NCBI GenBank assembly: GCA_044892525.1
Contig: CM097885.1
Span: 23,190,001-23,254,000 of the forward strand
Direction: 5' to 3'
DNA: 64,000 nucleotides
Source of the DNA: Schmidtea polychroa
Taxonomy: Eukaryota
In this document: positions 1 to 64,000 of the stretch, one piece after another
Layout of the letters: the number at the start of each line of letters is the position of its first letter
Position numbering within the stretch: the stretch's first letter is position 1
Position numbers and translations under genes: made by a program
The notes under the pieces: generated by a model
Databases searched by the model: none
What the model was told of the DNA's origin: nothing
The model's input: only the letters and a program-made list of their open reading frames with translations

Positions 1-459
1 GTAGATCGTAGCTGGATCCAATGCGAGTTGCTCGCTCAATATAAGTCAGTGTAGGGTGGATTAGAGTTTTGTGATTTGCTTACTTTAAAATTTAAATAAA
101 TTAATATCTTTGAGTTATATATGCTTAATCCGACCACATATACATATCCATAGAGATTCACTCATTCTTTGCTAATATAAACTTTTTGGCGAATTTTTTT
201 ATTCTATAAAGATGGTGTTTTTGTTGGAATTGTCACTTACCTTTTTTCGGTCTCATAGTGATTTCGTTAATTTTTCATATTCTCATGTTTTGTCTCTGGT
301 TGTTTTTAGTAATTATAACTGAAAAACCAAACTAGAAATACCTAAACAGAATTATAAAATCAATTATCCTGGAATCATGCTTGTTAACGATTTTCGATGA
401 TCAATATTTTTCCAATTGTTATATTCTTGAATTTCCCACTCAAAGTTAAAATCTTCCTC

Positions 460-1316
460 AGTAGATGGATTGGGCACCGCTAGCACAGTACCCCCCCCCC
501 TCCCCCCGTCGGTAAGATTTTCAAAAATATTCTAAGTCTAAAAGTACATTTTTTTCAAGGTCAAAGTTAAACAAAGACATATGACTCATCAAGGTCATTG
601 AAACAAAGACCATGACTCATCCAATGACTCATCAAATTTCCCAAGGTCATTTAAACAAAGACTATGACTCATCAAGGTCATTTTCAAGGTCATATGACTC
701 ATAATATGACTCATCAAGGTCAAAAAATTTTCTCAAGGTCATTTAAACAAAGGCCATGCCTCATCAAGGTCATTTTCAAGGTCACATGTCTCATACCATG
801 ACTCATCAAGGTCATTTTCAAGGTCATATGACTCATCCGATGAGTCATAAAAATTTTCAAGGTCATTTAAACAAAGACCATGACTCATTCAAGGTCATTT
901 TCAAGGTCATATGACTCATTCAAGGTCATTTTCAAGGTCATATGACTCATTCAAGGTTATTTCCAAGGTCATTCTCAAGGTCATATGACTCATACTATGA
1001 CTCATCAAAAAATTTCAAGGTCATATGACCCATACGATGACTCATCAACATTTTTCAAGGTCATTTTCAAGGTCGCATGACTCATCCAAGGTCATTCTCA
1101 AGGTCATATGAGTCATCGCGATGAGTCATCAAGGTCATATTATTATTTTTAAAAATATTATTATTTTTATTATTATTTTTAAAAAATATTATTATTTTTA
1201 ATTTTTTCAAAGTTCCCGTCAACGAAAATTAATAATCGATAGCTCATTTTAAAGCTCAATCCAAGGCCTTTCGAATGAGCCATATATCTTGTTATTAAGA
1301 TTATTATTTCTAAAGA

Positions 1317-1377
<61 letters not shown>

Positions 1378-1555
1378 CTATATACACCGAGTCTATATAC
1401 TCCGTGTCTATCCGACAAAATATTTTGTCCCCCTATGGGTAATGCTCACAAGGGTACTGGTCACGCTCAACAAATCAACAAATCAACAAAACATACATTT
1501 ATTTAAACAATAAAATAATGTAAAATTAACAAAGGTAAACTAAATATTGATGTAC
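460..1555 (+). repeat. Left TIR of Polinton A with TGACTCA/CAAGGTCA arrays and an (ATT)n tract
   Basis: Reverse complement matches 17046-17843, with a different number of repeat units. Confidence 0.93.
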
Positions 1556-2001
1556 TACTATTCGCAGCAATATTGTTAGAAATTGGTAACGATGAATTGA
1601 TTTTCAGATATTCTATTGATCCTTTGATTGTTTGAATTTCTCTTAATAATAATTCAATCTTTTTTAACAAATAATCATGCTTCTTATCAATAATTTTCAT
1701 ATTCTTTTTATTTTCAGCAATAGAGTTATTGAAAACCTCAATATGATCAATCAATTTAATTTTTATATTTTGTATATATTCAAATGATAGTTCATAACTG
1801 TTTTCTAAATTCTCCAATCTTTGAGATATTCTTTTTCCTGGATGCTTTGACCATTTTGGTTTATCGAGAATATATAAAATATCCATCAACTTGGCAGTAT
1901 TCGGACAAACACATTGATTTATTAAAAGACTCCACTGTTATTGTTGTATTGTGTGAGCACACACTCGTTATAATAATTAGCAATATGAATATAGTTTTCA
2001 T
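1503..2001 (-). pseudogene. Frameshifted signal-peptide / coiled-coil / hydrophobic-tail protein
   Basis: ATG at 2001 gives MKTIFILLIIITSVCSHNTT...; a 1-nt frameshift near 1865 joins ORF 1503-1889, which ends NSSTSIFSLPLLILHYFIV. Confidence 0.6.
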
Positions 2002-2106
2002 GGTGTATCAAATCAAAACCTTTCTTTTACATTTATAGTCTATCAACCAATCAAAATCATACAGTATTAGTATAAATAAAACATCATATTTTAAATTATT
2101 GTAAAA

Positions 2107-2621
2107 ATGTCTAATTTTATGGAAAATCTTTTAAGAGAACTCGTCAACAAGAATATTATGGAAAGCCTCTGTTTCCTGGTCGATCGGACCGAAAAGATCA
2201 TAGAAGGTAATCACATTGATTATGATAATGTGATCAATTCCGATTGTCTCGAAACGAAGAAATTCTATTTTAATAGGATTTTTAACTACCTATAAGACGA
2301 GGAGATGAAGTGGACCCGAATACTAGTAGGGTTCGCTTATATGAAGATAATAATTGAAAAAAGTCTATGGGACTCCGAGCACTATTATCAGTGGTCTCAA
2401 GAAGTAATACTTTTATAATCTATATTTTATTAATATTTATTTTCTAGATAATCAAGTCAAAGTTTCAGCCATGGATTGAAGCCAATGGCGGATGGGGCGT
2501 GCTGAATCGACTCGCCAGAAATGCAAAGGAATTAGATCAACAGAAAATCAAATTTAAAAACTATATTAAACTTGCAACAGGTGTTGCTATTTTGTATGTT
2601 TTATGTCGGTTTTTTAAATAA
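2107..2621 (+). pseudogene. Bcl-2 family protein, two exons (intron 2404-2447), in-frame TAA at 2293
   Basis: BH1-like DEEMKWTRILVGFAY, BH2 PWIEANGGWGVL, C-terminal anchor LATGVAILYVLCRFFK. Confidence 0.85.
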
Positions 2622-2698
2622 AAATTAATATAGTTATTTTGTTTGATTTTTAAATAAAATTTTAAATAAATTTACAAACACTAATTAACTAAGATTTA

Positions 2699-3084
2699 TT
2701 AATTAACACATTCGCAGTCTTCATCTCCACATTTCATTATATTTTCAACGACATGATCAATACAATCATTCGTAATATTATCTTTAGATTCATCTTTAGG
2801 TTCCTCTTTAGGTTCCTCTATAGGTTCATCTATAGGTTCATAGATTTCCTCATCAATTTCTTGAGTATCGGTTTCTTGAGTTTCTTCCTCATCATCAAAT
2901 CCTTTATCTTGACTCTCAACTAACCAGCTGATATTTAAGGAATTTGTAATAGATAATATGTCCTCAATTTTCACACCAGATATTTCTGCTAACTTTTCCA
3001 ACAAAAAGTTGATTAAAAATTCTAAATAATAAATAATTCGGTAATTAATTAATCATGTTAACCTTTTTCTGCAGTCATTTTCAT
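2699..3084 (-). CDS. Acidic hypothetical protein, two exons (intron 3022-3062)
   Basis: GT-AG splice joins MKMTAEK to the ORF in frame; E/D-rich with a Cys-rich end. Confidence 0.6.
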
Positions 3085-3212
3085 CACTTTAAAACTAAAT
3101 TATAAGTTTGTTTATAGATTTTCTTTGTTAAATTTGCATGTCATTTGCATTTATGTTGCAATTAATAAAGAAAAAAAAACAAATCTGACTAATACATTTA
3201 TTAAATATAACA

Positions 3213-3623
3213 TTAAAATATTTGTGAAAGTCTAGCAGACATAATTTTCCAAATAGGAGAATATACATCATTATTATCAACTTTATATCCCTGGATTGCA
3301 ATTGTTATATACCTATTTTCATTTTCTTTGAAACTGATTTCATCAAAAGCATCATAAAATCTTGCATATCTATTTTTGAACCATGCATGTTGATTACACG
3401 ATAGATTCGAATCTATCCGTTTAAAAACATCATCAATAGTTTTGACATCAATCATTGAAAGCGTGCCGGATAAGAATTCAAATTTAGTTGGAATTAGCTT
3501 GACTGGTGCAACCAATTTCATATTGATTTCTTCTTTCAAAAAATACATTTTGTAGTTGTGGAACATTTGAACTCGTTGTACCATTTCTTTAGGTTTTTCG
3601 GTGCTTGAAATTTTCTTGGTCAT
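3213..3623 (-). CDS. Hypothetical protein, possibly OB-fold ssDNA-binding
   Basis: Clean 136-aa ORF with CCAAT and TATA upstream and AATAAA downstream; the fold is inferred only. Confidence 0.55.
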   Translation of the reverse strand: MTKKISSTEKPKEMVQRVQMFHNYKMYFLKEEINMKLVAPVKLIPTKFEFLSGTLSMIDVKTIDDVFKRIDSNLSCNQHAWFKNRYARFYDAFDEISFKENENRYITIAIQGYKVDNNDVYSPIWKIMSARLSQIF

Positions 3624-3851
3624 CGTGAATAATGAATAAATTTAAATGTTACAGGGTTTTTATACCTTTGACTCATGCCTATCAACCAATCAGATTATAG
3701 CATGTCTTTGTTTAAATTGCATTCAAAATGCATTGATGTTGCATTGTCACATGTTCTATTATTTTTATTAATGTTTTATTATTATTAATGTTTTATTATT
3801 TCTATTATTATTATTATTATTAATTTTTTATTATTAATGTTTTATTATTTC

Positions 3852-3884
<33 letters not shown>

Positions 3885-3901
3885 TTTATTATTACTATTT
3901 C

Positions 3902-3940
<39 letters not shown>

Positions 3941-3984
3941 TATTATTTCAAATATAAAAAAGATAAAACACAATAAAAATACAT

Positions 3985-4403
3985 TTATTGGTAACCTAAA
4001 TCTACAATCCGGGAGTAGTGAAACCTTCTCAGAGTTTTCACTAACTCCCATTCGACATATCGCCGATATCGATGGGCACAGCATGAGCATCCGATGATGC
4101 ACTGGTACTCCGGCTCCATTTGTTTGATGGTTCTGTTTATCTTTATATCCCACAAGAACTGGTGAAATACCTCCATTATTCTAATTTGAGTTGTGTAGAA
4201 AATGAGGTCCGGAATTATTTCTGCTTCTCGATCCTTGATAATTTCAATAATTTGAGGATAATAATATTTTATCCTATTGATCATAACTTCTAAATATTTT
4301 TCTAAAATAATAAATAGTAAATAATGTGAAAATAAAAAAATTAAAATTTACCATAATCGTCGATATCTTTCATGAGGTTTGCAGCGCTTGGTAATTTGTA
4401 CAT
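3985..4403 (-). CDS. Hypothetical protein, two exons (intron 4302-4351)
   Basis: MYKLPSAANLMKDIDDY splices in frame into ORF 3985-4284; Cys cluster CIIGCSCC. Confidence 0.6.
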
Positions 4404-4477
4404 GGTGTTGAAAAAATGAATCCTAAACAAAAAACCGTTTGTTTAAATCAATCAATAACCAATTAGAAATTAACCAA

Positions 4478-4915
4478 TTAGAAATCGACTAATGAAATTA
4501 TCTCATTTCGAACATTGTCAACAAATTCTCTATACTCCAAATTTCTCAACCCCAGCATGACAACCTTTCCACTAGCAAACACGTTGACACAAATAGGGTT
4601 ATATTTTAATAGTCTTAGTGCTGGAAACAATTCCGGTTCAAACATACAATCACATTTTTTCGACATGTTATATAGATTGATACTATGTCCCATATCCATA
4701 GTAACGGTAATTGATTGGATTGTAATATTATTTATTCGATATTGTAATTTATTAATATCCAAAGGTTTCTTACATCCCATGATTCTGCATTTACCAGTCT
4801 TGAAAAATATTATCGGATATTTCCCACTTCTATCGATAATTTGCTGGGGTTTCCCTGGTGGGAACCTCATATTCGATACATCAAAATTTCCTCGATAATT
4901 TATATTTGCTAACAT
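4478..4915 (-). CDS. TATA-binding-protein-like protein (two TBP repeats)
   Basis: FEPELFPALR...VNVFASGKVVMLG and IIFFKTGKCRIMGCK match the TBP repeat pattern YEPELFPGL...LIFxSGKxVxTG. Confidence 0.88.
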   Translation of the reverse strand: MLANINYRGNFDVSNMRFPPGKPQQIIDRSGKYPIIFFKTGKCRIMGCKKPLDINKLQYRINNITIQSITVTMDMGHSINLYNMSKKCDCMFEPELFPALRLLKYNPICVNVFASGKVVMLGLRNLEYREFVDNVRNEIISLVDF

Positions 4916-5014
4916 TATTAAATCATTTATGAAAATTAGTCTTTATATATAAATTGAGCACGAGTTCATTAAATCATCGAATATAAACAAATACACATTT
5001 ATAAAATCTTTGAA

Positions 5015-5641
5015 ATGGAATTAAGAAATGATGCTGTATACCAAATCGTTGGTCCGAGTGGTAGTGGAAAAACATTATTTGTTTGTAAATTACTAAAATC
5101 CAATTTATTCAAATCAAAATTCAACAGGATTTATTGGCATAGGGGTGCTGATGAAGAACATGGATTAACTCAATCAAGTTTCTGTAAATTAAAAAACATG
5201 AAAATAGTAAAGGGATTTGATAAAAACTGGTCCAGCCGATTAAAGAAGGGTGATGTCATTATTATTGATGATTTGTATCAAGAAGCTAATAAAGAAAAAG
5301 ATTTTAATAACTTATTTACAAAGATCAGCAGACATGTCGATGTAACAGTTATTTTCATAACACAAAATCTATTTCATCAAGGTGGGGCACATCGAACACG
5401 TAATTTAAATGTACAGTATTTAGTTATTTTCAAGAATCCTAGAGATGCAACAGTGATTGATTTTCTTGCACGTCAAGCATACCCTAACAATCGTAATTTT
5501 CTTATCAGTGCATTTCAAGATGCTACAAAAATACCTCATGGATATATATTTCTTGATTTCACACAACAATGTCCCGATGATTTACGAGTAAAAACAGATA
5601 TTTTCAACCCAAAAGGTGCCATGGTTTATAAACAAAGTTGA
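5015..5641 (+). CDS. A32/FtsK-like packaging ATPase
   Basis: Walker A GPSGSGKT, Walker B IIIDD, SRH and ITQ motifs. Confidence 0.93.
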   Translation: MELRNDAVYQIVGPSGSGKTLFVCKLLKSNLFKSKFNRIYWHRGADEEHGLTQSSFCKLKNMKIVKGFDKNWSSRLKKGDVIIIDDLYQEANKEKDFNNLFTKISRHVDVTVIFITQNLFHQGGAHRTRNLNVQYLVIFKNPRDATVIDFLARQAYPNNRNFLISAFQDATKIPHGYIFLDFTQQCPDDLRVKTDIFNPKGAMVYKQS

Positions 5642-5659
5642 AAACCTCTATGAATAATA

Positions 5660-5857
5660 ATGTTTCTAAAAGCAAGGGTGAAAAATATTAGGAAATTAAG
5701 AAAAAGTATTAGAAAGACTATTAAAGTTCCAAAGGTTCCACCAACAACTAGTTATACACCATCTAAAAAACTTGTAACTGAAAATTTCTCTGCAATGAAT
5801 CTTATTTCGAAAAATCCTAAACCTAAACGTAAAACCCGTAAAACCAGTAAAAAATAG
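5660..5857 (+). CDS. Small highly basic protein (candidate core protein)
   Basis: K/R-rich 65 aa within the structural cassette. Confidence 0.5.
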   Translation: MFLKARVKNIRKLRKSIRKTIKVPKVPPTTSYTPSKKLVTENFSAMNLISKNPKPKRKTRKTSKK

Positions 5858-5892
5858 TTAAAAATCATCGAAGTTTTCCATTTTTTAATGCA

Positions 5893-6159
5893 TTGTTAAA
5901 GGCCCCGAGTATGAAAAGAATGAATATATTGCAATCATTCCCAAATTTTGTTGTCGATGATTTACTCAATATTATACTTAAAGTAGTCAAAGGCAAAATT
6001 AAAATCAGTAAACATAGGAAACCATTATTATCTTTAGTAAATAATAAAAATCGTAAGCAAATGAGGAAAATTATATATAAACAACAAGGTGGATTTATTG
6101 GTGCCTTGATACCTCTGGCATTATCATTATTAGGTGGAGTTGTAGGAAATCAATCATAA
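5893..6159 (+). CDS. Basic protein with adenovirus pX-like hydrophobic tail
   Basis: Ends QQGGFIGALIPLALSLLGG; the start is uncertain. Confidence 0.6.
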   Translation: MLKAPSMKRMNILQSFPNFVVDDLLNIILKVVKGKIKISKHRKPLLSLVNNKNRKQMRKIIYKQQGGFIGALIPLALSLLGGVVGNQS

Positions 6160-6220
6160 ACAATGGGTGCTAATCCTTCATTGCCCGACATTAAATTTAA
6201 TTTTAAATCTTCTTGTTGTA

Positions 6221-6594
6221 ATGGAGAAGATTTGGACGAACCCAGAAGACGAAGCCGGTTTCGGTGGAGTGGCAAAATTAAACAAAAGAGTTCCGAATTC
6301 GAAAAAAGAAACCCAGATCAGCTTGCGTACAGTTTGAACAAACGATGCGGAAAAGATTTCCAACAAGAGCGTATAAAACATTTGGTATTGACGATTTATG
6401 GCAAATGGATTTGATGGAGATGATACCTTATTCGAAAATTAACAATGGGAATAAATATACTTTAACATGTATTAATGTATACAGCAGGTTTGCACGAGCA
6501 ATACCAGTCAAGGCAAAATCTGCAGAAGAAATGTCCAAGGCAATTAATATTTTATTTAAAGATGGACATCCTAATAACTTGCAAACAGATTTAG

Positions 6595-6680
<86 letters not shown>

Positions 6681-7264
6681 TTAGGTAAAGAATTCACTAC
6701 TCGGTACATTCTCAATACAAAGCTGCCCATGTTGAAAGATTTAATCGAACATTGAGAGATAGATTAAAGAAATTGTTCGTGCATCAAGGTAATAAAAAAT
6801 GGGTAAATGCTTTACTGAAAATAATAACAAGTTATAATCATTCATCACATCGAGGACTGAATGGATTGAGACCGGTTGATATTACATCAAAAACACCATT
6901 ATCTAAAAAATCTGTAAAAATTGCAAAACCTAAATATAAAGTCGGTGACCATGTTAGAATTAGTAAAATTAGTGCATCACCATTTATTAAAAATTTTGAT
7001 ACAAATTGGAGTGATGAAGTCTTTGTAATTTCAAAAATAAATACTAAACAGAATCCTGTAATGTATGTCATCAATGACAATGATAATAATATTGTACAAG
7101 GGAAATTTTATGAGCAGGAATTACAAGTCATTCCTCCCCCAAAAGTATTTAGAATTCAAAAAATATTGAAAACTAAAAAGGTCGGTAAGGATAAACAATA
7201 CTATATCAAATGGCACGGTTATCAAAACCCGTCATGGATATCGTCAAAAGACCTAGTAAAATGA
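6221..7264 (+). pseudogene. Retroviral-type integrase with chromodomain; intron 6595-6684; small deletions/frameshifts
   Basis: WQMDLM, QTDLG/KEF, HVERFNRTLR, C-terminal YYIKWHGY...SWI. Confidence 0.92.
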
Positions 7265-8265
7265 ATTTTTATATTATTTTACCTAGCAATAGCTGTCCAC
7301 TTATTCATCCAGATAATAAAGCCAGCAAATTCAGGGTCAATCTTCAAAATCCGATATATTTGGATAATAGCTGGGAAGTTGCTCTGTTGGATTTTACATT
7401 TGTATACCAAGCCTTTCCATTTTATAGTAAGGCTAAAATTGGATACAAAAAGAATGAGTGGCAGGATAGATTATTGTCTATGATCATTAATAATGCAGAT
7501 GATGAAGTTCGGTTGTCTAATTCAACTGATCCAGCTGTGAAATTGTATATTAACCATCCATATATAGTAGTTGAATGTAAACATTATCCTTTTACTGTAA
7601 CATTTGATAGTTTGGAAATGGCAAAACGATTGGAATTAAAAACCCAAAGTCATAAAGTTCTTTCCGATAAATTCACTGTGCTACGACCGGGATATTCCAA
7701 AACTGTACAGCGATTTGAACCAATTTTCTTTACAGTTTCATATCCGGGTATAACGTCTGGTACATTTGAGTTCAAAGATAATTTATACATTTCGAAATTG
7801 GATGAATTACAGACATATTTAAAACAAAGTGGTTTATTTAAATCATTGGAAATATCAGACAGATTCAAATTCAGTTTGAATCCCGAATTTACTGAAATTA
7901 CTTTTGATGCAGATCTAATAAAAACATTAGGATTATCAAAAGCAACATATGCTCAAGATGATCAAGGTACCCTAGCTCCGAAAATAATTAAACTTCACCA
8001 ACAAATGTTCATCTATAGTAATATTGTTGATCCTGTAATTGTTGGCGATTCTTTGGTCCCACTCCTGAAATCTGTTTGGATTGAAAAATATGAACATGAT
8101 GAAGTAGTCAATATAAATATCGATAATCCCATCTATTTACCTGTGTCAACCTCATGTATAAACAATATAGAAATAAATATACGTGATGATTCTGGTAAAT
8201 TAATCGCATTTCCAAAAGATTCAAAAACTCATTTAACATTACATTTTCGTAAAGTAGATGGCTAA
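7261..8265 (+). CDS. Minor capsid protein (penton)
   Basis: MNFYIILPSNS start; FIYSNIVDPVIVGDSLVPLL and IEINIRDDSG motifs. Confidence 0.85.
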   Translation: MNFYIILPSNSCPLIHPDNKASKFRVNLQNPIYLDNSWEVALLDFTFVYQAFPFYSKAKIGYKKNEWQDRLLSMIINNADDEVRLSNSTDPAVKLYINHPYIVVECKHYPFTVTFDSLEMAKRLELKTQSHKVLSDKFTVLRPGYSKTVQRFEPIFFTVSYPGITSGTFEFKDNLYISKLDELQTYLKQSGLFKSLEISDRFKFSLNPEFTEITFDADLIKTLGLSKATYAQDDQGTLAPKIIKLHQQMFIYSNIVDPVIVGDSLVPLLKSVWIEKYEHDEVVNINIDNPIYLPVSTSCINNIEINIRDDSGKLIAFPKDSKTHLTLHFRKVDG

Positions 8266-8623
8266 TTCGGATATTATAAGTATGTATAGTGGTAGCCAAT
8301 CTGGCGGTGAATTAACATATTTTATTGGTAAACAGTACGGATCAGGATAATTGAGAACAATTGGTAGATTTTCACTTCCTATTCTTAAACGTATTGGTAG
8401 TTTTGGTATGAAAACTGCTAAAGATGTTATTATGAATGAACAGAAAATATTACCATCTCTAAAATCAAATGCTTTAGCAGAATTAGGGAAAGTTTTACCC
8501 GGGGTTGCAGGTATGTTTCAAAAACCAGCTCCAGTTCCAGCTCATGCTCCAAAACGTAAAAGACATGGAATATCACGTATAAACAAACGAATGAAAGGCC
8601 ATGGAACTATATTTGCAAAATGA
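8258..8623 (+). pseudogene. Core-like protein with QxGG/QYGSG motifs, premature TAA at 8348
   Basis: MANSDIISMYSGSQSGGELTYFIGKQYGSG*LRTIGRF; the copy at ~39150 has Trp at the stop position. Confidence 0.7.
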
Positions 8624-9842
8624 TTTGTGGTAAATCTGAATTATGTATATTTGATAGACCGTCGCCCCAGGCTGTAATAGAATTTGGGGCGTTTGAGGAA
8701 GTTTTTCCAATGAATTCAATTACTGATAGTAGAAATGATATAGAGTTTTATATTAATGGTTCGCAAAATGAATATTTAGATTTGAACGATACTTTATTGA
8801 CTGTTCAGATCAAGGTTATAGATAAAGATAAAAAAGCTTTGGGTGATGCTGCTGATGCAATACCGAACAATTTCATGTTTCATACTCTTTTTAAAGATGC
8901 TGTGTTGGGATTTAATAATATCAAGATTGAAGGTGGTAATAATACATTCAGTCACAAGGCTTTGATAGAAACTATTTTAAATTACAATTCCGATACTAAA
9001 AATACATATCTTACTCCAATGGGATATGCTGCAACCGACGATGAAAGAAAAAAGTGGATTAAAGGCTCAAAAACATTCACCATGTGTTCATCGTTACAAC
9101 TCGATTTTATGGATCAACCGAAATATTTGCTTCCAGGAGTTAATGTCCACATTCAATTGAAAAGATCCGATTCTGCACTAACTCTTACTAGTGCTACAGG
9201 TGCACCAATATGTCAATTAGTTGATGCAAAATTATTGGTGAGAAAAGTACGAGTAGACCCCTCAGTATTAGCAGGTCATCAATTGGGTCTTAATTCAAAA
9301 CATGCAATTTATCCATTAAAAACAAAGGAAATTGTACAATTTGCTATTGCTAAAGGTGCTTCATCAGTCTATAAAGAACAAATATTTGGTGACAGAAGAA
9401 TGCCTAATTTTATTCTGATAACATTTCAAAGTGAAGCACAATATAATGGATCATATACTGCGTCCAGCTCAATTTTCAAAAACTTTAATGTTACATCATT
9501 GACTTTGTCGAAAAATACTGATTATAGAGAAACATATATTCAAGATTTCGAGAATTACAATTTCTGTGCGACATATATGCAGAGCATTGTTAGAAATCTG
9601 GGTTATTTAGATAAAAATTTGAATTGTGGAATAACTCTAGAAGATTTTAAAAGCAAATACCCATTTTTACATTTGTTTTAGCCCCTGATTTTGATTTAAA
9701 TCAAAGTCAATTACCTCAAAATGGAAATTTACGACTGGATATAAAGTTTGCAAAAGCTATTACTGAACCAGTACATGTTATAATATATGGAGTATTTGAA
9801 AATGAAGTTCAAATTACTGCAAATAGAACAGTGTTGGTATAA
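8620..9842 (+). pseudogene. Major capsid protein (double jelly-roll), frameshift near 9667
   Basis: KSELCIF, YLDLNDT, DFMDQPKYLLPGV; the shifted tail GNLRLDIKFAK...ANRTVLV ends at 9842. Confidence 0.9.
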
Positions 9843-10241
9843 ATGTATATTGAAACACAAAAAGTTGTCATGGAGTAAGTTGTTCTTTTAAACTCTGGAT
9901 TTATTTAAGTAGTTCTGTTCAGGTCAATAAAATCGGAAAACAGATATTGGGAAATGAATTTGTTGGAGTTTTTCCTCTAAATAAAATTCCATATTTGAGC
10001 AATAATCAAGCAATAATCATCAATACGCAATCGTCTCATCTTGGTGGAGAACATTGGATAGCTATATATGTGAAACCTGGTAAAATATTAGTGTTCGATC
10101 CTATGGGTTTTTATTACCCGGCTTTGTTGATATCAAAACTACAAACAATGGGGTAATAAAACTATGTTTCAAAATCCCTTGACCCAAACATGCGGTCAAC
10201 ATTGTTTAGCTTGGTTATTGTACAAAAAATTTGATGTTTAA
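9843..10241 (+). pseudogene. Adenain-like cysteine protease, disrupted
   Basis: GEHWIA (His), VFDPMG (Asp), and QNPLTQTCGQHC (Gln/Cys) in another frame. Confidence 0.85.
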
Positions 10242-10340
10242 AGAAAAAATGTTTAATAAATTTGATGTTTAATAAATGTATCCTTTCCTTTGTTGTTGTG
10301 TTATTATTAATATTATTATTAATATCATTATTAATATTAA

Positions 10341-10377
<37 letters not shown>

Positions 10378-10403
10378 ATTAATATTATTATTATTATTAT
10401 TAA

Positions 10404-10446
<43 letters not shown>

Positions 10447-10789
10447 GTGAAAAATATTATTATTTTTTAATTAATTTTATTATTATTCTAATAAATATTA
10501 TTATTTGTAACATAAAGACTGCCTTTGCCTGAGGCATGCACAGTGCAAGTTAACAAAGGCATGACTAACAAAGGCAGTCACATGTAATTCTGAGTGATTT
10601 ACATTACATACATGCATGCGTGTGATTGGTTGAGTGATTAAAATATTCAGTGTATATGTGTGTGTCTATATTCTCATTGGCTGGGACAGGAAAATATTCA
10701 TTCTCTTTATAAACATCGACAAATCTAAAATTTGTCACAATTATTTTAAAATTTTGAAATTTCAAAATCAATTTGATTAATATTCTAAA

Positions 10790-12046
10790 ATGGAAAAGAA
10801 CGATAATAATCGAGCGTTGAGAGGTCTTTTGACTAATGGTAAATTATTATTATTTTTATTCTATTTTATTTAGATCCTTTCAACTGGTTCGCAGTTACCG
10901 AAGACGAATCAATGTTGAACGTGGATCGGATTTTCGGTAAATTTATCATTTTAATTTTTATTAAAATTAATTTTATATATATTTTAGAACCTATTATTAT
11001 TATTAGCGATGATGAAGATTTAATATTTATTGAAGAAATTAATGCCGAAGATGAATCGATTTTAAATATGGAAAATATCGGTAAATTTATCATTTTAATT
11101 TTTATAAATATTAATTTTATATATTTTAGAACCTATTATTATTAGCGATGATGAAGATTTAATATTTATTGAAGAAATTAATGCCCCAGTTAATGATGTT
11201 GGGCAAAACAAGGTTTTCAAAGAAAAAAGTAAATTTATTTTACTTTAGTATTTTATTTTTAAAAATTTTATTTTTTAGCGTTTAATTTTGATATTGATGC
11301 CGAGGAAGTGGATGAAATAAATGATTCAGATAATACCCTCACTTCTATTGAGGAGGTGGACGAAATGAATGCCCTCACTTCTATTGAGGAGGACTCTGAT
11401 TCCGATATGGAATCGAAATGTAAGACTTATTTATTTTTTATATATTTTTATATATTTCTTTAAAATTTTATAAGCACTTTTTAAATATTTTCATATTAAT
11501 TTCATTATTTTCTTAAAAACTTTTATAAATTACTTATGATGAATTTATGAAGAAAATGATTTATGAAGATAATGATTTATGAAAAAAATGATTTATGAAG
11601 AAAATGACGAAAATTATGAATTTATGTTGAAAATGAATTATGAAGAAAATGGTGAAAATTATGAATTTATGTTTGATGAAAATGATTTATGAGGAAAATT
11701 ATGTTGAAAATAATTATATGACGAATATATGATGAAAACGATTTATGAAGAAAATTATGTTGAAAATAATTATATGACAAATATATGAATTTATGATGAA
11801 AATGATTTATGAAGAAAATGACGAAAATATGACGAAAAATATGAATTTATGATTATATGACGAAAATTATGTTGAAAATAAATATGACGAAAATTATGAA
11901 TTTATGATGAAAATTATGAATTTATGAAGTAAATACTACGTTTCTGAAAATAATGAAATTAATATAAAAATATTTAAAAAAGTGATTACGAAACTATAGT
12001 TATAAAATAATTCTTGTAGTTTGCAATGTGCATCTACATTAGTTAA

Positions 12047-12094
<48 letters not shown>

Positions 12095-12169
12095 CTGACC
12101 CTTCTACTATAGTCTACAGTAAGCATGTAGCTATATAGTAGTCTGCAGTGAGCATGCAGCTACTTCTCT

Positions 12170-12243
<74 letters not shown>

Positions 12244-15200
12244 CTTACTCGTCTAATATTTAACATATTCATATAATAATAATCTGACCCATATACTAAA
12301 ATCTCTCTAATATTCTCTCGAATATATTAACCTATTTTCTATAAGGATTTATCATCATTTGTTATATAGTTCATTTGAATTAAATAACAAATGATGATAA
12401 ATCCTTATCGATGTAACAATTAATAACAATTAGAAAAAGAGAATAAAACTTTAATTTTATTATTTAACAGGTAGACTATACCCAAATTATTGTCAATCCT
12501 CAATTGGACATAACGATAAATGTCATCGCACCATGAAAAAGTATTACAGAAAGACGTTTAATTCAGTCAACTTTTTTATATGCCCCAAATGCGTGACTAG
12601 CGAAAAAATACAATATAGGGAATTTTTTAATAAACATCATAGTCACTTAGGGCAATTTTCGATTTCAAAAAATGTTTTATTTAAAAAAATAAATAAAAAT
12701 AAAAAAAAATTACAAAAAAATTTAGAAAAAAATATTATTAAAAAAAATATTAAAAAAGAAAAAACAGATACTATTAAAACAGATACTATTAAAAAAGATA
12801 CTATTATTATTAAAAAAGATTTAAAAAATATTAAAAAAAATATTATAAAAGAAAAAACAGATACTATTAAAACAGATACTATTAAAAAAGATACTATTAT
12901 TATTAAAAAAGATCCTATTATTATTAAAAAAGATTCTATTAAAAGACCTGCTGGTTTAATTAAAAATTATATTCCTAATAAATTATCGCGACCTGAAGTG
13001 ATAGTCATCAGCAAAGATGAATGTGTAGCTTCAACATCTTTCACACAACACGCACCCATTACACAACACGCACCCATTACACAACAAGAAGTGATAGTCA
13101 TCAATGATGAATGTGTAGCTTCAACGTCTTTCAACATATGTCAAATAGGCGGCTCTTTGTTTGAACCTATGGTTGAATCCGATTTGAACGGATCGCGAAA
13201 AACTTTAAAATTGGATATTAGAAATCAAAACTTGGTAAAAATAACCCTAACATCAAAAATTGAAGAAAGATTAATAGAGGAAATAGAAAAGATGGGCAAT
13301 GTAAAAATTCAATTTACAATTTTAATTAAATTTGAAAAAGATGGGGAGATCCGGGATAATTATTTTTCAAACAATGCGCAAGTTTTTTCAGCAAATTTTA
13401 TAAACGAGGGGGTGAGCAAATTAAATGAAAAGATTGAGCAATTCACCTATTTAGGAAGCGGGTGGCGCGTAATGAATATTTTAGAGATAGATTTTATTTT
13501 AACGAAATACGCACCCGTTAGTAGATTATCCGGACATAGCTATATAAAAACCCCATCAGCATTAAAATTAAAACATGCAATAATTAATGTAAAAAACAAC
13601 GACCATAAGTGTTTCTTATATAGCATTCTTGCACTTTTAAAAAGAGAAGAAATAGGTCGTAATCACCAAAGAGCCGCCAAATATATAGAATTTTTACCTC
13701 TATTAAATTATGATGAAAACACAGATTGCCCGATGAGGTTATGCAACATTCCCAAATTTGAAAGGAAAAATCGCGATTTAAACATGAGCATAAACGTTCT
13801 TTCGTATAATCCAGCCAGTTCTGATTGTGATATTTCTCAGGATTATGTAGCTCACCACCCTCATCTTAATATCATACATCGTTCCAAGGTTATAGATGGT
13901 AGGCCGATTTATTTATTACTTTTGAGTAATAAAGATAAATATCATTATACGGCAGTGACAGACTTGGACAAATTAATGAATTGTCATTTAAATGAAAATG
14001 TAAATGTTCAAATAAGGTGTAACTGGTGCCCACATTGTTTAAATGGCTTTAGATATAAGAATGCTTTCGATCAGCATGTTGCTCTATGCTGTAAAAATCA
14101 GACTGGCACAACCTTGTATACACTTCCTAAAAATAAGGATTTATTATTCACAGATTACGCAAAAACCGTTACACCTCCCTTCGTAATTTATGCCGATTTT
14201 GAATCGGTTTTACCAGAACATGAAACATATCATCAAATACATTTACCCATATCAGCAGGTCTTTTATTAATTAATAATTATACAAACACTAAATTTTATT
14301 ATTATTTTTTTGGACCTAATTGTATTTTGGATTTTTTGAGGAAAGTGGAGGAAATTGCTGTCACAATTGTCCTGCCATATTATGAACTCGAAGGTCATAA
14401 AGGTATGTCTACTTTGTCTTTTGCTCAGGAGCGTGCCTTTCGATCTACCACTATTTGTTATTTGTGTAAAAAAGCTATTATTAATCCTGTGAGAGATCAT
14501 TGCCATTTTACAGGTAGATATGTCGGAGCGGCATGTAGGAAATGTAATGTCTCTCGCAGGATTAATAAATTGTTACCTGTTGTCTTTCATAATTTACGAG
14601 GCTATGACCTCCACCATATTTTAAAACATGGTCTCAGTGATTTTCCCCTTTGGGAACTTAAAATTATACCTACCTCTACAGAAAAATTTATATCTTTAAT
14701 TGCATATATTAACAAATTGCCTGTTCGTTTTATTGACAGCATGCAATTTGTTAATTGCTCTTTAGCCAAAGCTGTGAAAACCTTAACTACTTTTCCGTTA
14801 ACTTCGTCTGTCTTTCAAGGGTCGATGATTCACTCTAAAGGTATCTTTCCATATAATTTCGCTACTTCTTTGGATGTTCTTGAATCGACTTTAGAATTAC
14901 CTCCTATTTGGTCTGATGTTACGGAAGATCAGTACGCTGAGGCTCAACTAATGTGGAGTCAGCATAACTGTAATAATTTGTTATATTATATGTTAATCTA
15001 CCTAAAATTGGACGTATACCTCCTCGCAGACTATTTTCAGCAATTCCGCGGTAAGGCAATTGCTTACAATGGTCTGGATCCTCTTAATTTCTACGGGATT
15101 CCCGGTATGTCATGGGCCTCAGCGCTTATGACATTAACGGAACCCATAGAACTTTTGCAGGACATGGAAATGTATAATTTCTATGAGGGAGGTATCCGGG

Positions 15201-15874
15201 GTGGGTTAACATTTGTTAACAAACATTACACGGCTACTTCAGATGATACAGAATTATTGTACATTGATATAAATAATCTGTATGGTTGGGCTCTTAGCCA
15301 AAATCTTCCGTATGGTGATTTTTCTTGGGTGAATAATAACTTAAATGATGTTTTACTTGAATGTATGAACACGGATATTGATAACCTTCCATATGGGTAT
15401 ACTATGGAGGTCGATATCGATATTCCGGAATGTATGCATGACTTTTTGAATGATTTTCCGATTGCGCCGGAAAAGTTGTGCCTGCCTAATTCAAAAGTTG
15501 AGAAGCTGATGCTCACGCATTGGCCAAAGAGGAACTATGTTCTTCATTGGAGGCTTCTCAAATTGTATATAGAATTAGGTGCGGTTGTTGTAAATATTCA
15601 TAGATGTATAAAGTTTAAACAAGGACCTATCTTTAAATCCTACATAGACACCAACACCACTTTACGATCTCAGTCTACTAGCGAGATATATAGGGACTTG
15701 TTTAAATTGTATAATAACAGTCTGTACGGTAAATCCGTTGAAAATCTGAAAAAACGAATGAATTTGAGGTTGTGTAATTCATCCGAAAAGATGATAGTAT
15801 ACTCCTCAAAGCCGACTTTCAGAAAGTCTATAAGAATCGATAACGATCTGATTGTATTTATATATACATATTGA
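10790..15874 (+). pseudogene. Protein-primed DNA polymerase B with five predicted 5' exons; C-terminally truncated
   Basis: Exons 10790-10838, 10874-10936, 10988-11080, 11130-11228, 11279-11419, 12471-15874; YADFES, FHNLRGYD, YIDINNLYG and KLYNNSLYGK present; DTDS motif absent. Confidence 0.9.
11530..11930 (+). repeat. Degenerate tandem repeat (GAAAATGATTTATGAA-like) in the large pPolB intron
   Basis: Visible reiteration of the unit. Confidence 0.8.
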
Positions 15875-16039
15875 ATAAAATTTGTAATCAGATTTTTTTT
15901 TTTAAATTTTTTAAGTATTTGTTGTTTTATTATAATTTTTATATTTAATGGTGATTTTTATATAGTCTGCAGTGAGCATGCAGCTATATCAGTATTTTTT
16001 TTATATAGTCTGCAGTGAGCATGCAGCTATATCAATCAC

Positions 16040-16088
<49 letters not shown>

Positions 16089-16103
16089 CTTTAAACAGTT
16101 TGC

Positions 16104-16134
<31 letters not shown>

Positions 16135-16147
16135 TAATAATAATAAT

Positions 16148-16214
<67 letters not shown>

Positions 16215-16363
16215 CTTTAAACAGCTTGCAAGGTTACTAGTCATGCTTATTATACATTTGATGGTTACAATTTCTACATTTTGAAAACTATATTTTGATT
16301 GGCTATCACAATTTTATAAATGTAAGAACAAAAGTAATTTAGTTATTAAGAAATTTATTACTA

Positions 16364-16998
16364 ATGATTTCTATAAATAAAACTGATGAATGTGTAACAC
16401 ATTTGGTAACTTTATTATTTTGTCAATATTTTTTTATATATACCATTTATAGCAAGGAAGTCCTACTAGAAATAAGGAAAAATTATGTCCAACCTATTCT
16501 GAAATTTCATTGAAATTTTTTAACACAGTTGAAGATTTTATAAATAATCATGATACTTACAGTGATAAGCAACTCATAAATATTTTAAAGATTTTCAAAC
16601 ATTCCTCTATTGAATATTTGTTTGATTTATTTAATTATGAGAAATCCATTTTAAAGTTATCTTGTTATTTAATGTACTTAGAAAAAATATCAGTAAACAA
16701 TGATTCACTGAATGAATACTTTTGGAGTTGTATGCATTTAAGGTTGAAACCTAGATATAGTAGATTGATTTATGATTGGATAGCAAAAACCGATTTGATT
16801 GAAAATAAGCTAACGAAAAAACTGAACGATGTTAAGAAAAGGTATTTGACTTGTTCAATTTGTAAAGAAAATCGAGTTTCGGTTTTGTATTTACCATGTG
16901 GTCATGTAATTGTTTGTTCTAAGTGTCACGAGAAGAATGTTCGCAAGTGTCAAGCCTGTTCAACACTGATTAATGAATATCATACTATATATATTTAG
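16364..16998 (+). CDS. IAP-type C3HC4 RING protein, two exons (intron 16406-16452)
   Basis: CSICKENRVSVLYLPCGHVIVCSKC...CQAC...IYI at the extreme C-terminus; the upstream ATG exon splices in frame. Confidence 0.85.
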
Positions 16999-17045
16999 TT
17001 TACCTTTGTTAATTTTACATTATTTTATTGTTTAAATAAATGTAT

Positions 17046-17199
17046 GTACATCAATATTTATTTACCTTTGTTAATTTTACATTATTTTATTGTTTAAATA
17101 AATGTATGTTTTGTTGATTTGTTGAGCGTGACCAGTACCCTTGTGAGCATTACCCATAGGGGGACAAAATATTTTGTCGGATAGACTCGGTGTATATAG

Positions 17200-17251
<52 letters not shown>

Positions 17252-17843
17252 TCTTTAGAAATAATAATCTTAATAACAAGATATATGGCTCATTCGAAAG
17301 GCCTTGGATTGAGCTTTAAAATGAGCTATCGATTATTAATGTTTGTTGACGGGAACTTTGAAAATAATTAAAAATAATATTTTTTAAAAATAATAATATG
17401 ACCTTGATGACTCATCGCGATGACTCATATGACCTTGAGAATGACCTTGGATGAGTCATAGGATGACTCAGATGACCTTGAAAATGACCTTGAAAATTTT
17501 TGATGAGTCATAGCATGAGTCATATGACCTTGAAAATTTTTTGATGAGTCATAGTATGAGTCATATGACCTTGAATGAGTCATATGACCTTGAGAACGAC
17601 CTTGAATGAGTCATGGTCTTTGTTTAAATGACCTTGAAAATTTTTATGACTCATCGGATGAGTCATATGACCTTGATGAGTCATAGTATGAGTCATATGA
17701 CCTTGAAAATGACCTTGTTGAGTCATATGTCTTTGTTTAAATTTACTTTTAGACTTAGAATATTTTTGAAAATCTTACCGACGGGGGGAGGGGGGGTACT
17801 GTGCTAGCGGTGCCCTGTGCCAGCGGTGCCCAATCCATCTACT
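17046..17843 (-). repeat. Right TIR of Polinton A
   Basis: Inverted copy of 460-1555. Confidence 0.93.
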
Positions 17844-18206
17844 TTCCTCGTATAATAAAATAACGTTTGCAGTATTTCAGTTTTACAATATCACTACAAG
17901 TAAAATTGAAAGAAAGTACTTTCAAATCAGTGACAAGATGGTTTAGGTCTATTATCACCGAAACTCGATTATTAAGTTTATTTATGATTAGCGTACACAT
18001 GAGTTAACTAGAAAGAGAAGAAATAAAGGACATTATTGAAAATTATATTAAGATTTTGCTGGCAAGATAGACATTATTAATATTATATACTTATTAAACT
18101 ATATTTACAGAAAGTATTACTAAAACCTTTTTTAACCAATATGTAATAATTTCAATTATCAAAGGAAGATAACAACATGTATTCGGTATCCATCAATCAA
18201 TTAGAC

Positions 18207-20780
18207 CAGGGATGGCAATTACATGGCACGCGTGCCAAACTTGGCACGCAGACAAAAAACTTCTGGCACTCTAAGAAATTTAAAAAAAGAAGTAGAAAAA
18301 ATTCTTATTATAAAATAATTACTGCTTTTTAAAAAAAAATTTGGACCCAAAATTTTAATCAACGGCTTTGAATTGAATTCTATATTTTTTTCTCTAGTTG
18401 GCTTTGCGTTATTAAATAACGCAATTAATTATTAAATTTAGTTTATTTTGGCACTTTGATAAAAACCTATTTGCCAAAATAACGGTTATTTTGTACATAC
18501 GTATATGGTTGTGTTATAATTCTTGTATATTCTTACATCAGTTTTTAGTTTTGTTTTAACTTGTGCAGTTCAATAAAATTTGTGTTTAATTTTAAATAAA
18601 ATTTATTTTTTGCTGAATTAAAATGGTACCAAAAAAACCAAAACTACAAGATATTCGTAGCTTTGTACTCTCTTGGACTGCTGATTACGGTTTTGTTAAA
18701 CATGGAGATAAAAGTCGGTGCGGTCTGTACTCTGAAATTATTGTATGTCGAACGTCTTCTATTAAGCGACATTTTGAAACCAACCATAAAGAAATTGCCA
18801 AAAAAAATATTGAAGAAAGAAAAGAACTAATTTCTCAACGATTAAAGATAGCTGAAAATCAATCGAATTCATTATCAAAATTTGTAAAAACCAACAGCAA
18901 TGTTACAGAAGCTAGTTTTGAAATTTCTTATTTGATTGCTAAGCAATCAAAACCATTTTCTGATGGAGAGTTTGTAAAAACGGTTATGTTAAAAGCGGCC
19001 GAAAGTTTGTTTCAAGATTTTAATCATAAAGAAAAGATTATTCAAAGAATTCGAGAAGTCCAGCTAAGCCGAAATTCAGTTAAAGATAGAATTTTAAAAA
19101 TAAGTGCGAATATTTCTGATCAACTTTACAACGATGTTAATAGCTGTGACTACATTTCAATTTGCCTCGATGAATCAACAGATATTAAGTCATCTGCCCG
19201 ATTAGCAATCATTGCACGTTATCCGAAAGATAATGAAATGCACGAAGAACTTTTAAAATTAGCAAATATCCCAGAAAGAACAAGAGGTAGTGATATTTGT
19301 GAAGTTGTATTCAATGAATTAAACAAACTTAAAATAAATATTAAAAAAATCATTTCTGTAACGACAGATGGATCTCCTAATAGGACTGGACCAGAGATAG
19401 GTTTTGTTAATTTATTTCAAAACCTAGTTGGTCATCCAATAATAGGCTTTCATTGCATTATTCATCAGCAAGTTCTTTGTGCAAAATTCGGAACTAGCGA
19501 TTTCAAAGAAATATCAGAACAAGTTAATAAAATCATAAATTTTGTAGTTGCACGCGACATGCATAAAAGACAATTTAAAAAACTTTTAAATGATATGGAT
19601 TGCGAATACGATACTCTCTTAATGTGCAATAGTGTACGTTGGCTAAGTCGAGCGACATCCTTAGAACGATTTGTGAATTGCTTGGAAGAAATTCGACTTT
19701 TTTTACACGAATTCGACAGGGATCGTTTTAAAGAATTATATGATACAGAATGGTTAACAAAATTAATGTTTTTTACCGACGTAACATTACATTTAAACGT
19801 TCTTAATAAAAAATTGCAAGGACGAGGAAAAACAATTGAAGTTATGTTTGGATTGATAAAGGGGTTTGAAATTAAATTAGATATTTTTGCTAGAGATATC
19901 GCATCTGGAAAACATAATAATTTTCCGAAACTTAAAAGTTTTTTAAATGAATCTACAATTTTCAAAAAAACTAATTGGAATTTTAATTACGAATTTTCTA
20001 AAGTTCTTGAAACTATAAAAGAACAATTTTCAAATCGATTTAAAGATTTTAAAAGAATTGATAGGCTGTTGAAAATTGTAAATTATCCGGACTTATTCGA
20101 TATACAGGATTTCGATAACAACCTTATTAATTGGATAAAATTAGAAAATTTAGAAATGCAGACAGTAGATTTGCAATCTAATCCTATTTGGACACAAATA
20201 TTTGTGAATATGCGAAAAAATATAGAAGAATTGGAATATCATCGATTGTCACTGGATGGAGAGTCGGAATGCCGCATTGAAAACTTGATATTGGAAGTGT
20301 GGAATAGTATGCCAGAAGCATTTGCTTCTGTTAAAAAATTAGCAATCGCAATGTTAACCATTTTCGCATCCACTTATTACTGTGAGAGTCTTTTTTCTGT
20401 ACTTAATCATGTACTATCAAAGACAAGAAACAGATTAACAGAAGAAGACTCAGCAGCTTGTATTACCTTACAATCGACAACATACCATCCTGATATTAAA
20501 AACCTTGCAAATAATATGAAGCAAAAAACTTCTAACAAAATTTAAGAATTTTTTATTAAATTTATTATTAAACTTTATAATTTTTTTTACTATTTCTTTA
20601 TATTGAATAAATATTATCACATGAACTCAAATATTGAAATTTATTTCTGTTTTCTTGTGAATAAAAAAATGAATAAAAAATGTACATATAACAAATAAAA
20701 GTTACGAGGGCACGCGAAAAAAATTGAATTTAAATTTAGTTTATTTTGGCACTTTGATAAAAACCTATTTGCCATCCCTG
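18207..20780 (+). mobile_element. Full-length hAT transposon (Buster/SPIN-like)
   Basis: TIR CAGGGATGGCAA; 8-bp TSD AATTAGAC at 18199-18206 and 20781-20788. Confidence 0.96.
18623..20545 (+). CDS. hAT transposase, uninterrupted 640 aa
   Basis: LDESTD, TTDG, CIIH, RW and CESLFS catalytic motifs; the BED finger lacks one Cys. Confidence 0.93.
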   Translation: MVPKKPKLQDIRSFVLSWTADYGFVKHGDKSRCGLYSEIIVCRTSSIKRHFETNHKEIAKKNIEERKELISQRLKIAENQSNSLSKFVKTNSNVTEASFEISYLIAKQSKPFSDGEFVKTVMLKAAESLFQDFNHKEKIIQRIREVQLSRNSVKDRILKISANISDQLYNDVNSCDYISICLDESTDIKSSARLAIIARYPKDNEMHEELLKLANIPERTRGSDICEVVFNELNKLKINIKKIISVTTDGSPNRTGPEIGFVNLFQNLVGHPIIGFHCIIHQQVLCAKFGTSDFKEISEQVNKIINFVVARDMHKRQFKKLLNDMDCEYDTLLMCNSVRWLSRATSLERFVNCLEEIRLFLHEFDRDRFKELYDTEWLTKLMFFTDVTLHLNVLNKKLQGRGKTIEVMFGLIKGFEIKLDIFARDIASGKHNNFPKLKSFLNESTIFKKTNWNFNYEFSKVLETIKEQFSNRFKDFKRIDRLLKIVNYPDLFDIQDFDNNLINWIKLENLEMQTVDLQSNPIWTQIFVNMRKNIEELEYHRLSLDGESECRIENLILEVWNSMPEAFASVKKLAIAMLTIFASTYYCESLFSVLNHVLSKTRNRLTEEDSAACITLQSTTYHPDIKNLANNMKQKTSNKI

Positions 20781-22451
20781 AATTAGACTATAAATAATAA
20801 CATAAATAAGTACATACGAGTCACATCATGGAATATATCATTGAAATTTTTACACGCAACTCAACTGAAAAGAACAGAAAAATGTAATCGGTTGGGAAAA
20901 GTGCGTGCTTAAGTTGTCTAAGTGTAGCAGAAGTTTGTCCTACAAACTGATCACGACTTGTCTGCCAAACTGCTGCGAGATATTTTCTATTTATCATGTA
21001 GATTATCATGTTACTGCCAATTGTCATTGACCCACTTGCGTATCTTTGCAAAGATTTGACAAAAGTTGACAGCGTAATTCTAAATTGATGTACTAGAGCA
21101 AAGAATGATCATTCTTTATCACATGAATCAACAATTTGGTATTGTAATTCGTTAATGAAATCCCTCGTTTTTAGACACCTAAAATATATTAAAAAAAGTA
21201 TTTCTAAGTAAACTTATAAGGGTTCAAGAGAAATATTTTAATACCTCCACTAAAACGATCTTTATACAAAAATAAATGATTAATAATCAAATAAATTCAA
21301 GGTAAAGAAAAAATGTTATAAAACTACTCACGTAACAGCACAATTATAAATTACATCATCTTACATTGATTCAATGATTTATAATGTTGCTTTAGAAAAT
21401 TTCGCATGCTTGTAAAATATGCAAAATTACAAAATTCTAAAATATTTTAACCCTACACTGCATGACTTTTTATATTTGATAGGAAAAAATGTAGTATATT
21501 ATTAAACAAATTTAACTCAACTTACGCTTTTTATATAAAAAATTCAAAACGTATAACTGATTGTTGTCTAAGTACTTTGTACACTTTCACTTAAACTGAA
21601 CATTTACCGAGAACAAGAGCGAGACAGTTTTTATTCTAATAAGATAATTGTGTATCACCAGTGATACAATATGCAGTGTAGGGTTAATTTTAAAATGTTA
21701 CTCTAACTAGAAACTCGAAAGAATTACAAATAATTTATGTTATGGAATATATATTTTGTTACTTGGAATTTGTTTTATTACGAAAATTTAAATATGAGCG
21801 AAGAGTAAATTGAGTGATATTCTATTGTAACTAGCAGAAATCATAAACATATGAGATTAGAACGAAAGTATCAACAATATTAGAGGAATCACATCAATTT
21901 AATATATTGGTTCCTATCGATAATTCTCAAATAAATTTTAAAAAAACCGAAAACTTGTAATGCTACCGATCGTGTAGTGTTTCAAACATATTGGTTATTA
22001 TAATGAAAATCACCCAAAATAAACTTTTTTCAAAATCACATTTCTGTACAAATGCAAACTTATATTCCTGACATTTAAGTACTTTACCAAAACATTAAAA
22101 TTTATACAAATTTTTATTATTGAAATCCCCAAATGATATATAAAACTGCCAATTATTTGAAAAATAATTTTAAAAAATGATTTTAAATTTACAGAAATTT
22201 TTGTAAAGTTACTTTTGGAATTTTTAAAAGCGTTAAAAATGCGTTTAAAAATGCTGCTTTTTGTAATTTGAAAAATGTTTACGATGATTTGATATAAAAA
22301 ATTAATTTTACTAATCTAAAGGATAACAAAAATCAGCTTGGTAAATGATTTAATCTCACAATAGTGATTATTTATAATCAAAAGAAAATTTATTTATGAA
22401 TCCAATAATGAGAGATAAAAATCAAATACAATATTTTATATTAAATAAACT

Positions 22452-23578
22452 CTAATTCTTTATTTTTGAGTCCTTGTTCTCTTTAACAATTGCAAATATA
22501 GATGTGCAATAAATCAAACAATCATTTGCTGATATTCTCTTATTTAAATTATAATCCAGCATTTTGTACAATAGTGGTAATAACTTATCATTCTCATCTA
22601 TACCTAATTTTAAATGCAATTTTTTCTCCGGAATTTCAATATTGTCTATTTTAATTTCGCAATTCATAATTTTCTGTTCTTCGTCATTTGGAACGCCCAA
22701 AATTTCAAAAATCTTTATTAACTGATCAGTTTCATTTTCTCCTTTGAAGATTACATCAAATAGAATCATTTCCATGAAAACAATAGCCATTGACCAGATA
22801 TCTATCGAAAGATTATACATTTGATTTTTACATAACAACTCTGGAGCTCGGTAATATCTAAAATTTATTCATTTTAAAATTAAAAAAAAAACAATGAAAA
22901 AAAAAATTTTTAAAAATTTATATAAAATAATTAATACCTTGATCCAACATTGACTGCATTCGATGAACCGGATTCAATTAATTTTGAACATCCAAAGTCA
23001 GCAATTTTAATTAAATCTTGATCAATATCTACTAAAATATTTAGACTTTTAATGTCTCTATGTCCAAAACGTCGAGAGTGCATAAAATCTAAGGCAGATA
23101 GCAAACTAAACATGAAATATTTCCTAGTTTCATTCGATAGAATAATTTTCTCATATCGCAATCTTTGAATTAAGTTATACAAAGATTCTGGCATCAATTC
23201 CATTACTAAACATTGTTTTATACCGTTTTTTGTTGCGTAATTAAAATGATATTTTAAACTAAGAATATTTCTATGACGATCACTAAGTAATGAATGGATT
23301 TCTCTTTCTCGACCGTTTCTATCACTTCTTTTTATGGCCAATATTTGAATCTTTTCTTCATCCAATGAATATTTTGTAGGCAATATTTTTACGTAAGCAG
23401 CAAACACATTTGCGAATGTTCCGGAACCAATATCTTTAATACATTTGACTTGCAATAGAACCTCGGAATTAGAATGTATCACATAAGATTTATATCTGTT
23501 TGAAAATTGAGAAAATGTATTTGTTGTGATTTGACTATGCGTTCTACTGAAATTTGATCGAAAACTGTATACGCTCAT
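22452..23578 (-). CDS. Divergent GSK3-like CMGC Ser/Thr kinase, two exons (intron 22858-22937), 348 aa
   Basis: GSGTFANV, AIK, HRDIKSLN, DFG, spliced SRYYRAPEL, IDIWS. Confidence 0.88.
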
Positions 23579-24748
23579 TGAAAATTAAAAAAGAATATTT
23601 TAAAAACAAATAATTTTGATTAAAATTTTATTTAGTTGCAATAAATTTTTACAATCAATAATTAAGATATTATTTAATATTTACGTAACACAATTATAAA
23701 TTTTGGATAAATTTTAAAAAATTTCTTTTCCAAAACCTGTATTATATAATTTACGTAAATAAAGTTTCAAGTGTAATTATTTTTTATTTGAAATATTACT
23801 TGTAATATTTATGTAACTTAAATATTATAATTTCAGGTGTAGTTACTTTTAATTTGAAAAAAAACCTACACTCAATTATGCACATTTAACTTTACGAAAA
23901 TATTTTAAATATTTAATCAATGACATATGGTAGGTTAAAACAATTTTTTTGTTTAATAAAAACACAAAAAGCTAAACAAATGAAATATATTCTCAGTCTG
24001 TCGTCATAACGGAAACAAAAAATGACATAATAGTTATAATTTAACGAGTTAATTAAACAATCTCAATAAATTCTTTGCTGATTGAATGATAATTTTAGGG
24101 AATTATGATTTGATCGCCAATGTTTCAAATAAAATTCTTTCCCATTTATTATTAAAATTTTAAAATTTTAAAATCTTTTAATTCATTTATCCATTTAAGA
24201 TGTTTTTATATGCTCAATAATATTACTTCTTAAAATCGTCTGTTTTTGAACCCGTATCTGGAGAACACCGTAAATTTTTCTCATTTATGTAACCTTGCAC
24301 CGATTACATGAAAACTTATACTTCAGATCAAACACTAAATATATTGGGATATATAAATGTATTCCTAAACACATTTAATGATTTTCAAAATCTATAATCA
24401 TTTCAATAGAGAAAACTTGAAGTATCTAAAACCTTTCGAATATGGAATAACTAAATTATGAGATTTTAAATGTTTATTATCATTAAATGAACTATAATTT
24501 TCATTGTTTTTATCAAGCGCAATTAAAAGGGAGATCAATGGTTTCCTTAGTCAACCTTCCCACAAAACCCTTTTAATATTCATTTTTATTCAAAAAAGAT
24601 GTGTACTTTTACTAAATTTTTCAAACTTAGACAATAATGACCATGATTTAAAAATCAAGCCTTTTATCAGCGCCGTACCATCGCATGTGCAACAAGGGTA
24701 ATCGAACAGGGTAAAATATTATATGCACTACAAAACTAAAATTAATTG

Positions 24749-24826
24749 AGGCCTACAATAGGTCTACAATAGGTCTACAATAGGTCTACAATAGGTCTAC
24801 AATAGGTCTACAATAGGCCTACAATA
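24749..24826 (+). repeat. 11-bp tandem repeat (AGGYCTACAAT) x7
   Basis: Direct reading. Confidence 0.9.
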
Positions 24827-24948
24827 TCACAGAAAAGACTTTCTGGTTTCACAATATTGTCGATTGAAAATGGAACGCCCAGGACAATTGATTACCATGA
24901 TATGATTGATTTATTTGCCTCCAAAAGAACTAGAAAAATTGCTTTATA
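24826..24948 (+). pseudogene. hAT transposase C-terminal fragment
   Basis: SQKRLSGFTILSIE...MIDLFASKRTRK. Confidence 0.65.
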
Positions 24949-25299
24949 ATTTCTTTATTATTTTTTAATTAATCAACAATTGTATGATATCTTCATTCCA
25001 TAGAGAAAAAAACAATTTATAGCAGATGTAAAATCTGTGGCATTCGTTGATGACTGTAAATGCATACGTTGTCCGAATTTTTTTTTTAATAATTTGATTA
25101 TTTAAAAAAGGAGTAAACATAAACAACCAAACGGAAAGAAAATTTTTAAACATTCAGAGTGAAGAAAATGATGATATTTCGTAACCGGTTTCCTGTTCAA
25201 ACAATACATTCGATTTGAAAAAGAATAAACTGCTTATAATATTCTTATAAAATACAAGTGGACCTTGTTAGCGCTCGTCCTTTAAGTTAGCAGTTCGTG

Positions 25300-27006
25300 A
25301 TCTTCAATACCAACTTAGCTCCGGCTCATGGCGTTCAGAATGATTCTTATTTTTTCCTCAATGGGATCAAAATGAAAGAAATGGATAGGCACTTTTGGGC
25401 ACTTTTTGCACACACGAGTTATTAGCTTTCAATCTCGAATTTTGCATTAACTCATCAAACTGATTCAGTTTTACTTAGCATCTGAATGGAATTTAACCTA
25501 CAATTACTTCCAGTTTTTAGTGTTAGGTTCAACAGCATTATCGTATGTTTCGTTTTTGGTCAATATATAACATTGCAATTAAAATAAATCTACCTTTGGT
25601 TTCTCCACCTTGGTTCCATCAGGATTTCTTACAGACACATAATCACGCTTCCCTGGGGCTTGGTATGATACATCATCCTTTATATAGAATGACTGAACAC
25701 GTTCCACAACAGTTTGGCTTATTACATAGGAACCACGGGGATGCTTCTTAGGTTTCATCCCATATTCTGTCTGGATTCGGTGGAAGATGTGCGCACATTT
25801 CCTGGGTGAACCAGGAAGAGCTGTCTTCATTGAATGTAGAACCCTGAATCCATGACCATATGTATAATAATCAAATAACGTTTAATAAAGTTCCGATATT
25901 CTGCAAATAAATTAATATCGCATAATACCTGTTAAACGCCCTAGTTTCGGAACTTTGTGAGCCATATGGAGAAGACATGTTTGTGCATGATGGCTCATCG
26001 TGAGCAATATTCTTTTTTCTTTGACGGTATGCCACTACTCTTAACCGTGTCTGAAGCTTTATTTTATCCCTTTTAGCTTTCGGTTTTCGTCGAGAATGGT
26101 ATTCTTTCTTGCGAGCATTCTCCTTTTCTTTATATTCTGGGTGTCGTTCCCGGAACTCCTTTTTCCGTTGTGCATTGGTTTTCGCCATGATCTGAAATTA
26201 AATTCCATAAAGGTTCATTCATAATCATTGAGTTAAAAAACATCTTTGATGAAACTATAAACTATATCAGGCCTAAGTTTAAAATTATGATGTGTAAGTT
26301 TTATAAGATTAATACATAGTGTATAACTGATTCCTATTCTTCATCCTAGGTCTATCGCTTCTATAAAGCTATTAGGGTGTGCCACTTTAGGAAATTATTC
26401 ACTTTAACTGTTTCATCTGATATAGAGAGAAAATACGACAGTAACGCGCATAACGAAAGAGGTAGCGCGCGTAACAATGAAAGTAACGGGCGTTACTGAA
26501 TGTTTTTTGTTCATGACAGGTAAAATATAAAGATTTTACATTCAAGAACAGTATAAAACCGTTTCTATTTTGTAAAAGTTAGGGATGAATGGGGGTTACA
26601 CATACAATTATATGGAAATTATATAGTGTTTTTGTTATGCGCGTTACAAAATATTTACACACATTTTAAAAGCAAATTACTTTCATTGCGTGCAAATAAA
26701 ACATATAAACTGATAAAATAAATCATTAACAATGTATATATTTATTAAAAATATTAATTACAGTATCAAAAATGCACGATAAAGTATATTCAAACTTACG
26801 GAAATAAAACGCAGTAATGATCATAAAAAATATAAACAATTATTGCAACAAATTAAATTACACTTTATCATTAATGCCTTGAACGTTTGTCACAAAATTT
26901 CATATTCATATTGTTTGATATATTACTTAATAGAAACAGTCAAAACATATTGTAAAATTAATAGAAATTTTTTCAGTCAGGCTGTCCTGTTTGCATGGAA
27001 TTGACC
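25300..27006 (-). mobile_element. Degenerate DNA transposon, possibly Sola2-like
   Basis: VQSFYIKDDVSYQAPGKRDYVSV motif, basic N-terminal ORF, candidate terminus GGTCAATTCCATG at 27006; superfamily uncertain. Confidence 0.45.
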
Positions 27007-27419
27007 TGATGAGGCACCTCTAAGTGAAAACCAATTTCTTTCAAATTTCAATGCTATCCCTTTTTCATGAAATGGAACACTTTTAAAGGGTGGGAGCATA
27101 GAGTTTTTCTGCAAAAAAATTTTCAATACAAATAAGGATCACCCTAATATAAATATATAAATTGCATTGAAAAGTTTGGAATACGAAGAAAAAAATACAC
27201 ATGTATATAATTGCTTTTTTAAAAATAGCAGTCGTGGTTGTCAATCACATATACATAAAAGAAAAATCTATTTTAATTACAACTGTCGTCACTGAATAAT
27301 AATCTTCGCGCCAATTTTCTGGCATGTGGTTCGAAATAACTTTAGCTTTCGGAAGAACTACCAAAATATTCTGTTTCATTAAAATAGCATCAATTTCACC
27401 ACTTTTCTGTTTGACACGC

Positions 27420-28790
27420 TTTTATGCACAACAAAATCAGTGATCAAAATTTGTTTGGATTTTCTTGATTCAGTGACTAATTGTTTATGCAGTTCTTTAT
27501 ATCCAGAAATACTGAATTGTTTATGCAGTTCTTTATATCCAGAAATACAATTTTTGAGCCCGCGTTGGAACTTGAAAGCTCATTCAGAATTTGTATCATG
27601 AAGAATAAAAAAGTTTTCTAGTTTATTGCAAAGCTGTAAACTTTCTCGAATAATTTTTGCCGTAAATGGAACAGGATTTTCTTCTTCCACATCTTCATTG
27701 TTTTCTGGTTTATTGACAGCATCCATAATTAAAGCAATAACTTCATCATCACTTAATCCACTATTCGTTAGCAATTCTTCTATATCATTTTTGTTGAAAG
27801 TATCAAACCCTTCCCCTCCATAGCAATGACTTCATCTTATATTTCAGGAATAGTTTTATTGCCGGTGACACATTCAGGTCATATTGCTTTCCAGCATGAA
27901 TTTAAAGTCGTCAGCCTTAACTGATTTATAGCGGATGTAACGTGAATAATACAATCCAGAATTTTAAATTTTTTCCAAATTCCGGTTAATGTTATCGAAA
28001 TCTTCTATTTTATCGAAAATTCTTTGATACGTACTTTTTGATGTAATATTTTTTAAAAATATCAATTATCTCTTGATCTAATGGCTGAATTAGGCTGTCG
28101 TATTTGGTGAAATAAAAAGTATCTGTACATCGTTATGTTCTATATGTACATTGTCGAGGATTAATAAAACAATGATATTCGATCTTTACTAGCTCGATCC
28201 ACTAGCTTTCTTTTCAGATTTTGCGATGTAAGTTCTAATAGGCATTCTTTTCCAAAATAATCCAGTTTCGACTGCGTTGAATACCTGATGGGGACAATAT
28301 CCTCCATCTTTAATAATTTTAATCAATTTCTCTGGAAACATTTTGGCTTCTTGATTTGCAGATGTGACATCGCCACAAATCTTCAAATTATGAAATGCAT
28401 TCCTTTTCAAGAATCCACTTAACCATCCGTTACTAGCGATAAACTTTATATCTTCCATGGAACTTGAAAAAGTAGACGATTCTTATTTTTCAATTTCTTC
28501 ATAAAATTTACACGCTTTTTCCTGAAGTAAATAATCGCCTATAGGGATACTTTTTTTGTTAAATCAATATTCTGAGCACTTGTTCTGTTTTTTCTAATAT
28601 GTTATCTCCTGTATTGGATGATAATTTTGAGCTTAACTTCGTGCCCTCAATAATCGATTTTTTATTGCAATTTCATTTTTCTTTATTGCTCTCATAGTCG
28701 ATTCCCCAATCTCGCATATTCTATCTTCTTTTTGCAAGGAATCTAAAATTTCAATTTTTCTTTTCAAAGAAATTGCTTTTCTCCATATTT
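27420..28790 (-). pseudogene. Degenerate Tigger/pogo transposase
   Basis: FIASNGWLSGF...VFNAVETGLFWKRMP (CENP-B HTH/DDE_1 pattern). Confidence 0.85.
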
Positions 28791-29202
28791 GGGTAAATTA
28801 ATTCTAAAATTAAAATGCATTATTATAAAATTAAAATAGAAACTCACTTGAAAAACAAAGAAGATGAAATTACATGTCGTCTCTTATAATCTGCTCAAGA
28901 CACTGAACAATGAACTTGTGCTATAGGACTCCCCTGTTTCGCACCTGTATGTGACTCATGTTTAGCATGCCGTGCATGTTTTTCAGGTCGTTTTAAAATG
29001 AACTAGCTAAAATCTGATCTTATTACGGCAAAATTTGAAAATAGTACATGTTTATACGTAATTATTTTTTTAAAAATTGTAATTTAAAAACCGCATAACT
29101 TCAAAATCGCACAAGTGGTTTTCACCACTGATTTTTCTTCATTGAATTTATTAAAGAGTTTGATGTTTTTTGATATTCACGAATTCACAGCTTTTTTTCA
29201 AG

Positions 29203-29205
<3 letters not shown>

Positions 29206-29268
<63 letters not shown>
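29206..29268. repeat. (TA)n microsatellite
   Basis: Direct reading. Confidence 0.95.
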
Positions 29269-29272
<4 letters not shown>

Positions 29273-29728
29273 AAATATAAGTAAATTATAATATAATATA
29301 TAAATAAATATGTATGCAGTGTAAACTCTACAATAGCCCCGATGAAGTCCGCGGAGCGTATGTTGTTGAAAAGAAAGAGTAGGTAGACATAGGTTGAGTA
29401 GGCAGGCATGTGCAAAGTGTTGTCACTTCTGACACAAATTATCGTAACTAGGAAAAATACAAAGATTAATAATATAACAAATTTATTAATTATAAATTTC
29501 TGAAGCTGATAATGATTTGGCTGGCAAGCGTGCTGAAAAGTTCTGGTGTCCAGAACTTCATTGTTGATATTCATCTTTTCTTTAGTGTTAATCAATATAA
29601 AATCGCTGTGATTGGAATTTAGTGAAAGTGACATAAGATGTTCCTTTGATAGTGTGGATTGGAATTATTGTAATCAGGACTTCTGGTTTTTCTGATTATT
29701 AAAACAAATAAACTGTTTTTTAAATTAT

Positions 29729-29903
<175 letters not shown>

Positions 29904-30382
29904 TAATATATAAATAAATAATAATATACAGTATAGTAGTTGACAGAGAAAATTGACGTTTATGAATTTAAATATGACACAAAATTATTTGATCTAAATA
30001 CATACTTATATAGTTTTTGAATCGCTTTCAAAAAGTGTTCCACGAATGAATCAACGATACAAGCATATAAACACACATTCTTTTGTTCTTTATATATTGG
30101 ATTATGTTCATAAACTTACCAGAAACATGTATTATGTCGGATATTTTAGTTGCAATCATTGTTACCTCCAATTTTGAAGAAATTTAGTTTGTAAATTTAA
30201 ATAATCGGATTTTAATCTATTGTTTAAGCTAAAAAATTACAGACGCATTGAATTTGTAACCAATTAAATTCAAGAAATAATTAGGAAATTATTTTTTGTT
30301 CAATCAAAATTGATAAAATATAATTACGGTATTTTAAAAATATGTATTTTTGAAGATCAAGTTTAATAACTTAGACTGTGAT

Positions 30383-30766
30383 CATGGGCGCCGGCAAATA
30401 ATACAATACAAAATTTTTGAAATTTTAACTGACACATTAAAAAAAACTTTCGTTCTAAAAAATTTATTTATATAATATGAATATCAAAGAAATAAGTCTA
30501 AAACAAAATAATAAAATAACTCTTGCAAAACTAAATAAAATTTAGAAGTATTGAATTTTATACAATACAATACTACCGTAGGCCAGTAGACTGCAGTCTA
30601 TATTCAAAGATTTTCACCAAAATAGTCAATTAGTTATTATTTAGGTCTCATAGAGGTCCGATTTTCTCAAAAATATGTTGAGGGTCTTAAAAGATTTGAC
30701 ATAATTCTCCTCCAAGACCTTGTTTTATAATGCACCACCTTTCAAAAAATCCTGGCGGCGCCCTTG
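30383..30766. mobile_element. Old hAT-type MITE
   Basis: Imperfect TIRs CATGGGCGCCG/CAAGGGCGCCG; flanks ACTGTGAT/ACTGCTAT (6/8 match). Confidence 0.55.
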
Positions 30767-30959
30767 ACTGCTATCGTTTCTTTAAAGAAGATTATTCTAT
30801 TTAATTCAACAAACTTGATTTCATGCATGAAAATTATTATTTTATTGAAGTATTTTTAGTAATTGTAAATTTTAACCAATAAACTGTTTATTCTGTTAAT
30901 TTATATCATATCCATAAAATATTCAAGAAACAATTATAAAAAAATATTATACATTATTA

Positions 30960-33952
30960 GCACTGGCGGATTCAGACTATCTGATGGTAGCTTATTAGAC
31001 AATGACGATTCTGATGTGATGACACATGAAGGTAATTTTTGACAGTTACTAAAATTTGAGTAAACTGTGGCGATTCAAATTTTGAAAATCATTTGAAAGC
31101 ATCTAGAGCAGCGGTTCTCAAATTCTTTGAAATTTTATGCGAGGCGGTCCCTTTAAAAATTGTTAGATAGCTTGCGGACCCCTAATAATAAAAAATAAAA
31201 AAGGTATAGCAAATAAAACATATATATTGAGAAAATATTACATCGTAAAGTTAAATGACAATTTTAATGCGACGGATGCAGGCGTTTTTCCAGAACTAGA
31301 GCTTCTAGGTTTGGCTTTGTCTTGGCCAGATCAACTCGCATATCATTTGTCGCGCATAATCTATTTCTTGCTTTTGTTTTAATTGTAAGTAGTGTAGAAA
31401 AGGCCGACTCACACTCATAGGTGGTTGCAAATGGAATGAGGACTTTTAGAGCCATCTTTGCAACATCAGGATAGGACAGTGCCATTTCAATCCAAAAGTC
31501 ACTACAGCAAGTTCCACGGAAAACATGTTTTGCACCCTCATCGTTTATTAAATCAATAAGTTGTTCCTGAACTAAATTGTCGTCCGAGGGCAGGTCACTA
31601 ATGGATAATTCAAATGGGTTAGTGATAAACCGATGGTGTTTTTCAAATTCTAGCAGATCAGGAAAATAGTGAGACATTTCTTTGCTAAGAACGAATACAT
31701 GCTGTTTCATCATTTCAAGAATATCGGCATCGACTTCAAGCTCATTTTCATCAATATATGTATTCAGCTGCGGAAATGGAGCAAAATTCTTATTCTCTAA
31801 CTTTGTAATCCATAGTTCGAGCTTCATTTTGAAAGCCGTCAATTTTTCATGACAATGTAGCACTGTGATATCTTTTCCTTGCAACGCCAGATTGATATAA
31901 TTCACGGATTCAAATATGTCTACCAAAAATGACAAGGAAATAAGAAAACGGACATCGGAGAATTTTGTGTGCATGTCTGGTTTGGTATCTTTCAAAAATT
32001 GCTGAATTTCTTTATGGAGTATAAAAACCCTCTTCAAAACTTTCCCTTTGGAAAGCCACCTCACGTGTGAGTGCAACAAGAGTTTTTCAATTTCGGAATC
32101 ACTTTCTTTGCATAACTCGGAAAACAAACGAGAGTTAAGTGCATTTGATTTTATGAAATTTACATCTGTAATCACATGATTGAGAACATTTTTCAACTCG
32201 TCAGGCATGGTTTTTACCATTAAAGCTTGGCGATGAATAGTGCAGTGTGTACCAATCATGTTTGGGGATTTTTGTTTAACCAAAGTTTGAAACCCAGAAC
32301 GACAACCAAGCATTGCTGGAGCACCGTCAGTACACACGCCAATAAGATTTTCCCATTTGATATCATGCGCTTCAAAGAATCTGTCCACTTATTCAAAGAT
32401 TTTTTTTGCAGTTCTGGTATTGAGAGTTTCACAGAACAAAAATTCATCTTCCAGGTGTTTATCATACGTATATCGTACGTAGACGCAAAGTTGATATTAT
32501 ATCTTTGCAGCAAGGTAATATCAACTCTTCTCCAATATTGTGTGGTTTTTACCCCCGCGGCTATTTTCCTTGAAACCTCATAGGACGCCCTCAGACCAGC
32601 CTTAATGTTCTGCGACCAGATTCCTGTGTCATCAATCCTGGAGTTGTGCAGTCGTTCGGCTTGGCGCTTAAAGAAGTCGACATCTTTGGTCATTGAGCTG
32701 GGATGCTTCGTTTCTAAGTGTCTCTTTAACTTGCTGGGTTTAAGAGAAGATGGTGCCAGCACCTGAGAACACAAGACACACTGTGGTTTCTCTTCACCTT
32801 TCGAATTTATTACAGTAAACCCATATTGTAAATATGAAATGTCATATCTCATTTTCTTTTTGGTGGGCATCTTAAATCTAAAAAAATCGATAAAATAAAA
32901 TAAAATTATAAATTTATAAAATTATACAGTAAAAGTTAATGTTTTTTATACCACAAACTGTTTACAAGAAAATAAAATACTAAATGTGATGCGTCGTTCA
33001 CTCGGAGAAAATACAATTAAAGGCAAAGAATAAGCAGACAGGCCTGCTATATAAACCCTCGAGGTTTGACCGAGTCGAGGTGACAACGTTACAATTTAAA
33101 ACAATGACGTCACAAATTAGCATACAACCTCAACATGCATGCAAAATATTGGAGACACAAAACGCAGTTTTACTCCGTAAGGGGGCTAATGTTGAATTGA
33201 TTTTTAATAACAGAAATGATTAAATTATTTTTTGATGTTTTTTTTAAATGATTTAAAAAAATGATTTAAAAAAATAAATATGCGTTAGCTCGTAGCGGTC
33301 CCCACTTTGCGAACCGCTGATCTAGAGCGTCAGCAACATACATTAGCAATACCACACAAAATGCATTAATTGAATGCTGTGGAGAAGAAATATGTGAACA
33401 AATTTTGAGTCGTGTTAGAGAATCAAATTATTATGCTATTATGTTTGACAAAACAACTGATGCATCACATAACTCACAAATGACTACAATATTACGTTAT
33501 GTGATATCTGATGGATCAGTTCGAGAAGATTTTGTTGGATTTGTTGATCTGCATACCCAAAATTATCAAGCTGAAATTAATACATCCATTGACAATGAAC
33601 CTATTCTTGACTCCAAAATTATTGGTCAATCGGTTATAAACATGTTAGAAAAAAAGTTACACCTTTCTCTAGAAAACTGTGTCGGTGTGGGAACAGAAGG
33701 TTGTAGTGTTATGTCGTCATTGCAAAAGGAGTAGTAGTTGAAATTCAAAAAGTTGCAGTGAATGCTGTTTGGTGTCCATGTTATGATCATGGTTTATATT
33801 TAACTTTATCAAAGAGTTCAAACGTACAAGTAATAAGAAATTGTTTGGGTGTTCTTAGCGAAGTTGTTGATTTTTTCAATGCTTCTGCAAAACGAAATTT
33901 TATAATAAAGAACATGCTAAATTCACAATTTCACAGATTTCTTGGTTCATAA
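30960..33952 (+). pseudogene. Decayed hAT transposase (THAP12/ZMYM1-like) interrupted by a second hAT
   Basis: NHLKASRA|SATYISNTTQNALIECC...FDKTTDASH reads across the insertion. Confidence 0.75.
31109..33319 (-). mobile_element. hAT (Buster/Charlie-type) with frameshifted transposase 31264-32870
   Basis: TIR CAGCGGTTCKCAAA; TSD ATCTAGAG at 31101-31108 and 33320-33327; BED finger, CTDGAPAM, CESAFS. Confidence 0.95.
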
Positions 33953-35179
33953 CAAAACGTGAATATGCCGATAGTAGAAAATCAATCAAGTAATATTATC
34001 AAAGCACACAAACCTATCTGTGTGTAAAGTTTTAATGTTGCAGAGAATAATAACTTTTATATAGAATTGAAAGTGTTAGAAATAAATTAAACACACAAAC
34101 AACAATTATCAAAAAATGCATGTAAACTTTCGATACGTAAAAATATTTCATGGAATATTTAATTGTATTATTTTGGAAAAAAGGCAGATTAAAATAAAGA
34201 ATTCAATGCCAAAGACATTGCTGAATTCAAATTTGTTAGAAATATAAGAAAATAAAGAGAAAAACAGTAAATGATGTAAATGAATTTCATTTTAAATGTT
34301 TATTATGAATGCCAAAATATTAATTTAGCTACATGATTTAAAAATTTGGAGCGAAATATTTTAAAAAGTCAAATAAAACCTAAAACATTGTATTTGCCAC
34401 TTTAGTCCAAAAATGGATAAATAAGTAAAAAATATGTGTCTAATAATATAAAACATAAAGGTTCAGTTTAAAAAATAAATATAATTCACTTTAAATTGCA
34501 AAAACTCCAAGAAAAAACAAATTCAGAAATTTTATGAAAAAGCTGATGACAAGTCATGAATCATTCATATGTTTGCACAAAAACCTGTATTATAGAAGTT
34601 TTTATTCCTTATCATCATCCTAATATTTATTTTCAAGTTAAAATTAATTTAATATTTCCTTAGGAAATTTCTGTCAAAACCTATTGTGCATAAATTGTAC
34701 ATTTTATTTATAAGTTTTAAAAATATAAAATTAATAAGGAATCTTACAAATTGACAAAAACCGAATGATAAATTCTATTATTTGAATTTTGTCTAAATTC
34801 GTAGATTTCTCTCGAAATGTATAAAAAATAGATATTTTTGAATTTAATTAGTTTTTTAAATAAATAATTGTTCTATCTTATTTTAAATTGAAATATTTCC
34901 ACAAATATGATAAATAATTTTCTGAAAATGTAGAAAAATTAATAGTAAAATCCTGGAATCGAATATTTTATGATAACAGATTATTCATCACGTTGATTAT
35001 AGAGTGTATCTCAGCGGAGTTTGGTCTATCACCTGTATGTGTTAATTTCCTTTTGCTATATATTATGTATATGATATATTATGTGTATGGTGATCAGTAC
35101 AATGTTTGTGTGTATATTGCATTTTTGTGCATTTTACTGATATTGCTCATTTTCGAGATTTTCAAAATGTATTGCCCGC

Positions 35180-35406
35180 TAGATCATGACTCATTTCCGA
35201 GAATTTCAAAAAGTATATGCCTTCTAGATCACTTAATAATATTTTAAAAATTGATGAATCATCGAACGAGTCATTGTCTTTTTCCAATGAGCTTGATGAG
35301 TCATCGAATGAGTAATATGCCCTTGAATGTTTCATAGCCTTTGTTTAAAATTTTATAAATTTTTTTTACCAGGGGAGGTGATTTAGCGGCAACACTTCCA
35401 TTTACT
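35180..35406 (-). repeat. Orphan degenerate Polinton TIR
   Basis: TGACTCA/TGAGTCA motifs, G-run, end CCATTTACT resembling the CCATCTACT end of element A. Confidence 0.65.
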
Positions 35407-38400
35407 TTTATGTATTAAAATAATCGTAAAAAAAAAGAAGGTTTGAAAATATAGTATTTCAATCAAAAATGAAGGTTGTTTAAAATGTGAAAATTAAGTC
35501 GCGTTTCGAGATTTTTTACAAATAATGCTATTCATTCAATAGACAATAAACAAAATGTTACGATTAATGTTATTAATGCATCAAGAAATACAACACAGAA
35601 AGTATATTTGAAGATCAAAGTTGGCTATTTCTATATAAAAAAAATAATTTTATATTCCAAAATAATTTACTTTTTGTTAATTTAAATAAATCGTGAATAT
35701 TTCTCAATAACCCTTAAATACCCTACCTATCTTAAAATATAAAACCGTTAAAAGCTATATTTCTATGTAAATATTCAAAATTCCCGTGCAAACTAATTTT
35801 ATGAAGCGCAGCTAACTTCATTCTATATTAAAATGTCATATATGATGTATTCTTAGTTTTAGGATTCGAAGAAATTAATGTGTATATTTTAATTTTTAAT
35901 GAAATAGTCAATTAGTCTTGGGCATTTAAGGGCTAATTTATAATTAAAAGTTCAATTACATTTATTTATTAAATATAAAAATGACTATTAAATATTTAAA
36001 AAAGAAATTTGTAAAAGAAATATTTAAAAATAGTAAAGATTAATCTGTTTAAAATTATTTTTGTGCTAAATGATAATATTAAATAATATAAATTTTAATC
36101 AAAATTGATTTTTAATTAAAAATTCGTTTCATACATTTTGTTTTTTAAATTTTTTTTTCGGTTTAGTTTTCATTTTATTTTACATACCATTTGTTATTTA
36201 CTTATTTTTTTGTAGCACTAAATAAATTCTTTTGTGATTTTAAATGATATATATAATAAAATTAATAATATTTTAAATTAATATTCAAATTTTTTGACTC
36301 CCAATTAAATTTTTGTAAATTAAAATCAATCGTCAACATTTCTCAATTATTAATTAAAAGTTCTAATATATTTAGTTATTTATTTTACTATAAAATATAA
36401 AATTTTTAATAGTCCTTTCACTCTTTCCAAATCATATTTGTAAAAATAATATCATGATATTCAATCTTATTCATTTCCACAAACTGCAATGTCTTTTTTA
36501 GAACATGGCTATATGTTTTGTTTTTTTAACAATTTAATTTCACTTGTCTTTATTCCAATCAAAACCCAACAAATTTCCATTGACTGAAGATAGAAAGAAA
36601 ATACATTAACAGTTGTCATCCTAATAATATCATCAAACAATATAATCCAAGAACGTTTTTATGCGGATGTATGGATTTATTTTATAAATGAAATAAAGAT
36701 AAAAAATTTTTATATTTAATAAATTTTTATCACATGTCGCATATATTTTGATTGACTGCAAACTATTAACAAATGACCCCAGTACTCATAAAAAATGCAA
36801 TGTAAACCTTTAAATCATCTAAGTTTATTTGTCATATTTTTTAAATAATGATTAACAAAGTCACCTTAACCTACATTTAAATTATCATAGATTATTCATA
36901 AAACATTCGATTCTCCTAAATAGTGTAATGCCTCCTAAAGCTAGTGATCCAAGCAATAAATTCTCAAAAATTATCCAAAATACTCTAAAAATACTCGAAT
37001 TTCGTCATTATATTCTAAATTTAATATACAAAGATCTTCAATACATCTTAGCCCATTCTATCATTTACCCTCAAATTACCCCAAAACTTAAGGTTCCTTA
37101 AAGATAATATATTTTTTTAAATAACCAAACAAATATAATAAATTATCATTAATATCAAAAACCAATAGATCATTTATATTCCAAGCTCTCTTAATTAGAA
37201 CAAATTACTCTAAATCAGCGATCTTCAAACTTCAAAAGCTCATGAACCTTTATGTGAACAAAATTTATTTATGTATTGAGGTTCTCAGAATCTTAACCTG
37301 ATGGTTCCTATATAAATAAGAACACAAACACTGGTTCAAAAAACTTTATTAAATAATAAAAATTATGTACGCAAAAATAAAATCACCTTTTATAAAAATT
37401 ATGCAATTGTTTTGTTTATTTTTCTTAGTGTGTTTTCTTTGCTATATGTCCCTACTTGCTACTACCTGTACTCGGTTATATAATTTTGTATGCTCGAAAT
37501 TATATTGTAATATCAATTACTGAATTTGGAACTCTTCTTCGTTTAAAATTTTTCGCTGATTTGACTAAGGAAAACTATGGTTTATATATATATTTTTTGT
37601 GGCTCTCCATATCAAGTAAAGAAGTATTTCAAATGTCAGTAGTGTTTGTTTTTTCATAGCCACATTTCTTTTTTTAAAAGTGCAGATCTGTAACTATTTT
37701 TAAGGTTATCTTTATTTTGGTTGGAAGCAGTATATTACCCATTATATTGTGTTTCACTTTGAAAGGTTATCAAAATAAAATTAGGCATTCTTCTGTCACC
37801 AAATATTTGTTTATGATGAAGAGCCTTTAGAAATAGGGAATTGTACAATTTTCTTTGTTTTTAATGGATAAATTACATGTTTTGAATTAAGACCCAAATG
37901 ACGACCAGCTAATACTGATGGGTCCACTCGAACTCTTCTCACCAATAATTTCGCATCAACTAATGGACATATTGGTGCACTGGTTGCACTAAAAAGAGAT
38001 AATGCAGAATCGGACCTTTTCAGTCTTAAAGTGTACATCAACTCCTGAAAGCAAATATTTCGGTTGATCCATAAAATTGAGTTGTAATGACGAGCACATG
38101 GTGAAAACCTTTGAGCCTTATTCCACTTTTTCATTCATCATCTGTTGATGCAAACCCCATAGGATTAAGACATGTATTTTTAGTATCGGAATTGTAATTT
38201 AAAATAGTTTCTATTAAAACTTTGTGAATAAATGTAATATTACCGTCCTCAACCTTGATATTATTAAATCTGAGAACTACATCTTTAAGAAGAGTATGCA
38301 GCAGGAAATTGTTCGTTATTACATCTGCATTGCCATCCAAAACCTTTCTTTCTTTATATACAACCTTGATCTGAACAGTCTATAAAGTCTCGTCCAAATC

Positions 38401-38743
38401 TAAATATTCAGTTTGCGAACAATTAATATACAACTCAATATAATTTCTACTATCAGTAATTGAATTCATAGGAAATACTTGCTCAAATGCCCCAAATACA
38501 ATTACAGCCTGGGATGATGGTCGATCAAATATACATAATTTAGATTTATCACAAATCATTTTTCAAATATAGTTCCATGTCCTTTCACTCGTTTGTTTAT
38601 AAGTGATATTCAATGTCTTTTACGCTTTGAAGCATGAGCTAGGGTTGGGGCTGGGTATGTATCTTTTTGAAACATACTTACAACCCATGGTAGAACTTTC
38701 CATAATTCAACTAGAGCATTTTATTTTAGGGAAGGTAATATTT

Positions 38744-39060
38744 TGTTGGGTATTTGTGAAAGTCGGTAACCTTGTCTGACTCCTTCGTGTCCTTTGAAAC
38801 TAAGTTAAACACCCAACACAAAATCTTTATTCGAGACTAATACAATTACACTTTTGTTACACTTTTTACTGATTCCACCACACTTGATACAACCACTTTT
38901 GCACCTTTCAATACTACTGGAAATCTTACGCAGTGATGAATCTTCCAATGGGAGATGTCCCTTTCTGGTACCCTAAATTATTCAATTGACACTAACTTCA
39001 AAGTTTTCTTTGTTACTCTCACTAAATTTCTCATTTCCTTTTCTTCGAACAACTGGCGGC
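38744..39060 (-). mobile_element. Truncated LTR-like insertion in the core gene
   Basis: Starts TGTTGGG and shares CTGACTCC..CGTGTC..AAATCTTTATT with the solo LTR at 45455. Confidence 0.5.
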
Positions 39061-39754
39061 TCATAATCACGTATTTAGCAGTTTTCATACCAAAACTACC
39101 CATACGTTTAAGAATAGGAAGTGCAAATCTCCCAATTGCTCGCAACCATCCTATCCGTACCGTTTATCAATAAAATATGGTAATTCACTGCCGGATTGGC
39201 TACCACTATACATACTAATAATATCAGAATTAGCAATTTACTTTACGAAAATGTAATGTCAAATGAGTTTTTGAATCTTTAAGTAATTTTAAGTAATTTT
39301 CCAGAATCATCTCTTATATTTATTTCTATATTGTTTACATAAGATGTTGAAACAGGCAAATACATGGAATTTCCTACATTTGTACAACTTCGTCTTGTTC
39401 ATGTTTTTCAATTCATATTGATTTCAATAAAGGAACACTAGAATCACCAACAATGACGGGGTCAATGACATTACTGTAAATGAACATTTGTTGATGAAGT
39501 TTAATTATTTTCGGAAATAAAGTACCTTCATTAATTTTACCATCTTTAACATACATATTTTTGGGTAATCCCAAAGTAGTTTTCAAGTTATTATCAAAAT
39601 GGACACTTGAGAGTGTCTTTAATTTTAAATTTAAATTTTTTATTTTTCGCAAGCTCAACCGATTCGAAAATCATTGCACAATTTTCGATAAATAAGTTTT
39701 TAATTTCATTATATATTTCATTATCTATTTCAGTTACATATAAATCTTCTTTAA

Positions 39755-40050
39755 CCACTTGCGCTATATTGACATGCCAGGCACGTCTTGATGATTTTTT
39801 TCAGAACTGCAAGTGATGTGTATACCACGTCGATAGTATTTGTCGCAAAAACAAAAACGACGTGTTTGCAACGTTGTTGTTGTGAATAATTATTTATATT
39901 CGTGTAAATCTTTTATGTAAGACCCTACCCTCGCGCTAAGCACTGGTCAAACCTCTGAGCTCGCTGACGCGGTGAGGCGTCGATGCCTTACGATACTTTA
40001 TATAGTAGAGCGCGGCTCAGCTACCGAAAATTAAATCATAGCGCAAGTTG
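39755..40050. mobile_element. piggyBac-type MITE, copy 1
   Basis: TIR CCACTTGCGCTAT (one mismatch), TTAA TSD, near-identical to 49848-50143. Confidence 0.92.
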
Positions 40051-40555
40051 TTAAATGTATGAGTAAAGGTTTCGTCATTATAACCCGTTATTATCATCTG
40101 AATTTTTTCTTTTTTCTCCGTTTCGAATGCAAGAAGTCATATTATAGATTTATTAGTATTGATTTTGTTATATAAATTTGAGAAACCAAATCTTTTGCTT
40201 TTTCAATTGACTCAAGTGTAATGCTGAATGATGCACACTTTGAGGTGGCATGTGATGCATAATCATAATGACTGATTTCATTGGAATTATAATCCATTTG
40301 AGTTACTGAAAAATATTTTTTCTTTGTTATGGATGAAAATTATTTTATTTTCTTTAATCAGTTCCATCTTTGTGTATGTGATTGTAGATTTACTGTAAAA
40401 TGGAAAGAGTTTATACACAAAAGTGTAATCCAACAAATCAACTTCCCAGTCACTATCTAAATAAATTGGATTGAAGATCAATTATGAATTTGCTGGCTTG
40501 ATTGTTTGTGTGAATTAATGGACAACTATTACTCGGTAAGATAGTATAGAAATTC

Positions 40556-43500
40556 CCCATTTCTTTGTATTGATGCTTGGTAATCAGAAATCTAGCTAAG
40601 AACGGTATGCAATCAATAATCAATTTCCATGACCAACCAGATATAACATATATTTGGTGGGTAGTTAGTATTTGAGATTATTACTTTCGTCATCACTATC
40701 ATAACATAAATTCCAATCAATCCTGCACACGCTTGTCCTAAAAACATAAATTTTCCCCATATCTTTTTCATCGTATTATACGTTGCCTTTTTATAATGAT
40801 CTGGTGTTAATAGATAGTCATAGTTTACTTTTCCTTCGCCTCCTGGTAGTAGTATCAATCATATCAGTTATTACTCGTTCCTTTTTCGACGGAAATAACA
40901 AATTCATTCTGGCTTCCTCAACATCTTCAGAATATAATCCGGTTTGTGCTAATTTATCCAATGATGTGAAATTTATTAAATACTCAAGTTTCGTTAATTC
41001 AAGCTTTTCTGGAGTTTTTACTCCCTTGTGATCTGATAATGATATCCATGAATCTGATGTTAATCGATATAATGGTGCGAGTAATCTGTTTCATTTTAAA
41101 GCCTTTGGTTTTACGTCTTCTTCTAACAATATCCGAGTTATTGGTTCCATAAATCTGAGTTTACCATTAACACTAACTGGTAATTCATTTGTGCATTGTT
41201 CGTATTTTATAATTTGTACTGAAATTTCATTGCATTTATAGTTATACAACGCTTCATCAAATATCCTTGCAAATACACCGTTTTCCGATATTAACATAGG
41301 TGCTACCAAATTCGGATTTTTGACCGCCATGGCCATTTTATTTCGTAATATTTCTTTGTTTAATTTACAATCGTTTAATATCATTTCTCGATAAATATTT
41401 TCCACAATGCTTTGACTGTAATGGAATAGATAATCTATTTTGTTATTGAAATAATTTGTCAATTTAATATCTGTACTATGTATTTTAATTTGAGCTTCCT
41501 CGACTCTTTTCTTGGACACATAAATTCTTTTATAATTCGTCTCATACACCGTTTGCCCACACTTATCCACTACTCGTTTTCGTATAAATCTCATTCCATC
41601 GTTCAATAAAGTTGACATCAGAACTACTGGAGTTTTTCTCTTTCTCAATTGCGAAATTTTAACTGTCATATCCGACTTTGCTTCTACGTTCAAACTTTCC
41701 GGTCTATCTCTCAACTGTTCGCCACTCATTTCATTGAAACTCATTGATTTCAAATGAATCAAATTACATAAATTTGTCTTTACTTCATATACCAAAATCG
41801 ATTCTGCTGTCTGACAACTGGTCTGTTTCATATTACATAATGGATGAGTTTGTAGTTTACCTGTATCATCGTTAAAAGCTCCTTTAAATTCTCTCAATTC
41901 TGTTAAATATTCTTCCATCACAACAACTCTATCAATAATTTGACCATTCATTTTATATGGTTCGCCTTCACAATCATCATTGGCCTTTATCGTCCCCTTT
42001 CCGATAATCGTTTCTCGTATTGCATGATTCAATTTAGCCTTCAATTTAATTTCGGGGCTTATTTTCAGTTCTCCGGTCTGGAATGCAGCCATGTAATTTT
42101 CTGGGTTTACATCAACTGGCCTCGGTATTGCATACATTTTAATTAATGATGTGTGACTCCATTTGCCAGAATAAAAGATAAAACTTGTTCTTTTCACAAT
42201 ACATTCTCTTACCGTGGCATGTCTGAATCCAAACTCTTGGTATACATAATATTTTACGTCATTTTCCACTATCAAACTCAGTGGATGTACATCTAGACAT
42301 TCTGTAATGTCTACCATAGAAAATATCTTTCCCATTTTTGTTTGAGAAAAGTCGTATGCGATCAGAGACGTCGTTTGAGTTGTAATTGCACATAATATTA
42401 TAATCATGAACATTAAGAATGGAAATTTAATGGTTTTTCGTTTCAAGGCTCCTTTAAGGTTTTCTCTCATTTCGACAGCTGGTTTCATTTTTTGTTTAAT
42501 CAGCTTTTCCCAACCTCCATTTTCTTTAATCCATTTGCCAACATACTTATGTAAAACTCTACTTGCCGTTTTAATTATTTCCCCTGGTTTTTCCATATCT
42601 GAGCAATCATATGTGCCGATCTCTAACAAAATATAACTCATAATTGTTAATACCATATCTTTATCCATTTCTCCTGTCATCATCTCAGTTATCACACTAT
42701 CATCGCAAAATTCCATACTTTCTTTTACTTGTTTCAACACTACACAAAATCTCTTTTCAATTTTCTTTGCGATTTTTCTTACATATTTCTCTACTTGTAA
42801 TTTCTCTGTTGATACACCATATAATTCATTTACTAGAGCACGTACAACTTTCTCAGTTTCCTTTGAGTTTTTCTGATTTCTTTCTTCTTGAAATCTTTGT
42901 ATTATTTTACATCTCATTTCATACAAATTTCTACATTGTTTTTCTTTAATTTCATTGTCTATCGTCATTTCTGTCATATATGGCTCATTTTTAAATTCAG
43001 TTTTTATCTCATTTTTAACAATAATCTCCTCAGCTTCATTTTCTATTTCATCTTTTTCAGTCTTCATCTCATTATTAACAATAATCTCTTCAGTTTTATA
43101 TTCTATTAAATTTCTTCGCATTTCTTGTTCATCGTGCATCTCATCATCATTACTCATTATCGCAGTTTTCCAATTTGTTAATTCCATTTTAAAGCTTCCT
43201 TCTACTTCCTTTAATTCAAATTGTTTCATCGCAACTAATTCATTAATAAACAATTCCTGATTCGTCAAAGATCCATTTTCATCAAATTTTCGTGGTACGC
43301 AGCCACAATCAAATAAATACTCATCATCGTCTAACTAAAAACCTTTATACGTATATACAATTATTCCATTTCTGCTGCTCTCCGTCGTATTTTACTCACT
43401 TTCCTACAACAATGCTCTTTGGTACATTTCACTTCTTGATCATTTATTTTTAAAATTATTATGAATGGCTCAATATGAACTCCTTTTTCTCTAAATTCTT

Positions 43501-44170
43501 TTCCAAATTTATGAATAAGCGTTTTTATCATTTCACTATATTTATTATCACAATTCACATAGGGTCTGATATAATCTAAAATTTTTAATTTATCTTTCAC
43601 TTCAAATTCTAAATTAAAAATATCATTTAATTTATCAATAATATCACCTGTATATCCCTTGATCAATGCTTCATTTAATTCAAATTTAATTTTATCGACA
43701 TATTTGACTGGTTTTTAGTTGGCAATCATGCTCATTATTTGTATCTCATTTTCAACACCGTGGATCAATCCACCATCTACCAAAAATTCGTCGTCTTCCA
43801 ACACCCGATTCATAAATCTAAGTTCTACTGCCCAAACTTCACATTTGTGCATTATTTCTCTTTTTAACTCGTTTACCTTTTCATATGCTTCAATTTGATA
43901 CTCGGATTTGGTGCCGCCTGATACATTTGTTTTAATAAATATTGGGTCTAACCATTTGATTTTTCGTAGAGTTTGGCCAAATTCTTTCATATAATTTTCA
44001 AATACATCTCGCTTTTCCACACTTGCTGCATAACATTCCGTACAAAGTCTAATAACAGTTTTAATGTTTGTTAAACTCAACGGTATTTCCGTTAGCTTCA
44101 TTAACACTTCTGTCAATTTCTGAGAGTTTGCGTCAGGTTCTGTTACTAATTTACAATTTATGGATGTTAC
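40556..44170 (-). pseudogene. Polyprotein remnant: repeat domains, Bcl-2-like domain, chuvirus-type glycoprotein
   Basis: KWIKENGGWEKL; signal-like FLMFMIIILCA followed by LIAYDF...EC...RECIVKR...GKWSHTS; GLYS...LLFP; TM WGKFMFLGQACAGLIGIY. Confidence 0.8.
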
Positions 44171-44179
44171 CTTTGTGGA

Positions 44180-44765
44180 AAACGTCAGAGTGAAACTGCT
44201 GCATTGAGTGGCCATCCCAAAGGAATTATTAACTACTTTCTGAGGAAGTATCCGCCAGGAGCAGACACATGTCAACAAGCAACGTTCAGGCCGCTCCAAA
44301 CTTCTGAGCATCCGTACCAACGGCAGCTGAAACGACTTATGATGATTCATCGTTGGTTTTCCCTGTTCAAGTTAGTTTCCACATTTAACATTGGGCCTGT
44401 GCATGTCAGCATGTCTACCATTCGTCACGCATTACATTTTCATGGTTTCTATGGCAGAGACTGCGCAAGTGTAGGAGAACGATTTCACCCTTACTGCATT
44501 CAGTCAATTTTGAAATATGGAGGAGGCTCCATCATGTTTTGGAGTCTTTTCTCATCTTGTGGAACTCGCCCTCTCGTGAAGTGCAGCAATCACATGATGT
44601 CAGTGGAATACCGTGCCATTCTGGAAAATGAGCTTGTTCCCTTTCTCCCAGAAATTGATGGGCTCATTTTCCAACAAGATAATGCATCAATCCATACTTC
44701 ACACATTATGAAGGAATTCTTCTGCAGCACAGCATCAACGTTTTGGATTGGGTTCCACAAATCCC
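44180..44765 (+). pseudogene. Tc1-family transposase fragment
   Basis: KYGGGSIMFW and IFQQDNASIHTS. Confidence 0.88.
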
Positions 44766-44769
44766 TGAT

Positions 44770-45121
44770 AGTAGATGGTAGTGGCACCGCAAAACCTTGG
44801 GCCCGCAAGACCACATACGCCCTCTCCCCCGTGGAAAGAAATTTTTTTTAATTAAAATTTTTTAGAACAAATACAATGACTCATCCGATGAGTCATCAAA
44901 TTATTATTATTATTCAAAATATTATTAGTGGTCTTGCGGGCCCATGGTTTTGGTCATGCAACAAGTTAGTGTTCCCATCATCCGATTATATGAACCGATA
45001 GCTTATTTTAAAGCCCAGTGCAAGATCTATCTACTGATATATAAATATTATTATCACTATTATTTTATACACGGGGTTTTATAGTGGAGCCCTTGGTTTT
45101 GCTGTGCCACTACCATCTACT
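44770..45121. mobile_element. 352-bp miniature element with Polinton-type termini
   Basis: 27-bp TIR AGTAGATGGTAGTGGCACMGCAAAACC; internal motifs shared with the element A TIR; no TSD seen. Confidence 0.75.
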
Positions 45122-45454
45122 CTACTGTTTTTTCTCTTTTATGTCTCTTTTCACAGGTATGATCGAGATTTAGGTGTAACCATACATCGGCAGAATTTAA
45201 TTCTCTACAAAATGGCGCAATTACAATTTCAGTTTGTTGCTTTATGTGTAATACACACGTTTTTACAATAAATTTGTATTTTTTCGCTCGGTTATCGTTA
45301 TTTTCTTAGATTTTTATTCACATAATATATAGATAAAATTTAATTTTCTATAAAATAGCTTGATTAAAAATACACACATGTTTTCTTGATTTTTTTTTAA
45401 TATTAATAATATTTTTTTAAATATTAATAATAGTAATAATAATAATTATAATAT

Positions 45455-46449
45455 TGTTGGGTTATAGTGTTGGTGATAAAATTTAATGTTACTCTGACTC
45501 CAAGCGTGTCTTTATATAATTCACAAATAACACTTGACAACAGAAATCTTTATTGATAATCACAAATAAACTTTCACTTGACACTGACGATAAATTCAAC
45601 ACTCTACTTGGTGACTATACAATGCTTATTACAACACTCGGTGAGGAATAGCACTTGTGTATAACACCGGATTAAAAGATCACAATCACTGATTGGTTTC
45701 TAAACTGGGATTTTGAGCTGGTTGTTTTTTTTGACTTTCGTTCAAACTTTATTCAAATAATCAATAACTTCTTTTCGTTTTATTATTCAGCTAATTCTTC
45801 TCTTCAACTCTTCTCCAATAATTATTTTCCACAATTATTTCCTTTACAATTATTTTGACAATCGTTTATTCAACAAAGTTTCGTCCAACGTCTAATTTTC
45901 TTTGATAATTCTATTTCTCAAATCGTCTCTCAAATCGTTTCTCAAATCGTCTTCCAAATCGTCTCTCAAATCGTTTCTCCCTTTGTTCTAATTTCACGTT
46001 CACCGGTTTTCCTTTATATAGTTCGCTTCTCTTGTGGCACTCCAGATACTCAAGTGTTTTTCCACTTTCTATCTCCTGCTTTCCCCGACTGTCCCATTTT
46101 TATCTCTGACAGCTGTCAAGTTGTTTTGCCCTTTTTCCTTTCTTGTTTGGCTGCCTTCTCCCATCAATTCTATTATCACTCGCAAGCTGTCGAGATAAGG
46201 ATATTGTTGTTTTCCTTTTTCCCTGATTTCAAAATTCCATTTCCTTTTTGTACTAATTAATTAGTACTGACCTTGATTTCTATTTTCTCGTTTGATAAAT
46301 TTTATTTCCTTTCTCTTTCTCATTTTTGATTTCTTTTCACTTCCGTTTTCTTTTCTGAGTCTCTATAGATCGTCCCGTTTGTCATGGCGATCTTCCCCCA
46401 GGTAATTTTATTTATTTCTTTATGAATTATTATTTAGGTATACTCAACA
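45455..46449 (-). mobile_element. Solo LTR (Gypsy-like)
   Basis: TGTTG...CAACA ends, 4-bp TSD ATAT, TATA and AATAAA on the minus strand. Confidence 0.78.
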
Positions 46450-46826
46450 ATATTAATAATGAAAATAATAATAAAATAAAAATAAAAATAATAATATAAA
46501 TAATGAAAATAATAATAATAATAATAATATAATACTTTGTAAATAAAATAAGATTTTTCAAGAAAACAATCATGAAAATATTGAAAATTATGAAAATGTT
46601 GAAAATAATGAAAATGTTAAATAAATCTACCTTAGTGTCAAAATGTGTTTTTAAAATATATTTAAGTTTTAAAATACCGCAACGTAATGTATTTATTCTT
46701 TTCTTATCACTTGCTTATATTTTGATTGGACCAGAAAATATTCATTTTCTTTATAGACAGCTACAATTTTCAAATTTGTCACTTTTATAAAATAATTTTA
46801 CAAAATCATTTTTTACAAATATCAAA

Positions 46827-47060
46827 ATGGATGAACACGATAATATTTTACGCGCCATGATGGCAGGAGAGAACAGTAAATTATTTTATTTTTATTTATT
46901 ATTTTAGTGAATTTATGGTATGAAGTCACCGAGGCCGACAACTATAATCAAGATCTGCCAATTATTTTATTAGTGACGATGAAGAAGATCTTTTATTGAG
47001 TAAATTTATTTTTAAAATTTAATTGAAATTAAAATTATTTAGTAGATCAGCCTATTAAAT
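46827..47060 (+). pseudogene. Fragment homologous to the spliced pPolB leader of element A
   Basis: 49-nt exon 1, 32-nt intron 46876-46907, NLWYEVTE...PII.ISDDEEDL. Confidence 0.75.
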
Positions 47061-47099
47061 TAGGGTAACATGTGGACCCAGGAGCAAAGGAAATTACGT

Positions 47100-47664
47100 C
47101 ACTACCCCGGGGGAGGGGCTAAAAAATTTTAAAATTTTTAACGTCAAATTTTAAGGTCAAAGTCGATTTTAGGCCAGTTTAAGGTCAAATTCAGAGGTCA
47201 ACGTCGATTTTAGGTAATTTTAAAATCAAAATTTAAGGTCAAATGGCTTTTTAGGCCAGTTTAAGGTCAAAATATTTAAACAAATACATATTACATAACA
47301 AAGACATATAACGTCACAAAGACATTTTAGGGAACAAAGACATATGAATCATCAATTTAAACAAAGAACTATTACGTTACAAAGATATTTAAGGATTAAT
47401 GACATATGAATCATCATTTAAACAAAGAACTATTATGTAACAAAGATATATTACATAACAAATTCATATTATGTAACAAAGGCATGACTCTTCATTTTAA
47501 ACAAAGACGTATGAGCCATTATATTTTTTTAATTTCCAAATAAGGTCAAATAATTTCCAAATAAGATCAAATAAGGCCAGAGTTTCAAGCAAGGGTATCA
47601 TTCGAGATGTCTATCCTCTACCAATTATTATTATTATTATTATTATTATTACGCGCGCTGAAAA

Positions 47665-47744
<80 letters not shown>

Positions 47745-47960
47745 ATCAGAGTTTATCCGACATATGGGTAATGGTCAAAAGAGTACTACTCACATTTAAC
47801 ATGTCTCAAAGGGCATATTATAATTATTATTAAATTCTGATCAACTTAAATCAATGAAGGGGTAGGACAAAAATATATTACGTTGCGGTATTTTAAAATT
47901 TAAACATTTTAAAAACTTATTTTGACGATAAAGTTGACTTATTTAACAAAGACATAATAC
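47100..47960 (+). repeat. TIR-like motif array from another Polinton subfamily
   Basis: AAGGTCA, AACAAAG, TGAATCA and TTACATAA repeats plus the inner-TIR cassette. Confidence 0.6.
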
Positions 47961-48046
47961 AATTATTGCACATGCTTTGCATTATTATTATTATTTTTTG
48001 AATTTTCAATATTTTCTTTCAAAGTATTATTTTAACACGCGCGGTA

Positions 48047-48110
<64 letters not shown>

Positions 48111-49847
48111 AAAAAAAACCTAAAATATTGTTTACACACACAACCCATTAACCATTATTATTATTTATTATCAATATTATTATTATTAATATTAGTGAAA
48201 ACCTAAAATATTTTTTACACACACACACAACCCATTAAACTTTATTATTATTATTATTATTATTATTATTTCAAATATTAGTCAAAAACCTAAAATATTT
48301 TTACATACATAAATTATAGGGTAGAGAATTATTATATGTTTGCACTAATTAATTAAATATGAAATTTATGAAAAATCAGTTTTATGTGTTTGCTTTCACA
48401 AAAAATTGTCAATAACTAGCGATAATTTACAATTTTGCATACATTCTATATGCACATACCTTGTTTAACATGGGTGTATATTCTTAATATATGATTATTA
48501 TTATATAGTCAGAGTTTATCCGGCAAGATATTTTGTCCCCCTATGGGTATTGGTCACCAGGATACTACTCACATTCAACATGTCGCAAGGGTATATTAAT
48601 TAAGGTTAATAAATAAAACTTATCACACATACTATTTTTAATAATATTTTAACGATAAAAATCATGACAAAAGAGGACAAGGCAACGTTTATGCATTTAA
48701 TATTGCCAGGCCAAATGAGCAGTACCTGAAAGACACGGTGGATATTTGTTCGCGTCCACAAGGGTCATCTGTGCCACCCCCAGTGGAGTCAGAAGAACCT
48801 GGGCATCATAGTTTTCCGTACGGAACATTACGTCTAGCCTGTCTGGGTAGTCAACTACCAGCACATTCGAAACGTATTAAAATACATTACAAAATACATG
48901 CGTCATTGGCACTATAACCAAATTAATTAATGTTTTCACAACAACAACAATATATATTTACAGAGGCCTCCCACTAGTTGGATTACAACCGCCCACCACG
49001 ATGATCAGCTTCTAAATACATAGTAATTAAGGGATAAAGAGGACCCACCCAACCCTATTATATTTAATTTACAAAGGGTTTTTCACTCTTCTGGATTTAG
49101 TCTGTAATCTATCACAAAATTAATCTCTCCGCCGGGCCATTTGATCGTGATTTCATGGAATACATCTTGCAAATTGGACGTATTTCTTTGCTTAGTGACT
49201 CTGATTCGGTGTCAACTCTCATTGCTAAAATTTGTATTGATTTAAAACAATGCAATTAACTTACGTTATCTAACATTTTATCGTCAGATGCTTGATAAAT
49301 TAAATTCTGCCTGACTAAATCCAATAGCCTGTCTGATTATTTGTGGTATACTTTTTCAATATTATTTCTTATCAATTCCCACCGTAAACATTACTATATT
49401 AACAATAAGGAATTAATTCAAGTCTTACATTAATATTCGACATTACATTAATAATAATCTTTCATATTATTCATGTATGACGAGTACTTTACAATATCTA
49501 ATTGCTAAAACATGGGTTTTTCCCATTTTTCTTGACATTCGTTGAAAGAAAGTTTACATACTTTAAGTCTGATAAGTAAACATTCATGTTGAAGGACACC
49601 CACAATCAGCTAATTTATTTAAGAAATCTCTAAATCCAGAATTATAAAACATAACTCCTTTAGTGTTTCACCATTTTGTCTGGTTCATCTTCATAATCCA
49701 ATAATTCAGGTTTTAGTAAGAAATCTCTATAACACATAATAATATGGATACTAAAACGAAAGAAATAAAGTTATATCAGAAGTATATTTAAATAATTTAA
49801 ATTTAGTTATTTAAACATATTTAAACAATTTAAATTTAGTTATTTAA

Positions 49848-50143
49848 CCACTTGCGCTATATTGACGTGCCAGGCACGTCTTGATGATTTTTTTAAGAAC
49901 TGCAAGTGACGTGCATACCAAGTCGATAGTATTTGTCGCAAAAACAAAAACGACGTGTTTGCAACATTGCTGTTGTGAATAATTATTTATATTCGTGTAA
50001 ATCTTTTATGTAAGACCCTACCCTCGCGCTAAGCACTGGTCAAACCTCTGAGCTCGCTGACGCGGTGAGGCGTCGATGCCTTACGATACTTTATATAGTA
50101 GAGCGCGGCTCAGCTACCGAAAATTAAATCATAGCGCAAGTGG
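49848..50143. mobile_element. piggyBac-type MITE, copy 2
   Basis: Perfect 13-bp TIR, TTAA TSD. Confidence 0.93.
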
Positions 50144-53100
50144 TTAAACATTAATATTATTATATAGTATAATTTTATATAATATTATAAATTTTATGTA
50201 TTCTAAATTTAATAATACTTCATTTAATTTTTTAAATTCAAAAATTTATAAAGAACATTCTTTGAATTAAAAAATATTCTGTTAGTATTTCCATGCAGAA
50301 AACAACGAATTCAATAATTAAAAACTTAATTTTCATGTTATATATTTTGGGTTGTAGCCAGAAGTTAATCGTCATCTAATCGTTTGTTCAGTTATCACCC
50401 TGTTCTAATTTCGCTCATTTTTGTTCAAAACATTCAGGTGAGTTGTTATCTGGAAAGTTTCAGTTTCTTTTAGCTCAGTTTTGTTAAAAAACTCACGGCT
50501 TTTTTGAGGGACGTGACACTGGAAATCCATACATGTTGTTGGTCTGAGCTGTCGATTTACTTTAGAAATATGTATATTAAAAACATTTTAGGTATCATTC
50601 AGTAAAATAATATAGTATTTTTGAGTATTTTTTAGTTAATTTATAAATAACAGTATTTTGATGTATCAATAAAGACCATATAGTCTGATTTTATCCGACA
50701 AGATATTCTGTCCCTTTATGGGTAATGGTCACCAAGGTACTGGTCGCATTCAACATGTCGCAAGGGTATATTAATTATTAATCAGTTAGAAATTCTTAGG
50801 TAATTTAGTGAGATGATCAGAAATTCGTGAATATTTTAAATGTAACTTACCGAATTCTTATTTATTGCGAGCGACTTGTTTATTGGTTAACGTTTAAGAC
50901 ATTTAAAGCCAAATGTAATTTATTCTTCTAATGTTCGTTACTATAGTTAATAATATGAGAAAAACATGGTCATTGATAATTTTAAGTTCTTTATCATTTG
51001 GAGTAAATTTGTTTGAGGCAAAAATAATTAAAGGAGTCAGTCATAATATGTTTATCAATTTACCAATTAAGGTGCTTATTAGTTAGAAATATATACCAAA
51101 AAGTAACAATTCTTTCCTAATTTAATGAGATGATTATTGGACGTAATATATCTTTGTGACAAATACATAGGTTAAGATGTTTGAGTAACCAAAACATGGA
51201 TATTTTGTGCGATAAATTTATGAATATTGGTTAATCTTGTCATTTTTAGTCATTTAAAATAATATTTAGCAAAGGTAATTTAGCAAAATATCATTGAAAG
51301 ATTTATCCACCCGATAACAATATTCCTTCAATAGATTTTACCCTTAACTGATATTCAACCGATTTAATTTCTGGAAATATAATTAAAATCATAAATTAAC
51401 TTCAATAAAGTTAAATTTTCTTTAGTTGTTGTCGATGTCCAACTCTTTTAAGTCCTCATAATGAATGTCCATCTTTACCATGTTAAATAAAGATAAAATA
51501 ATTTAAAGCAATAACCTTTGATATCAATCGCAATTATCTCTAAAGATTTCAAATATTTCATTGTCAAAACCAAGTAAATTAGTCATTAACCCTAAACCAT
51601 TTAATAAAATCCTGGATAATTAATAGACTATTTCCATTGAAACATTTCCATCCTAACCGATCCTTCACCAAATATTTCTACCCCTTAAACATCCAACCGG
51701 TTATTTCCCCCTTAAATACTATATATTACCAACTTAACCGAACCCTCACTATATCCAACCGACTATATCTCTTAATTTCACCCACTTGAGCCCTTTAATA
51801 TATCTTAAAATCTATAGAAAATTCTTCAAAATATGAATTTTATTTAATTGTTACAAACATTTTTCCATTGAAATTGAAGCTAAATTCATGATCAAAAAAA
51901 TGATCAAAATTCATTAAAATCAATATTTTCTACAAATATTTAACCACATGTATCATCAAATACCTAACTAGAGATGATAATATCTCATTGATTGATCATA
52001 ATTCTTCATCGATTCAGCAAATTTTAGCAATTATAACATGATATATCTTTCAAACTAAATCACAAATTTCAGTATATTTTACAATAATTTTCAAGTAGAT
52101 TTCAAATATATGATCATCATGATAAAATTAACTGGTTTCAACTTTAGATTTTCAATATTTTAAAGTTCATCAATGTGTAAATATTCTTAGAAAATATATG
52201 AAAAAATTATTTAGTCAAATTCAATATCATTACAAAGTCATCATCATCATCAAAATTTATCCTATCACTTGATTATTGTAAAAAACTCTAATTATTAACC
52301 TTGTAATGTACAGTTATTTTTGTTAATATTTTAGTATTCACAATTAGGAATTGTGTATACTAAGATATAAAATACAACCATCTGGGAAATCCAGATTTTT
52401 AATAAAAAACTATATAGCGATAATTTACTATAGTAAATTATCGCTATAGTAAATTAAAAAATTAAAAAAAGTCAATAAAGAAATCAAATAAAATTTAGAA
52501 CAAACAGGAACTAAGACAAGAATAAGAAAACAAATTTAGAAGAAATTGGAAAGAATATTATTAAACCAATTCCTTTAAAACGGAAAAAAGAATATTAGAA
52601 GACTAGAACAAAACAAGGATCAGAGTAGTGAGGAATCTATGCACCCCAGCACCCCCACCCTCAAAAAAAAACAGCGCTATTGACCCATATTTTCCACATT
52701 TATATGCTTTTTTACCCCATATTCTTCACTTTTTTTAACTTTTAAACTTTGTCCCCTATTGCCATTAACCCTTAATTTCTTCCCTTAAAAGTAAAAAAGT
52801 TCGGAATAGATGTATTTATAGATTAGTAATTCCGAGAAAAGGTAACGGGGTGCATAGATTCCTCACTACTTGGTCTTAAGGATTTAATGTTATAAGAATA
52901 TCAGATTACCTAATTCATAATGATCTAGGTCGCCTGATCACCTTAAGGTTTTGAAAGTTTTAAAAATAAAAAATTTTATGAAAATAGTAAAACTGCTCTG
53001 AGGGGACAGTGGTATTTTTTTTTTTTTTTTTTCACTGTCCCCTCAACAGTTTTTTCTGATCCGGATCATTTTTTTTTTTTATTTATCAACCTCTTTCGTT

Positions 53101-53543
53101 TATCAAATCTCTTCCAATATACAAACTGGCCAGACTCATACATCAGAATCAATCCGATAATAGCAGCACGCCTTATTATTCGCTTCTCGCTCACGAAGTC
53201 GATTTCAACGGCGTTTTAAGCGTGCTGCTCGAAAGTACAAATGAATTCGAAAGCGAATCCGAAAGAGGTCCGAAAACAACTGAGAAATAAATGTGCACAT
53301 TACCGGGATCGATCCGGGGGTGTTCGAAAGACAGGTGGCGATAATTACCGGTTCGCCACCATCACCCGTTTCAATATTTTTTTTTTCATATTTATGTTTA
53401 AAAAATAATTAATTAATAAAAAAATAAAATAAAATAAAATAAATAAAATAAAATATACAAGTACTTTATAAATATAAGATACCCACACTATTTTCAATAT
53501 TATTTTCAAATTTTTAATATTATTTTATGTTGAAAAAAAAACT

Positions 53544-53617
53544 AACCTCAGATGTGATTTGAACCGCTATCCATTTGAACCACTGTGCCAGTCTATTCCC
53601 ACTGCGCCATCAAGGTT
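53544..53617 (-). ncRNA. Putative Pol III small RNA 1
   Basis: A-box TGGCGCAGTGG, B-boxes GGTTCAAAT, terminal stem AACCTT/GAGGTT, T9 run downstream. Confidence 0.6.
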
Positions 53618-53863
53618 TGAATTTTTGTCATTTTTTAGACTATAAATAATCGATTCAAGTTCTTTAACTCTTTCCTGTAATTGTTTCATTTTCTTCAATC
53701 TTATATCAGCAACATCTACAGCCTTCATATAAAAATGTCGATACTTTTCATTATCTACCATCAACTCTTTGATGTATTCTAATGGTTCTTCTTCTCTTCT
53801 TTTCATTCTCTTATGTTTAACTTCATTCAATTCATTTCTCATTCTTTCTTTTAACTCATCCAT
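53567..53863 (-). CDS. Charged coiled-coil hypothetical protein
   Basis: 98-aa ORF with AAAAATG start context. Confidence 0.6.
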   Translation of the reverse strand: MDELKERMRNELNEVKHKRMKRREEEPLEYIKELMVDNEKYRHFYMKAVDVADIRLKKMKQLQERVKELESIIYSLKNDKNSNLDGAVGIDWHSGSNG

Positions 53864-54033
53864 TTTTATAAATATTTTTTTATTGGATATATTAATTTTT
53901 GGTAGCTTAAGTTAAAACGTTTTTGATCTTAAATTTCCAAGAGTTGCCGTTGACCAATCACCTTAAAAATTTGTAAAAGTACTAAATCGAGTATGCTGAT
54001 CAATATTTTGTTTAAAAAAAAATTTGAAAAAAA

Positions 54034-54109
54034 ATTGACCGAAATGGGATTTGAACCCATTGGTATTGGCAATGCAGTCGAGTGCTATTACCACTAAGCT
54101 ATACTCAAT
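54034..54109 (-). ncRNA. Putative Pol III small RNA 2, tRNA-Cys-like
   Basis: A-box TAGCTTAGTGG, GACTGCA, perfect T-arm ATGGG-TTCAAAT-CCCAT, oligo-T terminator; anticodon stem broken. Confidence 0.7.
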
Positions 54110-54269
54110 ATAAAATAAGTTGTTAATGTGTGACTATTTATTGATGAAATTAATAATTAATTATTCATTTTCTCGACAACTACCACTCAGATCGATCTGA
54201 AAATTTAAATATATACTAAAATCAGTACGCTGAATCAGATTCCGTTGAAAAAAAATATCGAAAAAAATT

Positions 54270-54343
54270 GACCAAAATCGAAAATTGAACCCGGTACTCC
54301 CGGTGATAAAATTGAAGCCTATTCCCACTCCGCTATAATGGCT
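54270..54343 (-). ncRNA. Putative Pol III small RNA 3
   Basis: A-box TAGCGGAGTGG, B-box GGTTCAATT, same GGTCAA-oligo-T end as RNA 2. Confidence 0.55.
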
Positions 54344-54398
54344 TTCATAATATATTTAATTAATCCTATTGTGTGTGTGTAAATTTTAATATATAAAA

Positions 54399-55691
54399 AT
54401 GAATAACATAAATCTTAAAATTCAAGAAAAAAATAAATTAAATCTTGATTATAATAAAGAATTTACTCATGAAATCAAGAAAAACGATGTACTTAAAATC
54501 TCCCCAACTTCAGGATCTATTGCAAACTTAAATCGTAGGGGTGATATAGTTTTTCAATCTCTTCAAACATCAAACCCTATAGATATTTGTAATGCCAAAT
54601 TATATTATAAAATCGAATTAGAAATTGAAGCAAACAAAGATATAACCCTAGAAAATAATTTCTTTCCAAATTTATTCTCCAACATGAGATTAAAACTAGG
54701 ATCATCAGAAATTGAAACTGTTTTGCATCCGGGAGTATATTCTACAATGTTAAATTTTATTTTGACTGGTTGTGATTATAAAAACGAATATGGTGAATTA
54801 ACAGGTTGGATTCCTGATGTTAATAAAGGGGATTTAGATAAAGATGGTTTAGATGTAAACCATGGTTACCATAAAAGAGCTGAACTTTATAAATCTAAAA
54901 AATTTGAAGGTTATTTTGAATTAAAACACTTGTTTGGATTCCTTCAAAACTATAATCGTATACTTCATAATGTTTTTATAGAATTCATCTGTAATAGAGT
55001 AGAAGGTGATAAAAGATTGTTCTATGGAGCTGTAGATACAAAAGCTAAATTAAAATTATCAACACTTGAATTACATATACCTGAATGGACATTAAACCCA
55101 CATTCTGAGATTAAACTCCTTGAAAGATTAAATTCCAACAAGTCTATAAATGTAAATTATTTAAATAGAATCTGTAGTGAATTTAGTATGACAGAGGGTT
55201 CAACATATTCTATAAAGGTAGCAAATTTAGCATACCGACCAAGATATATCTTGATTGGATTCAAAGAAACAGATTCATCTTTCCAAAAAAATAACAATCT
55301 ATTTATTCAAAAGATTGGAGATGATAATTTAAAAACAATACAAATTCAATTAAATAGTTCTTATTATCCAATAAATAGAATGGAATTTAATATTGAAAAT
55401 AATGAAAACATATTCCCATATCTAAATTATATTGAAACATGTTATGATTTCAAAGTTGAACCGCAATTAAGTTTAGAAGATTTCAAAAATTTATATTCTA
55501 TATTTTGTATAAATGTATCAGACCAAGATGATCGATTAGCCATAAATAATGTTGATGTTACACTTCATGTAACAAAGGATTCTAATTTTAAAGCTAAAGT
55601 ATATACATTAATATTAGAAGAAAAGAAAATAGAAATGAAATTATATGGTGGAAAGATTTCAATAATCGAAAATGTTAAGGGAGATTCTTAA
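54399..55691 (+). CDS. Major capsid protein (double jelly-roll)
   Basis: LENNFFPNLFS..LKLG..EIE..PG, PRYILIGF, IQLNSSYYP. Confidence 0.85.
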   Translation: MNNINLKIQEKNKLNLDYNKEFTHEIKKNDVLKISPTSGSIANLNRRGDIVFQSLQTSNPIDICNAKLYYKIELEIEANKDITLENNFFPNLFSNMRLKLGSSEIETVLHPGVYSTMLNFILTGCDYKNEYGELTGWIPDVNKGDLDKDGLDVNHGYHKRAELYKSKKFEGYFELKHLFGFLQNYNRILHNVFIEFICNRVEGDKRLFYGAVDTKAKLKLSTLELHIPEWTLNPHSEIKLLERLNSNKSINVNYLNRICSEFSMTEGSTYSIKVANLAYRPRYILIGFKETDSSFQKNNNLFIQKIGDDNLKTIQIQLNSSYYPINRMEFNIENNENIFPYLNYIETCYDFKVEPQLSLEDFKNLYSIFCINVSDQDDRLAINNVDVTLHVTKDSNFKAKVYTLILEEKKIEMKLYGGKISIIENVKGDS

Positions 55692-55708
55692 TATTTTAAC
55701 ATTTTAAA

Positions 55709-57118
55709 ATGTCTTTAAATAAATATTGGATATGTGAAACTTGTAATTGTCAAGTTACAAGACATCATAAAGCAAGCCATCTTAAAACTAAAAAACATAC
55801 AGTAGGTGACCTAATTCCACGAGCTGGAGGCGATTTGCAATCTTCAAAAACAACATCTTCAATATTAAAACCTTTTACTACAGAAAAATATCCAGGTGAA
55901 AGACATTTATTTAAACACAACTATACTGGACCAGGAACACGTCTAGATATTAGATTAGATGAAAATAATAATCCCAAACAAGGAGAAGAACCAATAAATA
56001 GAATTGATCAAGCAGCTTTAAAACATGACATTGCATACAATTCAACAAATCTTAGAGATAGACATGTTGCAGATGTGAATTTAATACATGATTTAAATAG
56101 TATCCAAAATCCATCAACCCAAGAAAAGATTCAAAGAGCTCTAGTTAAATTAGCAATGAAAGGTAAGATTTTCATAGGCTTAGGACACAGTCCGATCACC
56201 ATGGGTGCAAGACTTCCTAGGAAAGCAAAAGATGTTGCTTATAAAAAGATTATCGAACAAGCAGAGATTGAAAGATCCCTCGAGAGTACAGCCAAGACTA
56301 GTCTACAAACCCCAACAGAATCAGAAATAAAATATGCAAAGGAATTACACCATGAATTTAGAAAAAATAAAAAATATTTAAAAGTTCAAGTACATGAAAA
56401 AGATCAAACATGGTCTGCAGATTTAGTCTTTATGCCCAAATCATCAGACCCTGAAAAATATAAAATAATTTTAACTGTAATAGATTTATATACAAGATTT
56501 GCTTTTGCAAGATGTTTAGAAAATAAAACAGGATATTCTATTACAGAAGCATTTGAAAATATATTTGAAGATAATCAAAGAATCCCAAAATATTTATGGT
56601 GTGATAAAGGAACAGAATTTTATAACAAAGTTTTTACAAAGTTTTTAAATGAAAATGATATTAAATTATATTCAACAGAAAACGAAGGAAAAGCAGTCGT
56701 AGTTGAAAGATTAAATAGAACATTAAAAAATAAAATGTGGAAATATTTTACTGCTATTGGAAAACAAAAATGGAACAATGAATTGTTACAAAAGATTGTA
56801 AATGAATATAATAATGATGTACATAGTTCTATAAAATCAACACCTTTAAATGCTTCCATGAAGCCTGAAACCATTAAAGTGGTAAATATTGAAAATGATG
56901 TTATTGAAAAACCAAAGTTTAAAATTGGTGACCGAGTAAGAATATTTAAATATAAAAATAAATTTGAAAAAGGATTCACAGCAAAATGGACAAATGAAAT
57001 TTTTATTATAAATAAAATACATTATACAACTCCAATAACATATAGCATCTTTGATTTAAATAATGAAAAAATATTAGGTAGATTTTATAATAATGAACTA
57101 CAGAAAACAGATTTTTAA
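55709..57118 (+). CDS. C2H2 zinc finger + parvovirus-type PLA2 + retroviral-type integrase fusion
   Basis: CETC..HLKTKKH; HNYTGPG...IDQAALKHDIAY; SADL, CDKGTEF, VERLNRTLK. Confidence 0.92.
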   Translation: MSLNKYWICETCNCQVTRHHKASHLKTKKHTVGDLIPRAGGDLQSSKTTSSILKPFTTEKYPGERHLFKHNYTGPGTRLDIRLDENNNPKQGEEPINRIDQAALKHDIAYNSTNLRDRHVADVNLIHDLNSIQNPSTQEKIQRALVKLAMKGKIFIGLGHSPITMGARLPRKAKDVAYKKIIEQAEIERSLESTAKTSLQTPTESEIKYAKELHHEFRKNKKYLKVQVHEKDQTWSADLVFMPKSSDPEKYKIILTVIDLYTRFAFARCLENKTGYSITEAFENIFEDNQRIPKYLWCDKGTEFYNKVFTKFLNENDIKLYSTENEGKAVVVERLNRTLKNKMWKYFTAIGKQKWNNELLQKIVNEYNNDVHSSIKSTPLNASMKPETIKVVNIENDVIEKPKFKIGDRVRIFKYKNKFEKGFTAKWTNEIFIINKIHYTTPITYSIFDLNNEKILGRFYNNELQKTDF

Positions 57119-57129
57119 GTCGACAAGCC

Positions 57130-57921
57130 CTAAAACAAACTTTTCCATATTTCAGCTTCTTCTCTATCCAAATAAATATAATTATATTTTTCTTTCCAAT
57201 GATTATCAACAAACATATCAAACATATTCTTATCAGGTTCAACATTTGAAAATAAATCATTATAAATCATATTCTTATCACGGCGATCTAATTTAAAAAA
57301 TATAAAACAATTGGAATTATTTCTTATTGAATTTTTATCTAAAGCATAATATGTTTGAGATATATAAATAACATTACAATTATTATGTCGACCTCGTGTA
57401 AAGTAACTCTTTTGAATCTCTTGATTTTTCATATTAACAACATCATCAAATATAACTAGATTCTTTTTATCTTTAGGAAGTAAATCACAATGTAAAACAT
57501 CTTCAGGTTTATTAGAGAATAAAACTTGAATTGCCTCCTGCCCTTCTTCACAAATATAATCATTTTTATTACTAATATCTGATTCTAAAATCTTTTCCTT
57601 ATACCAATCAACCATATCACAAGGTTGAAAAACTTCTTCAGGACACCTATGTTGATTTTTAAAAATATCAATTATTGCTTTTTTAGTTAATTTATTTTCA
57701 AATCCACATTTCAAAAGTTGTAATTCTGGTTGATTTATGGTTGTAGAATAAAAGATTAAATTATTATAATCTAAAAAATCATCTTCAAGTAACATTCTCA
57801 AAACAAGTACATTCTTTCCACATCCAGAAGAACCAACAATTAATAATCTAAAATTATCAGGAAATACTTTATTATTAAATTTACTCTTATGTCTATTTAA
57901 AATTGGTTTCCAAATATCCAT
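57130..57921 (-). CDS. A32/FtsK-like packaging ATPase
   Basis: GSSGCGKN, VIFDD, RGRH, ISQ; likely ATG at 57921. Confidence 0.92.
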   Translation of the reverse strand: MDIWKPILNRHKSKFNNKVFPDNFRLLIVGSSGCGKNVLVLRMLLEDDFLDYNNLIFYSTTINQPELQLLKCGFENKLTKKAIIDIFKNQHRCPEEVFQPCDMVDWYKEKILESDISNKNDYICEEGQEAIQVLFSNKPEDVLHCDLLPKDKKNLVIFDDVVNMKNQEIQKSYFTRGRHNNCNVIYISQTYYALDKNSIRNNSNCFIFFKLDRRDKNMIYNDLFSNVEPDKNMFDMFVDNHWKEKYNYIYLDREEAEIWKSLF

Positions 57922-57936
57922 TTTGTTTATTATAAA

Positions 57937-58506
57937 ATGACAACTGAAGAATCTTTGCAAGAATTAATAAATTCAAATAAAAATAAATCAGTAGTAATTG
58001 ATGGTAAAAAATATTTTATTGGAAAACATGTAAAAGAACAAGTTAGAGCGAAGATTAAAGAAGGTGGAATTCTTCCATTAGCTGCTTTAATACCTGCAAT
58101 CATTGCTGGTTTATCAGGTGCTGCTGGAATAGCTGGAGGAATTGCAACTACAGTTCAAAAAGCTAAAGAATCTCAAAAGACAGACCTAGAAAAAGAAAAA
58201 CTACAAACTGAAATCGATTCAATGAAGAAGGTAGGGCAAGCTAAAGGGGGAGTGTCCGTTGGAAAGGGTCTCTATCTTAATCCATATGAGGGGAGTCGGC
58301 AAAAGTCTCAGGGCAAAGGTCTCTATCTTGATCCTTATAAAGGTAGAGGTTTAAATGATTTTTTAAAAAATCAAATTTCTACATCTGAATCTTTATCTTC
58401 AAAAGATAAAGAAGATTTAAAAAAAATATGTAAATCTTTAAAGAATGGATGCCTTTGTAAAACTAAAAATGGTAAAGGATTATACTTGAAGCCCTTCGAA
58501 CTATGA
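57937..58506 (+). CDS. pX-like core precursor with GKGLYLxP repeats
   Basis: GGILPLAALIPAIIAG; three GKGLYLxP(Y/F) repeats. Confidence 0.75.
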   Translation: MTTEESLQELINSNKNKSVVIDGKKYFIGKHVKEQVRAKIKEGGILPLAALIPAIIAGLSGAAGIAGGIATTVQKAKESQKTDLEKEKLQTEIDSMKKVGQAKGGVSVGKGLYLNPYEGSRQKSQGKGLYLDPYKGRGLNDFLKNQISTSESLSSKDKEDLKKICKSLKNGCLCKTKNGKGLYLKPFEL

Positions 58507-58528
58507 TACCATTTTTGATACCATTAAA

Positions 58529-59410
58529 ATGGTATATGAAGAAAGATTAGCACTTTTAAAAAAATTACAATCAGAACAAGATAAATATAATAAAAAAGAT
58601 ACAACTCAACATGCTGAATCTATAATATTAAATGAGGTAATAACACAACAACAGGGGCCAACAATTAAAGCTATAAAAGAGTTGGAAGATTTCAATGAGC
58701 AAGCAAAATTTAAAGAGTTAGAAGATAAAAAACAAAAAATAAAAGAACTAGAGTGGCAGGATAAAGAAAAAGAATCCAGTGAAAACCATCCTGAAAGAAA
58801 TCAAAGAAAACGCAGAAGAATTTCTAATGTGGAAGAAGAAGAAATGTTTTTAAAAACAAAACCTCTTAAAGTTGATCCTAAAATTAGAGATGATTTACCT
58901 CCTTCAATTAGACCCACATTTAATACTAATACTGAAGGATATCAAATAATAACAATTAATAAACAAAACTTTACTTTATATTCAAATTCAGAAAATAAAT
59001 CACGTATTCATTCACAAAATGTTTATAATAATGAATATTTAGACTATGAATTTACAGATGATTTTTATAGATTACTTTGTGGATATTCTTCAGATGATGT
59101 TGAAGAAATTAAAAAATATTTAAATTTAATAAGATTAATAAGAGCTAGTTCTAAAGCAAAATATATTCAAGATTTAAAGAATTATTTAAATAAAAATGAA
59201 AAGGGTTATGTTGTTACAGAGGGAGAGGGATTAATTAGTGAAGGTGGTAAACCAAATCCCATCAATCTTTTTATTGAATTAAGAAAACTATTAGCTGCAA
59301 GGAAAGCAGGACATAATAATTTAGATTCTGATATTTTAAAGATTTCTAAAGATTTGTTAAAACAAGGAATAATTTCAAAAGATAAATTTAATAAGTATAC
59401 GAAGTTATAA
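58529..59410 (+). CDS. Conserved Polinton hypothetical protein
   Basis: C-terminal GEGL...LRKLLAARKAGHNN...LLKQGII pattern. Confidence 0.7.
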   Translation: MVYEERLALLKKLQSEQDKYNKKDTTQHAESIILNEVITQQQGPTIKAIKELEDFNEQAKFKELEDKKQKIKELEWQDKEKESSENHPERNQRKRRRISNVEEEEMFLKTKPLKVDPKIRDDLPPSIRPTFNTNTEGYQIITINKQNFTLYSNSENKSRIHSQNVYNNEYLDYEFTDDFYRLLCGYSSDDVEEIKKYLNLIRLIRASSKAKYIQDLKNYLNKNEKGYVVTEGEGLISEGGKPNPINLFIELRKLLAARKAGHNNLDSDILKISKDLLKQGIISKDKFNKYTKL

Positions 59411-59432
59411 ATACGAAGTTTTAAAATACAAA

Positions 59433-59897
59433 ATGACTCCTTCAATATTAGATTTTTTAAAAACATTTGGAATAAATGCAAAAACAAATTTTGATTTAAA
59501 AGATTATGCAAATTATTTAAATTTAAAAATTAAAATATTAATGAATGATGAATTATCAAGTCTGGAGAGTCCCCTGAATATAATAATCAATTATCAAAAT
59601 TCAAATGAAAAAGGATCTCATTGGGTTTGTATATATAAGAAATCTATCTACTTTGATTCTTTTGGGATTAAACCTACTAAAGAAGTTGAAGATTATCTCT
59701 TGAGGGGTTCTCCGATTGATTCCCCAAATGGTTATACTTTTAACTCTTTACAAGTTCAACCTTTGAATACTAAAATATGTGGTATTTTAAGTTTATATGT
59801 TTTGTATAGATTGAATAAGGGAGAGGGAAAGGGGCATACGCAGGATTTTGAATCTATAATTCAAGAAATTTATAATGATCTAGAATCTCTACTATAA
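59433..59897 (+). CDS. Adenain-like cysteine protease
   Basis: GSHWV, YFDSFG, QVQ...ICG. Confidence 0.9.
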   Translation: MTPSILDFLKTFGINAKTNFDLKDYANYLNLKIKILMNDELSSLESPLNIIINYQNSNEKGSHWVCIYKKSIYFDSFGIKPTKEVEDYLLRGSPIDSPNGYTFNSLQVQPLNTKICGILSLYVLYRLNKGEGKGHTQDFESIIQEIYNDLESLL

Positions 59898-59945
59898 GGA
59901 TTTTTACTATAAGGATTTTTACTATATGAATTTACTACTAAAGAA

Positions 59946-60710
59946 ATGGAGCTTCACAACCCTCCGGAAGATAATTTTAAAAAAATGGTAAACATAATGT
60001 CAGATAAATATTCAAGAACTTTATCTATAAATTCAAAAGAATCAGACTTTACTATAAACTTTCAAGATTCAATTAAATTAGATCAAAATTTAAATTATGA
60101 ATTGGGGCTATTATGGTTTTGTGCTTATAATACTATTTTTAATATAACTAAAGATAATAATAAATTTACTATTCAAACTCGTGATGGGCATAAACCAGAA
60201 ATTATAACAATAGAACCTGGGGCATATGAGATAAAAGATTTAAATGATATACTTTCTAAAAAAACAAATGAAGGTATTAAAATTAAAATGGATATACCAA
60301 CTTCAAAATGTGTAATGACTTTGAAGAATATAAAAATTCGTTTTTTAGATAATTGTTTCTTTCACACAGTTTTAGGATTTAAACCTATGGATATAACAAT
60401 AAAAGAAGATAAAATAATAACATCAGAACATATTATAAAAATAATAAATACAAACACAATAAATATTCATTGCGATTGTATAACAGGTTCTTATAATAAT
60501 GGTAAACAAACAAATGTTTTATATTCCTTTCCCTCAAACACAGTTCCTATGGGATATAAAATAGTTGAAAGAATGAATCCTCCAAATTATTTACCTTTAT
60601 GTAGAAAATATATAATGGATATTAATTTTAAAATTCTTAATCAAGAAGGAGAATTGATTGATTTTAATGGAGAAGAGATTTCAATGTATTTACATTTGAA
60701 ACAGGTTTGA
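59946..60710 (+). CDS. Minor capsid protein (penton)
   Basis: IEPGAYEI, INIHCDCITGSY, NQEGELIDFNGE. Confidence 0.85.
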   Translation: MELHNPPEDNFKKMVNIMSDKYSRTLSINSKESDFTINFQDSIKLDQNLNYELGLLWFCAYNTIFNITKDNNKFTIQTRDGHKPEIITIEPGAYEIKDLNDILSKKTNEGIKIKMDIPTSKCVMTLKNIKIRFLDNCFFHTVLGFKPMDITIKEDKIITSEHIIKIINTNTINIHCDCITGSYNNGKQTNVLYSFPSNTVPMGYKIVERMNPPNYLPLCRKYIMDINFKILNQEGELIDFNGEEISMYLHLKQV

Positions 60711-60734
60711 AGATTCATTTTAAATTATTAATAA

Positions 60735-61745
60735 ATGAGTTCTTATATTCCTTGTAATAGAGGTGGTGGAACAATAAAAACAGGGTTTAATACAGAAGAA
60801 ATATTAACTTTAACAGAAAATAAATATATTAATGAAAGAGGTGATTCAATGAAAGGAGATTTAAATTTAAATGGACACAAGATAAAAGATTTATCTTTAC
60901 CAACTGATGAAGCTGATGCAGTTAATAAAAAATATGTTGATGGTGTTAAAAATTATACTGATTTAACAACAACAAGAATTGAAAGTTCATTAACAACAAA
61001 AATTGATTCAATGGAATCAAAGCTTAATAATATCGAACAACGATTTAATGATAAATTTGACAAGTTACAAAGTCTGTTAACTGAACAAGTTGTAAAGTTA
61101 AATACTGCTATATTAAATTCTAAAGATAAACAAATTATGAATACTAAATTTAATACAATATATAAAATAATAAATGAGATGATTACATCATTTAATAAAA
61201 GAATTTCAAATTTAGAGTCTCATGGAACACACATTAACACCACACATAGTATTAGAAAAAGAGCTGCTCAATTAGAACAGAATAAAACATTATTACCCCA
61301 TACATATAAACATTTTATAGAACCAAGTTTAATAACACCAAACAGTAAAGAATGGGGTGTTTTTATGGTTGTAAAAATTATTGATCCTTATTTCTTTTTG
61401 TTTGATGATGATAATGAAAGAATGAAATGGTTTGTGAAATGTGATTATAATAGTAAGCTTGAAAAGGGTGATGTTATAATGACTAGTTATGATTTACCAC
61501 ACGGAGATTGGTATGTTAATACTCATTTACATGGACTACATAAAGTTAAAAGTAAGAATATTCATTTTTCTAGTTCACTTGTACAATATATAGATTTAAT
61601 ATTTTATGAAAAAAAGGTTGATGTTGATGAAGTTCGTAAAGCATTGAGAGAATTGTATAAAGATATCCTCTCAACAAGAGTTTCTTTTGATATCCGAGTA
61701 TTGGTGCCAGATGGTGCTCAGAAGAATAAAGTCTTATTTTTTTAA
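60735..61745 (+). CDS. Fibre-like protein (tail-fibre/adhesin neck motif plus coiled coil)
   Basis: GDSMKGDLNLNGHKIKDL..PTDEADAVNKKYVD followed by heptad repeats. Confidence 0.65.
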   Translation: MSSYIPCNRGGGTIKTGFNTEEILTLTENKYINERGDSMKGDLNLNGHKIKDLSLPTDEADAVNKKYVDGVKNYTDLTTTRIESSLTTKIDSMESKLNNIEQRFNDKFDKLQSLLTEQVVKLNTAILNSKDKQIMNTKFNTIYKIINEMITSFNKRISNLESHGTHINTTHSIRKRAAQLEQNKTLLPHTYKHFIEPSLITPNSKEWGVFMVVKIIDPYFFLFDDDNERMKWFVKCDYNSKLEKGDVIMTSYDLPHGDWYVNTHLHGLHKVKSKNIHFSSSLVQYIDLIFYEKKVDVDEVRKALRELYKDILSTRVSFDIRVLVPDGAQKNKVLFF

Positions 61746-61753
61746 TTATTAAA

Positions 61754-62350
61754 ATGGAAGAAGTAAGAGAAGAAAAAATTTACCCAGAATTGAGATCATC
61801 AGGATATTATTCTTCCAAGGCCTCGGCTCCCACAGAACTTGAAATTATGAGAGTAAAAGAATTTAAATCAGAAACCTTACATTTACAAGATTTATTAAAG
61901 CATTATAAAAAAATTAAAAATAGATGGAATAAAGGGAATACAGTTTTAAAAGTTATAGGTTATTCTTTAGGATTTGCATCTGCAATATTAACAGTTATTT
62001 TACCCATAACTTTACCAGTTGTTACTCTTGCACCTGTAATACTTGGAAGTATTTCTGTGGCTGATGGTTTCTTAACTGAAATAGTTTCATTATCTTATAC
62101 TTCTAAAAAGAAAAGTTTATATAGAGAAGTTTGTTTATCAATAGAATTAGGAATCTCTAAATTATTTTTATTTCAATTAAAAGCTTTGGAAGATGGAATC
62201 CTGACAGACGAAGAAATAATGAAATCAAATCAAATAATACAAGATATAAAGAATGAGGTTATAAGATTAAAAAGGGAGGGCATGGTGGCTAATGTTATAA
62301 GTAATAAAAAAACATCTCGAGAAAAATGGTTAAAGAATTCTTACTTATAA
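61754..62350 (+). CDS. Polinton membrane protein with a hydrophobic hairpin
   Basis: IYPEL start, two hydrophobic helices, KALEDGILTDEE. Confidence 0.7.
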   Translation: MEEVREEKIYPELRSSGYYSSKASAPTELEIMRVKEFKSETLHLQDLLKHYKKIKNRWNKGNTVLKVIGYSLGFASAILTVILPITLPVVTLAPVILGSISVADGFLTEIVSLSYTSKKKSLYREVCLSIELGISKLFLFQLKALEDGILTDEEIMKSNQIIQDIKNEVIRLKREGMVANVISNKKTSREKWLKNSYL

Positions 62351-62444
62351 AATGGGTGTATTTTTAAAAAAGTAGATCAGGTTGCTATAGTTGCTTAAAT
62401 TAATTGTCGACATTTTATTATTAAAAAATTAAATATCGTTGGTT

Positions 62445-62999
62445 TCAGTTATGGTTGAAAGCCAACCTATGAATCATTAATTTATGATCTTTAAATTCTT
62501 TATCACTTAGACCTTTTATATATTCAGGATCAGTATTAAAATATTTAAGTTCTAAACATATAGGATTAAAAACTTGAGAATATAAAGGTTTCTCGATTTC
62601 TCTCTCGGGATAAATAATTTCAACATTATAAATATCAAGATCAGTAATCTTTGTATCATATAACTTATTCAACTTTTCTAGATTTTTTATTATAGGGATT
62701 AAATTATTTCCAATAGGTAGAGTTGTCTTTAAATCACTTAGTATGAATCTCTTATCATCATAATTTGATAATGATATTTTTTGAGATTCTATCAAGTGAA
62801 TATCATGGTTTTCACTTTTAAGTTGATGTATTTCATCAATTTTATCTTTATGATTTGGATTCAATGTATCTATATAATCTTGATGAGAAAGATTCTTTGC
62901 AACCACTCTCTGTATTCCTTTACATCTGTTATCCATTAAATTAGTAATATTTTTTATAATTTCAAAAATGTTATTTTCTTGATTTTTAGTTTCCATCAT
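62445..62999 (-). CDS. Stand-alone paralogue of the pPolB C-terminal region
   Basis: KGIQ...NYDDKRFILSDLKTTLPIGN.LIPIIKNL...LKYFNTDPEYI also present in ORF 63024-63905. Confidence 0.8.
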   Translation of the reverse strand: MMETKNQENNIFEIIKNITNLMDNRCKGIQRVVAKNLSHQDYIDTLNPNHKDKIDEIHQLKSENHDIHLIESQKISLSNYDDKRFILSDLKTTLPIGNNLIPIIKNLEKLNKLYDTKITDLDIYNVEIIYPEREIEKPLYSQVFNPICLELKYFNTDPEYIKGLSDKEFKDHKLMIHRLAFNHN

Positions 63000-63023
63000 T
63001 TTATAGTGTTAAAATTCTAATTC

Positions 63024-64000
63024 TTAGACCAGTCGTAATTGATTTATAATTATTTCTGCAGTAATGCTTTTTAACATTAATTTATGTGATTTAAAGTCTT
63101 CTGGTGTTAGTCCTTGGATATATTCAGGATCAGTATTAAAATATTTAAGTTCTATAGGTTTTATATTTTGAACTTGGTTATATAAAGGTTTAGGAATTAA
63201 TATTTCAGGATATTGGATTTCTACTTTAGCAAGTTGAAGGTCTGTAATCTCTAGGTTATAAATTTCATTTATTTTATCAAGATTTTTTATTATAGGGATT
63301 AAATCATTTCCAATAGGTAATGTTGTCTTCAAGTCAGAAAGTATAAATCTTTTATCATCATAATTTGTTATAGCAATCTTGTTACACTCTTCAAGATATA
63401 TATTATGTTTCTCTGATTTAAGATGATGGGTTTTAGCAATTTTATTTTTATAATTTATATTTAATGAATCTTTATACTCTTGATGTGTGAAGGTTTTTGA
63501 CACTGATTTTTGAATTCCTTTACTTTTATTTTCTTTATAGCTTTTCGGGTTTTCAGGGAATGAAGGATATTCAAATGTGTGATCTATTTCAACAGATCCT
63601 TCTCCCTCCCCTATTATAAATTTTATTGTATGCTCTTTCATAATTGGTTTGTCTTTCATTTCAAGAGAATATTGTTTAGGTCTAATAAACACTCCTCCAC
63701 TTATTGGAGTATTTGGTTTTTCATCTTTAAAAGTAAATAATTCTCCAGAGTTGTTTATTAATTTATTTAAGGTTTCGTTTTCACTTATTTCCTTTTTTAA
63801 ATCTTTACTATGACCTTTTAAAAACATACTATCAGTGTCCATAGCATGCATGGATATTCGATCTCCAAAATGGGGTACTAGAACATCATAGTAGGCTTCA
63901 TACATTTGAAGCTTTGAAAGTTCTAAAATTGAAAACCCTATAAAGATTGGTTTATTATAAGTTTTTACAGAGTTTTTAATCTCTAGGGCTATAAGGTTAC
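63024..64000 (-). CDS. Protein-primed DNA polymerase B, C-terminal part
   Basis: KPIFIGFSILELSK, MDTDS, FKDE, RPKQYS, KGI, DDKR. Confidence 0.93.
   Translation of the reverse strand, partial: NLIALEIKNSVKTYNKPIFIGFSILELSKLQMYEAYYDVLVPHFGDRISMHAMDTDSMFLKGHSKDLKKEISENETLNKLINNSGELFTFKDEKPNTPISGGVFIRPKQYSLEMKDKPIMKEHTIKFIIGEGEGSVEIDHTFEYPSFPENPKSYKENKSKGIQKSVSKTFTHQEYKDSLNINYKNKIAKTHHLKSEKHNIYLEECNKIAITNYDDKRFILSDLKTTLPIGNDLIPIIKNLDKINEIYNLEITDLQLAKVEIQYPEILIPKPLYNQVQNIKPIELKYFNTDPEYIQGLTPEDFKSHKLMLKSITAEIIINQLRLV

Follow-up and report, generated by a model that had tools for sequence, protein, structure and literature searches.

A decayed Schmidtea polychroa Polinton with predicted introns in core genes and a TBP-like gene, with a conserved box ahead of packaging and capsid genes

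Background

The available text of two Maverick papers states that the genes are intronless, and large surveys have therefore used prokaryotic gene finders (PMC8097293, PMC10120064); such gene calling would wrongly mark as dead any lineage whose polymerase and protease genes contain introns. An element at positions 460-17843 of a 64,000-nt window (the whole stretch of DNA analysed) of Schmidtea polychroa contig CM097885.1 raises the question of whether a Polinton can carry inherited introns in such genes, together with genes that act on its host.

The element, its copies and its decay

The locus is a Polinton/Maverick with AG...CT ends (AGTAGA...TCTACT at 460 and 17843), long terminal inverted repeats (TIRs, identical at 753/768 aligned bases, 98%), a 6-bp target-site duplication (TSD, TTCCTC on both flanks), and the core set of PF03175 polymerase, integrase, ATPase, protease and capsid genes (Table 1), which confirms the single TIR/TSD-bounded element proposed in a first-pass annotation of this DNA. 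We take the TGASTCA motifs of the TIRs to be AP-1-like and the CAAGGTCA motifs to be nuclear-receptor half-site-like. The family is young, with at least 150 near-identical copies: 150/150 scored matches to the TBP-like gene (4168 candidates) are 99-100% identical, and 40/40 scored matches to the Bcl-2 gene at the DNA level (1507 candidates) are 97-100% identical. The copy in the window is decayed, a point that the annotation did not remark: at least seven genes are broken, including gene A, the Bcl-2-like gene and the integrase gene in the left half, and the pX-like, major capsid protein (MCP), protease and polymerase genes in the right half. In sister copies the frames of the capsid and ATPase genes are for the most part open.

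Table 1. Features of the S. polychroa element, in window coordinates
Feature	Position	Strand	Remarks
Left TSD, TTCCTC	454..459
Left TIR	460..1555	+	~1096 nt; 18 TGASTCA, 23 CAAGGTCA motifs
Gene A, candidate surface/GPI-type protein	1503..2001	-	signal-peptide-like N-terminus, coiled coil, hydrophobic C-terminus; frame break near 1913
Bcl-2-like gene, two exons	2107..2621	+	BH1-like, BH2, C-terminal TM; in-frame stop in exon 1
Bcl-2 intron	2404-2447	+	phase 0, 44 nt
Gene C, two-exon acidic protein	2699..3084	-
Gene C intron	3022-3062	-	GT-AG
Gene D, OB-fold protein like T7 gp2.5/NCLDV-type ssDNA-binding proteins	3213..3623	-	predicted structure
Gene E, two-exon Cys-rich protein	3985..4403	-
Gene E intron	4302-4351	-	GT-AG
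TBP-like gene	4478..4915	-	145 aa; head-to-head with ATPase
TATAAAC box	4982..4988	+	33 nt before ATPase
Further boxes	3116-, 5627, 6076, 8157, 8578, 10708
A32-type packaging ATPase	5015..5641	+	PF04665 1.9e-7
Basic core-protein-like ORFs	5660..6159	+	GGFIG-type motif at end
rve integrase with chromodomain, plus overlapping MG-start ORF	6163..7264	+	PF00665, PF13683; frame broken near 6314-6343 and 6690
Integrase insert	6595-6684	+	GT-(TAT)n-TTTAG between TTTAGGTA direct repeats
Putative minor capsid protein	7261..8265	+	position and homology to relatives
pX/PW-like small gene	8259..8623	+	in-frame stop in this copy
MCP	8620..9842	+	frame broken near 9660
Adenain-type protease	9870..10230	+	PF00770 2.4e-5; intron in codon 2; broken downstream
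Protease intron	9875-9912	+	phase 2; 9909 = alternative acceptor
Spliced polymerase leader, five exons	10790..12470	+	acidic exons, SIM-like patterns
Five leader introns	10839-10873, 10937-10987, 11081-11129, 11229-11278, 11420-12470	+	all phase 1
Protein-primed PolB main exon	12471..15874	+	PF03175 type; 3' end and motif C lost
RING gene, two exons	16364..16998	+	C-terminal IAP-type RING
RING-gene intron	16406-16452	+
Right TIR	17039..17843	-	~805 nt; 15 TGASTCA, 12 CAAGGTCA motifs
Right TSD, TTCCTC	17844..17849

Core genes

A protein-primed PolB, an rve integrase, a packaging ATPase and an adenovirus-type protease are all present. The polymerase part matches PF03175 (E 2e-18), and motif C is present in a sister. 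The MCP, for which no direct Pfam or PDB match was found, would qualify indirectly as a double jelly-roll protein by its profile match (probability 78%, E 1.8e-5, 300 columns) to a neighbouring MCP with PF21738 (1.2e-26). The candidate for the single jelly-roll minor capsid protein has no library match; 14/81 relatives keep this gene where it would be expected. The GGFIG-type motif is presumably a protease site.

Predicted introns

About ten frame-keeping GT-AG introns of 35-1051 nt had been claimed; 11 GT..AG introns (2-26% GC) were located within that length range, and all 11 join their exons in phase. The claim that splicing restores motifs also held: the predicted Bcl-2 splice joins a BH1 exon to a BH2 and TM exon, and the integrase regains Q-T-D-x-G-K-E-F, as found in 14/14 uninterrupted relatives. 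The Bcl-2 intron is bounded by GT-AG at the same site in 28/29 sisters, and measures 36, 48 and 51 nt at that site in three loci of other subfamilies, with an in-frame stop in each (the protein is 68% identical in two of the three); an intronless homolog aligns through the junction with an offset of no more than one residue. The polymerase leader has stop-free, all-phase-1 exons in 5/7 close sisters (one read without the second intron and one without a start anchor) and in 3/4 completed members of a ~78%-identical subfamily, its introns measuring 35-57 nt and 1051-1471 nt across copies. RING introns are 46-50 nt long in five sisters; like those of the Bcl-2-like gene and the leader, they vary in length while the flanking exons remain open. 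The gene E intron differs in length by 1 nt in 24/29 sisters and all 21 exon indels are multiples of 3, as are 15/16 exon indels of gene C.

Of nine metagenome relatives, two (51-52% identity) have the protease intron at the same codon; the other seven lack it, and their starts are collinear with the spliced sequence. The TBP gene of locus L115 and gene D of locus L088 each have an independent intron. Comparison thus shows introns that apparently differ by lineage, the protease intron being found in three elements and the TBP, SSB and integrase introns being lineage-specific. It likewise shows, from identical sites in dozens of copies, that introns were evidently already in the replicating ancestor; the inserts should predate insertion because nearly all copies have them. 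Comparative support for removal of the predicted introns by the spliceosome is strong. The integrase insert, which lies two residues from a catalytic Asp and ranges from 48 to 264 nt, is probably a young intron, less certain than the others: it is pure in-frame (TAT)n without a stop, and a multiple of 3 in 16/17 anchored sisters, so that the length test is uninformative. That this insert alone is not spliced seems unlikely, if a fair-sized minority chance. Intronless core genes are a descriptive rather than a defining trait of intact Polintons, and this element does not share it; inherited, repeatedly gained introns in Polinton core genes would be new to a literature that describes these genes as intronless.

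The TBP-like gene and the ATAAAC box

The TBP-like label of the first-pass annotation was borne out by the predicted fold, a two-lobed saddle of the TBP family (pLDDT 95.8; Foldseek E 1.4e-9 to TBP). Cellular TBP (PF00352) has the same fold, whereas the 145-aa protein of the element is ~22% identical to it and has an altered first stirrup. Residues F38, F97, F113, E93 and E95 are conserved in 91-94/94 homologs, and we take them to map to TATA and TFIIB contacts. The gene persists among elements with an ATPase identity of only 29-74%.

The element contains nine boxes, seven of them at a distance of 32-102 nt ahead of a start. Among TBP-bearing relatives, the ATAAAC box precedes the ATPase gene in 25/25 (6.3% of random windows), the MCP gene in 7/7, the minor capsid gene in 10/14 and the TBP gene in 5/66, with 0-1 occurrences on the reverse strand ahead of these genes; in a control without TBP (one element only), 0/5 genes have it at promoter distance. 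The comparison shows a box apparently tied to packaging and capsid genes, and the TBP-like gene together with this conserved upstream box points to temporal regulation, offering a direct test of Polinton gene timing. Alternative readers of the box might, we assume, be host TBP or a Forkhead factor.

Accessory genes and selection

The Bcl-2-like product is a candidate member of the Bcl-2 family, with a predicted BH1-BH2 core and TM tail. The family accounts for 8/10 PDB matches of exon 1 and 40/40 of exon 2, individual matches being weak (Pfam E 0.01; PDB E 0.12 and 0.21); PF00452 scores are 30.2-31.1 bits at sister-copy loci and 32.6-34.5 in the 68%-identical subfamily, against a cut-off of 31.4. 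The Bcl-2 assignment therefore stands at family level, although BH1 is degenerate (KWTR for NWGR, with the glycine absent) and exon 1 has a stop in this copy. As for the proposed IAP-RING, the RING is of IAP type, but no BIR domain was found in Pfam, and PDB matches fall only within the RING (residues 118-179), so that the gene does not qualify as an IAP. The earlier surface protein is a hydropathy pattern in gene A, which is open for at least 160 aa in 24/27 sisters, and the SIMs are a hydrophobic-acidic sequence pattern (putative SUMO binding) in the leader exons and the main polymerase exon. Gene D models as a T7-type ssDNA-binding protein: its top structural matches are CP312R, DUF2815, Enc34 SSB and gp2.5 (Z 7.2-6.3, below the tool level of 8; rmsd 3.0-4.7 over 101-123 residues), with a Foldseek PDB E of 0.046 and 33 viral matches at E<=0.001. 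The 136-aa protein would share the fold of T7 gp2.5, Enc34 SSB and ASFV CP312R at 4-10% identity, and its gene adjoins the TBP-like gene in 21/81 relatives. The accessory genes are common to sister copies, contrary to the absence that the annotation had named as telling against it. A search of 81 TBP-bearing relatives (most loci short) gave 0/81 for the Bcl-2, A, C and E genes, which are thus local cargo rather than a clade toolkit.

Variants shared between copies, counted as nonsynonymous/synonymous (Bcl-2 exon 1 2/4, exon 2 6/5, D 5/7, E 13/35, ATPase 0/14, integrase 0/7), show apparent purifying selection on the Bcl-2-like gene, SSB-like gene D, gene E, ATPase and integrase, the counts being small. 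Copy-private variants (Bcl-2 exon 1 16/2, exon 2 6/2, D 27/6, integrase 16/4) look neutral. Neutral evolution of the ORFs, a second outcome named as contrary, is not seen in the genes under apparent purifying selection, whereas little or no purifying signal comes from gene C (12/2) or gene A (4/2); the TBP selection count is biased because loci were picked by protein identity. The annotation's inference of a regulated life cycle that manipulates apoptosis, SUMO and transcription survives in part: the TBP-like gene and its box speak for temporal regulation, whereas manipulation of apoptosis or SUMO is conjectural, given the degenerate BH1, the RING without a BIR and the little or no purifying signal in gene C and the surface gene.

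Comparison with known systems

The Alpha adintoviruses (NCBI family Eupolintoviridae) resemble the element in TIRs, 6-bp TSD, PF03175 PolB, rve integrase, ATPase, adenain and capsid genes; the S. polychroa element differs in its 11 predicted spliceosomal introns (five in the leader), TBP-like gene with box, and SSB-like gene, and spliced genes are not mentioned in the available portion of the adintovirus paper (PMC8502044). The same portion already reports Bcl2 and IAP homologs as accessory genes of adintoviruses, and the legend of its Fig. 5 labels a TBP in non-animal MELD viruses, related midsize viruses, which does not support confining apoptosis blockers and TBP mimics to larger DNA viruses. 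Vertebrate Mavericks (PMC8097293) and endogenous protist DNA viruses (PMC10120064) have the same core set, ~17 kb length, TIR range and TSD, and their intact elements are stated, in the text available, to lack introns, whereas the core genes here are interrupted in a replicating lineage. Nematode Mavericks that carry WASP/KRMA genes, as excerpted, have introns in this cargo near a TIR, while their core genes are described as intronless (10.1101/2022.07.12.499685). Dinoflagellate maverick-polinton-like elements also contain spliceosomal introns, but according to the part available these are transposon-derived introners, mostly post-integration (PMC11957031); those of S. polychroa are short, host-type, inherited by all copies and common to distant elements.

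Proposed mechanism and rival explanations

The best explanation is a Polinton clade transcribed by Pol II in the host nucleus that has repeatedly gained ordinary spliceosomal introns, core genes included, the locus at 460-17843 being a decayed representative of one young member, present in very many copies and with a PF03175/Alpha-type polymerase; taken as a whole, we hold this to be probable, though by no means secure. Host factors would fire 'early' genes (the surface, Bcl-2-like, SSB-like and RING genes), which have CCAAT and TATA promoters, the TIRs being dense in AP-1-like and nuclear-receptor-like sites; the element's short TBP would bind YATAAACA and bring TFIIB/Pol II to 'late' genes. 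PolB and SSB would copy the genome by strand displacement, the integrase would insert the copy with a 6-bp TSD, and the Bcl-2-like and RING products may prevent death of the cell or eliminate restriction factors. Short duplication at AG|GT sites together with (TAT)n growth would give rise to new introns, which may persist because DNA-to-DNA replication involves no reverse transcription to strip them. Intron gain is seldom caught in progress, and a many-copy family whose (TAT)n insert sits at an AG|GT duplication lends itself to its study.

The introns could instead be real but neutral passengers of an intracellular transposon with host-read promoters, the usual adintovirus grab-bag as cargo and a TBP-like gene that is no late switch. 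Bcl2 and IAP cargo was indeed known, planarian Burro retroelements also carry BCL2, BIR and SUMO-like domains (PMC6431247, in part), and the accessory genes are missing from 81 relatives, but retention of the TBP-like gene across such divergent ATPases, a box that tracks packaging and capsid genes rather than the TBP gene, and mostly open capsid and ATPase frames in sisters make this unlikely, if worth keeping in view. The least probable account holds that the apparent introns are unspliced AT-rich or microsatellite decay insertions (at least the integrase insert, read as poly-Ile), the family having been moved by intronless integrases of other Polintons. The decay of this copy, the in-frame integrase insert in 16/17 sisters and the uninterrupted integrases in other families of the genome would suit it; inserts in nearly all copies, stops at four lengths of the Bcl-2 insert, a protease intron conserved at 51% protein identity and 0/7 shared nonsynonymous/synonymous changes in the intron-bearing integrase, despite its inserts of 48-264 nt, would not. 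Very improbable too is a helper-dependent, virophage-like element whose box would serve the late machinery of a large DNA virus infecting the same cell: gene D is similar to proteins from nucleocytoplasmic large DNA viruses, and papers on virophages and PLVs treat late promoter motifs in the portions available, but the element encodes its own TBP-like protein, and its CCAAT/TATA promoters and the predicted spliceosomal introns of its core genes imply that it is transcribed in the host nucleus and not in a helper virus factory.

An extension of the preferred nuclear, intron-gaining Polinton clade is offered tentatively, and is rather unlikely to hold in full: an undescribed, widespread animal polintovirus clade with a two-stage nuclear programme and its own mini-TBP as late switch, in which dependence of polymerase, protease and integrase on host splicing would gate the timing of viral replication and the cells in which it occurs (e.g. 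stem or germ cells under AP-1 wound signalling), and in which the many copies would preserve nascent introns that come from AG|GT duplications and microsatellites.

Burro elements are giant, mobile Gypsy elements that carry their BCL2, BIR and SUMO-like modules as retroelements with a polyprotein, as far as the source extends (PMC6431247), and their Bcl-2 domains have no detectable similarity to that of the Polinton. The 64,000-nt window also contains a Bcl-2 and fusion-glycoprotein fragment of Burro type.

Identity of the element

The element is a real feature of the window and is a Polinton/Maverick, bounded by TIRs and a target-site duplication as originally proposed: its ends, the TTCCTC hexamer on either side, TIRs that are 98% identical across 768 aligned bases, and the core-gene matches all agree. 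Pfam matches comprise a packaging ATPase, an rve integrase with chromodomain, an adenovirus-type protease, a TBP domain (E 3e-15) and a RING, and a portion of the polymerase matches PF03175 (E 2e-18). The library search gave no direct match for the MCP, and PDB, NCBIfam and phage searches gave none for either MCP or polymerase; the MCP profile of the element matches the PF21738-positive MCP located elsewhere in the window. The surrounding genome measures 781 Mb and is rich in A+T. A Bcl-2/glycoprotein ORF nearby, similar to the planarian Burro elements, suggests a planarian host. A Maverick expansion has been published for Dugesia (10.64898/2025.12.11.693146, available part).

Locations of the element, its neighbours and related features
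Feature	Location	Strand	Remarks
Polinton/Maverick element	window 460-17843		AGTAGA at 460, TCTACT at 17843
TIRs	window 460-1555, 17039-17843		both consist of TGASTCA and CAAGGTCA arrays
hAT transposase ORF	window 18617-20545	+	642 aa, right of element
Host-like protein kinase gene	window 22452-23584	-	GSK3-like by eye; short AT-rich intron
Short array related to TIR motifs	window 35247-35337		
Sister-element fragment, decayed	window 37720-40555	-	minor capsid to MCP, 77-85% DNA identity
Bcl-2/glycoprotein ORF	window 41091-43334	-	weak Bcl-2 domain, then Monjiviricetes-type fusion glycoprotein (PF24664 2.7e-45), one ORF
Recurrences of ~80-nt inner-TIR-end segment	window 48502-48580, 50678-50755		81-82% identity
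Second, unrelated Polinton	window 53567-63008		MCP (PF21738), integrase, ATPase, protease, minor capsid
Intronless Bcl-2 ORF	G000:C1:15405873, C1:247541801, C2:50149356 (L183)		152 aa, above Pfam cut-off; ~10 kb from other-family integrase at all three
RING-gene arrays	G000:C1:8681361-8731010, C2:188140895-188165958, C3:1769839-1774550		~1-kb head-to-tail units, up to dozens of copies, frames mostly open
Tandem minor-capsid genes	L096:5652-7687		two genes, metagenome relative
ORF	L096:222-722		presumably a ubiquitin-conjugating E2 (recognized by eye)

Introns in core and accessory genes

The element contains 11 GT-AG introns of 35-1051 nt with exons joined in phase throughout, in keeping with the roughly ten frame-preserving introns of that size range in the first-pass annotation, and they resemble the intron of the host kinase gene in the window. 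Splicing was judged by sequence comparison among copies and relatives, and on this basis the introns of the Bcl-2-like gene, the protease and the polymerase leader (the spliced 5' exons of the polymerase gene) are almost certainly spliced.

The Bcl-2 intron lies at an identical site in 28 of 29 sisters (other genomic copies of the element); in three further loci it measures 36, 48 and 51 nt with an in-frame stop in each, and in two of these the protein is 68% identical and the intron sequence different. An intronless Bcl-2 homolog aligns collinearly over the junction; it lies about 10 kb from a match to another family's integrase. For the Bcl-2-like gene, protein databases yielded only read-outs of exon 1 in unspliced form; since such entries are gene calls on DNA, they are uninformative on splicing. 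All five leader introns are in phase 1 (short ones 35-57 nt, the long one 1051-1471 nt), and the leader exons are free of stops in 5/7 close sisters and in three of the four members completed for a subfamily of ~78% identity; one of those four has an additional leader exon and a frame break. The first leader intron of the diverged subfamily was missed by the automatic scan and found by direct inspection in four of five loci. Acidic leader exons are duplicated in both subfamilies, but different exons in each, a pattern compatible with leader exons being symmetric-phase units. The protease intron (GTAAGT...AG) falls within codon 2 in the window element and in the metagenome relatives L088 and L096 (51-52% identity), and is missing in seven other relatives, whose N-termini align with the spliced form. 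The RING intron is 46-50 nt across five sisters and that of accessory gene E is 49 or 50 nt; among relatives, L115 has an intron of its own in the TBP gene (1 case in 81) and L088 has one in gene D.

The integrase insert, GT-(TAT)n-TTTAG flanked by TTTAGGTA repeats, lies two residues past a presumed catalytic Asp. It occurs in all 17 anchored sisters at 48-264 nt, in frame in 16 (three of 20 sisters are without the anchor), and was not found in the 14 metagenome relatives or in the other families scored in the genome. Its splicing is probable, though less so than that of the Bcl-2, protease and leader introns.

Intact Mavericks have been described as intronless (PMC8097293; PMC10120064, available parts). 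Nematode Mavericks, in the part of the source available, have introns in cargo only (10.1101/2022.07.12.499685), whereas those of the window element also interrupt core genes; dinoflagellate elements carry introners, mostly acquired after integration (PMC11957031), and the introns of cryptophyte PLVs are of group I, both according to the available portions of these accounts. In the open-access literature searched, Repbase entries, figure images and some supplements aside, neither animal-Polinton core genes with inherited spliceosomal introns nor a Polinton TBP paired with a box of its own had been described.

A TBP-like protein and its candidate box

The TBP-like gene of the first-pass annotation is upheld by its Pfam domain and by a confident structure model with a clear TBP fold. 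It has 108 homologs (37-97% identity, most 145-165 aa), and the 81 loci bearing it include ATPase in 26, integrase in 15 and MCP in 11; it is the marker of an entire clade rather than an isolated acquisition. A search of IMG/VR recovered a single, distant TBP locus and nothing related to the ATPase.

Seven of the nine TATAAAC sites in the element lie 32-102 nt ahead of a start, for which a binomial test applied post hoc gives P 3e-9; the total of nine is about that expected from base composition by a rough estimate, so that position alone is informative. Among relatives, whose loci are partly non-independent, ATAAAC stands upstream of the ATPase in 25/25, the MCP in 7/7, the core-protein gene in 6/6, the minor capsid gene in 10/14 and the protease in 3/4, with 0-1 occurrences on the reverse strand of structural genes. 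It precedes the TBP gene itself in 5/66 relatives (random windows, 6.3%). The second Polinton in the window has no TBP-like gene, and none of the five genes scored in it carries the box within promoter range. In the 460-17843 element, the A, Bcl-2, D and RING genes have CCAAT and TATAAA instead of the box. Within its TIRs there are 33 TGASTCA and 35 CAAGGTCA motifs, candidate AP-1 and nuclear-receptor sites respectively, whereas its 15.5-kb interior has 1 and 0.

Accessory genes

Published adintoviruses already include Bcl-2 and IAP homologs, and a TBP label has been given for viruses related to them (PMC8502044, available part), which makes the toolkit less unexpected than the first-pass annotation held. 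Bcl-2 family chains rank first for each Bcl-2-like exon separately (8/10 and 40/40), with weak matches and a degenerate BH1; the protein may act against apoptosis. The RING gene matches cIAP and XIAP RINGs best (4e-9), and no BIR was found in the Pfam search or PDB matches; its annotation as an IAP was therefore rejected while the RING stands, and "IAP-type E3" is a fair name. Gene D, left unnamed in the first-pass annotation, is probably a replication SSB, judging from its structure model (pLDDT 87.8), whose top structural matches, at middling Z, are ASFV CP312R, DUF2815, Enc34 SSB and T7 gp2.5; it has 33 viral matches at E<=0.001, and Pfam and PDB sequence searches gave none. An Atlas search matched neither D nor E. 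The product of gene A contains a coiled coil and is hydrophobic at both ends. The SIMs are sequence patterns only, through which a SUMO-related role might be exerted. Bcl-2, A, C and E were detected in 0/81 relatives and RING in 1/81. In small counts, those changes common to several copies that alter an amino acid are depleted in ATPase, Bcl-2, D and E and weakly so in A, with no depletion in C; variants confined to one copy come close to neutrality in A, Bcl-2 and D. For the TBP gene, pN/pS was set aside as an ascertainment artefact.

The RING gene also forms tandem arrays in the genome, which are a Polinton-derived gene satellite. The ORF joining a Bcl-2 domain to a glycoprotein resembles the BCL2-env part of planarian Burro elements (giant Gypsy retroelements), as far as the available description extends; derivation of the cargo from this Burro-like fragment was rejected on comparison of the two.

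Proposed mechanism and alternatives

We moderately favor, as the most likely mechanism, one in which early genes would be expressed by host Pol II and the spliceosome, a mini-TBP acting via the box would turn on the genes for packaging and capsid as a late switch, and the genome would be copied by PolB and SSB and inserted by the integrase. Of these parts, the box, the gene inventory and the conservation of the introns are established; the switch, the roles in SUMO and against apoptosis and any virion are inferred. Introns may pile up because, as we propose, the element undergoes no reverse transcription.

A purely intracellular transposon with neutral introns and ordinary cargo is a rather unlikely alternative. 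Dependence on a helper virus is improbable. Marginally less probable again is that the apparent introns are unspliced decay insertions; the integrase insert, being in frame in nearly all sisters, has a length that is no bar to read-through, but shared changes in the intron-bearing integrase number 0 nonsynonymous versus 7 synonymous.

Decay of the copy and youth of the family

The window copy is decayed and its family is young. Gene A, Bcl-2 exon 1, the integrase, the pX-like gene, the MCP and the protease are broken and the polymerase 3' end is missing, the majority of these defects being private to this copy. Extra sequence is present at the polymerase end in 5/5 RING-anchored sisters, with motif C in the single one translated. 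Comparisons between copies, which use pieces of 0.6-3.7 kb and not whole elements, found gene A open in 24/27 sisters and Bcl-2 exon 1 in 27/28, and sister copies share the accessory genes; the MCP end has an intact reading frame in five of the six sisters where it was located. All 150 TBP matches scored, out of 4168 candidates, are 99-100% identical. Two DNA queries pointed to 1507 and 1067 candidate places, with 40 of each scored; all these counts should be read as lower bounds and candidates rather than as copy numbers. The neighboring 37-40 kb fragment was rejected as an informative second copy because it is decayed. Five loci (L011, L050, L051, L053 and L062) are derivatives with internal deletions; L050 and L053 have an identical junction of the Bcl-2 region into the polymerase, which suggests an amplified non-autonomous form.

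Follow-up and report, generated by a model that had tools for sequence, protein, structure and literature searches.

We analysed a 64,000-nt stretch of Schmidtea polychroa DNA (the window) and found that both terminal inverted repeats (TIRs) of a Polinton/Maverick element within it are filled with an array of short words resembling three kinds of animal factor site. On balance we favour the reading, drawn from sequence, that this array is a host-factor enhancer (bZIP/AP-1, monomeric nuclear receptor and Sox-type HMG) acting on the CCAAT+TATA promoters of accessory genes. Constrained cores set against variable spacers, together with the recurrence of a module at promoter-like sites inside the element, support a putative protein-binding cis-regulatory array. 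From these patterns, and from known consensus sequences, we infer the identities of the factors, their binding, the enhancer activity and its trigger.

The element is a decayed copy (Table 1). A sequence-only reading made earlier had taken its termini for TIRs and was right to do so: the two ends (460 and 17843) both open with AGTAGATGG, giving AGTAG termini, and TTCCTC flanks each of them. TIRs beginning with AG and a 6-bp target-site duplication are Polinton traits, as is the set of ATPase, protease and double jelly-roll capsid also found here. The capsid has 145 homologues, its look-alikes are double jelly-roll proteins, and its atlas score is 0.98 to clusters with PF21738 on 14–16% of members. 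The integrase was recognised through rve (E 1.5e-5) with rve_3 and Chromo, all under the Pfam cut-offs. Within the 1113-aa ORF we saw by eye apparent exonuclease and polymerase motifs; Pfam, NCBIfam, PHROGs, PDB and phage records gave no polymerase profile or structure for it, and endonuclease-VII-like matches only. Decay shows in the early end of the capsid ORF relative to its homologues and in several genes that lie in pieces. Length (17.4 kb), TIRs of 0.8–1.1 kb, the 6-bp duplication and the presence of ATPase, integrase, protease and capsid all recall animal Polintons/Mavericks (ranges from an excerpt of PMC8097293). Unlike those, this element has TIRs that are a mosaic of three factor-site modules, accessory TBP, Bcl-2-like and RING genes, and intron-split genes. 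The acidic ORF upstream of the polymerase ORF is cut by at least five short GT-AG-like introns (10790–11460), and TATAAAC lies before or near several core genes. The GC block of the right terminus contains a 16-nt tandem duplication (17800–17831) that is absent from the left terminus.

Table 1. Features of the element and of other Polinton-type pieces in the window
Feature	Position	Strand	Basis or remark
Left target-site duplication	454..459		TTCCTC
Polinton/Maverick, decayed copy, 17.4 kb	460..17843		AGTAGATGG starting both ends; ATPase, integrase, protease and capsid matches
Left TIR	460..1555	+	GC block at the terminus, then motif array, AT/TAT tract and conserved inner block
Outermost 96 nt, free of array modules	460..555	+	putative core origin and integrase end; NFI or octamer match 0
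Left array	556..1138	+	21 AP-1-type (18 exact), 25 receptor-type (23 exact), 5 Sox-type
Coiled-coil-like ORF, 127 aa	1503..1886	-	weak sub-cut-off matches only
CCAAT box and TATA-like box per strand	2031..2078	.	between ORF 1503-1886 (-) and Bcl-2-like gene (+)
Bcl-2-like gene, two pieces, intron likely	2107..2621	+	stop in piece 1; TIGR00865 E 2e-4 (piece 2), sub-cut-off
136-aa ORF	3213..3623	-	one 97% homologue cluster; no Pfam or atlas match
Promoter-like site: TTTAAACAAAGAC (junction at 3712), CCAAT, AP-1 site, TATAAAA	3657..3716	-	upstream of ATG 3623
Element-encoded TBP-like protein, 145 aa	4478..4915	-	PF00352 E 3e-15
Packaging ATPase, A32-like	5015..5641	+	PF04665 E 2e-7
Retroviral-type integrase with chromodomain, two reading frames	6345..7264	+	rve, Chromo below cut-off
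351-aa ORF, candidate minor capsid	7210..8265	+	from position alone; no family match
Major capsid protein, broken near end	8620..9681	+	353 aa vs ~407 in homologues
Adenovirus-type (C5) protease fragment	9854..10156	+	PF00770 E 2e-5
Promoter-like site: two AACAAAGGC, AP-1 half-site, two CCAAT, TATAAAC	10552..10716	+	before intron-split acidic ORF, upstream of polymerase
Candidate protein-primed family B polymerase, 1113-aa ORF	12533..15874	+	motif-level assignment
CCAAT+TATA module	16296..16322	+	upstream of RING gene
RING-finger (IAP-type) ORF	16672..16998	+	PF13920 E 3e-10
Right TIR	17046..17843	-
Right array	17399..17741	-	15 AP-1-type (13 exact), 13 receptor-type (12 exact), 2 Sox-type
Right target-site duplication	17844..17849		TTCCTC
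Degenerate Polinton-type terminus	35150..35404	-	short decayed array
Gene-less 352-nt piece	44770..45121		AGTAG at each end, target duplication absent; a Sox-like module and an AP-1 pair kept
Divergent-relative terminus	47041..47620	+	5 TAAGGTCA, 7 AACAAAG, 4 TTAYRTAA, 2 ATGAATCAT, TGASTCA 0

The left array had been described as about 18 palindromes with more than 20 receptor words and several copies of a third word, and a direct count between 556 and 1140 agreed, giving 18 ATGA[CG]TCAT, 23 CAAGGTCA (every one + strand, none −), 3 TTTAAACAAAG and 5 AACAAAG. The right repeat, said to mirror it, carries the same words on the opposite strand (13 ATGASTCAT, 12 CAAGGTCA, all − strand, and 2 AACAAAG-type in 17390–17745), but the mirror is imperfect: with one mismatch allowed the left array has 51 modules and the right 30, a difference due chiefly to block losses. 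Receptor words take the form TCAAGGTCA in 19/23 cases on the left and 10/12 on the right. Modules of 8–9 nt follow one another in mixed order with spacers of 0–11 nt and cover 434 of the ~585 nt of the left array; the arrays show periods of 12, 19, 31 and 40 nt and block gains and losses. They start ~95–105 nt from the end, and the first module differs between the two ends. Outside Polinton-type termini the window (61,602 nt) contains 3 TGASTCA and 3 AAGGTCA.

When the left array was shuffled 2000 times with dinucleotides preserved, as had been proposed, the maxima for the three words were 1, 2 and 0. Any tandem array would pass such a comparison, which makes the excess trivial and no evidence of function by itself; we therefore rejected it as functional proof and examined constraint instead. 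Strand polarity was also rejected as evidence for or against.

Mismatches between the aligned left and right arrays fall on 4/234 core positions and 8/85 spacer positions (p=0.004), where mispaired repeat units inflate the spacer count and the p-values overstate independence because array units have common descent. The non-array part of the TIRs differs at 4/442 positions; cores show no difference from this flanking divergence (p=0.46) and spacers exceed it (p=1e-4), suggesting that spacers hold older variation among units. Adjacent AP-1 pairs are separated by a 3-nt gap in 11/13 instances, filled by 8 different trinucleotides. Letters differing from the mode make up 11/33 in these gaps vs 5/288 in cores (left alone 7/18 vs 3/168), with modules called at no more than one mismatch, that is, selected by likeness. 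The sole common core change is at the centre, C/G (7/36), which leaves the same site when reversed. Spacers are not wholly free, since the middle base of the gap is C in 10/11. Clustered sites with constrained cores, an enhancer trait, are thus present in units that are not independent, and the comparative evidence comes from this single 64,000-nt window.

These substitution patterns bear on a neutral origin, in which a seed with chance factor-like words would have been amplified by slippage as a minisatellite and homogenised between the TIRs. The four periods and the block gains and losses fit such a history, as does one-strand polarity, which tandem duplication would produce. A metagenome scan for AP-1 pairs (at least 121 loci) points the same way in one respect, since unrelated repeats there hold clusters of AP-1-like words at up to 23 per kb, a fact that also counts against the enhancer. 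A soil/root repeat family among these loci (L020, L026, L028–L030, L035 and similar) reaches 11 TGASTCA per kb but lacks receptor words, with weak integrase matches at two loci; 17 proteins from the metagenome loci were tested and two gave weak integrase matches. Among the matches listed, however, no array with receptor words was seen, and each of the at least 121 loci had at most one AAGGTCA per strand in its vicinity. Substitutions at our locus, moreover, concentrate in the spacers and the tolerated centre base rather than in the cores, and the words are retained in a divergent terminus whose spacers differ, and at internal promoter-like sites. We consider neutral amplification decidedly doubtful.

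That a module recurs at promoter-like sites within the element is the strongest sign that the words may act in transcription. The window has 14 junctions in which ATG[AC] comes no more than 3 nt after AACAAA[GT]RC: the left array has 5, the right 2, the element interior 2, and three further Polinton-type termini share the other 5; the remaining 44,968 nt of the window have 0. For the interior pair 0.03–0.04 junctions were expected, two or more arising in 0/300 Markov simulations, and CCAAT+TATA modules number 4 in the element interior and 0 elsewhere with 0.36 expected, odds that are optimistic because the patterns were written after the sites had been seen. The four modules precede the Bcl-2-like gene, ORF 1886, ORF 3623 and the RING gene, with TATA boxes at 2071, 3664 and 16315 among them. 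The sole interior TGASTCA lies between the CCAAT and TATA boxes of the site at 3657–3716. The nearest candidate targets are the site at 2031–2078 for the left array and the module at 16296–16322 for the right. The sequence-only reading had proposed that the termini serve as a stress- or wound-responsive enhancer, and core constraint and module reuse lend weight to the cis-regulatory part of that proposal.

An element-encoded protein might instead bind the array, for end pairing or packaging, its likeness to host sites being mimicry or coincidence. By analogy this has some appeal: adenovirus A-repeats, 220–400 nt from the end, combine conserved cores with variable spacers of fixed length (PMC5033970, excerpt), and tandem repeats in Galileo TIRs contain sites for the transposase, a THAP protein (PMC3688188, excerpt). 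Here, too, ATGAC is common to two of the three modules, so that one protein could read both, and several ORFs of the element belong to no family. Such an arrangement seems improbable to us, given three different words that each match a canonical animal factor site, and one module recurring with an AP-1 site at internal sites with CCAAT and TATA boxes. The element segments, scanned within sets of 28 and 23, yielded no bZIP, receptor or HMG domain and, apart from TBP, no sequence-specific DNA-binding domain, though split genes could escape such a scan.

As to the host factors themselves, we take ATGASTCAT to be a full AP-1 site (bZIP dimer), TCAAGGTCA an NR5/ERR monomer site, AACAAAG a Sox-type HMG word and [AG]TAAACA the forkhead core, all consensus sequences with which the earlier AP-1 and monomeric receptor labels agree. 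The third module, previously called forkhead/Sox, contains AACAAAG in 7/7 copies and [AG]TAAACA in 0/7; TAAACA is present in 6/7, always preceded by T. The Sox half of that label would fit better, and forkhead was rejected as the best label. For the receptor word NR5A/ERR had been named. TCAAGGTCA fits that consensus, while ERR is absent from S. mediterranea, which has one NR5A and one NR5B (PMC8363021, excerpt; PMC11637366), and flatworm FTZ-F1 binds the SF-1 element (PMC8673669, excerpt). The most likely reader of this word would be of NR5/FTZ-F1 type.

If the favoured enhancer reading is correct, the array would be of the billboard type, each module a full site for a host transcription factor: ATGASTCAT for AP-1-type bZIP, TCAAGGTCA(T) for a monomeric receptor and AACAAAGRC for a Sox-type HMG box. 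Lying within the TIR, it is copied to both ends; slippage or recombination would gain and lose modules, with selection retaining the cores. Bound factors would open chromatin and drive host Pol II from the accessory-gene CCAAT+TATA promoters 0.7–2.5 kb inward. Targets would be the Bcl-2-like and RING genes, unassigned ORFs and perhaps the polymerase unit, and their transcription would form an early activation step. Two precedents pull in different directions: in baculoviruses, hrs that carry CRE/TRE sites are stronger enhancers the more sites they have (PMC13513840, excerpt), and in planarians motif presence alone failed to predict regulation (PMC10558129, excerpt). A bolder and rather unlikely version would have an AP-1 injury signal, gated by NR5-type and Sox factors, switch on anti-death and replication genes through CCAAT+TATA promoters, after which the element's own TBP would turn on the capsid genes. 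Were it true, activation, perhaps with particles, would be expected in wounded or regenerating tissue, and each copy in the genome would bring two enhancers dense in AP-1 sites to face host DNA.

Other Polinton-type pieces in the window add to this picture. The terminus at 47041 keeps receptor, Sox and bZIP-class words in a different layout and with a different end sequence, its receptor word being TAAGGTCA in place of TCAAGGTCA, and each of four patterns (receptor as TNAAGGTCA, 4 copies) exceeding 2000/2000 shuffles. A 40-nt block aligns it with the left array (score 47, shuffle maximum 40), and because of this alignable block the two are related by descent; convergence of two TIR types was rejected on the same ground. 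Its lack of any exact TGASTCA counts against the enhancer, as does the retention of an AP-1 pair in gene-less pieces that have no gene to drive.

Retention of this kind would be expected if the array were an auxiliary replication element, with host factors bound to it stimulating protein-primed initiation at the adjacent terminus. The gene-less 352-nt piece keeps its Sox-like module besides the AP-1 pair, and the array of the main element lies ~100 nt from both ends, on the right as well, where the closest gene is oriented toward the TIR. In adenovirus, initiation is reportedly stimulated by ATF/Sp1 sites of the distal ITR (PMC2685984, excerpt), and baculovirus hrs are both origin and enhancer (PMC13513840, excerpt). 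The AP-1 pair of the 352-nt piece is, however, near one of its two ends only, the two ends of the main element open their arrays with different modules at different distances, and module number varies from 51 to 30 to fewer in relatives. A module is, in addition, reused at promoter-like sites distant from the ends. Adenovirus-like recruitment of NFI and Oct-1 to the origin, the other suggestion of the sequence-only reading, fails in its strict form: NFI or octamer matches (by consensus pattern) were found in 0/5 termini, and the array sits ~95–105 nt in. A replication role appears to us unlikely as the main explanation, and it may coexist with enhancer activity.

Folding of the displaced strand during replication, through the palindromic modules, was a further candidate. 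The segment 460–1140 does fold better than 20/20 shuffles (z −4.7), but palindromic words in any repeat would do the same. The ensemble is also diffuse (centroid −27.5 vs minimum −68.4 kcal/mol), and the receptor and Sox words are non-palindromic and all face one way, making a single-strand structure a very remote prospect.

Beyond the window, 20/24 sequencing runs listed, from 7 studies, contain the stretch or part of it, with no RNA run among the matches listed. Capsid searches of viral contigs gave 0 relatives from 1 and 31 candidates, and motif scans of viral contigs picked out 4 and 11 loci that all lacked the array, one set consisting of coding repeats. Prokaryote genomes had one match each at 80 of 120 loci listed, and the capsid search there returned a single 1.5-kb contig with no ends. 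Among the matches listed from viral contigs, metagenomes and prokaryote genomes, no relative with its ends was found.

Viral repeats loaded with host factor sites are already known from baculovirus hrs, adenovirus ITRs and polyomavirus control regions, the last of which carry AP-1 sites (10.1101/2025.07.20.665756, excerpt), and this precedent limits the surprise. The hrs, which serve as enhancer and origin, resemble our array in being 390–880-nt repeat arrays whose copy number varies and which carry CRE/TRE sites for host bZIP factors (PMC13513840, excerpt). They differ in being dispersed, in having a 30-nt palindrome centre and in working with viral IE1, whereas our array occupies the termini, has AP-1-type in place of CRE-type sites and intersperses them with receptor and Sox words. 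Assignment to the hr class was rejected, as ~72-nt units with a 30-nt palindrome are replaced here by 8–9-nt modules in a terminal position only. Adenovirus shares linear DNA with terminal repeats, host sites beside the core origin and fixed-length spacers near the end (PMC5033970, PMC2685984, excerpts); by comparison our array has no NFI/Oct-1 match and ~50 modules instead of a few, at both ends and in variable number and order. Some adenoviruses likewise lack NFI (PMC2685984, excerpt). Galileo/foldback elements have long TIRs of repetitive make-up in which a short protein-binding word recurs many times (PMC3688188, excerpt), but those sites bind the element's own THAP domain, whereas our element has a retroviral-type integrase, no THAP match and three words. 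AP-1-dependent regeneration-responsive enhancers also combine AP-1 sites with cell-type factor sites, the AP-1 sites being required in those tested (PMC10232395, excerpt); they are single-copy host sequences with a tested injury response, while our putative enhancer is on a mobile element.

In the literature searched (mostly non-subscription, without Repbase) we found no description of such a factor-site array in Polinton TIRs. TIRs have been treated as origins (10.1101/2023.10.16.562556, excerpt), and putative factor sites are mentioned for Polinton-TIR-derived repeats of C. elegans (PMC11414722, excerpt). Hydra Maverick transcripts fall in an early Jun/Fos cluster, together with many other transposon families (PMC13465017, excerpt), and vertebrate Maverick particles were unobserved as of PMC8097293 (excerpt). 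In planarians, Polintons are targeted and repressed by piRNAs and acquire active marks during differentiation (PMC8532177, excerpt), and the planarian host, whose DNA is AT-rich, therefore offers a ready setting. A cis-code that can be read from the TIR points to candidate triggers and cell types for Polinton activation and, if the family is abundant, would mean that AP-1-rich modules are spread through the host genome.

Several further observations concern the rest of the window. A second Polinton type (54399–63905) forms a compact intronless cluster with a DJR capsid, a PLA2-integrase and an A32 ATPase; it has none of the CCAAT+TATA modules of the first type, and a candidate AGTAGT end upstream of it at 52624 has 0/4 array words within 1.8 kb. 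At 52624–52870 lies a 247-nt piece with AGTAGT inverted ends, which has neither a target duplication nor any of the array words. A block of ~90 nt from the inner TIR occurs at 1437, 17155, 47766, 48545 and 50720, three of these outside the main element; an Rfam search gave 0 matches, this block included. A 712-aa ORF (41091–43229, − strand) joins a weak Bcl-2-like segment to a Monjiviricetes-type fusion glycoprotein domain and adjoins a decayed inverted Polinton copy (37720–40555); its Bcl-2-like part gave no alignment with the Bcl-2-like piece at 2107–2621. A divergent protein kinase gene in two pieces, with no longer homologue at E 1e-20, is located at 22452–23578 (− strand). Finally, hAT-family transposase ORFs are present at 31264–32870 and at 18623–20545, the latter an uninterrupted 640 aa lying 780 nt from the right end.

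Follow-up and report, generated by a model that had tools for sequence, protein, structure and literature searches.

The question raised by this locus is whether a short region near one end of a mobile element, hidden from lists of open reading frames (ORFs), encodes a spliced Bcl-2 homologue, and what such a gene would do for its carrier. The whole stretch of DNA that was analysed (64,000 nt) is called the window below, and the candidate gene lies at 2107–2621 on its forward strand. On balance, the locus is best explained as an accessory Bcl-2-like gene of a Polinton, likely with two exons and broken by a stop in this copy, the intact copies of which likely encode a membrane-anchored inhibitor of cell death.

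The surrounding element

The gene is almost certainly Polinton-borne, as the initial annotation had it. It lies inside a 17.4-kb Polinton/Maverick element (460–17843) with AGTAG...CTACT termini, AG...CT-ended terminal inverted repeats, and a 6-bp target duplication, TTCCTC, at 454–459 and 17844–17849. The left repeat (460–1560) contains arrays of TGACTCA and CAAGGTCA, and the Bcl-2-like gene starts 0.55 kb inside it; the right repeat occupies 17040–17843. Among 384 non-repetitive bases that could be aligned, the two arms show 11 differences, in addition to gaps.

Other genes of the element were assigned by Pfam matches, motifs, or position. A TBP-like gene is located on the reverse strand (4478–4915; PF00352, E 3e-15). 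The forward strand carries a packaging ATPase (5015–5641; Pox_A32, E 2e-7), an rve integrase with a chromodomain (6345–7264; E 9e-6) in which an intron is predicted at 6595–6684 (TAT microsatellite) and the frame breaks near 6700, a putative major capsid gene (8620–9842) with a frame change near 9670, an adenain-like C5 protease whose pieces lie in different frames (9844–10230; Peptidase_C5, E 2e-5), and a putative protein-primed PolB (12533–15874). We take 8620–9842 to be the putative major capsid gene from its position, and 12533–15874 to be the putative polymerase from its motifs and the gene order; Pfam gave no capsid or polymerase match for these two ORFs. The putative PolB ends about 50 residues past NSLYGK, and the YxDTD motif was not found downstream of NSLYGK. 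At the far end, a predicted two-exon RING gene (16364–16998, forward strand; intron 16406–16452) encodes a C-terminal C3HC4_3 RING (PF13920, E 1e-9), presumably of the IAP-like type, and had no Pfam match to a BIR domain. Since the integrase, putative capsid, and protease genes have frame breaks and the putative polymerase lacks its end, this copy of the element is regarded as decayed.

Besides the intron of the Bcl-2-like gene, eight short, AT-rich GT-AG introns were predicted in five genes of the element, the integrase included (3022–3062, 4302–4351, 6595–6684, 10839–11278, and 16406–16452). The spliced frames are open in four of these five genes.

Host-type promoter-like words, CAACCAATCA (2044) and TATAAATA (2071), precede the Bcl-2-like gene at 2044–2078 on the forward strand, at distances of 60 and 36 nt from the ATG, and may serve as its promoter. 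Akin to these, ATTGG and TATAAAT words stand before the RING gene. The box TATAAAC is absent in front of the Bcl-2-like gene and is found at 3116, 4982, 5627, and 8578, 32–42 nt before four genes including those for the ATPase and the putative capsid. Its overall count in the element body is not enriched (9 seen, 9.4 expected), so that a division into early and late genes draws on the position of the box only. The element body has six copies of CCAATCA, where 1.5 would be expected. TGACTCA occurs 18 times in the left and 15 times in the right terminal repeat, and CAAGGTCA 23 and 12 times, compared with one and no occurrence, respectively, in the 15.5-kb body. We take these two words to resemble AP-1 and NR5A/ERR sites, and the terminal-repeat arrays could possibly be a stress- or hormone-responsive enhancer.

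The window contains further mobile DNA. The remnant of a second copy, from a related Polinton, was found at 37722–40555 on the reverse strand (77–85% identical over pieces of the capsid region), interrupted by a TTAA-ended MITE of 300 nt that is also present at 49840–50139. The 300-nt repeats at 39747 and 49840 were considered as LTRs and rejected, as they have inverted ends of their own starting with TTAA. A miniature element of 352 nt (44770–45121) with Polinton-like termini, AGTAGATGG...CCATCTACT, adjoins a fragment (44240–44770) that we take to resemble a Tc1/mariner transposase. A third Polinton/adintovirus of another type, intron-poor, occupies 54399–64000 and encodes a double jelly-roll capsid protein (E 1e-26), an integrase fused to a PLA2-like domain, and an A32 ATPase. 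Also noted were a gene for a protein kinase, split over two frames, and two ORFs resembling hAT transposases (22452–23578, reverse; 18623–20545, forward; 31264–32870, reverse).

Gene structure, predicted splice junction, and premature stop

From the ATG at 2107, 62 sense codons are followed by an in-frame TAA (2293–2295, codon 63), after which the frame remains open through the BH1-like motif WTRILVGF (2311–2334) to GAA at 2401–2403. This first exon (2107–2403, 99 codons) comprises predicted helices 1–6 and the BH1-like motif, as delimited from the sequence, the Pfam and PDB matches, the alignment of relatives, and an AlphaFold model. A GT stands at 2404, and the AT-rich stretch behind it closes with TTTTCTAG at 2447. 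The second exon (2448–2621, 57 codons plus the stop at 2619–2621) runs through the end of helix 6, the BH2 motif WIEANGGW (2472–2495), a linker, and a hydrophobic C-terminal segment (2571–2618). The last has a Kyte-Doolittle hydropathy of 1.94 over 15 residues, flanking basic residues, and a basic tip, RFFK, and is predicted to be a membrane tail anchor. The spliced product would have 156 codons. Reading through one TAA and removing 44 nt does yield WTRILVGF, WIEANGGW, and the basic-tipped tail, as first described. No ATG-initiated ORF of 100 aa or more overlaps the gene, the longest stop-to-stop piece is 66 aa, and the whole gene is missing from the ORF lists, in line with its having been called invisible in the ORF track. 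In a look-up of 24 sequencing runs, 20 contained part of the stretch, and four, all from one study, contained half of it or more; no RNA run was among those listed, which speaks neither for nor against expression.

The predicted intron (2404–2447, forward strand) is a phase-0 GT-AG intron of 44 nt with 11% GC, as judged from splice scoring and base composition. Between the stop and BH2 there are 58 GT/GC..AG pairs, 12 of which are in frame and free of stops; eight of the 12 would remove conserved BH1 and helix-5/6 sequence, and the other four have the donor at 2404. Splice sites were scored with a small matrix built on nine other, hand-picked introns. The acceptor at 2447 ranked first among 31 AG sites (11.5; runner-up 3.1). 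The donor at 2404 was weak, third of 15 GT sites with a score of −0.8, while the nine training introns scored 5.9–13.8. The GC content falls from 0.35 in exon 1 to 0.11 in the intron and returns to 0.35 in exon 2, and the length of 44 nt agrees with seven other predicted introns of the element (35–51 nt; one further intron has 90 nt). With the acceptor at 2447 only, the spacing from the helix-6 Trp96 to the BH2 Trp is 12, which equals Phe122–Trp134 of BFL-1. When the 12 candidate junctions were scored against a second Bcl-2-like domain in the window (see below), the junction as read reached 54 and the next ones 53 and 52, so they were barely separated.

Six relatives found in databases bear on the junction as well. 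Invariant residues occur up to E99 and no further, and the sequences end 3–9 codons beyond, a pattern expected of gene calls that run into an intron. The most distant relative (about 61% identity) has Gly instead of Val after E99, which a phase-0 GT at the same place does not fit; its donor is therefore not identical. For the proposed joining of 2403 to 2448, the clearly best acceptor, the drop in GC, and the spacing held, but the weak donor and the Gly of the distant relative did not agree with it. Judged from these sequence features together, the predicted junction is quite likely as read.

Five of the relatives are close (one 90%-identity cluster, short ENA contigs), and the sixth is 61–63% identical. 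All six are open across codon 63, and the stop, private to this copy among the seven sequences, is thus assigned to it. Splicing around the stop was also considered and rejected: among 28 in-frame options, all acceptors scored −4.5 or lower. With all relatives open across the stop and no credible splice that skips it, the proposed inactivation is upheld, and this copy is, from its sequence, in good likelihood dead. It could still make a shortened product by re-initiation at the in-frame ATG at 2305, four codons past the stop, as the frame is open from there through the predicted junction and the 90-codon product would hold helices 5–6, BH2, and the tail anchor. A stop well before a splice junction is likely to trigger nonsense-mediated decay, and here the distance is 108 nt; with the rest of the element decayed too, re-initiation is extremely improbable.

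The relatives presumably reside in Polintons likewise. A search of 1.84 billion protein representatives gave no cellular protein at E 0.001, and the sole match was one 63% relative. No related DNA loci were found in viral_contigs or metagenome_contigs, and no longer protein relatives were found. Ten proteins of the window were looked up by exact match in the cluster collection, and none of them was present.

Similarity to the Bcl-2 family

The two exons were searched separately, exon 1 with an X at the stop. For both, Pfam Bcl-2 (PF00452; gathering cut-off 31.4 bits) was the sole family matched, below the cut-off in each case: exon 1 at E 0.012 and 16.6 bits (profile positions 11–66), and exon 2, at a reporting threshold of 10, at E 0.25 and 12.4 bits (positions 86–100). 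As each exon matches only this family, and the adjacent profile segments follow in colinear order, the likeness is considered more than chance. In all seven sequences, Pfam Bcl-2 was the only or the best family for exon 1 (E 0.02 to 8e-4), with the distant relative, of which only exon 1 is available, giving the lowest E-value (8e-4, 20.4 bits, again below the cut-off).

In the PDB, eight of nine matches of exon 1 were Bcl-2-family chains, led by A1/BFL-1, and so were all 40 matches of exon 2, which are mostly Bcl-xL variants and hence not independent. A profile of the seven exon-1 sequences matched A1 at E 0.03, and eight of its 12 matches fell within the Bcl-2 family. The top three ESM Atlas clusters scored 0.91, 0.91, and 0.90, with PF00452 on 46, 12, and 29% of their members, respectively. 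The ten best Atlas matches all belonged to the same family or clan, with the proviso that shuffled proteins score 0.9 in 4–10 of 100 trials.

The structural comparison used the AlphaFold model of one naturally occurring relative of exon 1, a partial and shallow model (pLDDT 65.5) with six helices and BH1 opening the long helix 5. With this model, Foldseek gave no match with an E-value of 0.001 or lower in either PDB or BFVD, and no VIA match reached a Z of 8. Sixth in the VIA ranking was ORFV125, an apoptosis inhibitor of orf virus (Z 5.8, rmsd 3.7, 82 aligned), level with bundles that are unrelated. The Pfam and Foldseek check suggested at the outset gave a sub-cut-off Bcl-2 match for each exon and no significant match for the partial exon-1 model.

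The motifs follow the family in order and spacing, with BH1 before BH2. WIEANGGW has the BH2 pattern W-x-x-x-x-GGW and aligns with WIQENGGW of Bcl-xL. BH1 reads KWTR, not NWGR, in all seven sequences, with Thr in place of Gly and with the Trp and Arg retained. The likeness could in principle be a coincidence in an unrelated helical membrane protein, given that all scores are under the curated cut-off and the best PDB E-values are 0.03–0.2. Against this, two exons searched independently gave only Bcl-2, on adjacent segments and in the right order, the ESM Atlas was concordant, and a tail anchor follows BH2; we regard coincidence as very improbable. Homology is accepted although each score is sub-threshold because the searches agree, the order is right, and the tail anchor is present. 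The four weak but concordant searches, the exon order, and the anchor make the gene very probably a Bcl-2 homologue, as the initial annotation had proposed.

A second Bcl-2-like domain was observed elsewhere in the window, in an ORF of 712 aa with an acidic N-terminus (41091–43229, reverse strand, continuing in broken frames to about 40570). Its first 270 aa match Pfam Bcl-2 at E 0.0034, include WIKENGGW, and have BFL-1 as the best PDB match (E 0.04). A hydrophobic segment follows, and behind it lies a fusion glycoprotein of the Monjiviricetes (chuvirus-like) type (Pfam, E 2e-45); the tail continues in frame into the start of the putative minor capsid gene of the second Polinton. The ORF may be a gene of that Polinton itself, or a piece of a retroelement that a deletion has brought up against it. 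Its Bcl-2-like domain folded at a pLDDT of 44 from the single sequence, gave nothing at 0.9 in the ESM Atlas, and showed no likeness to exon 1 in hhalign.

Predicted function, origin, and known systems

The gene is probably a Bcl-2 family member that lacks two canonical pro-survival marks, the BH1 Gly and the intron after GGW. In intact copies, its CCAAT and TATA promoter would be used early by host RNA polymerase II, unlike the genes with TATAAAC, and the host spliceosome would excise the 44-nt intron to give the 156 codons. Through its tail, the protein would be held in the outer membrane of mitochondria or in the ER membrane. There, its compact bundle of helices, similar to A1/BFL-1 and with a degenerate BH3, might restrain host BAK/BAX-like or BH3 proteins, over a range of partners narrowed by the BH1 Thr. 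Cells would in this way outlive the DNA-damage stress that comes with replication and integration of the element. In one planarian, Polintons are described as de-silenced during differentiation and upon PIWI loss (PMC8532177), which is of relevance here if the host is a planarian.

By its sequence, a pro-survival role of intact copies is probable, and its specific form, groove binding with narrowed partners, is somewhat less so though still favoured. By analogy, a block of apoptosis like that by E1B-19K or the herpesvirus and poxvirus vBcl-2 proteins is plausible, and is weakened by the replacement of the BH1 Gly by Thr in seven of seven sequences and by the distant relative, which matches BAK about as well as A1. 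In the PDB, seven of its nine matches were BAK chains (E 0.2–1.3), with A1 at similar scores, so that the sequence does not settle between pro-survival and pro-death action.

A pro-death, BAK-like cargo that helps cells to lyse and particles to escape, or that works as a selfish toxin, would accord with these BAK matches. The killer BH3 motif includes a Gly-Asp pair; the helix-2 segment here is without it, and the Asp position is D, E, or N among the relatives. The promoter is moreover of the host type and lacks the late-type box. Toxic Maverick cargo is known in nematodes (10.1101/2022.07.12.499685), but viral Bcl-2 proteins are described as mostly pro-survival (PMC11209288, PMC7022251), and a killer is a rather improbable reading of this gene.

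The BH1 substitution bears on the groove itself. Where the Gly of NWGR is lost, a working BH3 groove has been deemed unlikely, and Ser at this place in mouse Boo has been regarded as changing selectivity (PMC8998228). Classical BH3-groove inhibition is uncertain here because Thr replaces Gly in all seven sequences, and this invariance would also suit a Bcl-2 fold in a non-canonical job, with the groove occluded by the Thr and the protein, instead of sequestering BH3 proteins, modulating autophagy, ER calcium, or innate signalling in the manner of some poxviral Bcl-2-like proteins. Non-groove modes are described for viral Bcl-2 proteins (PMC7022251, PMC11209288), and the second ESM Atlas cluster mixes PF00452 (12%) with Poxv_Bcl-2-like PF06227 (11%). 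However, the BH1 Trp and Arg, a full BH2, and the tail anchor have been kept, a combination to be expected of a protein that acts at the mitochondrial membrane, and the top PDB matches were A1/BFL-1 and Bcl-xL. A non-canonical job is accordingly unlikely, though less so than a killer function, and a membrane-anchored inhibitor of cell death is preferred.

For the origin, the position of the intron is informative. From sponge to mouse, pro-survival genes have kept an exon boundary after GGW (PMC8998228); in the Bcl-2-like gene GGW is unbroken, and the predicted intron lies 16 codons upstream. With the GGW intron missing and eight other introns predicted in the element, the simplest reading is an old capture of a host Bcl-2 gene, in which the ancestral GGW intron would have been lost and a short intron gained within the element. 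The gene could instead be a neutral passenger, recently acquired from the host with its own intron and unused by the element, as in nematode Mavericks, where host cargo with introns typically lies in the stretch from the left repeat to the integrase (10.1101/2022.07.12.499685). Against this, the intron is placed elsewhere than after GGW; no cellular protein reached E 0.001 among the 1.84 billion representatives, and the frame, which has stayed open in all six relatives, even the one at 61% identity, points to selection. A recent passenger is on these grounds improbable, and old capture is kept as the preferred origin.

More tentatively, this Polinton lineage might re-intronise its own genes: Bcl-2 would have been captured via a spliced mRNA and would then have received the 44-nt intron as a new one, and six genes, the integrase gene among them, would have at least nine short introns in all. 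Together with the host-type promoters, the AP-1-like and nuclear-receptor-like repeats, and the spliced RING partner, the gene would then form a stress-switched, two-arm module for the control of cell death. If this is true, the second, chuvirus-glycoprotein-fused Bcl-2-like domain of the window would mean repeated independent Bcl-2 capture by mobile elements of the host.

A divergent Bcl-2-like gene that is invisible to annotation joins the accessory set of animal Polintons, and the finding supports the view that Polintons manage host cell death as viruses do. Spliced cargo of Polintons escapes an annotation that goes by ORFs only, and the gene counts published so far are therefore probably low. 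With its non-ancestral intron and its BH1 change from Gly to Thr, the gene offers a usable case for intron gain in virus-like elements and for plasticity of the BH3 groove.

Among cellular proteins, BCL2A1/BFL-1 and Bcl-xL are the nearest. Exon 1 best matches A1 residues 37–105, and exon 2 best matches the BH2 of Bcl-xL. The gene shares with them the order of BH1, BH2, and the tail anchor and the spacing from helix 6 to BH2; the distance from the BH1 Trp to the BH2 Trp is 47 in BFL-1 and 39 here. The gene differs from both in its KWTR BH1, in having no intron after GGW, and in its sub-cut-off Pfam scores.

E1B-19K and the herpesvirus and poxvirus vBcl-2 proteins are likewise small, divergent, tail-anchored, Bcl-2-like, and part of a dsDNA virus or virus-like element; their anti-apoptotic action is proven, whereas here it is predicted from the sequence (PMC11209288, PMC7022251). 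No exon had a Pfam match to Adeno_E1B_19K or Poxv_Bcl-2-like, and an E1B-containing ESM Atlas cluster, at a score of 0.86, is a lead only. Planarian Burro LTR retrotransposons also include a BCL2-like motif, as a domain of a giant retrotransposon polyprotein according to a review (PMC6431247), in contrast to the stand-alone, two-exon gene in a DNA element found here. Nematode Mavericks share intron-bearing cargo in the 2–5 kb from the left repeat to the integrase; that cargo is described as proteases and kinases, and the core genes as intronless (10.1101/2022.07.12.499685), whereas the cargo here is Bcl-2-like and the integrase has a predicted intron.

The closest precedent is in adintoviruses, the capsid-coding animal Polintons, for which Bcl2 and IAP homologues have been reported (Starrett et al. 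2021, PMC8502044). A Bcl2 homologue in an animal Polinton is common to both, and Supplementary Fig. S2 of that study has three Bcl2 labels; that study also names IAP accessory genes, and the present element has, at its far end, a gene with a C3HC4_3 RING at the C-terminus. The comparison is one of descriptions. The main text of that study makes no mention of splicing (no match to "splic"), while the gene described here has a predicted intron and the BH1 Thr. No report of a spliced Polinton Bcl-2 was found in the open-access literature searched, which did not include Supplementary Fig. S1 of PMC8502044. Bcl2 in Polintons is already known, and the fresher leads are the intron-rich Polinton and the fusion of a Bcl-2-like domain with a chuvirus-like glycoprotein at 41091–43229.

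Follow-up and report, generated by a model that had tools for sequence, protein, structure and literature searches.

How does a pure run of ATT units come to lie inside the catalytic motif of an integrase gene, and is it an intron? The question is raised by a locus of Schmidtea polychroa (GenBank assembly GCA_044892525.1, contig CM097885.1, positions 23,190,001 to 23,254,000), of which the whole stretch of 64,000 nucleotides, here called the window, was analyzed; all coordinates below are those of the window. A sequence-only reading had proposed an intron born by duplication of a proto-splice site and microsatellite growth, possibly serving as a splicing switch on integration. The answer that we tentatively favor, and rate at somewhat less than an even chance, is an insertion into a staggered break at a proto-splice site, which a sub-lineage of the element would have inherited, with poor splicing and with movement by integrase acting in trans.

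The integrase gene lies in the following element.

460 to 17844, no strand assigned: full-length, defective Polinton/Maverick with ends AGTAG...CTACT and the 6-bp target duplication TTCCTC at 454-459 and 17845-17850.

Judged by its predicted gene content, the element belongs to the Polintons/Mavericks, with an rve integrase and PolB together with packaging ATPase, adenain-type protease, and capsid genes. Pfam matches name Pox_A32 (ATPase) and Peptidase_C5 (protease), and the capsid-like ORFs, unnamed by Pfam, pair with syntenic ORFs of relatives. The polymerase-like ORF has a 43% match to a relative's 1148-aa ORF and zero Pfam matches; from motifs known to us, we take it to be pPolB. The terminal repeats differ by four substitutions per ~410 aligned bases and several small indels, and this near-identity points to a fairly young insertion. 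The element is nevertheless a dead copy, its target duplication perfect and its terminal repeats nearly identical although integrase, capsid, protease, and polymerase are all broken: the major capsid gene has a frame change near 9660 and the protease gene one near 10153, and the polymerase is shorter than that of relative L005 by ~210 C-terminal residues.

The window contains 19 ATT/AAT tracts, 14 of which are inside the element. Each terminal repeat has an (ATT)n tract at the matching place (1317-1375 and 17202-17251), and the difference between them, 19 units against 16, indicates that tract lengths drift. A direct repeat with (AAT)n tracts flanks the polymerase frame, whose end is missing (12108-12283 and 15961-16174). 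The element also carries a TBP-like gene (4478-4942, minus strand; Pfam TBP, E 3e-15), which relative L005 has too, and a RING-finger gene (16453-16998, plus strand). Elsewhere in the window are a second, different Polinton (about 53.5-64 kb), in which a single open frame (55700-57118, plus strand) joins a phospholipase A2-like domain and an integrase; a 747-aa frame (41091-43334, minus strand) with a Monjiviricetes-type fusion glycoprotein domain (E 3e-45), adjoining a decayed second capsid gene set (37722-40578) that comes without an integrase part; and hAT transposase frames at 18617-20545 and 31264-33734.

The integrase gene of this copy is damaged on both sides of the insert.

6221 to 7264, plus strand: integrase pseudogene (rve core and chromodomain), in fragments in three frames.
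6300 to 6350, plus strand: two frameshifting deletions 5' of the insert, at about 6313 and 6343, absent from sister copies.
6688 to 6700, plus strand: frameshifting loss of ~15 codons directly 3' of the insert, with residues 134-148 of relatives unmatched.

Pfam names rve and chromodomain on the fragments, both under the curated cut-off, and the fragments share 72-81% identity with full integrases. Beyond the insert itself, the gene thus has three more breaks, all frameshifting. The sequence-only reading saw the insert correctly but overlooked the division of the gene among three frames and the loss of ~15 codons after the insert. An integrase is unobtainable from this copy with or without splicing, and the insert is functionless here because the gene is broken both 5' and 3' of it.

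The insert has the following parts.

6597 to 6680, plus strand: perfect (ATT)28 tract, read from the sequence.
6590 to 6597, plus strand: left copy of the direct repeat TTTAGGTA, with its core 6-mer TTAGGT at 6591-6596; carries the candidate donor AG/GT.
6680 to 6687, plus strand: right copy of TTTAGGTA, with its core at 6681-6686; carries TTTTAG as candidate acceptor and, in AG/GTAAAG, a second donor-like site.
6595 to 6684, plus strand: candidate intron of 90 nt, phase 1, GT...AG, 98% AT, of a length divisible by 3, stop-free, and without a branch-point motif.

The insert is placed two codons past the Asp of the integrase QTD. When relative P0001 is aligned with retroviral integrase cores, QTD falls on the TD of the catalytic motif, and we take this residue to be the second catalytic Asp. 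The flanks of the tract are identical at an offset of 90 across 8 bp, so the duplication of TTAGGTA described earlier is real and part of a longer repeat. Also borne out is the claim that the unspliced insert stays in frame, since read-through meets no stop. Nine 90-nt registers are equivalent, and 6595-6684 alone has GT...AG ends. A comparable flanking repeat is expected in 0.18% of random flank pairs drawn from the window. It is present at 2 of 16 long tracts there, the second case lying within a degenerate tandem array, and a unique-sequence flanking repeat is, within the window, a feature of the integrase tract only. Rfam gave zero matches across the window, and the insert folds worse than all 200 of its shuffles; it does not have the conserved secondary structure of a self-splicing group I/II intron or structured RNA.

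The site is uninterrupted in all 32 related loci that span the insert position (of 37 loci in all), and none of these 32 has six or more ATT units there. In relative proteins the catalytic motif is contiguous in 110 of 120, and 41 read QTDLGKEF. The relatives compared reach at most about 81% identity, and prokaryote-style gene calls cannot render intron-bearing genes whole; because protein sets are blind to such genes, it is the related DNA loci that carry weight for the derived state. By comparison with these loci, the insert is a derived state. Among the best 150 matches of a search of 50% representatives, the motif was contiguous in 97, went unrecognized by the pattern in 43, and continued otherwise in 10, none of them with an Ile run. 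Viral contigs yielded no integrase relative, and a 15-nt pattern found 120 loci in them, none of which had integrase context or ran on into ATT; a longer site pattern had 0 matches, as did prokaryote genomes. In P0059, a gene model of other source, IIII-GK directly precedes the equivalent integrase segment, which may be chance or a similar tract.

Two proteins of the same family were found, P0132 and P0121, which form one cluster and each have an open N-terminal half of 130 residues. P0132 runs from QTDLG into an Ile/Asn/Phe-rich stretch and a stop, with 89 of 92 residues equal to the read-through of the window; its tail has no second occurrence within the window. P0121 (core, 83 of 84 identical) skips from the insert codon to the final 14 residues that the gene encodes. 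This jump, equivalent to window positions 6596 to 7220, occurs at a shared GGT and could be a deletion or an unusual splice. It fits, by sequence, a 3-nt microhomology deletion; a splice product is less likely, the landing point in the window having CG rather than AG and no T-rich stretch. Both proteins could be assembly chimeras, being known here from protein alone. Each of the three copies of this family that were seen is broken at the insert site or just past it. The insert thus appears to be common to sister copies and hence not private: that it might be unique to this dead copy had been named beforehand as the refuting case, and a sister protein instead seems to break at the same codon. 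An assembly artefact is an unlikely source, since the sister protein seems to carry the interruption too.

Public sequencing runs were compared as contigs, over a stretch ending at 6597. In one run, 15,108 contigs fit the 898 bases 5' of the tract, and such runs show the integrase family to be large and varied. In run X11, whose RNA status is a guess, one of the contigs listed crosses the site and ends 27 letters past 6597; X11 contigs are free of the upstream integrase deletions of this copy. If, as we assume, the assembly word size is 31 letters, an assembly that enters (ATT)28 must end at +27 or +28, which has a probability of ~1.2% by chance. From the end of this single contig, its overhanging letters unseen, the tract seems to have been present unspliced in these molecules; the same end would be expected from DNA or antisense RNA. 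Among the 5'-half variants listed, 6 of 13 are synonymous versus 20% expected (p 0.03), and this copy alone has one of the 13; this synonymous lean suggests that selection has acted on the integrase of at least some of the family.

Whether the insert is spliced can be judged against other intron-like segments of the element and a host intron.

10839 to 11278, plus strand: four short T-rich GT-AG intron-like segments (35, 51, 49, and 50 nt), all phase 1, with open mini-exons between, from an ATG at 10790.
11420 to 12470, plus strand: probable longer phase-1 intron entering the polymerase frame, read by hand; contains two (AAT)n tracts.
4302 to 4351, minus strand: intron-like segment of 50 nt within a small gene that the element carries.
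22858 to 22937, minus strand: reference host intron of 80 nt in a protein-kinase gene, with donor GTATTA and acceptor TTTTAG.

The segments at 10839-11278 are the probable leader of the polymerase gene, a link that we infer. From 10790 to 12470 (plus strand) there are five mini-exons with phase-1 host-type introns between them, and exons 3 and 4 represent one exon-intron unit duplicated in tandem. At the level of sequence, the insert has the host-type GT donor and AG acceptor of a spliceosomal intron, and the presence of five or six short phase-1 host-type introns in the element makes it plausible as one.

These observations bear on a second reading, a close rival of the favored one, which we regard as possible, if doubtful: a working young spliceosomal intron, efficiently removed, in the active master of the family, with this copy as a dead descendant. 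Its sole GT-AG register is phase 1, as in the other introns of the element, and its donor hexamer GTATTA and acceptor TTTTAG are identical to those of the kinase-gene intron; against it, the donor in the element's other five short introns is GTAAAT. A branch motif is present in the host intron (at -26) and in three of those five, so that its absence from the insert is matched in the other two. An intron scan of the element gave 7 matches (the insert, the five short segments, and one nested alternative) where 40 block shuffles averaged 0.55 and relatives, over 117 kb, had 2, but its thresholds were chosen after the introns had been seen, and it missed the host intron. The synonymous lean among the listed 5'-half variants favors a working intron, as do the open N-terminal halves of P0132 and P0121, neither of which is contiguous at the site, and the finding of no empty-site copy among these two proteins. 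New introns of Daphnia resemble it in size and in their high AT content, and often lie between repeats of 4-12 bp (PMC4202315), but 25 of 27 such introns contain a stop according to the same source, whereas the insert is stop-free and a multiple of 3. The X11 contig end looks unspliced, none of the copies seen combines the tract with an intact second half, and intact vertebrate Mavericks are described as intronless (PMC8097293). The fuller claim, that an abundant animal Polinton family very recently gained a working trinucleotide-repeat intron in its integrase catalytic core, with integration dependent on host splicing and tract-length variants recording the birth of the intron, seems to us rather unlikely.

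As to origin, flank repetition amounts to 5+3 bases at the insert and 0-1 at the other intron-like segments of the element, and this uniqueness argues for a recent target duplication. The earlier account of intron birth keeps its proto-splice-site (AG/GT) duplication, its intron-like ends, and its absence from relatives, but has to give up slippage growth from duplication alone: 90 minus 8 leaves 82, which 3 does not divide, and fewer than two repeat units would have been present at the junction. A threshold of 3-4 units has been reported for trinucleotide slippage (PMC3812793). The filler probably came in as a block. The insert is compatible both with break repair and with reverse transcription of a tail only. 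For the latter, a 6-8 bp repeat surrounds a minus-strand (TAA)n, as expected of a target duplication around a simple-repeat LINE tail. LINEs with (TAA)n tails exist, among them the I factor; within the window, no donor element with such a tail was identified.

The favored reading, insertion into a staggered break, would run as follows. In the ancestor of the sub-lineage, a staggered cut would have opened the integrase gene at TTTAG/GTA, the anatomy of which is seen, and been filled with a ready-made ATT run, the overhang of 6-8 bp being duplicated in the process. The source of the filler may have been a nearby ATT tract that was copied or an RNA with a (TAA)n tail that was reverse-transcribed; later slippage may have altered the filler's length. 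Because the duplicated target contains AG/GT, the insert has both a donor and an acceptor, and with them the resemblance to the phase-1 introns of the element that is seen in the sequence. Splicing would probably be poor, and the retained insert would inactivate the enzyme by placing ~30 hydrophobic residues next to the catalytic Asp. The lineage would probably have continued to spread through integrase from sister elements, and the tract may have become a fragile point from which later deletions started. In favor of this reading are the X11 contig end, the breaks at or near the site in all three family copies, the deviating donor GTATTA, and the near-identical terminal repeats of a copy whose genes are broken; the helper that it calls for, a same-family copy with an empty site, was not among the two proteins found.

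A third reading, which we consider improbable, makes the insert private to this dead copy, either a LINE insertion consisting of the tail alone or a scar of repair that formed with its neighboring deletion, the sisters having broken independently at a cleavage hot spot or appearing so through misassembly. The polarity of the insert suits target-primed reverse transcription, in which the plus-strand end ...GGTA could pair with UA in a (UAA)n tail; tracts that consist of the tail alone can be left by L1 (PMC3812793), and this copy has many private deletions, one of them at most 10 nt from the insert. However, both of the same-family proteins break at the insert codon, one into an ATT-like run, and the X11 contig, from copies without the upstream deletions, still ends at the predicted place.

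The insert might also be a footprint of the element's own integrase, left with filler after an element had inserted between 6-bp duplications and been lost, and it can be parsed exactly as TTAGGT-(ATT)28-TTAGGT, that is, as a 6-bp duplication (the Polinton signature, and the length of this element's own target duplication) around whole units; zero traces of Polinton ends lie between the repeats, the terminal ATT tracts are ~860 and 590 nt inside the ends, and we give this very little credence. Least probable is the regulated splicing switch suggested earlier, turning integration on or off by tissue or state, for although the retained insert stays in frame and planarian Polintons are transcribed during differentiation (PMC8532177), there are zero signs of regulation, all 32 related loci lack the insert at the site, and the copy is dead and makes no integrase either way.

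The origin of an intron is seldom caught in the act, and in a multi-copy family a single event is recorded in many dated alleles. A single genome and a single RNA data set could tell if a duplicated proto-splice site and a pure microsatellite suffice for an intron, and the same data could relate splicing to tract length. The insert joins the signs of spliceosomal introns in the Polintons of this host, against the usual intronless picture. If unspliced, it is an ordinary lesion of a non-autonomous lineage.

The largely open-access literature searched held no report of a microsatellite intron in a Polinton integrase; further related literature is found in PMC10748475, PMC10558129, and PMC11410931. 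The element resembles animal Polintons/Mavericks (adintoviruses) in its integrase, pPolB, ATPase, protease, and capsid-like genes, inverted repeats at its termini, and target duplication of 6 bp (PMC8097293; PMC8502044). In vertebrates 96% of Polinton loci are degraded and the intact ones are intronless, whereas this element has several host-type phase-1 intron-like segments (PMC8097293). Dinoflagellate Polinton-like viruses likewise carry introners inside a Polinton-type element, but the insert lacks a multi-copy introner body and terminal repeats (PMC11957031). Ginger1 integrase-like transposases also have introns within an integrase-family gene, although theirs are old and conserved (PMC2836005). 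Tail-only L1 insertions, which are pure poly(A) tracts, share with the insert a simple-repeat tract between short target duplications (PMC3812793). Where introns are gained by AGGT duplication, whether tandem duplication or a transposon insertion brings it about, both splice sites come from the duplicated target, as they would here, but the middle of the insert is (ATT)n only, neither a duplicated exon nor a recognizable transposon (PMC3443670). The new introns of Daphnia pulex, which arise at staggered double-strand breaks (PMC4202315; PMC3443670), are cDNA-proven, mostly have in-frame stops, and are not pure microsatellites, whereas the insert is a candidate in a virus-like element; the two are alike in size (mean, 78 bp in Daphnia), AT richness, GT-AG ends, and a repeat (4-12 bp in Daphnia) shared with the adjacent exon (PMC4202315).

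Follow-up and report, generated by a model that had tools for sequence, protein, structure and literature searches.

A predicted spliced, acidic leader with SUMO-interacting-like motifs on the protein-primed polymerase of a Maverick/Polinton element in Schmidtea polychroa

The protein-primed DNA polymerase (pPolB) of a Maverick/Polinton element in Schmidtea polychroa appears to begin in five upstream micro-exons, which would supply it with an acidic, likely disordered, SUMO-binding leader that would likely be cut off later at a di-glycine site, QIGG. To this reading as a whole, that is, spliced start, SUMO-binding leader and subsequent cleavage together, we assign a probability of about one half, and its parts are graded separately below. 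The element was analyzed in a 64-kb stretch of genomic DNA (the window) and in its copies elsewhere in the genome, together with related elements from metagenomes; all features described are on the forward strand.

Results

The host element and its polymerase

The element carrying pPolB is a Maverick/Polinton, a virus-like transposon, and is present at very high copy number in the source genome (781 Mb, with most of the sequence in four contigs). In the 64-kb window its terminal inverted repeats (TIRs) lie at about 470-1555 and 17050-17800. The polymerase ORF was assigned to the protein-primed family B by a profile search (PF03175, E 5.5e-20; PF02945 also matched). Structure comparison returned the phi29 polymerase, bidnavirus-like proteins and the adintovirus PolB as the best-matching folds, and a sequence search of the PDB returned no relative of the query protein. 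Further genes include a retroviral-like integrase with a chromo-like end (PF00665, E 1.9e-5, under the curated cut-off), a packaging ATPase (A32) matched by PF04665, a TBP-like gene, a separate RING gene and an adenain-like protease gene at 9870..10230 (PF00770, E 1.4e-5, over the cut-off), which has an apparent 5' intron of its own. An ORF at 8560-9681, checked as a candidate for the double jelly-roll major capsid protein, gave no Pfam match. Element proteins other than pPolB contain the GG words QQGG, QSGG and IEGG.

The pPolB core (13170..15874), as delimited by PF03175, PF02945 and the folds, is predicted to comprise a terminal protein (TP) domain, a vOTU domain, an exonuclease, an endonuclease-VII insertion and the palm. 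The TP and vOTU labels rest in part on motifs that we take to mark these domains. They were also drawn in part from Krupovic 2024 (bioRxiv 10.1101/2024.03.18.585575); in the accessible portions of that text and of Starrett 2021 (PMC8502044), the order of pPolB domains is TP-vOTU-EXO-PALM. The window copy is defective, both its polymerase and its protease being broken: about 0.8 kb is absent after 15854 in comparison with four close copies, the length from TP to the stop codon is 892 aa versus 1120-1126 aa in six other copies, and the protease gene has a frameshift near 10153.

Five micro-exons join in frame to pPolB

Exon 1 (10790-10838, 49 nt) contains an ATG and encodes an amphipathic word that we take to be LxxLL-like. 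Exon 2 (10874-10936, 63 nt) is acidic-aromatic and carries a W-x-x-V word, whereas exon 3 (10988-11080, 93 nt) and exon 4 (11130-11228, 99 nt) hold, by published patterns, the SIMa-like words PIIIISDD and PIIISDD, respectively, each together with a SIMr-like DEDLIFI. Exon 5 (11279-11419, 141 nt) encodes acidic 12-aa repeats, and its final base opens the codon of a cysteine at the junction with pPolB. Exons 2-5 together encode 31% D/E and 35% ILVMF. All five exons have GT donors, phase-1 junctions and zero stops, and exons 2-5 have AG acceptors. They are separated by four short introns (35, 51, 49 and 50 nt; 6-9% GC) and followed by a long intron of 1051 nt (11420..12470), which ends in the acceptor at 12470; the main exon starts at 12471. 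A scan of the long intron for hidden exons found none that was stop-free and in frame. Splicing of the five exons to the pPolB ORF at 12471 puts 169 codons ahead of the ATG at 12533. The exon lengths, the acceptor and the in-frame gain of about 169 aa had been proposed in the earlier note, and its coordinates, splice sites and phase were all confirmed; the words PIIIISDDED, PIIISDDED, EVIVISKDE and EVIVINDE that it listed are likewise present.

Conservation of the gene structure among genomic copies

A search with the leader gave at least 60 matches at 73-100% DNA identity (40 of 1525 candidates were scored), and the TP region gave 150 scored matches at 96-100% protein identity. Eighty stretches were sampled non-randomly: 20 leader-like, 40 with TP matches (20 of them with long ORFs) and 20 found via an outside relative. 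Two stretches had no TP match, leaving 78 copies, of which 66 were parsed under intron rules that were blind to the reading frame. The 12 unparsed copies comprise nine without the exon 2 motif, two without an acceptor and one without the first intron; at least three of them do show the leader under other parses, and in several others none was found. Since the copies share ancestry, the counts given here are not independent.

In the 66 parsed copies, 218 of the 225 internal exons (39 of 44 distinct lengths) have a length that is a multiple of three, in contrast to just 49 of the 240 short introns (8 of 24 distinct lengths). The long intron ranges from 945 to 1792 nt, and its lengths are split 20/16/15 by remainder on division by three. 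Exon 1 (43-55 nt) ends in phase 1 in 56 of the 63 copies; in the other seven the donor was called at an earlier GT, which gives 32 nt, and another parse reads five of these exons as 46 nt. Exon 2 is the best-conserved exon of the leader: its length stays within 60-63 nt, and 18 distinct peptides share 8 invariant positions out of 20. Exon 5 varies from 141 to 381 nt. Three short introns were found in 26 copies, four in 39 copies and six in one copy. A predicted Pol II promoter, composed of reverse CCAAT (ATTGG) boxes and TATAAA, lies upstream of exon 1 (10623..10719 in the window), and both words stand 5' of exon 1 in 66/66 parsed copies.

The 20 codons ahead of the ATG of the ORF are stop-free in 76/76 copies, with pS of 0.80 versus pN of 0.25 in 48 non-independent pairs of divergent alleles, and 63 of 64 copies have TGT or TGC (Cys) as the codon formed by exon 5 and the main exon. 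The start of the main exon (12471..12700) encodes a predicted zinc-binding module, C-x6-C-x5-H-x3-C, followed by CxxC and HH, the first cysteine of which is formed only across the splice junction. The more general pattern C-x5-6-C-x4-6-H-x3-5-C, whose first Cys is supplied by the junction, is contiguous in six of the 10 near metagenome relatives and twice in P0023.

Contigs of a sequencing run (X1) that is only guessed to be RNA give a tentative hint in the same direction. In two of them the alignment begins precisely at 11279 and in a third at 12471, the predicted acceptors of exon 5 and the main exon; each has 19-38 unaligned letters upstream. A further loose end, located before 11121, runs in frame from an exon 2-type end into a PIII-containing exon of the exon 3 type. 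Its agreement with exon 2 ends is 12-18 of 22 letters, versus 2-11 of 22 for intron ends; this suggests that the contig would represent a spliced exon 2-3 junction. Two loose-end motifs are absent from the genome assembly (G000), and the first is also absent, within five mismatches, from the examined loci, so the intron-bearing source of these contigs was not seen. Two alignments of the runs, in which repeat masking had covered the introns and two joints had been discarded, listed no joint at the predicted introns, and the joint of exon 5 to the main exon was not seen in contigs of the same masked alignments. Unspliced contigs are present in X1 and in a second run, X2, and one 144-nt skip in the contigs retains intron sequence and fits copies without the duplication described below. 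The contrast between exon and intron lengths, the junction cysteine, the pre-ATG codons and these RNA hints strongly support the proposal that the leader is spliced onto pPolB, and it is very probable that the five exons and pPolB form a single mRNA.

Exon 3 arose by tandem duplication

Exon 3 is a chimera produced by a tandem duplication of 10898-11046, a stretch that runs from the last part of exon 2 through intron 2 into the beginning of the following exon, and introns 2 and 3 are identical at 47 of 51 positions. The exon duplication reported previously is therefore real as a duplication but does not involve a whole exon. The equal phase 1 of these junctions is explained by the duplication of one intron, with its phase copied along, and hence the symmetry of the exons needs no selection for skipping. 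The number of exons and motifs would shift between copies by such tandem duplication of exon-intron-exon units, with phase 1 being kept.

SIM-like motifs in the leader

The leader was examined with the strict patterns SIMa, SIMr and SIMb for SUMO-interacting motifs (SIMs) given in the accessible part of PMC3395311, where SIMr is (DSE)3(ILVM)x(ILVMF)2. Exons 3 and 4 each contain one SIMa and one SIMr match sharing an acidic run. The window leader has 4 strict matches versus 0.39 in shuffled sequences (P 0.0004), and 2 versus 0.21 (P 0.018) when exon 3 is left out. For 44 distinct leaders, drawn from 57 cleanly parsed copies, the mean is 2.23 strict matches versus 0.22 in shuffles, which is an approximately tenfold excess. 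A strict SIMr of the reverse type (DEDLIFI/DDDVVFI) is found in 43 of 44 leaders, and a SIMa of the PIIIS type in 23 of 44; both words are retained in subfamilies that are about 50% identical at the start of the main exon. The constant SIM-like word is the reverse one, which the earlier note did not name, and not PIIIS. The number of strict motifs varies from 0 to 4 per copy at the level of DNA.

Exons 1-2, the best-conserved part of the leader, contain no strict SIM. The words EVIVISKDE and EVIVINDE, which the earlier note ascribed to the ORF, are located in a disordered linker of the main exon (12995..13110; pLDDT under 50) and are only loosely SIM-like: the main exon, including both words, has 0 strict matches to the three patterns and one loose match (P 0.09), and under the loose rule, which was defined for the present analysis, the motif is missing before TP in three of five other main-exon alleles. 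A search for host SUMO with the PF11976 profile gave ubiquitin, NEDD8 and ubiquitin-like repeats, and two degenerate motif searches gave nothing. As regards the nuclear bodies proposed in the earlier note, PML bodies are not known outside vertebrates. Judging from the motif patterns, we lean slightly towards the view that the SIM-like motifs of the leader would bind host SUMO.

A conserved di-glycine site before the terminal protein domain

A QIGG-S sequence at 13142..13156, which was not noticed in the earlier note, is predicted from the copies, the structural model and the published consensus to be a cut site of an adenain-like protease. An xxGG word precedes the predicted TP fold in 68 of 71 open-frame copies. 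In the AlphaFold model the two glycines are residues 226-227, pLDDT is under 50 up to residue 228, and the chain is folded from about residue 230. According to the accessible part of PMC4246237, cleavage by the adenovirus protease takes place at (M/I/L)XGG, and Gln is accepted at P4; with its Gln at this position, QIGG agrees with the relaxed XGG consensus. Among the nearest outside relatives xxGG was found in 7/10 (9/10 when GxG is counted), with flanks that do not align. The signal is weak in more distant homologues (14 of 62 versus 94 of 743 control tiles, after a filter that dropped several near relatives). Because the conserved QIGG matches the adenain consensus, it is likely that the leader is a precursor part that can be cleaved, and its cleavage at the GG by the element's own adenain-like protease is predicted as fairly probable.

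Spliced leaders in outside relatives

Introns before TP were examined in 62 of 80 metagenome loci. Chains of at least two short AT-rich introns were found in six of the 62, all of them nearest relatives (37-48%); five of these chains are entirely in phase 1 with exons of 24-63 nt in multiples of three, some of them duplicated, and the sixth was parsed badly. Single-intron calls in four loci are probably due to chance, and 52 loci had none. The micro-exons of the outside relatives are not SIM-like by inspection, and loose SIM words before TP occur in five of 14 outside relatives and are lacking in nine; three of the five belong to a single family that has four copies in tandem. A search of viral contigs and a single-query metagenome search returned no relatives. 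The presence of phase-1 spliced leaders in related environmental elements implies that the spliced leader is characteristic of the clade; its SIM content is specific to the lineage.

Discussion

Comparison with known systems

The polymerase resembles Maverick and adintovirus pPolB in its PF03175 match and long N-terminal region, and the element shares with them the TIRs, integrase, A32 ATPase and adenain-like protease. It differs from known Maverick pPolB in having about 375 extra residues ahead of the predicted TP, to which spliced micro-exons contribute 149 codons. The accessible part of PMC8097293 describes intact vertebrate Mavericks as intronless, a trait that does not define the family and from which this pPolB departs with its five introns. 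The accessible texts of Krupovic 2024 and Starrett 2021 treat a vOTU cleavage after TP rather than an adenain site before it, and the strings 'SUMO' and 'splic' are absent from them. No SUMO passage was found in the accessible nematode Polinton literature, and a search for published papers pairing Polinton with SUMO-interacting found none. Among the papers listed, titles and the openings of abstracts likewise held nothing on spliced Polinton polymerase leaders, although Kapitonov and Jurka 2006, Repbase or supplements may already annotate such exons.

With multi-SIM proteins such as RNF4 (accessible parts of PMC3395311 and PMC3901395) the leader has in common tandem hydrophobic cores, acidic flanks and a likely disordered region; unlike in RNF4, there is no RING in the same protein, the RING gene of the element being separate. 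In HAdV-31, according to the accessible part of PMC2794291, pol and pTP share a 9-nt distant upstream exon bearing the start codon, and the N-terminal part of adenovirus pTP is cut by the viral protease, for which an effect on nuclear location has been proposed (PMC4246237, same part as above). The likeness to pTP consists in the start codon on a distant upstream exon and the protease consensus between a precursor part and the mature TP. In contrast to adenoviruses, TP and polymerase are here one ORF and one protein, and the leader is acidic and SIM-like, with four to five or more coding exons and host-type introns of 35-57 nt; it is pTP-like in its working and not a member, and no pTP homology is claimed. 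Adenoviruses themselves are thought to descend from polintons.

Alternative explanations

The start of pPolB could be placed elsewhere. A possible alternative first exon of about 22 nt, recognized in the sequence of the copies (12392..12412, with an ATG near 12392 and the donor at 12413), is in phase 1, would also supply the junction cysteine and occurs in 47 of 76 copies, and outside relatives begin a few residues ahead of the zinc module; exons 1-5 would then form a separate short acidic protein. However, this exon is confined to one upstream-sequence group and missing from four others, both promoter words accompany it in 0/76 copies, and the putative RNA contigs list no 58-nt joint between it and the main exon. 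The sequence read through beyond the exon 5 donor is unconserved and AT-rich, and we consider such a start hardly credible. The same lack of conservation led us to dismiss a small-t-like product read through from exon 5. Splicing of the leader to the RING gene was also rejected, the nearest RING acceptor being out of the leader's phase. The suggestion that the number of SIMs is tuned by skipping or including symmetric exons, with the mature polymerase/TP remaining in SUMO bodies, is very improbable as well. All internal exons are symmetric, so that skipping would preserve the frame, and motif number does differ among copies; yet it differs in their DNA, tuning by alternative splicing is unsupported, no skipped form was found in the putative RNA (the 144-nt skip being explained by copies without the duplication), the near-identity of introns 2 and 3 indicates an inherited phase, and cleavage at the GG would remove the SIM-like motifs.

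Other alternatives accept the splicing and question the role of the motifs. The constant length and invariant positions of exon 2, the composition of exons 2-5 and the TBP-like gene of the element would suit a function residing in the amphipathic helix and acidic-aromatic stretch of exons 1-2, either as an acidic activation or host-docking region or through the W-x-x-V word as an Atg8-binding site (the activation-domain and LIR labels are our presumption), and the fact that these exons are best conserved and free of strict SIMs leaves room for such a role. The SIM words would then be by-products of acidic, hydrophobic, AT-rich repeats, but shuffles matched for composition yield about ten times fewer SIM matches, and SIMr persists in subfamilies with differing flanks; we regard this explanation as unlikely. 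Still less probable is a tolerated, mostly neutral extension that grows and shrinks by exon duplication and in which only the start codon and the junction cysteine matter. The much greater variability of the leader (74-98% identity in DNA) as compared to the TP domain (96-100% in protein), the unrelated or missing micro-exon content of outside relatives and the expected loss of the leader by cleavage agree with it, whereas the retention of the SIMr word in nearly all distinct leaders, the conservation of exon 2 and the fact that no parsed copy cuts the leader down to one exon (3-6 short introns) speak against it.

A possible role of the leader

Under the preferred reading of a spliced, SUMO-binding and cleavable leader, host splicing would yield a precursor consisting of the leader, zinc module, linker, GG site, TP, vOTU and polymerase. 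While this precursor acts in the nucleus, the SIM-like motifs would likely bind host SUMO, and the leader, being fused to the TP domain, would carry genome ends that have just been primed to chromatin marked by SUMO or to host factors that depend on SUMO. The adenain-like protease would then likely remove the leader at QIGG, freeing the mature terminal protein, and the leader would be lost during maturation, as happens to the precursor half of adenovirus pTP. A more specific and doubtful proposal is that the leader is a hypervariable multi-SIM module on the TP precursor, which may target SUMO-marked chromatin or blunt SUMO-dependent silencing, may change fast through exon-intron duplication under host pressure and may be removed at a SUMO-like di-glycine by an Ulp1/adenain-type protease.

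Conclusions

Annotation of Mavericks usually starts from single ORFs, and the elements are described as lacking introns; N-termini may therefore be absent from their annotated polymerases. In the present element the missing part is the fastest-changing region and carries candidate host-interaction motifs. The making of adenovirus pTP likewise combines a spliced start with a precursor part that a protease removes. Because the element is present at very high copy number, SUMO binding and the maturation of the terminal protein could both be tested with peptides and RNA that already exists. If true, the multi-SIM precursor reading would provide a living model for the origin of the splicing and maturation of adenovirus pTP.

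Genes and introns of the Maverick and neighbouring elements

The Maverick also carries a TBP-like gene (window 4478-4942, minus strand; PF00352, E 2.9e-15). In the window sequence, GT-AG introns apparently interrupt its integrase, protease and RING genes as well (6595-6685, 9870-9922 and 16320-16452, respectively), and the apparent integrase intron consists of an (ATT)n tract. Decayed inverted homologues (51-81%) of the ORFs at 7195 and 8560 were observed on the minus strand at 37720-40554 and 41091-43334; the ORF next to them encodes a fusion glycoprotein domain of the Monjiviricetes type (PF24664, E 2.7e-45). A second Maverick-like module (54390-62350) encodes a double jelly-roll protein, an A32 ATPase and a protease-like ORF, and in this module a PLA2-like domain and an integrase are fused in a single ORF. 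Features outside the Maverick include hAT transposase remnants (18617-20545 and 31264-33734) and a protein-kinase exon (22931-23584). Across the genome, 150 ubiquitin-like matches were scored; many of them are located in long ORFs of recurring lengths (1153 and 1395 aa), which suggests a repeat family bearing ubiquitin-like domains.

Divergent leaders and candidate protease sites

Two loci with divergent pPolB leaders were observed: at L097, three duplicated exons contain QII, and at L104, VIMLSDEEDEIIIISDEEE lies within one exon. Within putative structural proteins of the Maverick, QQGG, followed by an amphipathic FIGALIPLALSLL stretch (5851-6159), and QSGG and IEGG (near 8303 and 8932, respectively) are candidate sites for the adenain-like protease of the element. 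At L117, the locus of a metagenomic relative, each duplicated micro-exon (about 230-470) carries IQTGGA; thus, the di-glycine site itself has been duplicated.

Follow-up and report, generated by a model that had tools for sequence, protein, structure and literature searches.

Among planarian LTR retroelements, the giant gypsy-like elements Burro and GYPSM1 encode a polyprotein in which a Gag with three CCHC knuckles, a ubiquitin/SUMO-like domain, a BCL2 domain, an env with mononegavirus fusion glycoprotein matches and PR-RT-RH-IN follow one another (Arkhipova and Yushenova, 2019, PMC6431247), a dUTPase-like domain having been found with HHpred between PR and RT (PMC6431247). More recently, a survey published in eLife in 2026 has described, in its available part, flatworm GAG-ENV-POL elements with a gB-type ENV, including Smed_errantivirus_1, in a main text that contains neither 'Bcl' nor 'Burro' nor 'accessory' (PMC13524379). 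In mosquitoes, the BEL/Pao elements named Anakin carry a chuvirus glycoprotein as env, according to the available part of the report (Dezordi, 2020, PMC7642597).

Here we describe a window of 64,000 nucleotides of Schmidtea polychroa (the whole stretch of DNA that was analysed), in which a stretch on the minus strand is very probably a dead piece of a compact Burro-like LTR retroelement encoding, in one frame, Gag, two ubiquitin-like domains, a Bcl-2 fold, a glycoprotein, protease, RT, RNase H and integrase, in a protein likely to cross the ER membrane four times. Its family shares with Burro an env that lies in frame between gag and pol, behind ubiquitin-like and BCL2 domains. However, Burro is giant (over 30 kb) and contains MATH, ankyrin and BIR domains, whereas the family of the window copy (family 1) spans 14.7-20.5 kb without such Pfam matches and has two ubiquitin-like motifs, unlike the description of Burro. 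Because of this size and of the missing MATH, ankyrin and BIR matches, it is, judged by its sequence, a compact relative and not Burro1 itself; the link to Burro, made in a preliminary description of this DNA, agrees with the published order (PMC6431247). Compact forms may be in print already as Burro-2, -3 and -4 (Grohme, 2018). Regarding the survey, the available part gives Smed_errantivirus_1 the same GAG-ENV-POL order, intervals of ~15 kb and a multi-copy state (PMC13524379); counted by eye, 39 of the first 50 residues of its ectodomain match the window, and Smed_errantivirus_2 and _3 resemble families 2 and 3 by eye. Anakin, as far as described in the available part, is likewise an LTR element with a chuvirus-type G as env, of the BEL/Pao and not the Ty3/gypsy type. 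To our knowledge, a Bcl-2 domain is not known in Anakin.

With the placing of Bcl-2 ahead of env and the gag-env-pol layout both in print, the fusion is not new; the window copy alone, being dead, adds little. What is added is that the order is independent of giant size and common to three compact families, that purifying selection appears to act on both the Bcl-2 domain and G, that the Bcl-2 fold holds with a degenerate BH1, and that two papers which never use each other's terms are joined.

The fragment in the window and its parent element

The minus strand between 40553 and 44152 reads as one 747-aa ORF and four shorter pieces (Table 1), with a DNA identity of 92% to four fuller copies over 3623 columns. 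In tblastn, the pieces are matched one after the other by P0001, which is unbroken and comes from the same genome (residues 489-751, 755-1595, 1596-1655 and the tail), the first three at 85-98% identity. The preliminary description had joined four ORFs through stops and frameshifts into more than 1100 aa; this P0001 alignment confirms a single parent frame of ~1,200 codons, interrupted by three in-frame stops (codons 43717, 43337 and 41093) instead of the two given at 43715 and 41091, and by three frameshifts (near 43367, 40851 and 40678). The succession of linker, helical WIKENGGW domain, hydrophobic segment, glycoprotein and TM had been correctly recognized, with the pieces in the parent frame. 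The two LxDDE(F/Y)LxDxG motifs are present as well; they form no repeat of their own and sit inside two ubiquitin-like domains. Pol and the 3' LTR are absent, and the LTR pair, the polypurine tract and the target duplication are lost. The window copy is dead and doubly truncated and cannot make the polyprotein. It had been proposed to be a retroelement tail; it is an internal fragment, pol coming after the glycoprotein in fuller copies.

Table 1. Features of the locus and of related copies (window positions unless a copy is named).
Feature	Position	Strand	Basis or remark
Decayed Polinton capsid-gene block, neighbour, outside the element	37720..40554	-	77-85% DNA identity to window 7263-9466; tblastn
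MITE, TTAA-flanked, inside the Polinton block	39747-40055		
Junction with the Polinton remnant	40553..40555	.	3-base overlap common to both sides
Decayed internal polyprotein-gene fragment, compact Burro-like Ty3/gypsy LTR element	40553..44152	-	parent residues ~489-1700
Glycoprotein transmembrane anchor	40676..40750	-	hydropathy in fuller copies; sequence
Ectodomain, Monjiviricetes/chuvirus-type fusion glycoprotein PF24664; one stop and one frameshift	40760..42365	-	Pfam
Internal signal-like hydrophobic segment, directly ahead of the glycoprotein AYD start	42366..42430	-	hydropathy
Bcl-2-fold domain; BH2-like WIKENGGW at 42510-42533; BH1 degenerate	42480..42887	-	profile, model, Foldseek, VIA
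Acidic linker	42935..43235	-	sequence
Ubiquitin-like domain 2 (likely), second LxDDE motif, cut by frameshift and stop	43265..43480	-	inferred: motif and spacing as domain 1
Ubiquitin-like domain 1, first LxDDE motif inside, without C-terminal diglycine	43730..43950	-	PF00240
Tc1/mariner transposase fragment, neighbour, in the place of gag	44150..44851	+	DDE_3 0.04, HTH_Tnp_Tc3_2 0.11, weak
LTR of the same family, same orientation as the fragment	45454..46449	-	91-92% identity to LTRs of copy L067/L069
Post-integrase signal/luminal/TM block	L068:8090-9265, L072:8960-10000, L113:1-816, L129:3470-4975	+	
Copies of the G-less derivative	L056:6851-L057:8051; L062-L066; L081/L082; L083/L084		

The first ubiquitin-like domain matches PF00240 with an E-value of 0.061 in the window and 2.5e-5 in copy L071, with weak Rad23/ubiquilin matches (best E 0.024). 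The second is likely of the same kind, its motif and spacing being identical in kind to those of the first; PF00240 gave no match to it in family 1 and reaches only E 0.074 in family 2. The acidic linker has 24% identity to that of family 2.

A genome search with the Bcl-2 region (150 matches scored of 1231 candidates) returned groups at ~80% and 35% identity, with open frames of up to 3334 aa. Fuller copies encode in a single frame a retrotransposon Gag, three CCHC knuckles, ubiquitin-like and Bcl-2 domains, PF24664, protease, RT, RNase H and integrase, and this one-frame order is found in L071 (2828 aa), L044/45 (3334 aa), L048/49 (3217 aa), L111 and L115, with PR-RT-RH-IN behind gag as in Ty3/gypsy; Pfam gave no dUTPase match between PR and RT at E 0.05. 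The LTRs measure 0.9-1.1 kb (~0.9-1.0 kb in family 1) and have TG..CA ends, pairs are 99.6-100% identical, a polypurine tract is present, and a clear 4-base target duplication was seen in three of the seven elements inspected. None of the family-1 copies examined is unbroken from gag through the last TM. A retroelement origin and a single polyprotein, as first proposed, are supported by these copies, which are flanked by gag, pol and LTRs. Full-length copies do contain the Bcl-2/G fusion, as the preliminary description had required, but another form is commoner in this subfamily.

A third compact family was found with a Pfam Bcl-2 search, and a giant family was reached via a BIR search: it has a Bcl-2-like/G/pol polyprotein core, MATH and ankyrin domains and separate TRAF and IAP genes, and it coexists with the compact one in the same genome. 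A grouping of the four families is suggested by an RT-RH tree of 22 rows, in which they come together (89/90 support, below the tool's star level) with no more than four other gypsy rows for comparison. Outside this genome, six public proteins (P0003, P0005, P0010, P0013, P0014 and P0015) have the same BH2-signal-glycoprotein junction. P0012, one of seven representative matches, was dropped as a repeat-protein false match, P0016 corresponds to a free Bcl-2 protein, and the fragment P0011 does not extend far enough for the junction to be seen; among proteins of 1555-4949 aa, none of 257 candidates was a homologue of the Bcl-2 region.

The giant Burro-type family, at L127-L130 and L139-L142, has multi-kilobase LTRs, MATH and ankyrin domains, a TRAF-like gene and an IAP (BIR-RING, 392 aa); most of the 150 scored BIR matches of the genome are, judged by length, of the type of this IAP ORF. 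An accessory ORF with a DEDDh exonuclease match lies behind the polyprotein at L069:1422-2960 (+), L051:7082-7990 (-) and L113:677-2842 (+), RNase_T giving E 2e-6 to 3e-5 in family 1, and family 3 being alike by eye only.

The glycoprotein and the Bcl-2-fold domain

A chuvirus/Monjiviricetes type of glycoprotein, in line with the chuvirus type proposed from the start, is supported: PF24664 matches three window pieces (2.7e-45 for the 747-aa ORF, 1.5e-7 and 1.3e-7) and fuller copies at 1e-80 to 1e-94, with bit scores of 155 in the window and 272-315 in fuller copies for a cut-off of 27, and with profile positions 4-637 of 653 matched in family 3. A profile of G reached a best E of 0.94 against solved structures, and its presumed class III (gB-like) fusogen nature is taken by analogy from the available part of the survey, for close relatives (PMC13524379). 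The G ectodomain has a single N-glycosylation sequon in 531 residues.

The hydrophobic segment preceding G ends right ahead of the AYD motif in each of the 12 element sequences listed, 44-78 residues past BH2; the N-terminal signal of P0009, a free-standing relative, occupies the corresponding position, and the PF24664 profile starts on the segment in family 3. For these reasons, it most likely represents the signal peptide of the glycoprotein itself. It had been suggested to serve both as Bcl-2 anchor and as signal peptide; the latter role fits the signal site of P0009, which weakens a tail anchor by origin, although the segment would act as an anchor after cleavage.

Regarding the domain ahead of it, PF00452 matches the WIKENGGW region of the window weakly (E 0.017, under the Pfam cut-off), and a profile of 15 copies from three families matches Bcl-xL with an E-value of 7.9e-5, the 60 rows shown all belonging to the Bcl-2 family. 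The structural model is modest (pLDDT 60, pTM 0.48). The rows listed by Foldseek are all of the Bcl-2 family (best E 0.011, TM 0.48-0.61), and in VIA ranks 1-34 are all Bcl-2 folds, the best at Z 11.7 (for helical folds the tool advises caution below 13), with an rmsd of 3.5 Å over 134 aligned residues and the first unrelated chain at Z 5.0. The helical Bcl-2 fold predicted in the preliminary description is thus supported by profile, Foldseek and VIA alike. The BH2 tryptophan/GGW is kept in all families. The BH1 motif NWGR of canonical pro-survival members is not intact, being replaced in the window by MDKDMV in an alignment to Bcl-xL; in Bcl-xL, the binding of BH3 depends on this glycine and this arginine. 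Simple Nei-Gojobori pairs, with family 2 near saturation, gave dN/dS values of 0.16-0.32 for the Bcl-2 domain and 0.05-0.16 for G, indicative of purifying selection on both, and Bcl-2 domains of different families are 16-36% identical in pairwise comparisons.

As to its function, there is a moderate probability that the Bcl-2 domain dampens a host death or immune pathway from the cytosolic face, through a surface that would be non-canonical since the BH1 motif is degenerate. A classical tail-anchored pro-survival protein, which would be cut free of Gag, go to mitochondria or ER and bind the BH3 of host Bak/Bax-like proteins so as to keep the producing cell alive, appears rather unlikely. The closest folds are indeed pro-survival proteins with BH3 peptides (Bfl-1, A179L, Mcl-1), the conserved BH2 would suit such a protein, a giant relative carries an IAP gene too, and the domain is under selection even in a derivative lacking G. 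However, the loss of NWGR, an anchor that is by position the glycoprotein's signal, and the low identity between the domains of the families argue against it. Clearly less probable still is a structural spacer, which would connect capsid to membrane in the manner of a matrix protein and have no role in host control. The place of the domain, behind Gag/Ubl and ahead of the first membrane segment, is constant across the four families and the six outside proteins, and its fast divergence and degenerate BH1 would suit a spacer, but its distance to the glycoprotein start varies (44-78 residues) and the accessory domains and genes carried by this lineage (ubiquitin-like, MATH/TRAF, IAP, ankyrin) point to host signalling.

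The genome also contains, at L091-L097 (G000:C4:89.95-90.83 Mb), a cluster of seven near-identical canonical Bcl-2-family genes in which NWGR is intact.

Junctions and neighbouring elements

The decayed Polinton block beside the fragment is, judged by its motifs, putatively penton- and hexon-like. The fragment adjoins a Polinton ORF at codon 24 of its stop-to-stop frame, right behind the likely start (tblastn), as had been described; the name 'penton' follows from the motif, this ORF having no library match of that name. With a 351-base query across the junction at 40553, the only one of 40 scored matches (of 2568 candidates) to span it is the window itself; the others cover one side only and end in the 3-base overlap. 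Public contigs matching the window are short, and none of those listed bridges the junction. The fragment was joined to the Polinton remnant by a one-off rearrangement. It had also been envisaged that the adjacent Polinton carries the Bcl-2-glycoprotein gene as cargo, which is highly improbable: although the gene adjoins a Polinton ORF at its start and Polintons of the same genome do carry a Bcl-2-like gene, all scored matches but the window stop at the junction, fuller copies, flanked by gag, pol and LTRs, run on into protease-RT-integrase, and the Polinton's own Bcl-2 gene is a different sequence, barely related to the retroelement domain.

On the other side, the LTR at 45454-46449 is probably a solo LTR because of ATAT on both flanks and of the lack of a primer-binding site behind it; on the same grounds, its reading as the 5' LTR of the window copy was rejected. 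The MITE of the Polinton block has a second copy (39747-40055 and 49840-50148; 309 bases, 97% identical, terminal inverted repeats, TTAA flanks); with TTAA flanks and inverted ends of its own, the pair was rejected as an LTR pair.

Several other elements share the window. Positions 556-17815 hold a near-complete Polinton with terminal inverted repeats, a TBP-like gene (4478-4942), an A32 ATPase, an integrase with chromodomain, a protease, a long polymerase-like ORF and a RING gene. This first Polinton has its own Bcl-2-like gene (2104-2630, plus strand), with two likely exons, a C-terminal hydrophobic tail and, here, a stop in the first exon; outside the window, Polinton genes of this kind were noted at L119:4790-5330 and L118:4870-5330, and a second Polinton type has a version with a single exon. 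In the window, a second Polinton type lies at 54390-63008, with a double jelly-roll capsid, an integrase with a phospholipase A2-like domain and an ATPase on the opposite strand. Adintoviruses carry Bcl2 homologues as well, according to the available part of their description (PMC8502044). Remnants of hAT-type transposases and a two-piece protein kinase ORF occupy 18617-20545 (+), 31264-32921 (-) and 22452-23584 (-).

A likely second membrane protein and a derivative lacking the glycoprotein

Along the polyprotein, the hydrophobic segments come in the order signal 1, TM 1 (end of G), signal 2 after the integrase and TM 2 near the C-terminus; all four are found in families 1-3, and the giant family has three plus a signal-like segment below threshold. 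In all four families, the integrase (and, in the giant family, the ankyrin repeats) is followed by another signal-like segment, by 200-380 residues of a putative luminal domain and by a TM, which likely constitute a second membrane protein. The sequence of this luminal domain differs from family to family, with seven sequons in 322 residues in family 1. A homologue search found none among 1393 candidates, the versions of three families have no match in Pfam, and a poor model (pLDDT 44) led to nothing usable in fold searches (best Z 4.5). A likeness of the family-3 domain to fibronectin III, seen by eye, was without tool support.

Among the best 30 Bcl-2 matches, G follows in eight (window included) and the second luminal domain in 21, one match having neither. 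The group of 21 represents a derivative, 8.8-10.3 kb in length, in which the Bcl-2 signal is joined directly to a diverged second luminal domain, G and pol being gone; P0002 (1406 aa) has this gag-Ubl-Bcl2-signal-second domain-TM organization. The derivative junction occurs in at least 42 copies among 150 scored matches, at 75% identity or more. Compared to a full element, the 5' part is 95-97% identical and the 3' part 65%, and the LTRs of four inspected copies are 99.6-100% identical. For the second domain, dN/dS is 0.36-0.86, mostly near 0.5. On sequence grounds, the derivative is non-autonomous. TR-GAG elements are non-autonomous LTR elements of plants which likewise keep LTRs and Gag without pol; in the derivative, ubiquitin-like and Bcl-2 domains are retained in addition, as is a signal-anchored membrane protein. 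The description of Burro mentions no second membrane protein (PMC6431247), and the available part of the survey mentions neither a membrane protein behind the integrase nor a derivative without G (PMC13524379). An indirect search of the literature met no description of either, which does not establish their absence from print.

In working copies, the segment behind the Bcl-2 domain would act as an internal signal that directs the glycoprotein into the lumen of the ER; after cleavage by signal peptidase, it would remain in the membrane and anchor Gag-Ubl-Bcl-2 at the cytosolic side. The glycoprotein TM would then bring the chain back to the cytosol, where Pol would ride on the Env tail until freed by the protease, and the second signal past the integrase would start a second type I membrane protein. 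Capsid, fusogen and enzymes would thus, as products of a single threaded polyprotein, be found on one membrane in equal amounts for budding.

We tentatively propose, although with less than even confidence, that flatworm gag-env-pol elements are two-envelope-protein viruses with a flavivirus-like polyprotein, made of an anchored Gag-Ubl-Bcl-2, a gB-like fusogen with Pol on its tail and a fast-evolving second surface protein past the integrase, for attachment or receptor blocking. They would be accompanied by a 9-10 kb parasite (at least 42 copies, LTRs up to 100% identical) in which the Bcl-2 signal is rerouted into the second protein and which would spread on the fusogen and enzymes of its helper. 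If true, the second membrane protein and the G-less derivative would amount to a natural deletion experiment, revealing the parts (Gag, Ubl, Bcl-2 and the second membrane protein) that a selfish copy keeps in cis, and this parts list would bear on the question of whether invertebrate env-carrying elements move between cells.

Follow-up and report, generated by a model that had tools for sequence, protein, structure and literature searches.

Candidate Pol III modules of tRNA descent in a planarian Polinton and their relationship to the host rDNA spacer

Polintons are considered relatives of adenoviruses, and a 64,000-nt stretch of the Schmidtea polychroa genome (hereafter the window) raises the question of whether one of them carries Pol III genes comparable to the adenoviral VA RNAs. 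The initial annotation had described there a cluster of three tRNA-sized Pol III units within a Polinton, and the placement inside a true Polinton was borne out. The element is complete and spans 15,187 bp from window position 52624 to G000:C1:23257810, as delimited by its terminal inverted repeats (TIRs) and target duplication. The TIRs with a 6-bp target-site duplication are those of Polinton/Maverick elements of the adintovirus type, and the gene content agrees with this assignment. In addition to the DJR capsid protein, Pfam searches identified the protein-primed pPolB (PF03175, E = 9e-13), an rve integrase (PF00665, E = 9e-12) and the A32 packaging ATPase (PF04665, E = 1e-8) of a Polinton. 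The integrase and a PLA2-like domain lie within one 469-aa ORF (window 55709–57118). An ORF at 59433–59897, without a Pfam match, bears some resemblance by eye to an adenain protease. The features of the unit region are collected in Table 1.

Table 1. Coordinates of the Polinton features discussed (window positions unless given otherwise)
Feature	Position	Strand	Remarks
Target-site duplication	52618–52623 and after the right TIR		GATCAG, 6 bp; flanks the Polinton on both sides
Left TIR	52624–52984	+	About 360 bp; 91.5% identical to the right TIR (G000:C1:23257443–23257810)
Unit 0	52989–53370	-	A-box at 53358; B-box one base closer than in units 1–3
Unit 1	53533–53616	-	Internally duplicated B-box segment; T9 run
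98-aa ORF	53567–53863	-	No Pfam family; runs into unit 1 in the subfamily studied
489-bp block with units 2 and 3	53899–54387		Matches a host rDNA intergenic spacer module at 97–99% identity
Unit 2	54027–54108	-	tRNA-Cys(GCA)-like; T-arm intact, anticodon stem lost; T8 run
Unit 3	54261–54342	-	75 nt to the T7 run; three internal T4 runs; A-box 64 nt from the capsid ATG
Major capsid protein, DJR	54399–55691	+	PF21738, E = 1e-26; head-to-head with the unit cassette

The host genome is AT-rich, with 781 Mb and four large contigs, and a capsid search of it returned 3,252 candidates; the 98 that were scored were 99–100% identical with open frames. The family is very abundant, with thousands of copies. 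A capsid query of 74% identity returned only the same Polinton family from the genome and thus offered no intermediate family. IMG/VR scans found no relative of the capsid, and the 36 metagenome loci with a capsid of 19–52% identity (92 kb in all; most are short and lack the ends of the element, so that this says little) contained no A/B unit with a T-run. The 98-aa ORF, whose 3' end is overlapped by unit 1, stops before unit 1 in other subfamilies, at 73–75 aa, and its comparison with another subfamily gave 5 synonymous and 10–12 non-synonymous codon differences. The first 24 bp of the terminal repeat (52624–52647) recur inverted about 225 bp inside each TIR (52848–52871), and a similar layout was seen in another Polinton family (locus L104). 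Six loci (L038, L042, L105, L106, L107 and L108) have the capsid and the unit 0/unit 1 arm in common and differ in their terminal repeats, which suggests TIR exchange among subfamilies. Clustered copies without the left TIR, in which the match begins at a poly-T stretch near window 53006, were found at G000:C1:264579299–264868246 and C4:92326263–92370962 and are possibly tandem arrays of the Polinton.

Elsewhere in the window, a second, apparently decayed Polinton-like element occupies about 600–17750, with an A32 ATPase at 5015 and a 1113-aa ORF at 12533; its inverted arms contain TGACTCAT-rich repeats, and no strict A/B unit lies inside it. On the minus strand, a 184-aa ORF at 62445–63905 duplicates the PolB C-terminal region (300 nt at about 75% nucleotide identity), and a 712-aa ORF at 41091–43229, perhaps a retroelement envelope, has a Monjiviricetes-type fusion glycoprotein domain (PF24664).

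The three units were confirmed at the places claimed for them, co-oriented on the minus strand, upstream of and opposite to the capsid ORF. A strict scan of the 64-kb window for an A-box, a B-box and a T-run was passed by these three loci only; 200 local shuffles gave a mean of 0.015 matches and a maximum of 1. The A-box T lies at 54335 in unit 3, 54101 in unit 2 and 53609 in unit 1, the GGTTCAA B-box follows 44 nt on in each (with unit 3 off the consensus at the last B-box C), and the T-run starts at +75 or +76 when numbered from the tRNA +1. The units have the anatomy of type-2 Pol III genes, namely an A box, a B box at tRNA-like spacing and oligo-T. A motif built from them had 4,398 exact matches genome-wide as against none for the reversed control. 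They align without gaps at 39–41 of 74 positions; the box positions were identical at 14 of 14, compared with 14 of 60 elsewhere, a contrast that is ascertained as the units were recognised by their boxes. The middles, described at the outset as diverged, are identical at only 6–11 of 27 positions.

The structure of these units was found to be poor. The short terminal pairing that had been noted stood in part: some pairs can form (6/7 in unit 1, 5/7 in unit 3, and 5/7 in unit 2 only in a shifted register), but the pairing is weak and not kept between subfamilies, the first 7 nt of unit 2 being replaced in ten or more copies and the ends of unit 1 differing between subfamilies. The anticodon stem retains 1/5, 0/5 and 2/5 pairs in units 1, 2 and 3, respectively, and the T-stem of unit 2 has 5/5. 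Folding z-scores were -0.7, -2.8 and +0.1 in the same order, units 1 and 3 folding no better than shuffles, and unit 3 contains an internal T4 run at +32. Antisense complementarity of the short units to genes of the element reached 11–13 nt at best, none of it beyond chance. With weak folds and stems that are not conserved, the proposal that the short units are VA-RNA analogues was not sustained.

ARAGORN found no tRNA gene in units 1–3; with lowered thresholds it made 178 calls in the window, which were judged to be noise. Only unit 2 comes near the cut-off of the Rfam tRNA model (26.7 bits, cut-off 29). It aligned best to host tRNA-Cys(GCA), with a z of 9.1 compared with at most 6.0 for Lys and Arg, and as these three were the only host isotypes compared, the Cys assignment is limited to unit 2. 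This is the unit in which tRNA-Cys features without an anticodon stem had been recognised, correctly. Units 1–3 are tRNA-derived, and none has a cloverleaf. Host tRNA-Cys(GCA) itself forms tandem arrays with 1,012 motif matches (G000:C1:269250646 onward, about 281 bp), and the gene examined has only T4 runs downstream. Host tRNA-Lys is likewise arrayed (C4:76658343 onward, about 424 bp), and the 7SL genes form a long tandem array from C2:31932512 onward with a period of about 593 bp.

Heads of tRNA origin and thousands of motif matches could also mean that the units are insertions of a dispersed tRNA-derived SINE. This reading is largely refuted and now has very little left to commend it: no tails or target-site duplications were seen, the units end in T-runs, and all 8 lone-looking or diverged matches that were sampled share more than 200 bp of flank with a Polinton arm or the rDNA spacer.

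The presence of the units in sister elements was established on 27 distinct copies picked by the capsid alone, of which 26 have unit 1, 23 unit 2 and 24 unit 3; another 29 copies, picked by the unit region itself, all have the three units, as expected from the selection. Another five loci, of 16 wanted, were selected because their upstream frames differ. Three of them (L105, L106 and L108) are full block-less copies that have unit 1, with its A-box about 0.1–0.4 kb from the capsid start, and lack units 2 and 3; unit 1 is shortened in one of the five. L104, from the other family, has no unit in the 1.2 kb before its capsid. Furthermore, L039 is an otherwise similar copy without units 1–3, L038 and L042 are block-less inside the derived clade described below, and block-less or unit-less copies with intact capsid frames exist.

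Among the copies, the units were not more conserved than their flanks. In the unbiased test, 1 of 16 shared changes fell in the boxes compared with 3.0 expected (P = 0.17, not significant). An earlier count of 0 of 51 was set aside as biased, 3 of its 6 copies having been found by the box pattern. In three divergent copies found by capsid, which are not independent, the boxes of unit 1 showed no change among 7, 8 and 11 differences. Unit 1 is tandemly duplicated in L108 and L114, and positions 1–74 of unit 2 had no shared substitution among the aligned copies.

The origin of units 2 and 3 became apparent from the host rDNA. The block containing them matched the intergenic spacer at 99.4% over 171 nt, and at 97.8–98.4% over 370 nt to the closest family copies; the spacer homology ends at both 53899 and 54387, with non-Polinton DNA on both sides. 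The spacer examined lies on contig C202 between the 5.8S genes at 39025 and 51988; the analysis covered 5.2 kb, all but about 0.9 kb of it. Four A/B units stand there at a spacing of 237–244 bp, antisense to the rRNA, in the order of a further type, unit 3, unit 2 and unit 2, the last being tandemly duplicated. Sequence of unit 1, of unit 0, of the ORF and of the capsid was absent from these 5.2 kb. The spacer-side junction had 692 matches in the genome (control, 0), and junctions lie about 5.4–5.6 kb from the listed 5.8S genes on contigs C21, C97, C115, C202 and C218. The array itself (L118:1–815 with L119; G000:C202:45880–46815) comprises three unit types, one of them unseen in the Polinton studied, and may act in the rDNA as a Pol III barrier or as an array of promoters.

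A tree of the unit 0–unit 1 region (30 rows chosen from fetched loci, 655 columns, midpoint-rooted, 4 of 27 branches strong) placed four block-less rows at the most basal positions; the 24 rows with the block, every one of them, fell into a single clade (100/99) that also takes in two rows without it. Unit 1 is present in the basal lineages. L106 showed an empty site at both ends of the homology, with a short AAAATT common at the left junction. In a diverged satellite the block and its spacer flank are contiguous at 88%, so the spacer junction is older than the 1–3% spread of the Polinton copies. From this pattern, units 2 and 3 very probably came into a single Polinton lineage not long ago, on a 489-bp piece of the spacer, capture from the spacer being the simplest reading for the block; unit 1 belongs to the same pseudo-tRNA family and has resided in Polintons for longer. 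Of the earlier view that these are non-coding RNAs from a captured tRNA, the tRNA ancestry and the promoter anatomy stand, but units 2 and 3 very probably did not evolve in the Polinton, being near-identical to an rDNA-spacer module and absent from the basal lineages.

The direction of transfer is a question separate from that of mechanism. The array could instead have originated in Polintons, concerted evolution having multiplied a fragment that landed in an rDNA spacer. It has been argued that spacers are assembled from the remains of transposons (PMC10319768), unit 1 is old in Polintons, and L110 carries a diverged unit 2 (85–88%) in a Polinton-derived context, so that older exchanges took place, in one direction or the other. 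We consider this reverse course quite improbable for the present block, its deeper origin being a separate matter: the spacer has one more paralogue, in step with the others but beyond the block, its 5.2 kb yielded no Polinton sequence apart from the block, and the empty site fits both homology ends while the basal lineages are without the block. L110 and L111 (G000:C1:13078700–13082900) hold units 1, 0 and 2 at 80–88% along with another, shortened unit of A/B-like type, oppositely oriented at a distance of 3.4 kb, and may be a palindromic non-autonomous derivative.

The strict scan agreed with a cluster of three, but a fourth A/B unit, outside the annotated coordinates, had been missed. This unit 0 was found by a relaxed A/B scan and is co-oriented with units 1–3; with a null of 1.8 per window for that scan, the motif by itself carries little weight. 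The boxes are followed by about 385 nt with long hairpins, two A-runs and a 3' hairpin that ends in T4 and has an A-run of variable length as its loop. A possible early T4 stop at 53276 would give a product of about 95 nt; the host tRNA-Cys gene examined also has only T4 runs behind it. The 385 nt fold at -134 kcal/mol, with a z of -8.4 on the minus strand compared with -4.9 on the plus strand, and in 12 of 12 other copies tested the minus strand folds better. Two pairs switch between G-C and A-U across subfamilies. The one in the 3' hairpin is G-C in 34, A-U in 16 and G-U in 3 copies; the other reads A-C on the minus strand in 23 of 56 copies, where the plus strand would have G-U. A plus-strand reading was rejected for its weaker fold, although this last variant points the other way, and the minus strand is favoured.

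Covariation in unit 0 was modest, with 17 of 37 changes keeping the pairing against 34% expected (P = 0.09); among the shared changes it was 7 of 11 (P = 0.04), a subset chosen after looking. The variable B-box position of unit 0 is the degenerate one. Unit 0 was full-length in three of the four basal lineages, and 283 nt of it was seen in the fourth. A 7SL/Alu origin was considered and rejected on alignment to a host 7SL copy (z of 0.6 for the whole and -1.1 for the 5' 80 nt). An Rfam scan of all but the last 14 nt gave no match, nor did a hammerhead or other ribozyme, considered by eye, receive one. With its fold, its persistence in the basal lineages and the contigs of four probable RNA runs that cover parts of it, unit 0 is a better VA/TMER-like candidate than the short units and the cassette member most likely to make a functional RNA.

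Transcription was approached through assembled contigs of four runs from two studies, whose RNA status was guessed and which carry no strand, ends or level, placed on 52950–55050. Contigs of all four probable RNA runs cover parts of 53043–53361 in unit 0 and parts of the capsid, and those of three runs cover unit 1. Depth figures were much larger over unit 0; genes cannot, however, be ranked by contig depth, and oligo-dT capture may have been helped by the A-runs. None of the four runs covered the unit-2 bin, and cover of unit 3 was slight, which is no argument against transcription because non-polyadenylated RNAs of 75 nt are lost from such data. An 18-T, poly(A)-like loose end at 53523, 10 nt past the T-run of unit 1, suggests a polyadenylated minus-strand RNA ending there, and therefore the cover of unit 1 need not be a Pol III product. 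Three runs include contigs that bridge the block, with 488 and 754 nt skipped, which shows that block-less forms exist.

In tDNA and TFIIIC-bound chromatin barriers, the A and B boxes are conserved independently of the RNA product, and we know of no such barrier in Polintons or in an animal rDNA spacer. The boxes of the short units are likewise kept without regard to RNA, and a barrier role may be considered here by analogy. Units 0–3 would form a candidate Pol III cassette just inside the left TIR, head-to-head with the capsid gene. From the observed anatomy, homology, spacer identity, lineage distribution and folding potential, we infer that Pol III may use the units and that the Polinton may benefit. 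TFIIIC would bind the A and B boxes and load TFIIIB and Pol III, giving transcripts of about 75 nt with little fixed structure that end at the T-run. The short units would then act by occupancy of the DNA and not by their RNA, keeping chromatin open or setting up a barrier of tDNA type next to the capsid promoter and upstream of unit 0. The hosts belong to a group in which piRNA silencing of Polintons is reported, planarian Polintons being described as piRNA/SMEDWI-2 targets (PMC8532177). This working model of TFIIIC/Pol III loading with DNA occupancy by the short units is put somewhat short of even odds. The combined best reading, to which we assign a probability of roughly 0.5, joins this model to the spacer capture described above, with units 1–3 as tRNA-derived type-2 Pol III promoter–terminator modules, or pseudo-tRNA genes, of one family that is also arrayed in the rDNA spacer. 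Box conservation in units 2 and 3 may have been inherited from the spacer, and the fixed 75-nt length could reflect a constraint at the level of RNA, both of which would count against it.

The units could also be neutral passengers, units 2 and 3 having hitch-hiked with the spacer fragment and unit 1 being an older relic of like kind; the lineage would have expanded for other reasons, and the boxes would look kept only through selection in the rDNA spacer. The recency of the capture (97–99% identity), the lack of a significant deficit of shared box changes and the copies that do without block or units while keeping intact capsid frames are all in keeping with this. Unit 3 may moreover stop early at its T4, in view of the host tRNA-Cys gene with only T4 runs. 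We hold it possible though doubtful, as unit 1 keeps both boxes in three divergent copies and is duplicated in two loci, and all four units are co-oriented. That the short units make functional RNAs of about 75 nt, which decoy RNAi/piRNA factors in the manner of VA RNA or give rise to tRNA fragments or miRNAs, appears to us less probable still. The constant length and A–B spacing, the ability of unit 2 to refold together with its lack of shared substitutions, the contigs over unit 1 and the viral precedent (PMC7589676 and PMC7773990) would all agree with it. It is opposed by the absence of a long duplex, of a conserved terminal stem and of notable complementarity to element genes, and by the shuffle-like folding of units 1 and 3. 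The cover of unit 1 is explicable by polyadenylated read-through or a transcript of the ORF, and units 2 and 3 are already in about 690 host spacers, so that extra copies add little new RNA. With boxes and length kept and stems not, occupancy or hitch-hiking fits better than a VA-like RNA.

A broader possibility, in our estimate rather unlikely, is that animal Polintons have a Pol III RNA programme of their own, VA/TMER-like, in which an abundant unit-0 RNA of about 385 nt would offer hairpins as decoys or feed for Dicer/Argonaute and an A-rich 3' loop that could bind poly(A)-binding protein; short units harvested more than once from the rDNA-spacer array would keep the arm open against piRNA silencing. 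If true, such a programme would help to account for the spread to thousands of copies. With an intact family of high copy number in an animal open to experiment, the alternatives of RNA decoys and Pol III chromatin barriers against silencing would become testable. The spacer source would be a documented case of Pol III modules passing from the rDNA spacer to a DNA virus-like element, and points to an antisense pseudo-tRNA array in what appear to be most host rDNA repeats; the value of the locus rests mostly on this source and on unit 0. In the open literature (subscription papers, Repbase reports and supplements lie outside it), we came across no account of non-coding Pol III genes in Polintons of animals, in line with the novelty suggested by the initial annotation, no pseudo-tRNA array in a planarian rDNA spacer and no paper pairing a Polinton with VA RNA; the ncRNA tables of PMC12220804 could bear on the first point.

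Several known systems share features with the cassette. Like the tRNA genes of polinton-like viruses, virophages and MELD viruses, the units are tRNA-related Pol III genes in small Polintons or their relatives, but those genes are predicted intact and proposed for codon compensation (PMC12220804 and PMC8502044), whereas the short units cannot fold as tRNA. Cassandra and Ajax TRIMs carry 5S promoters (PMC10946416) and are likewise mobile elements with an rDNA-linked Pol III promoter; here, in contrast, the carrier is a DNA virus-like element, the boxes are of tRNA type and the large rDNA unit's spacer is the source. VA RNAs are box A/B transcripts of about 160 nt with an apical stem as well as a central domain and the terminal stem, and the cassette resembles VA RNA I/II in its intragenic A and B boxes, T-run, presumed tRNA origin and position beside a virion gene (PMC7589676), its carrier being, like adenovirus, a capsid-encoding element with a protein-primed polymerase. 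It differs, on a comparison made from sequence alone, in short units of about 75 nt without conserved stems, a unit 0 of about 385 nt and different folds, and Rfam scans to E 5–10 found no VA match for units 0–3. TMERs have tRNA-like heads with one or two miRNA hairpins (PMC7773990). As in those of MHV68, several Pol III-type units are co-oriented, and in unit 0 hairpins and two possible stops come after a promoter head of tRNA type. Units 1–3 are unlike them in reaching the T-run at once, with no downstream miRNA hairpins and no cloverleaf. In unit 0 the TMER layout is present, including an imperfect hairpin of about 24 bp, but the head does not fold as a tRNA. Units 0–3 are not members of the VA or TMER family; by analogy, unit 0 may work like one of them.
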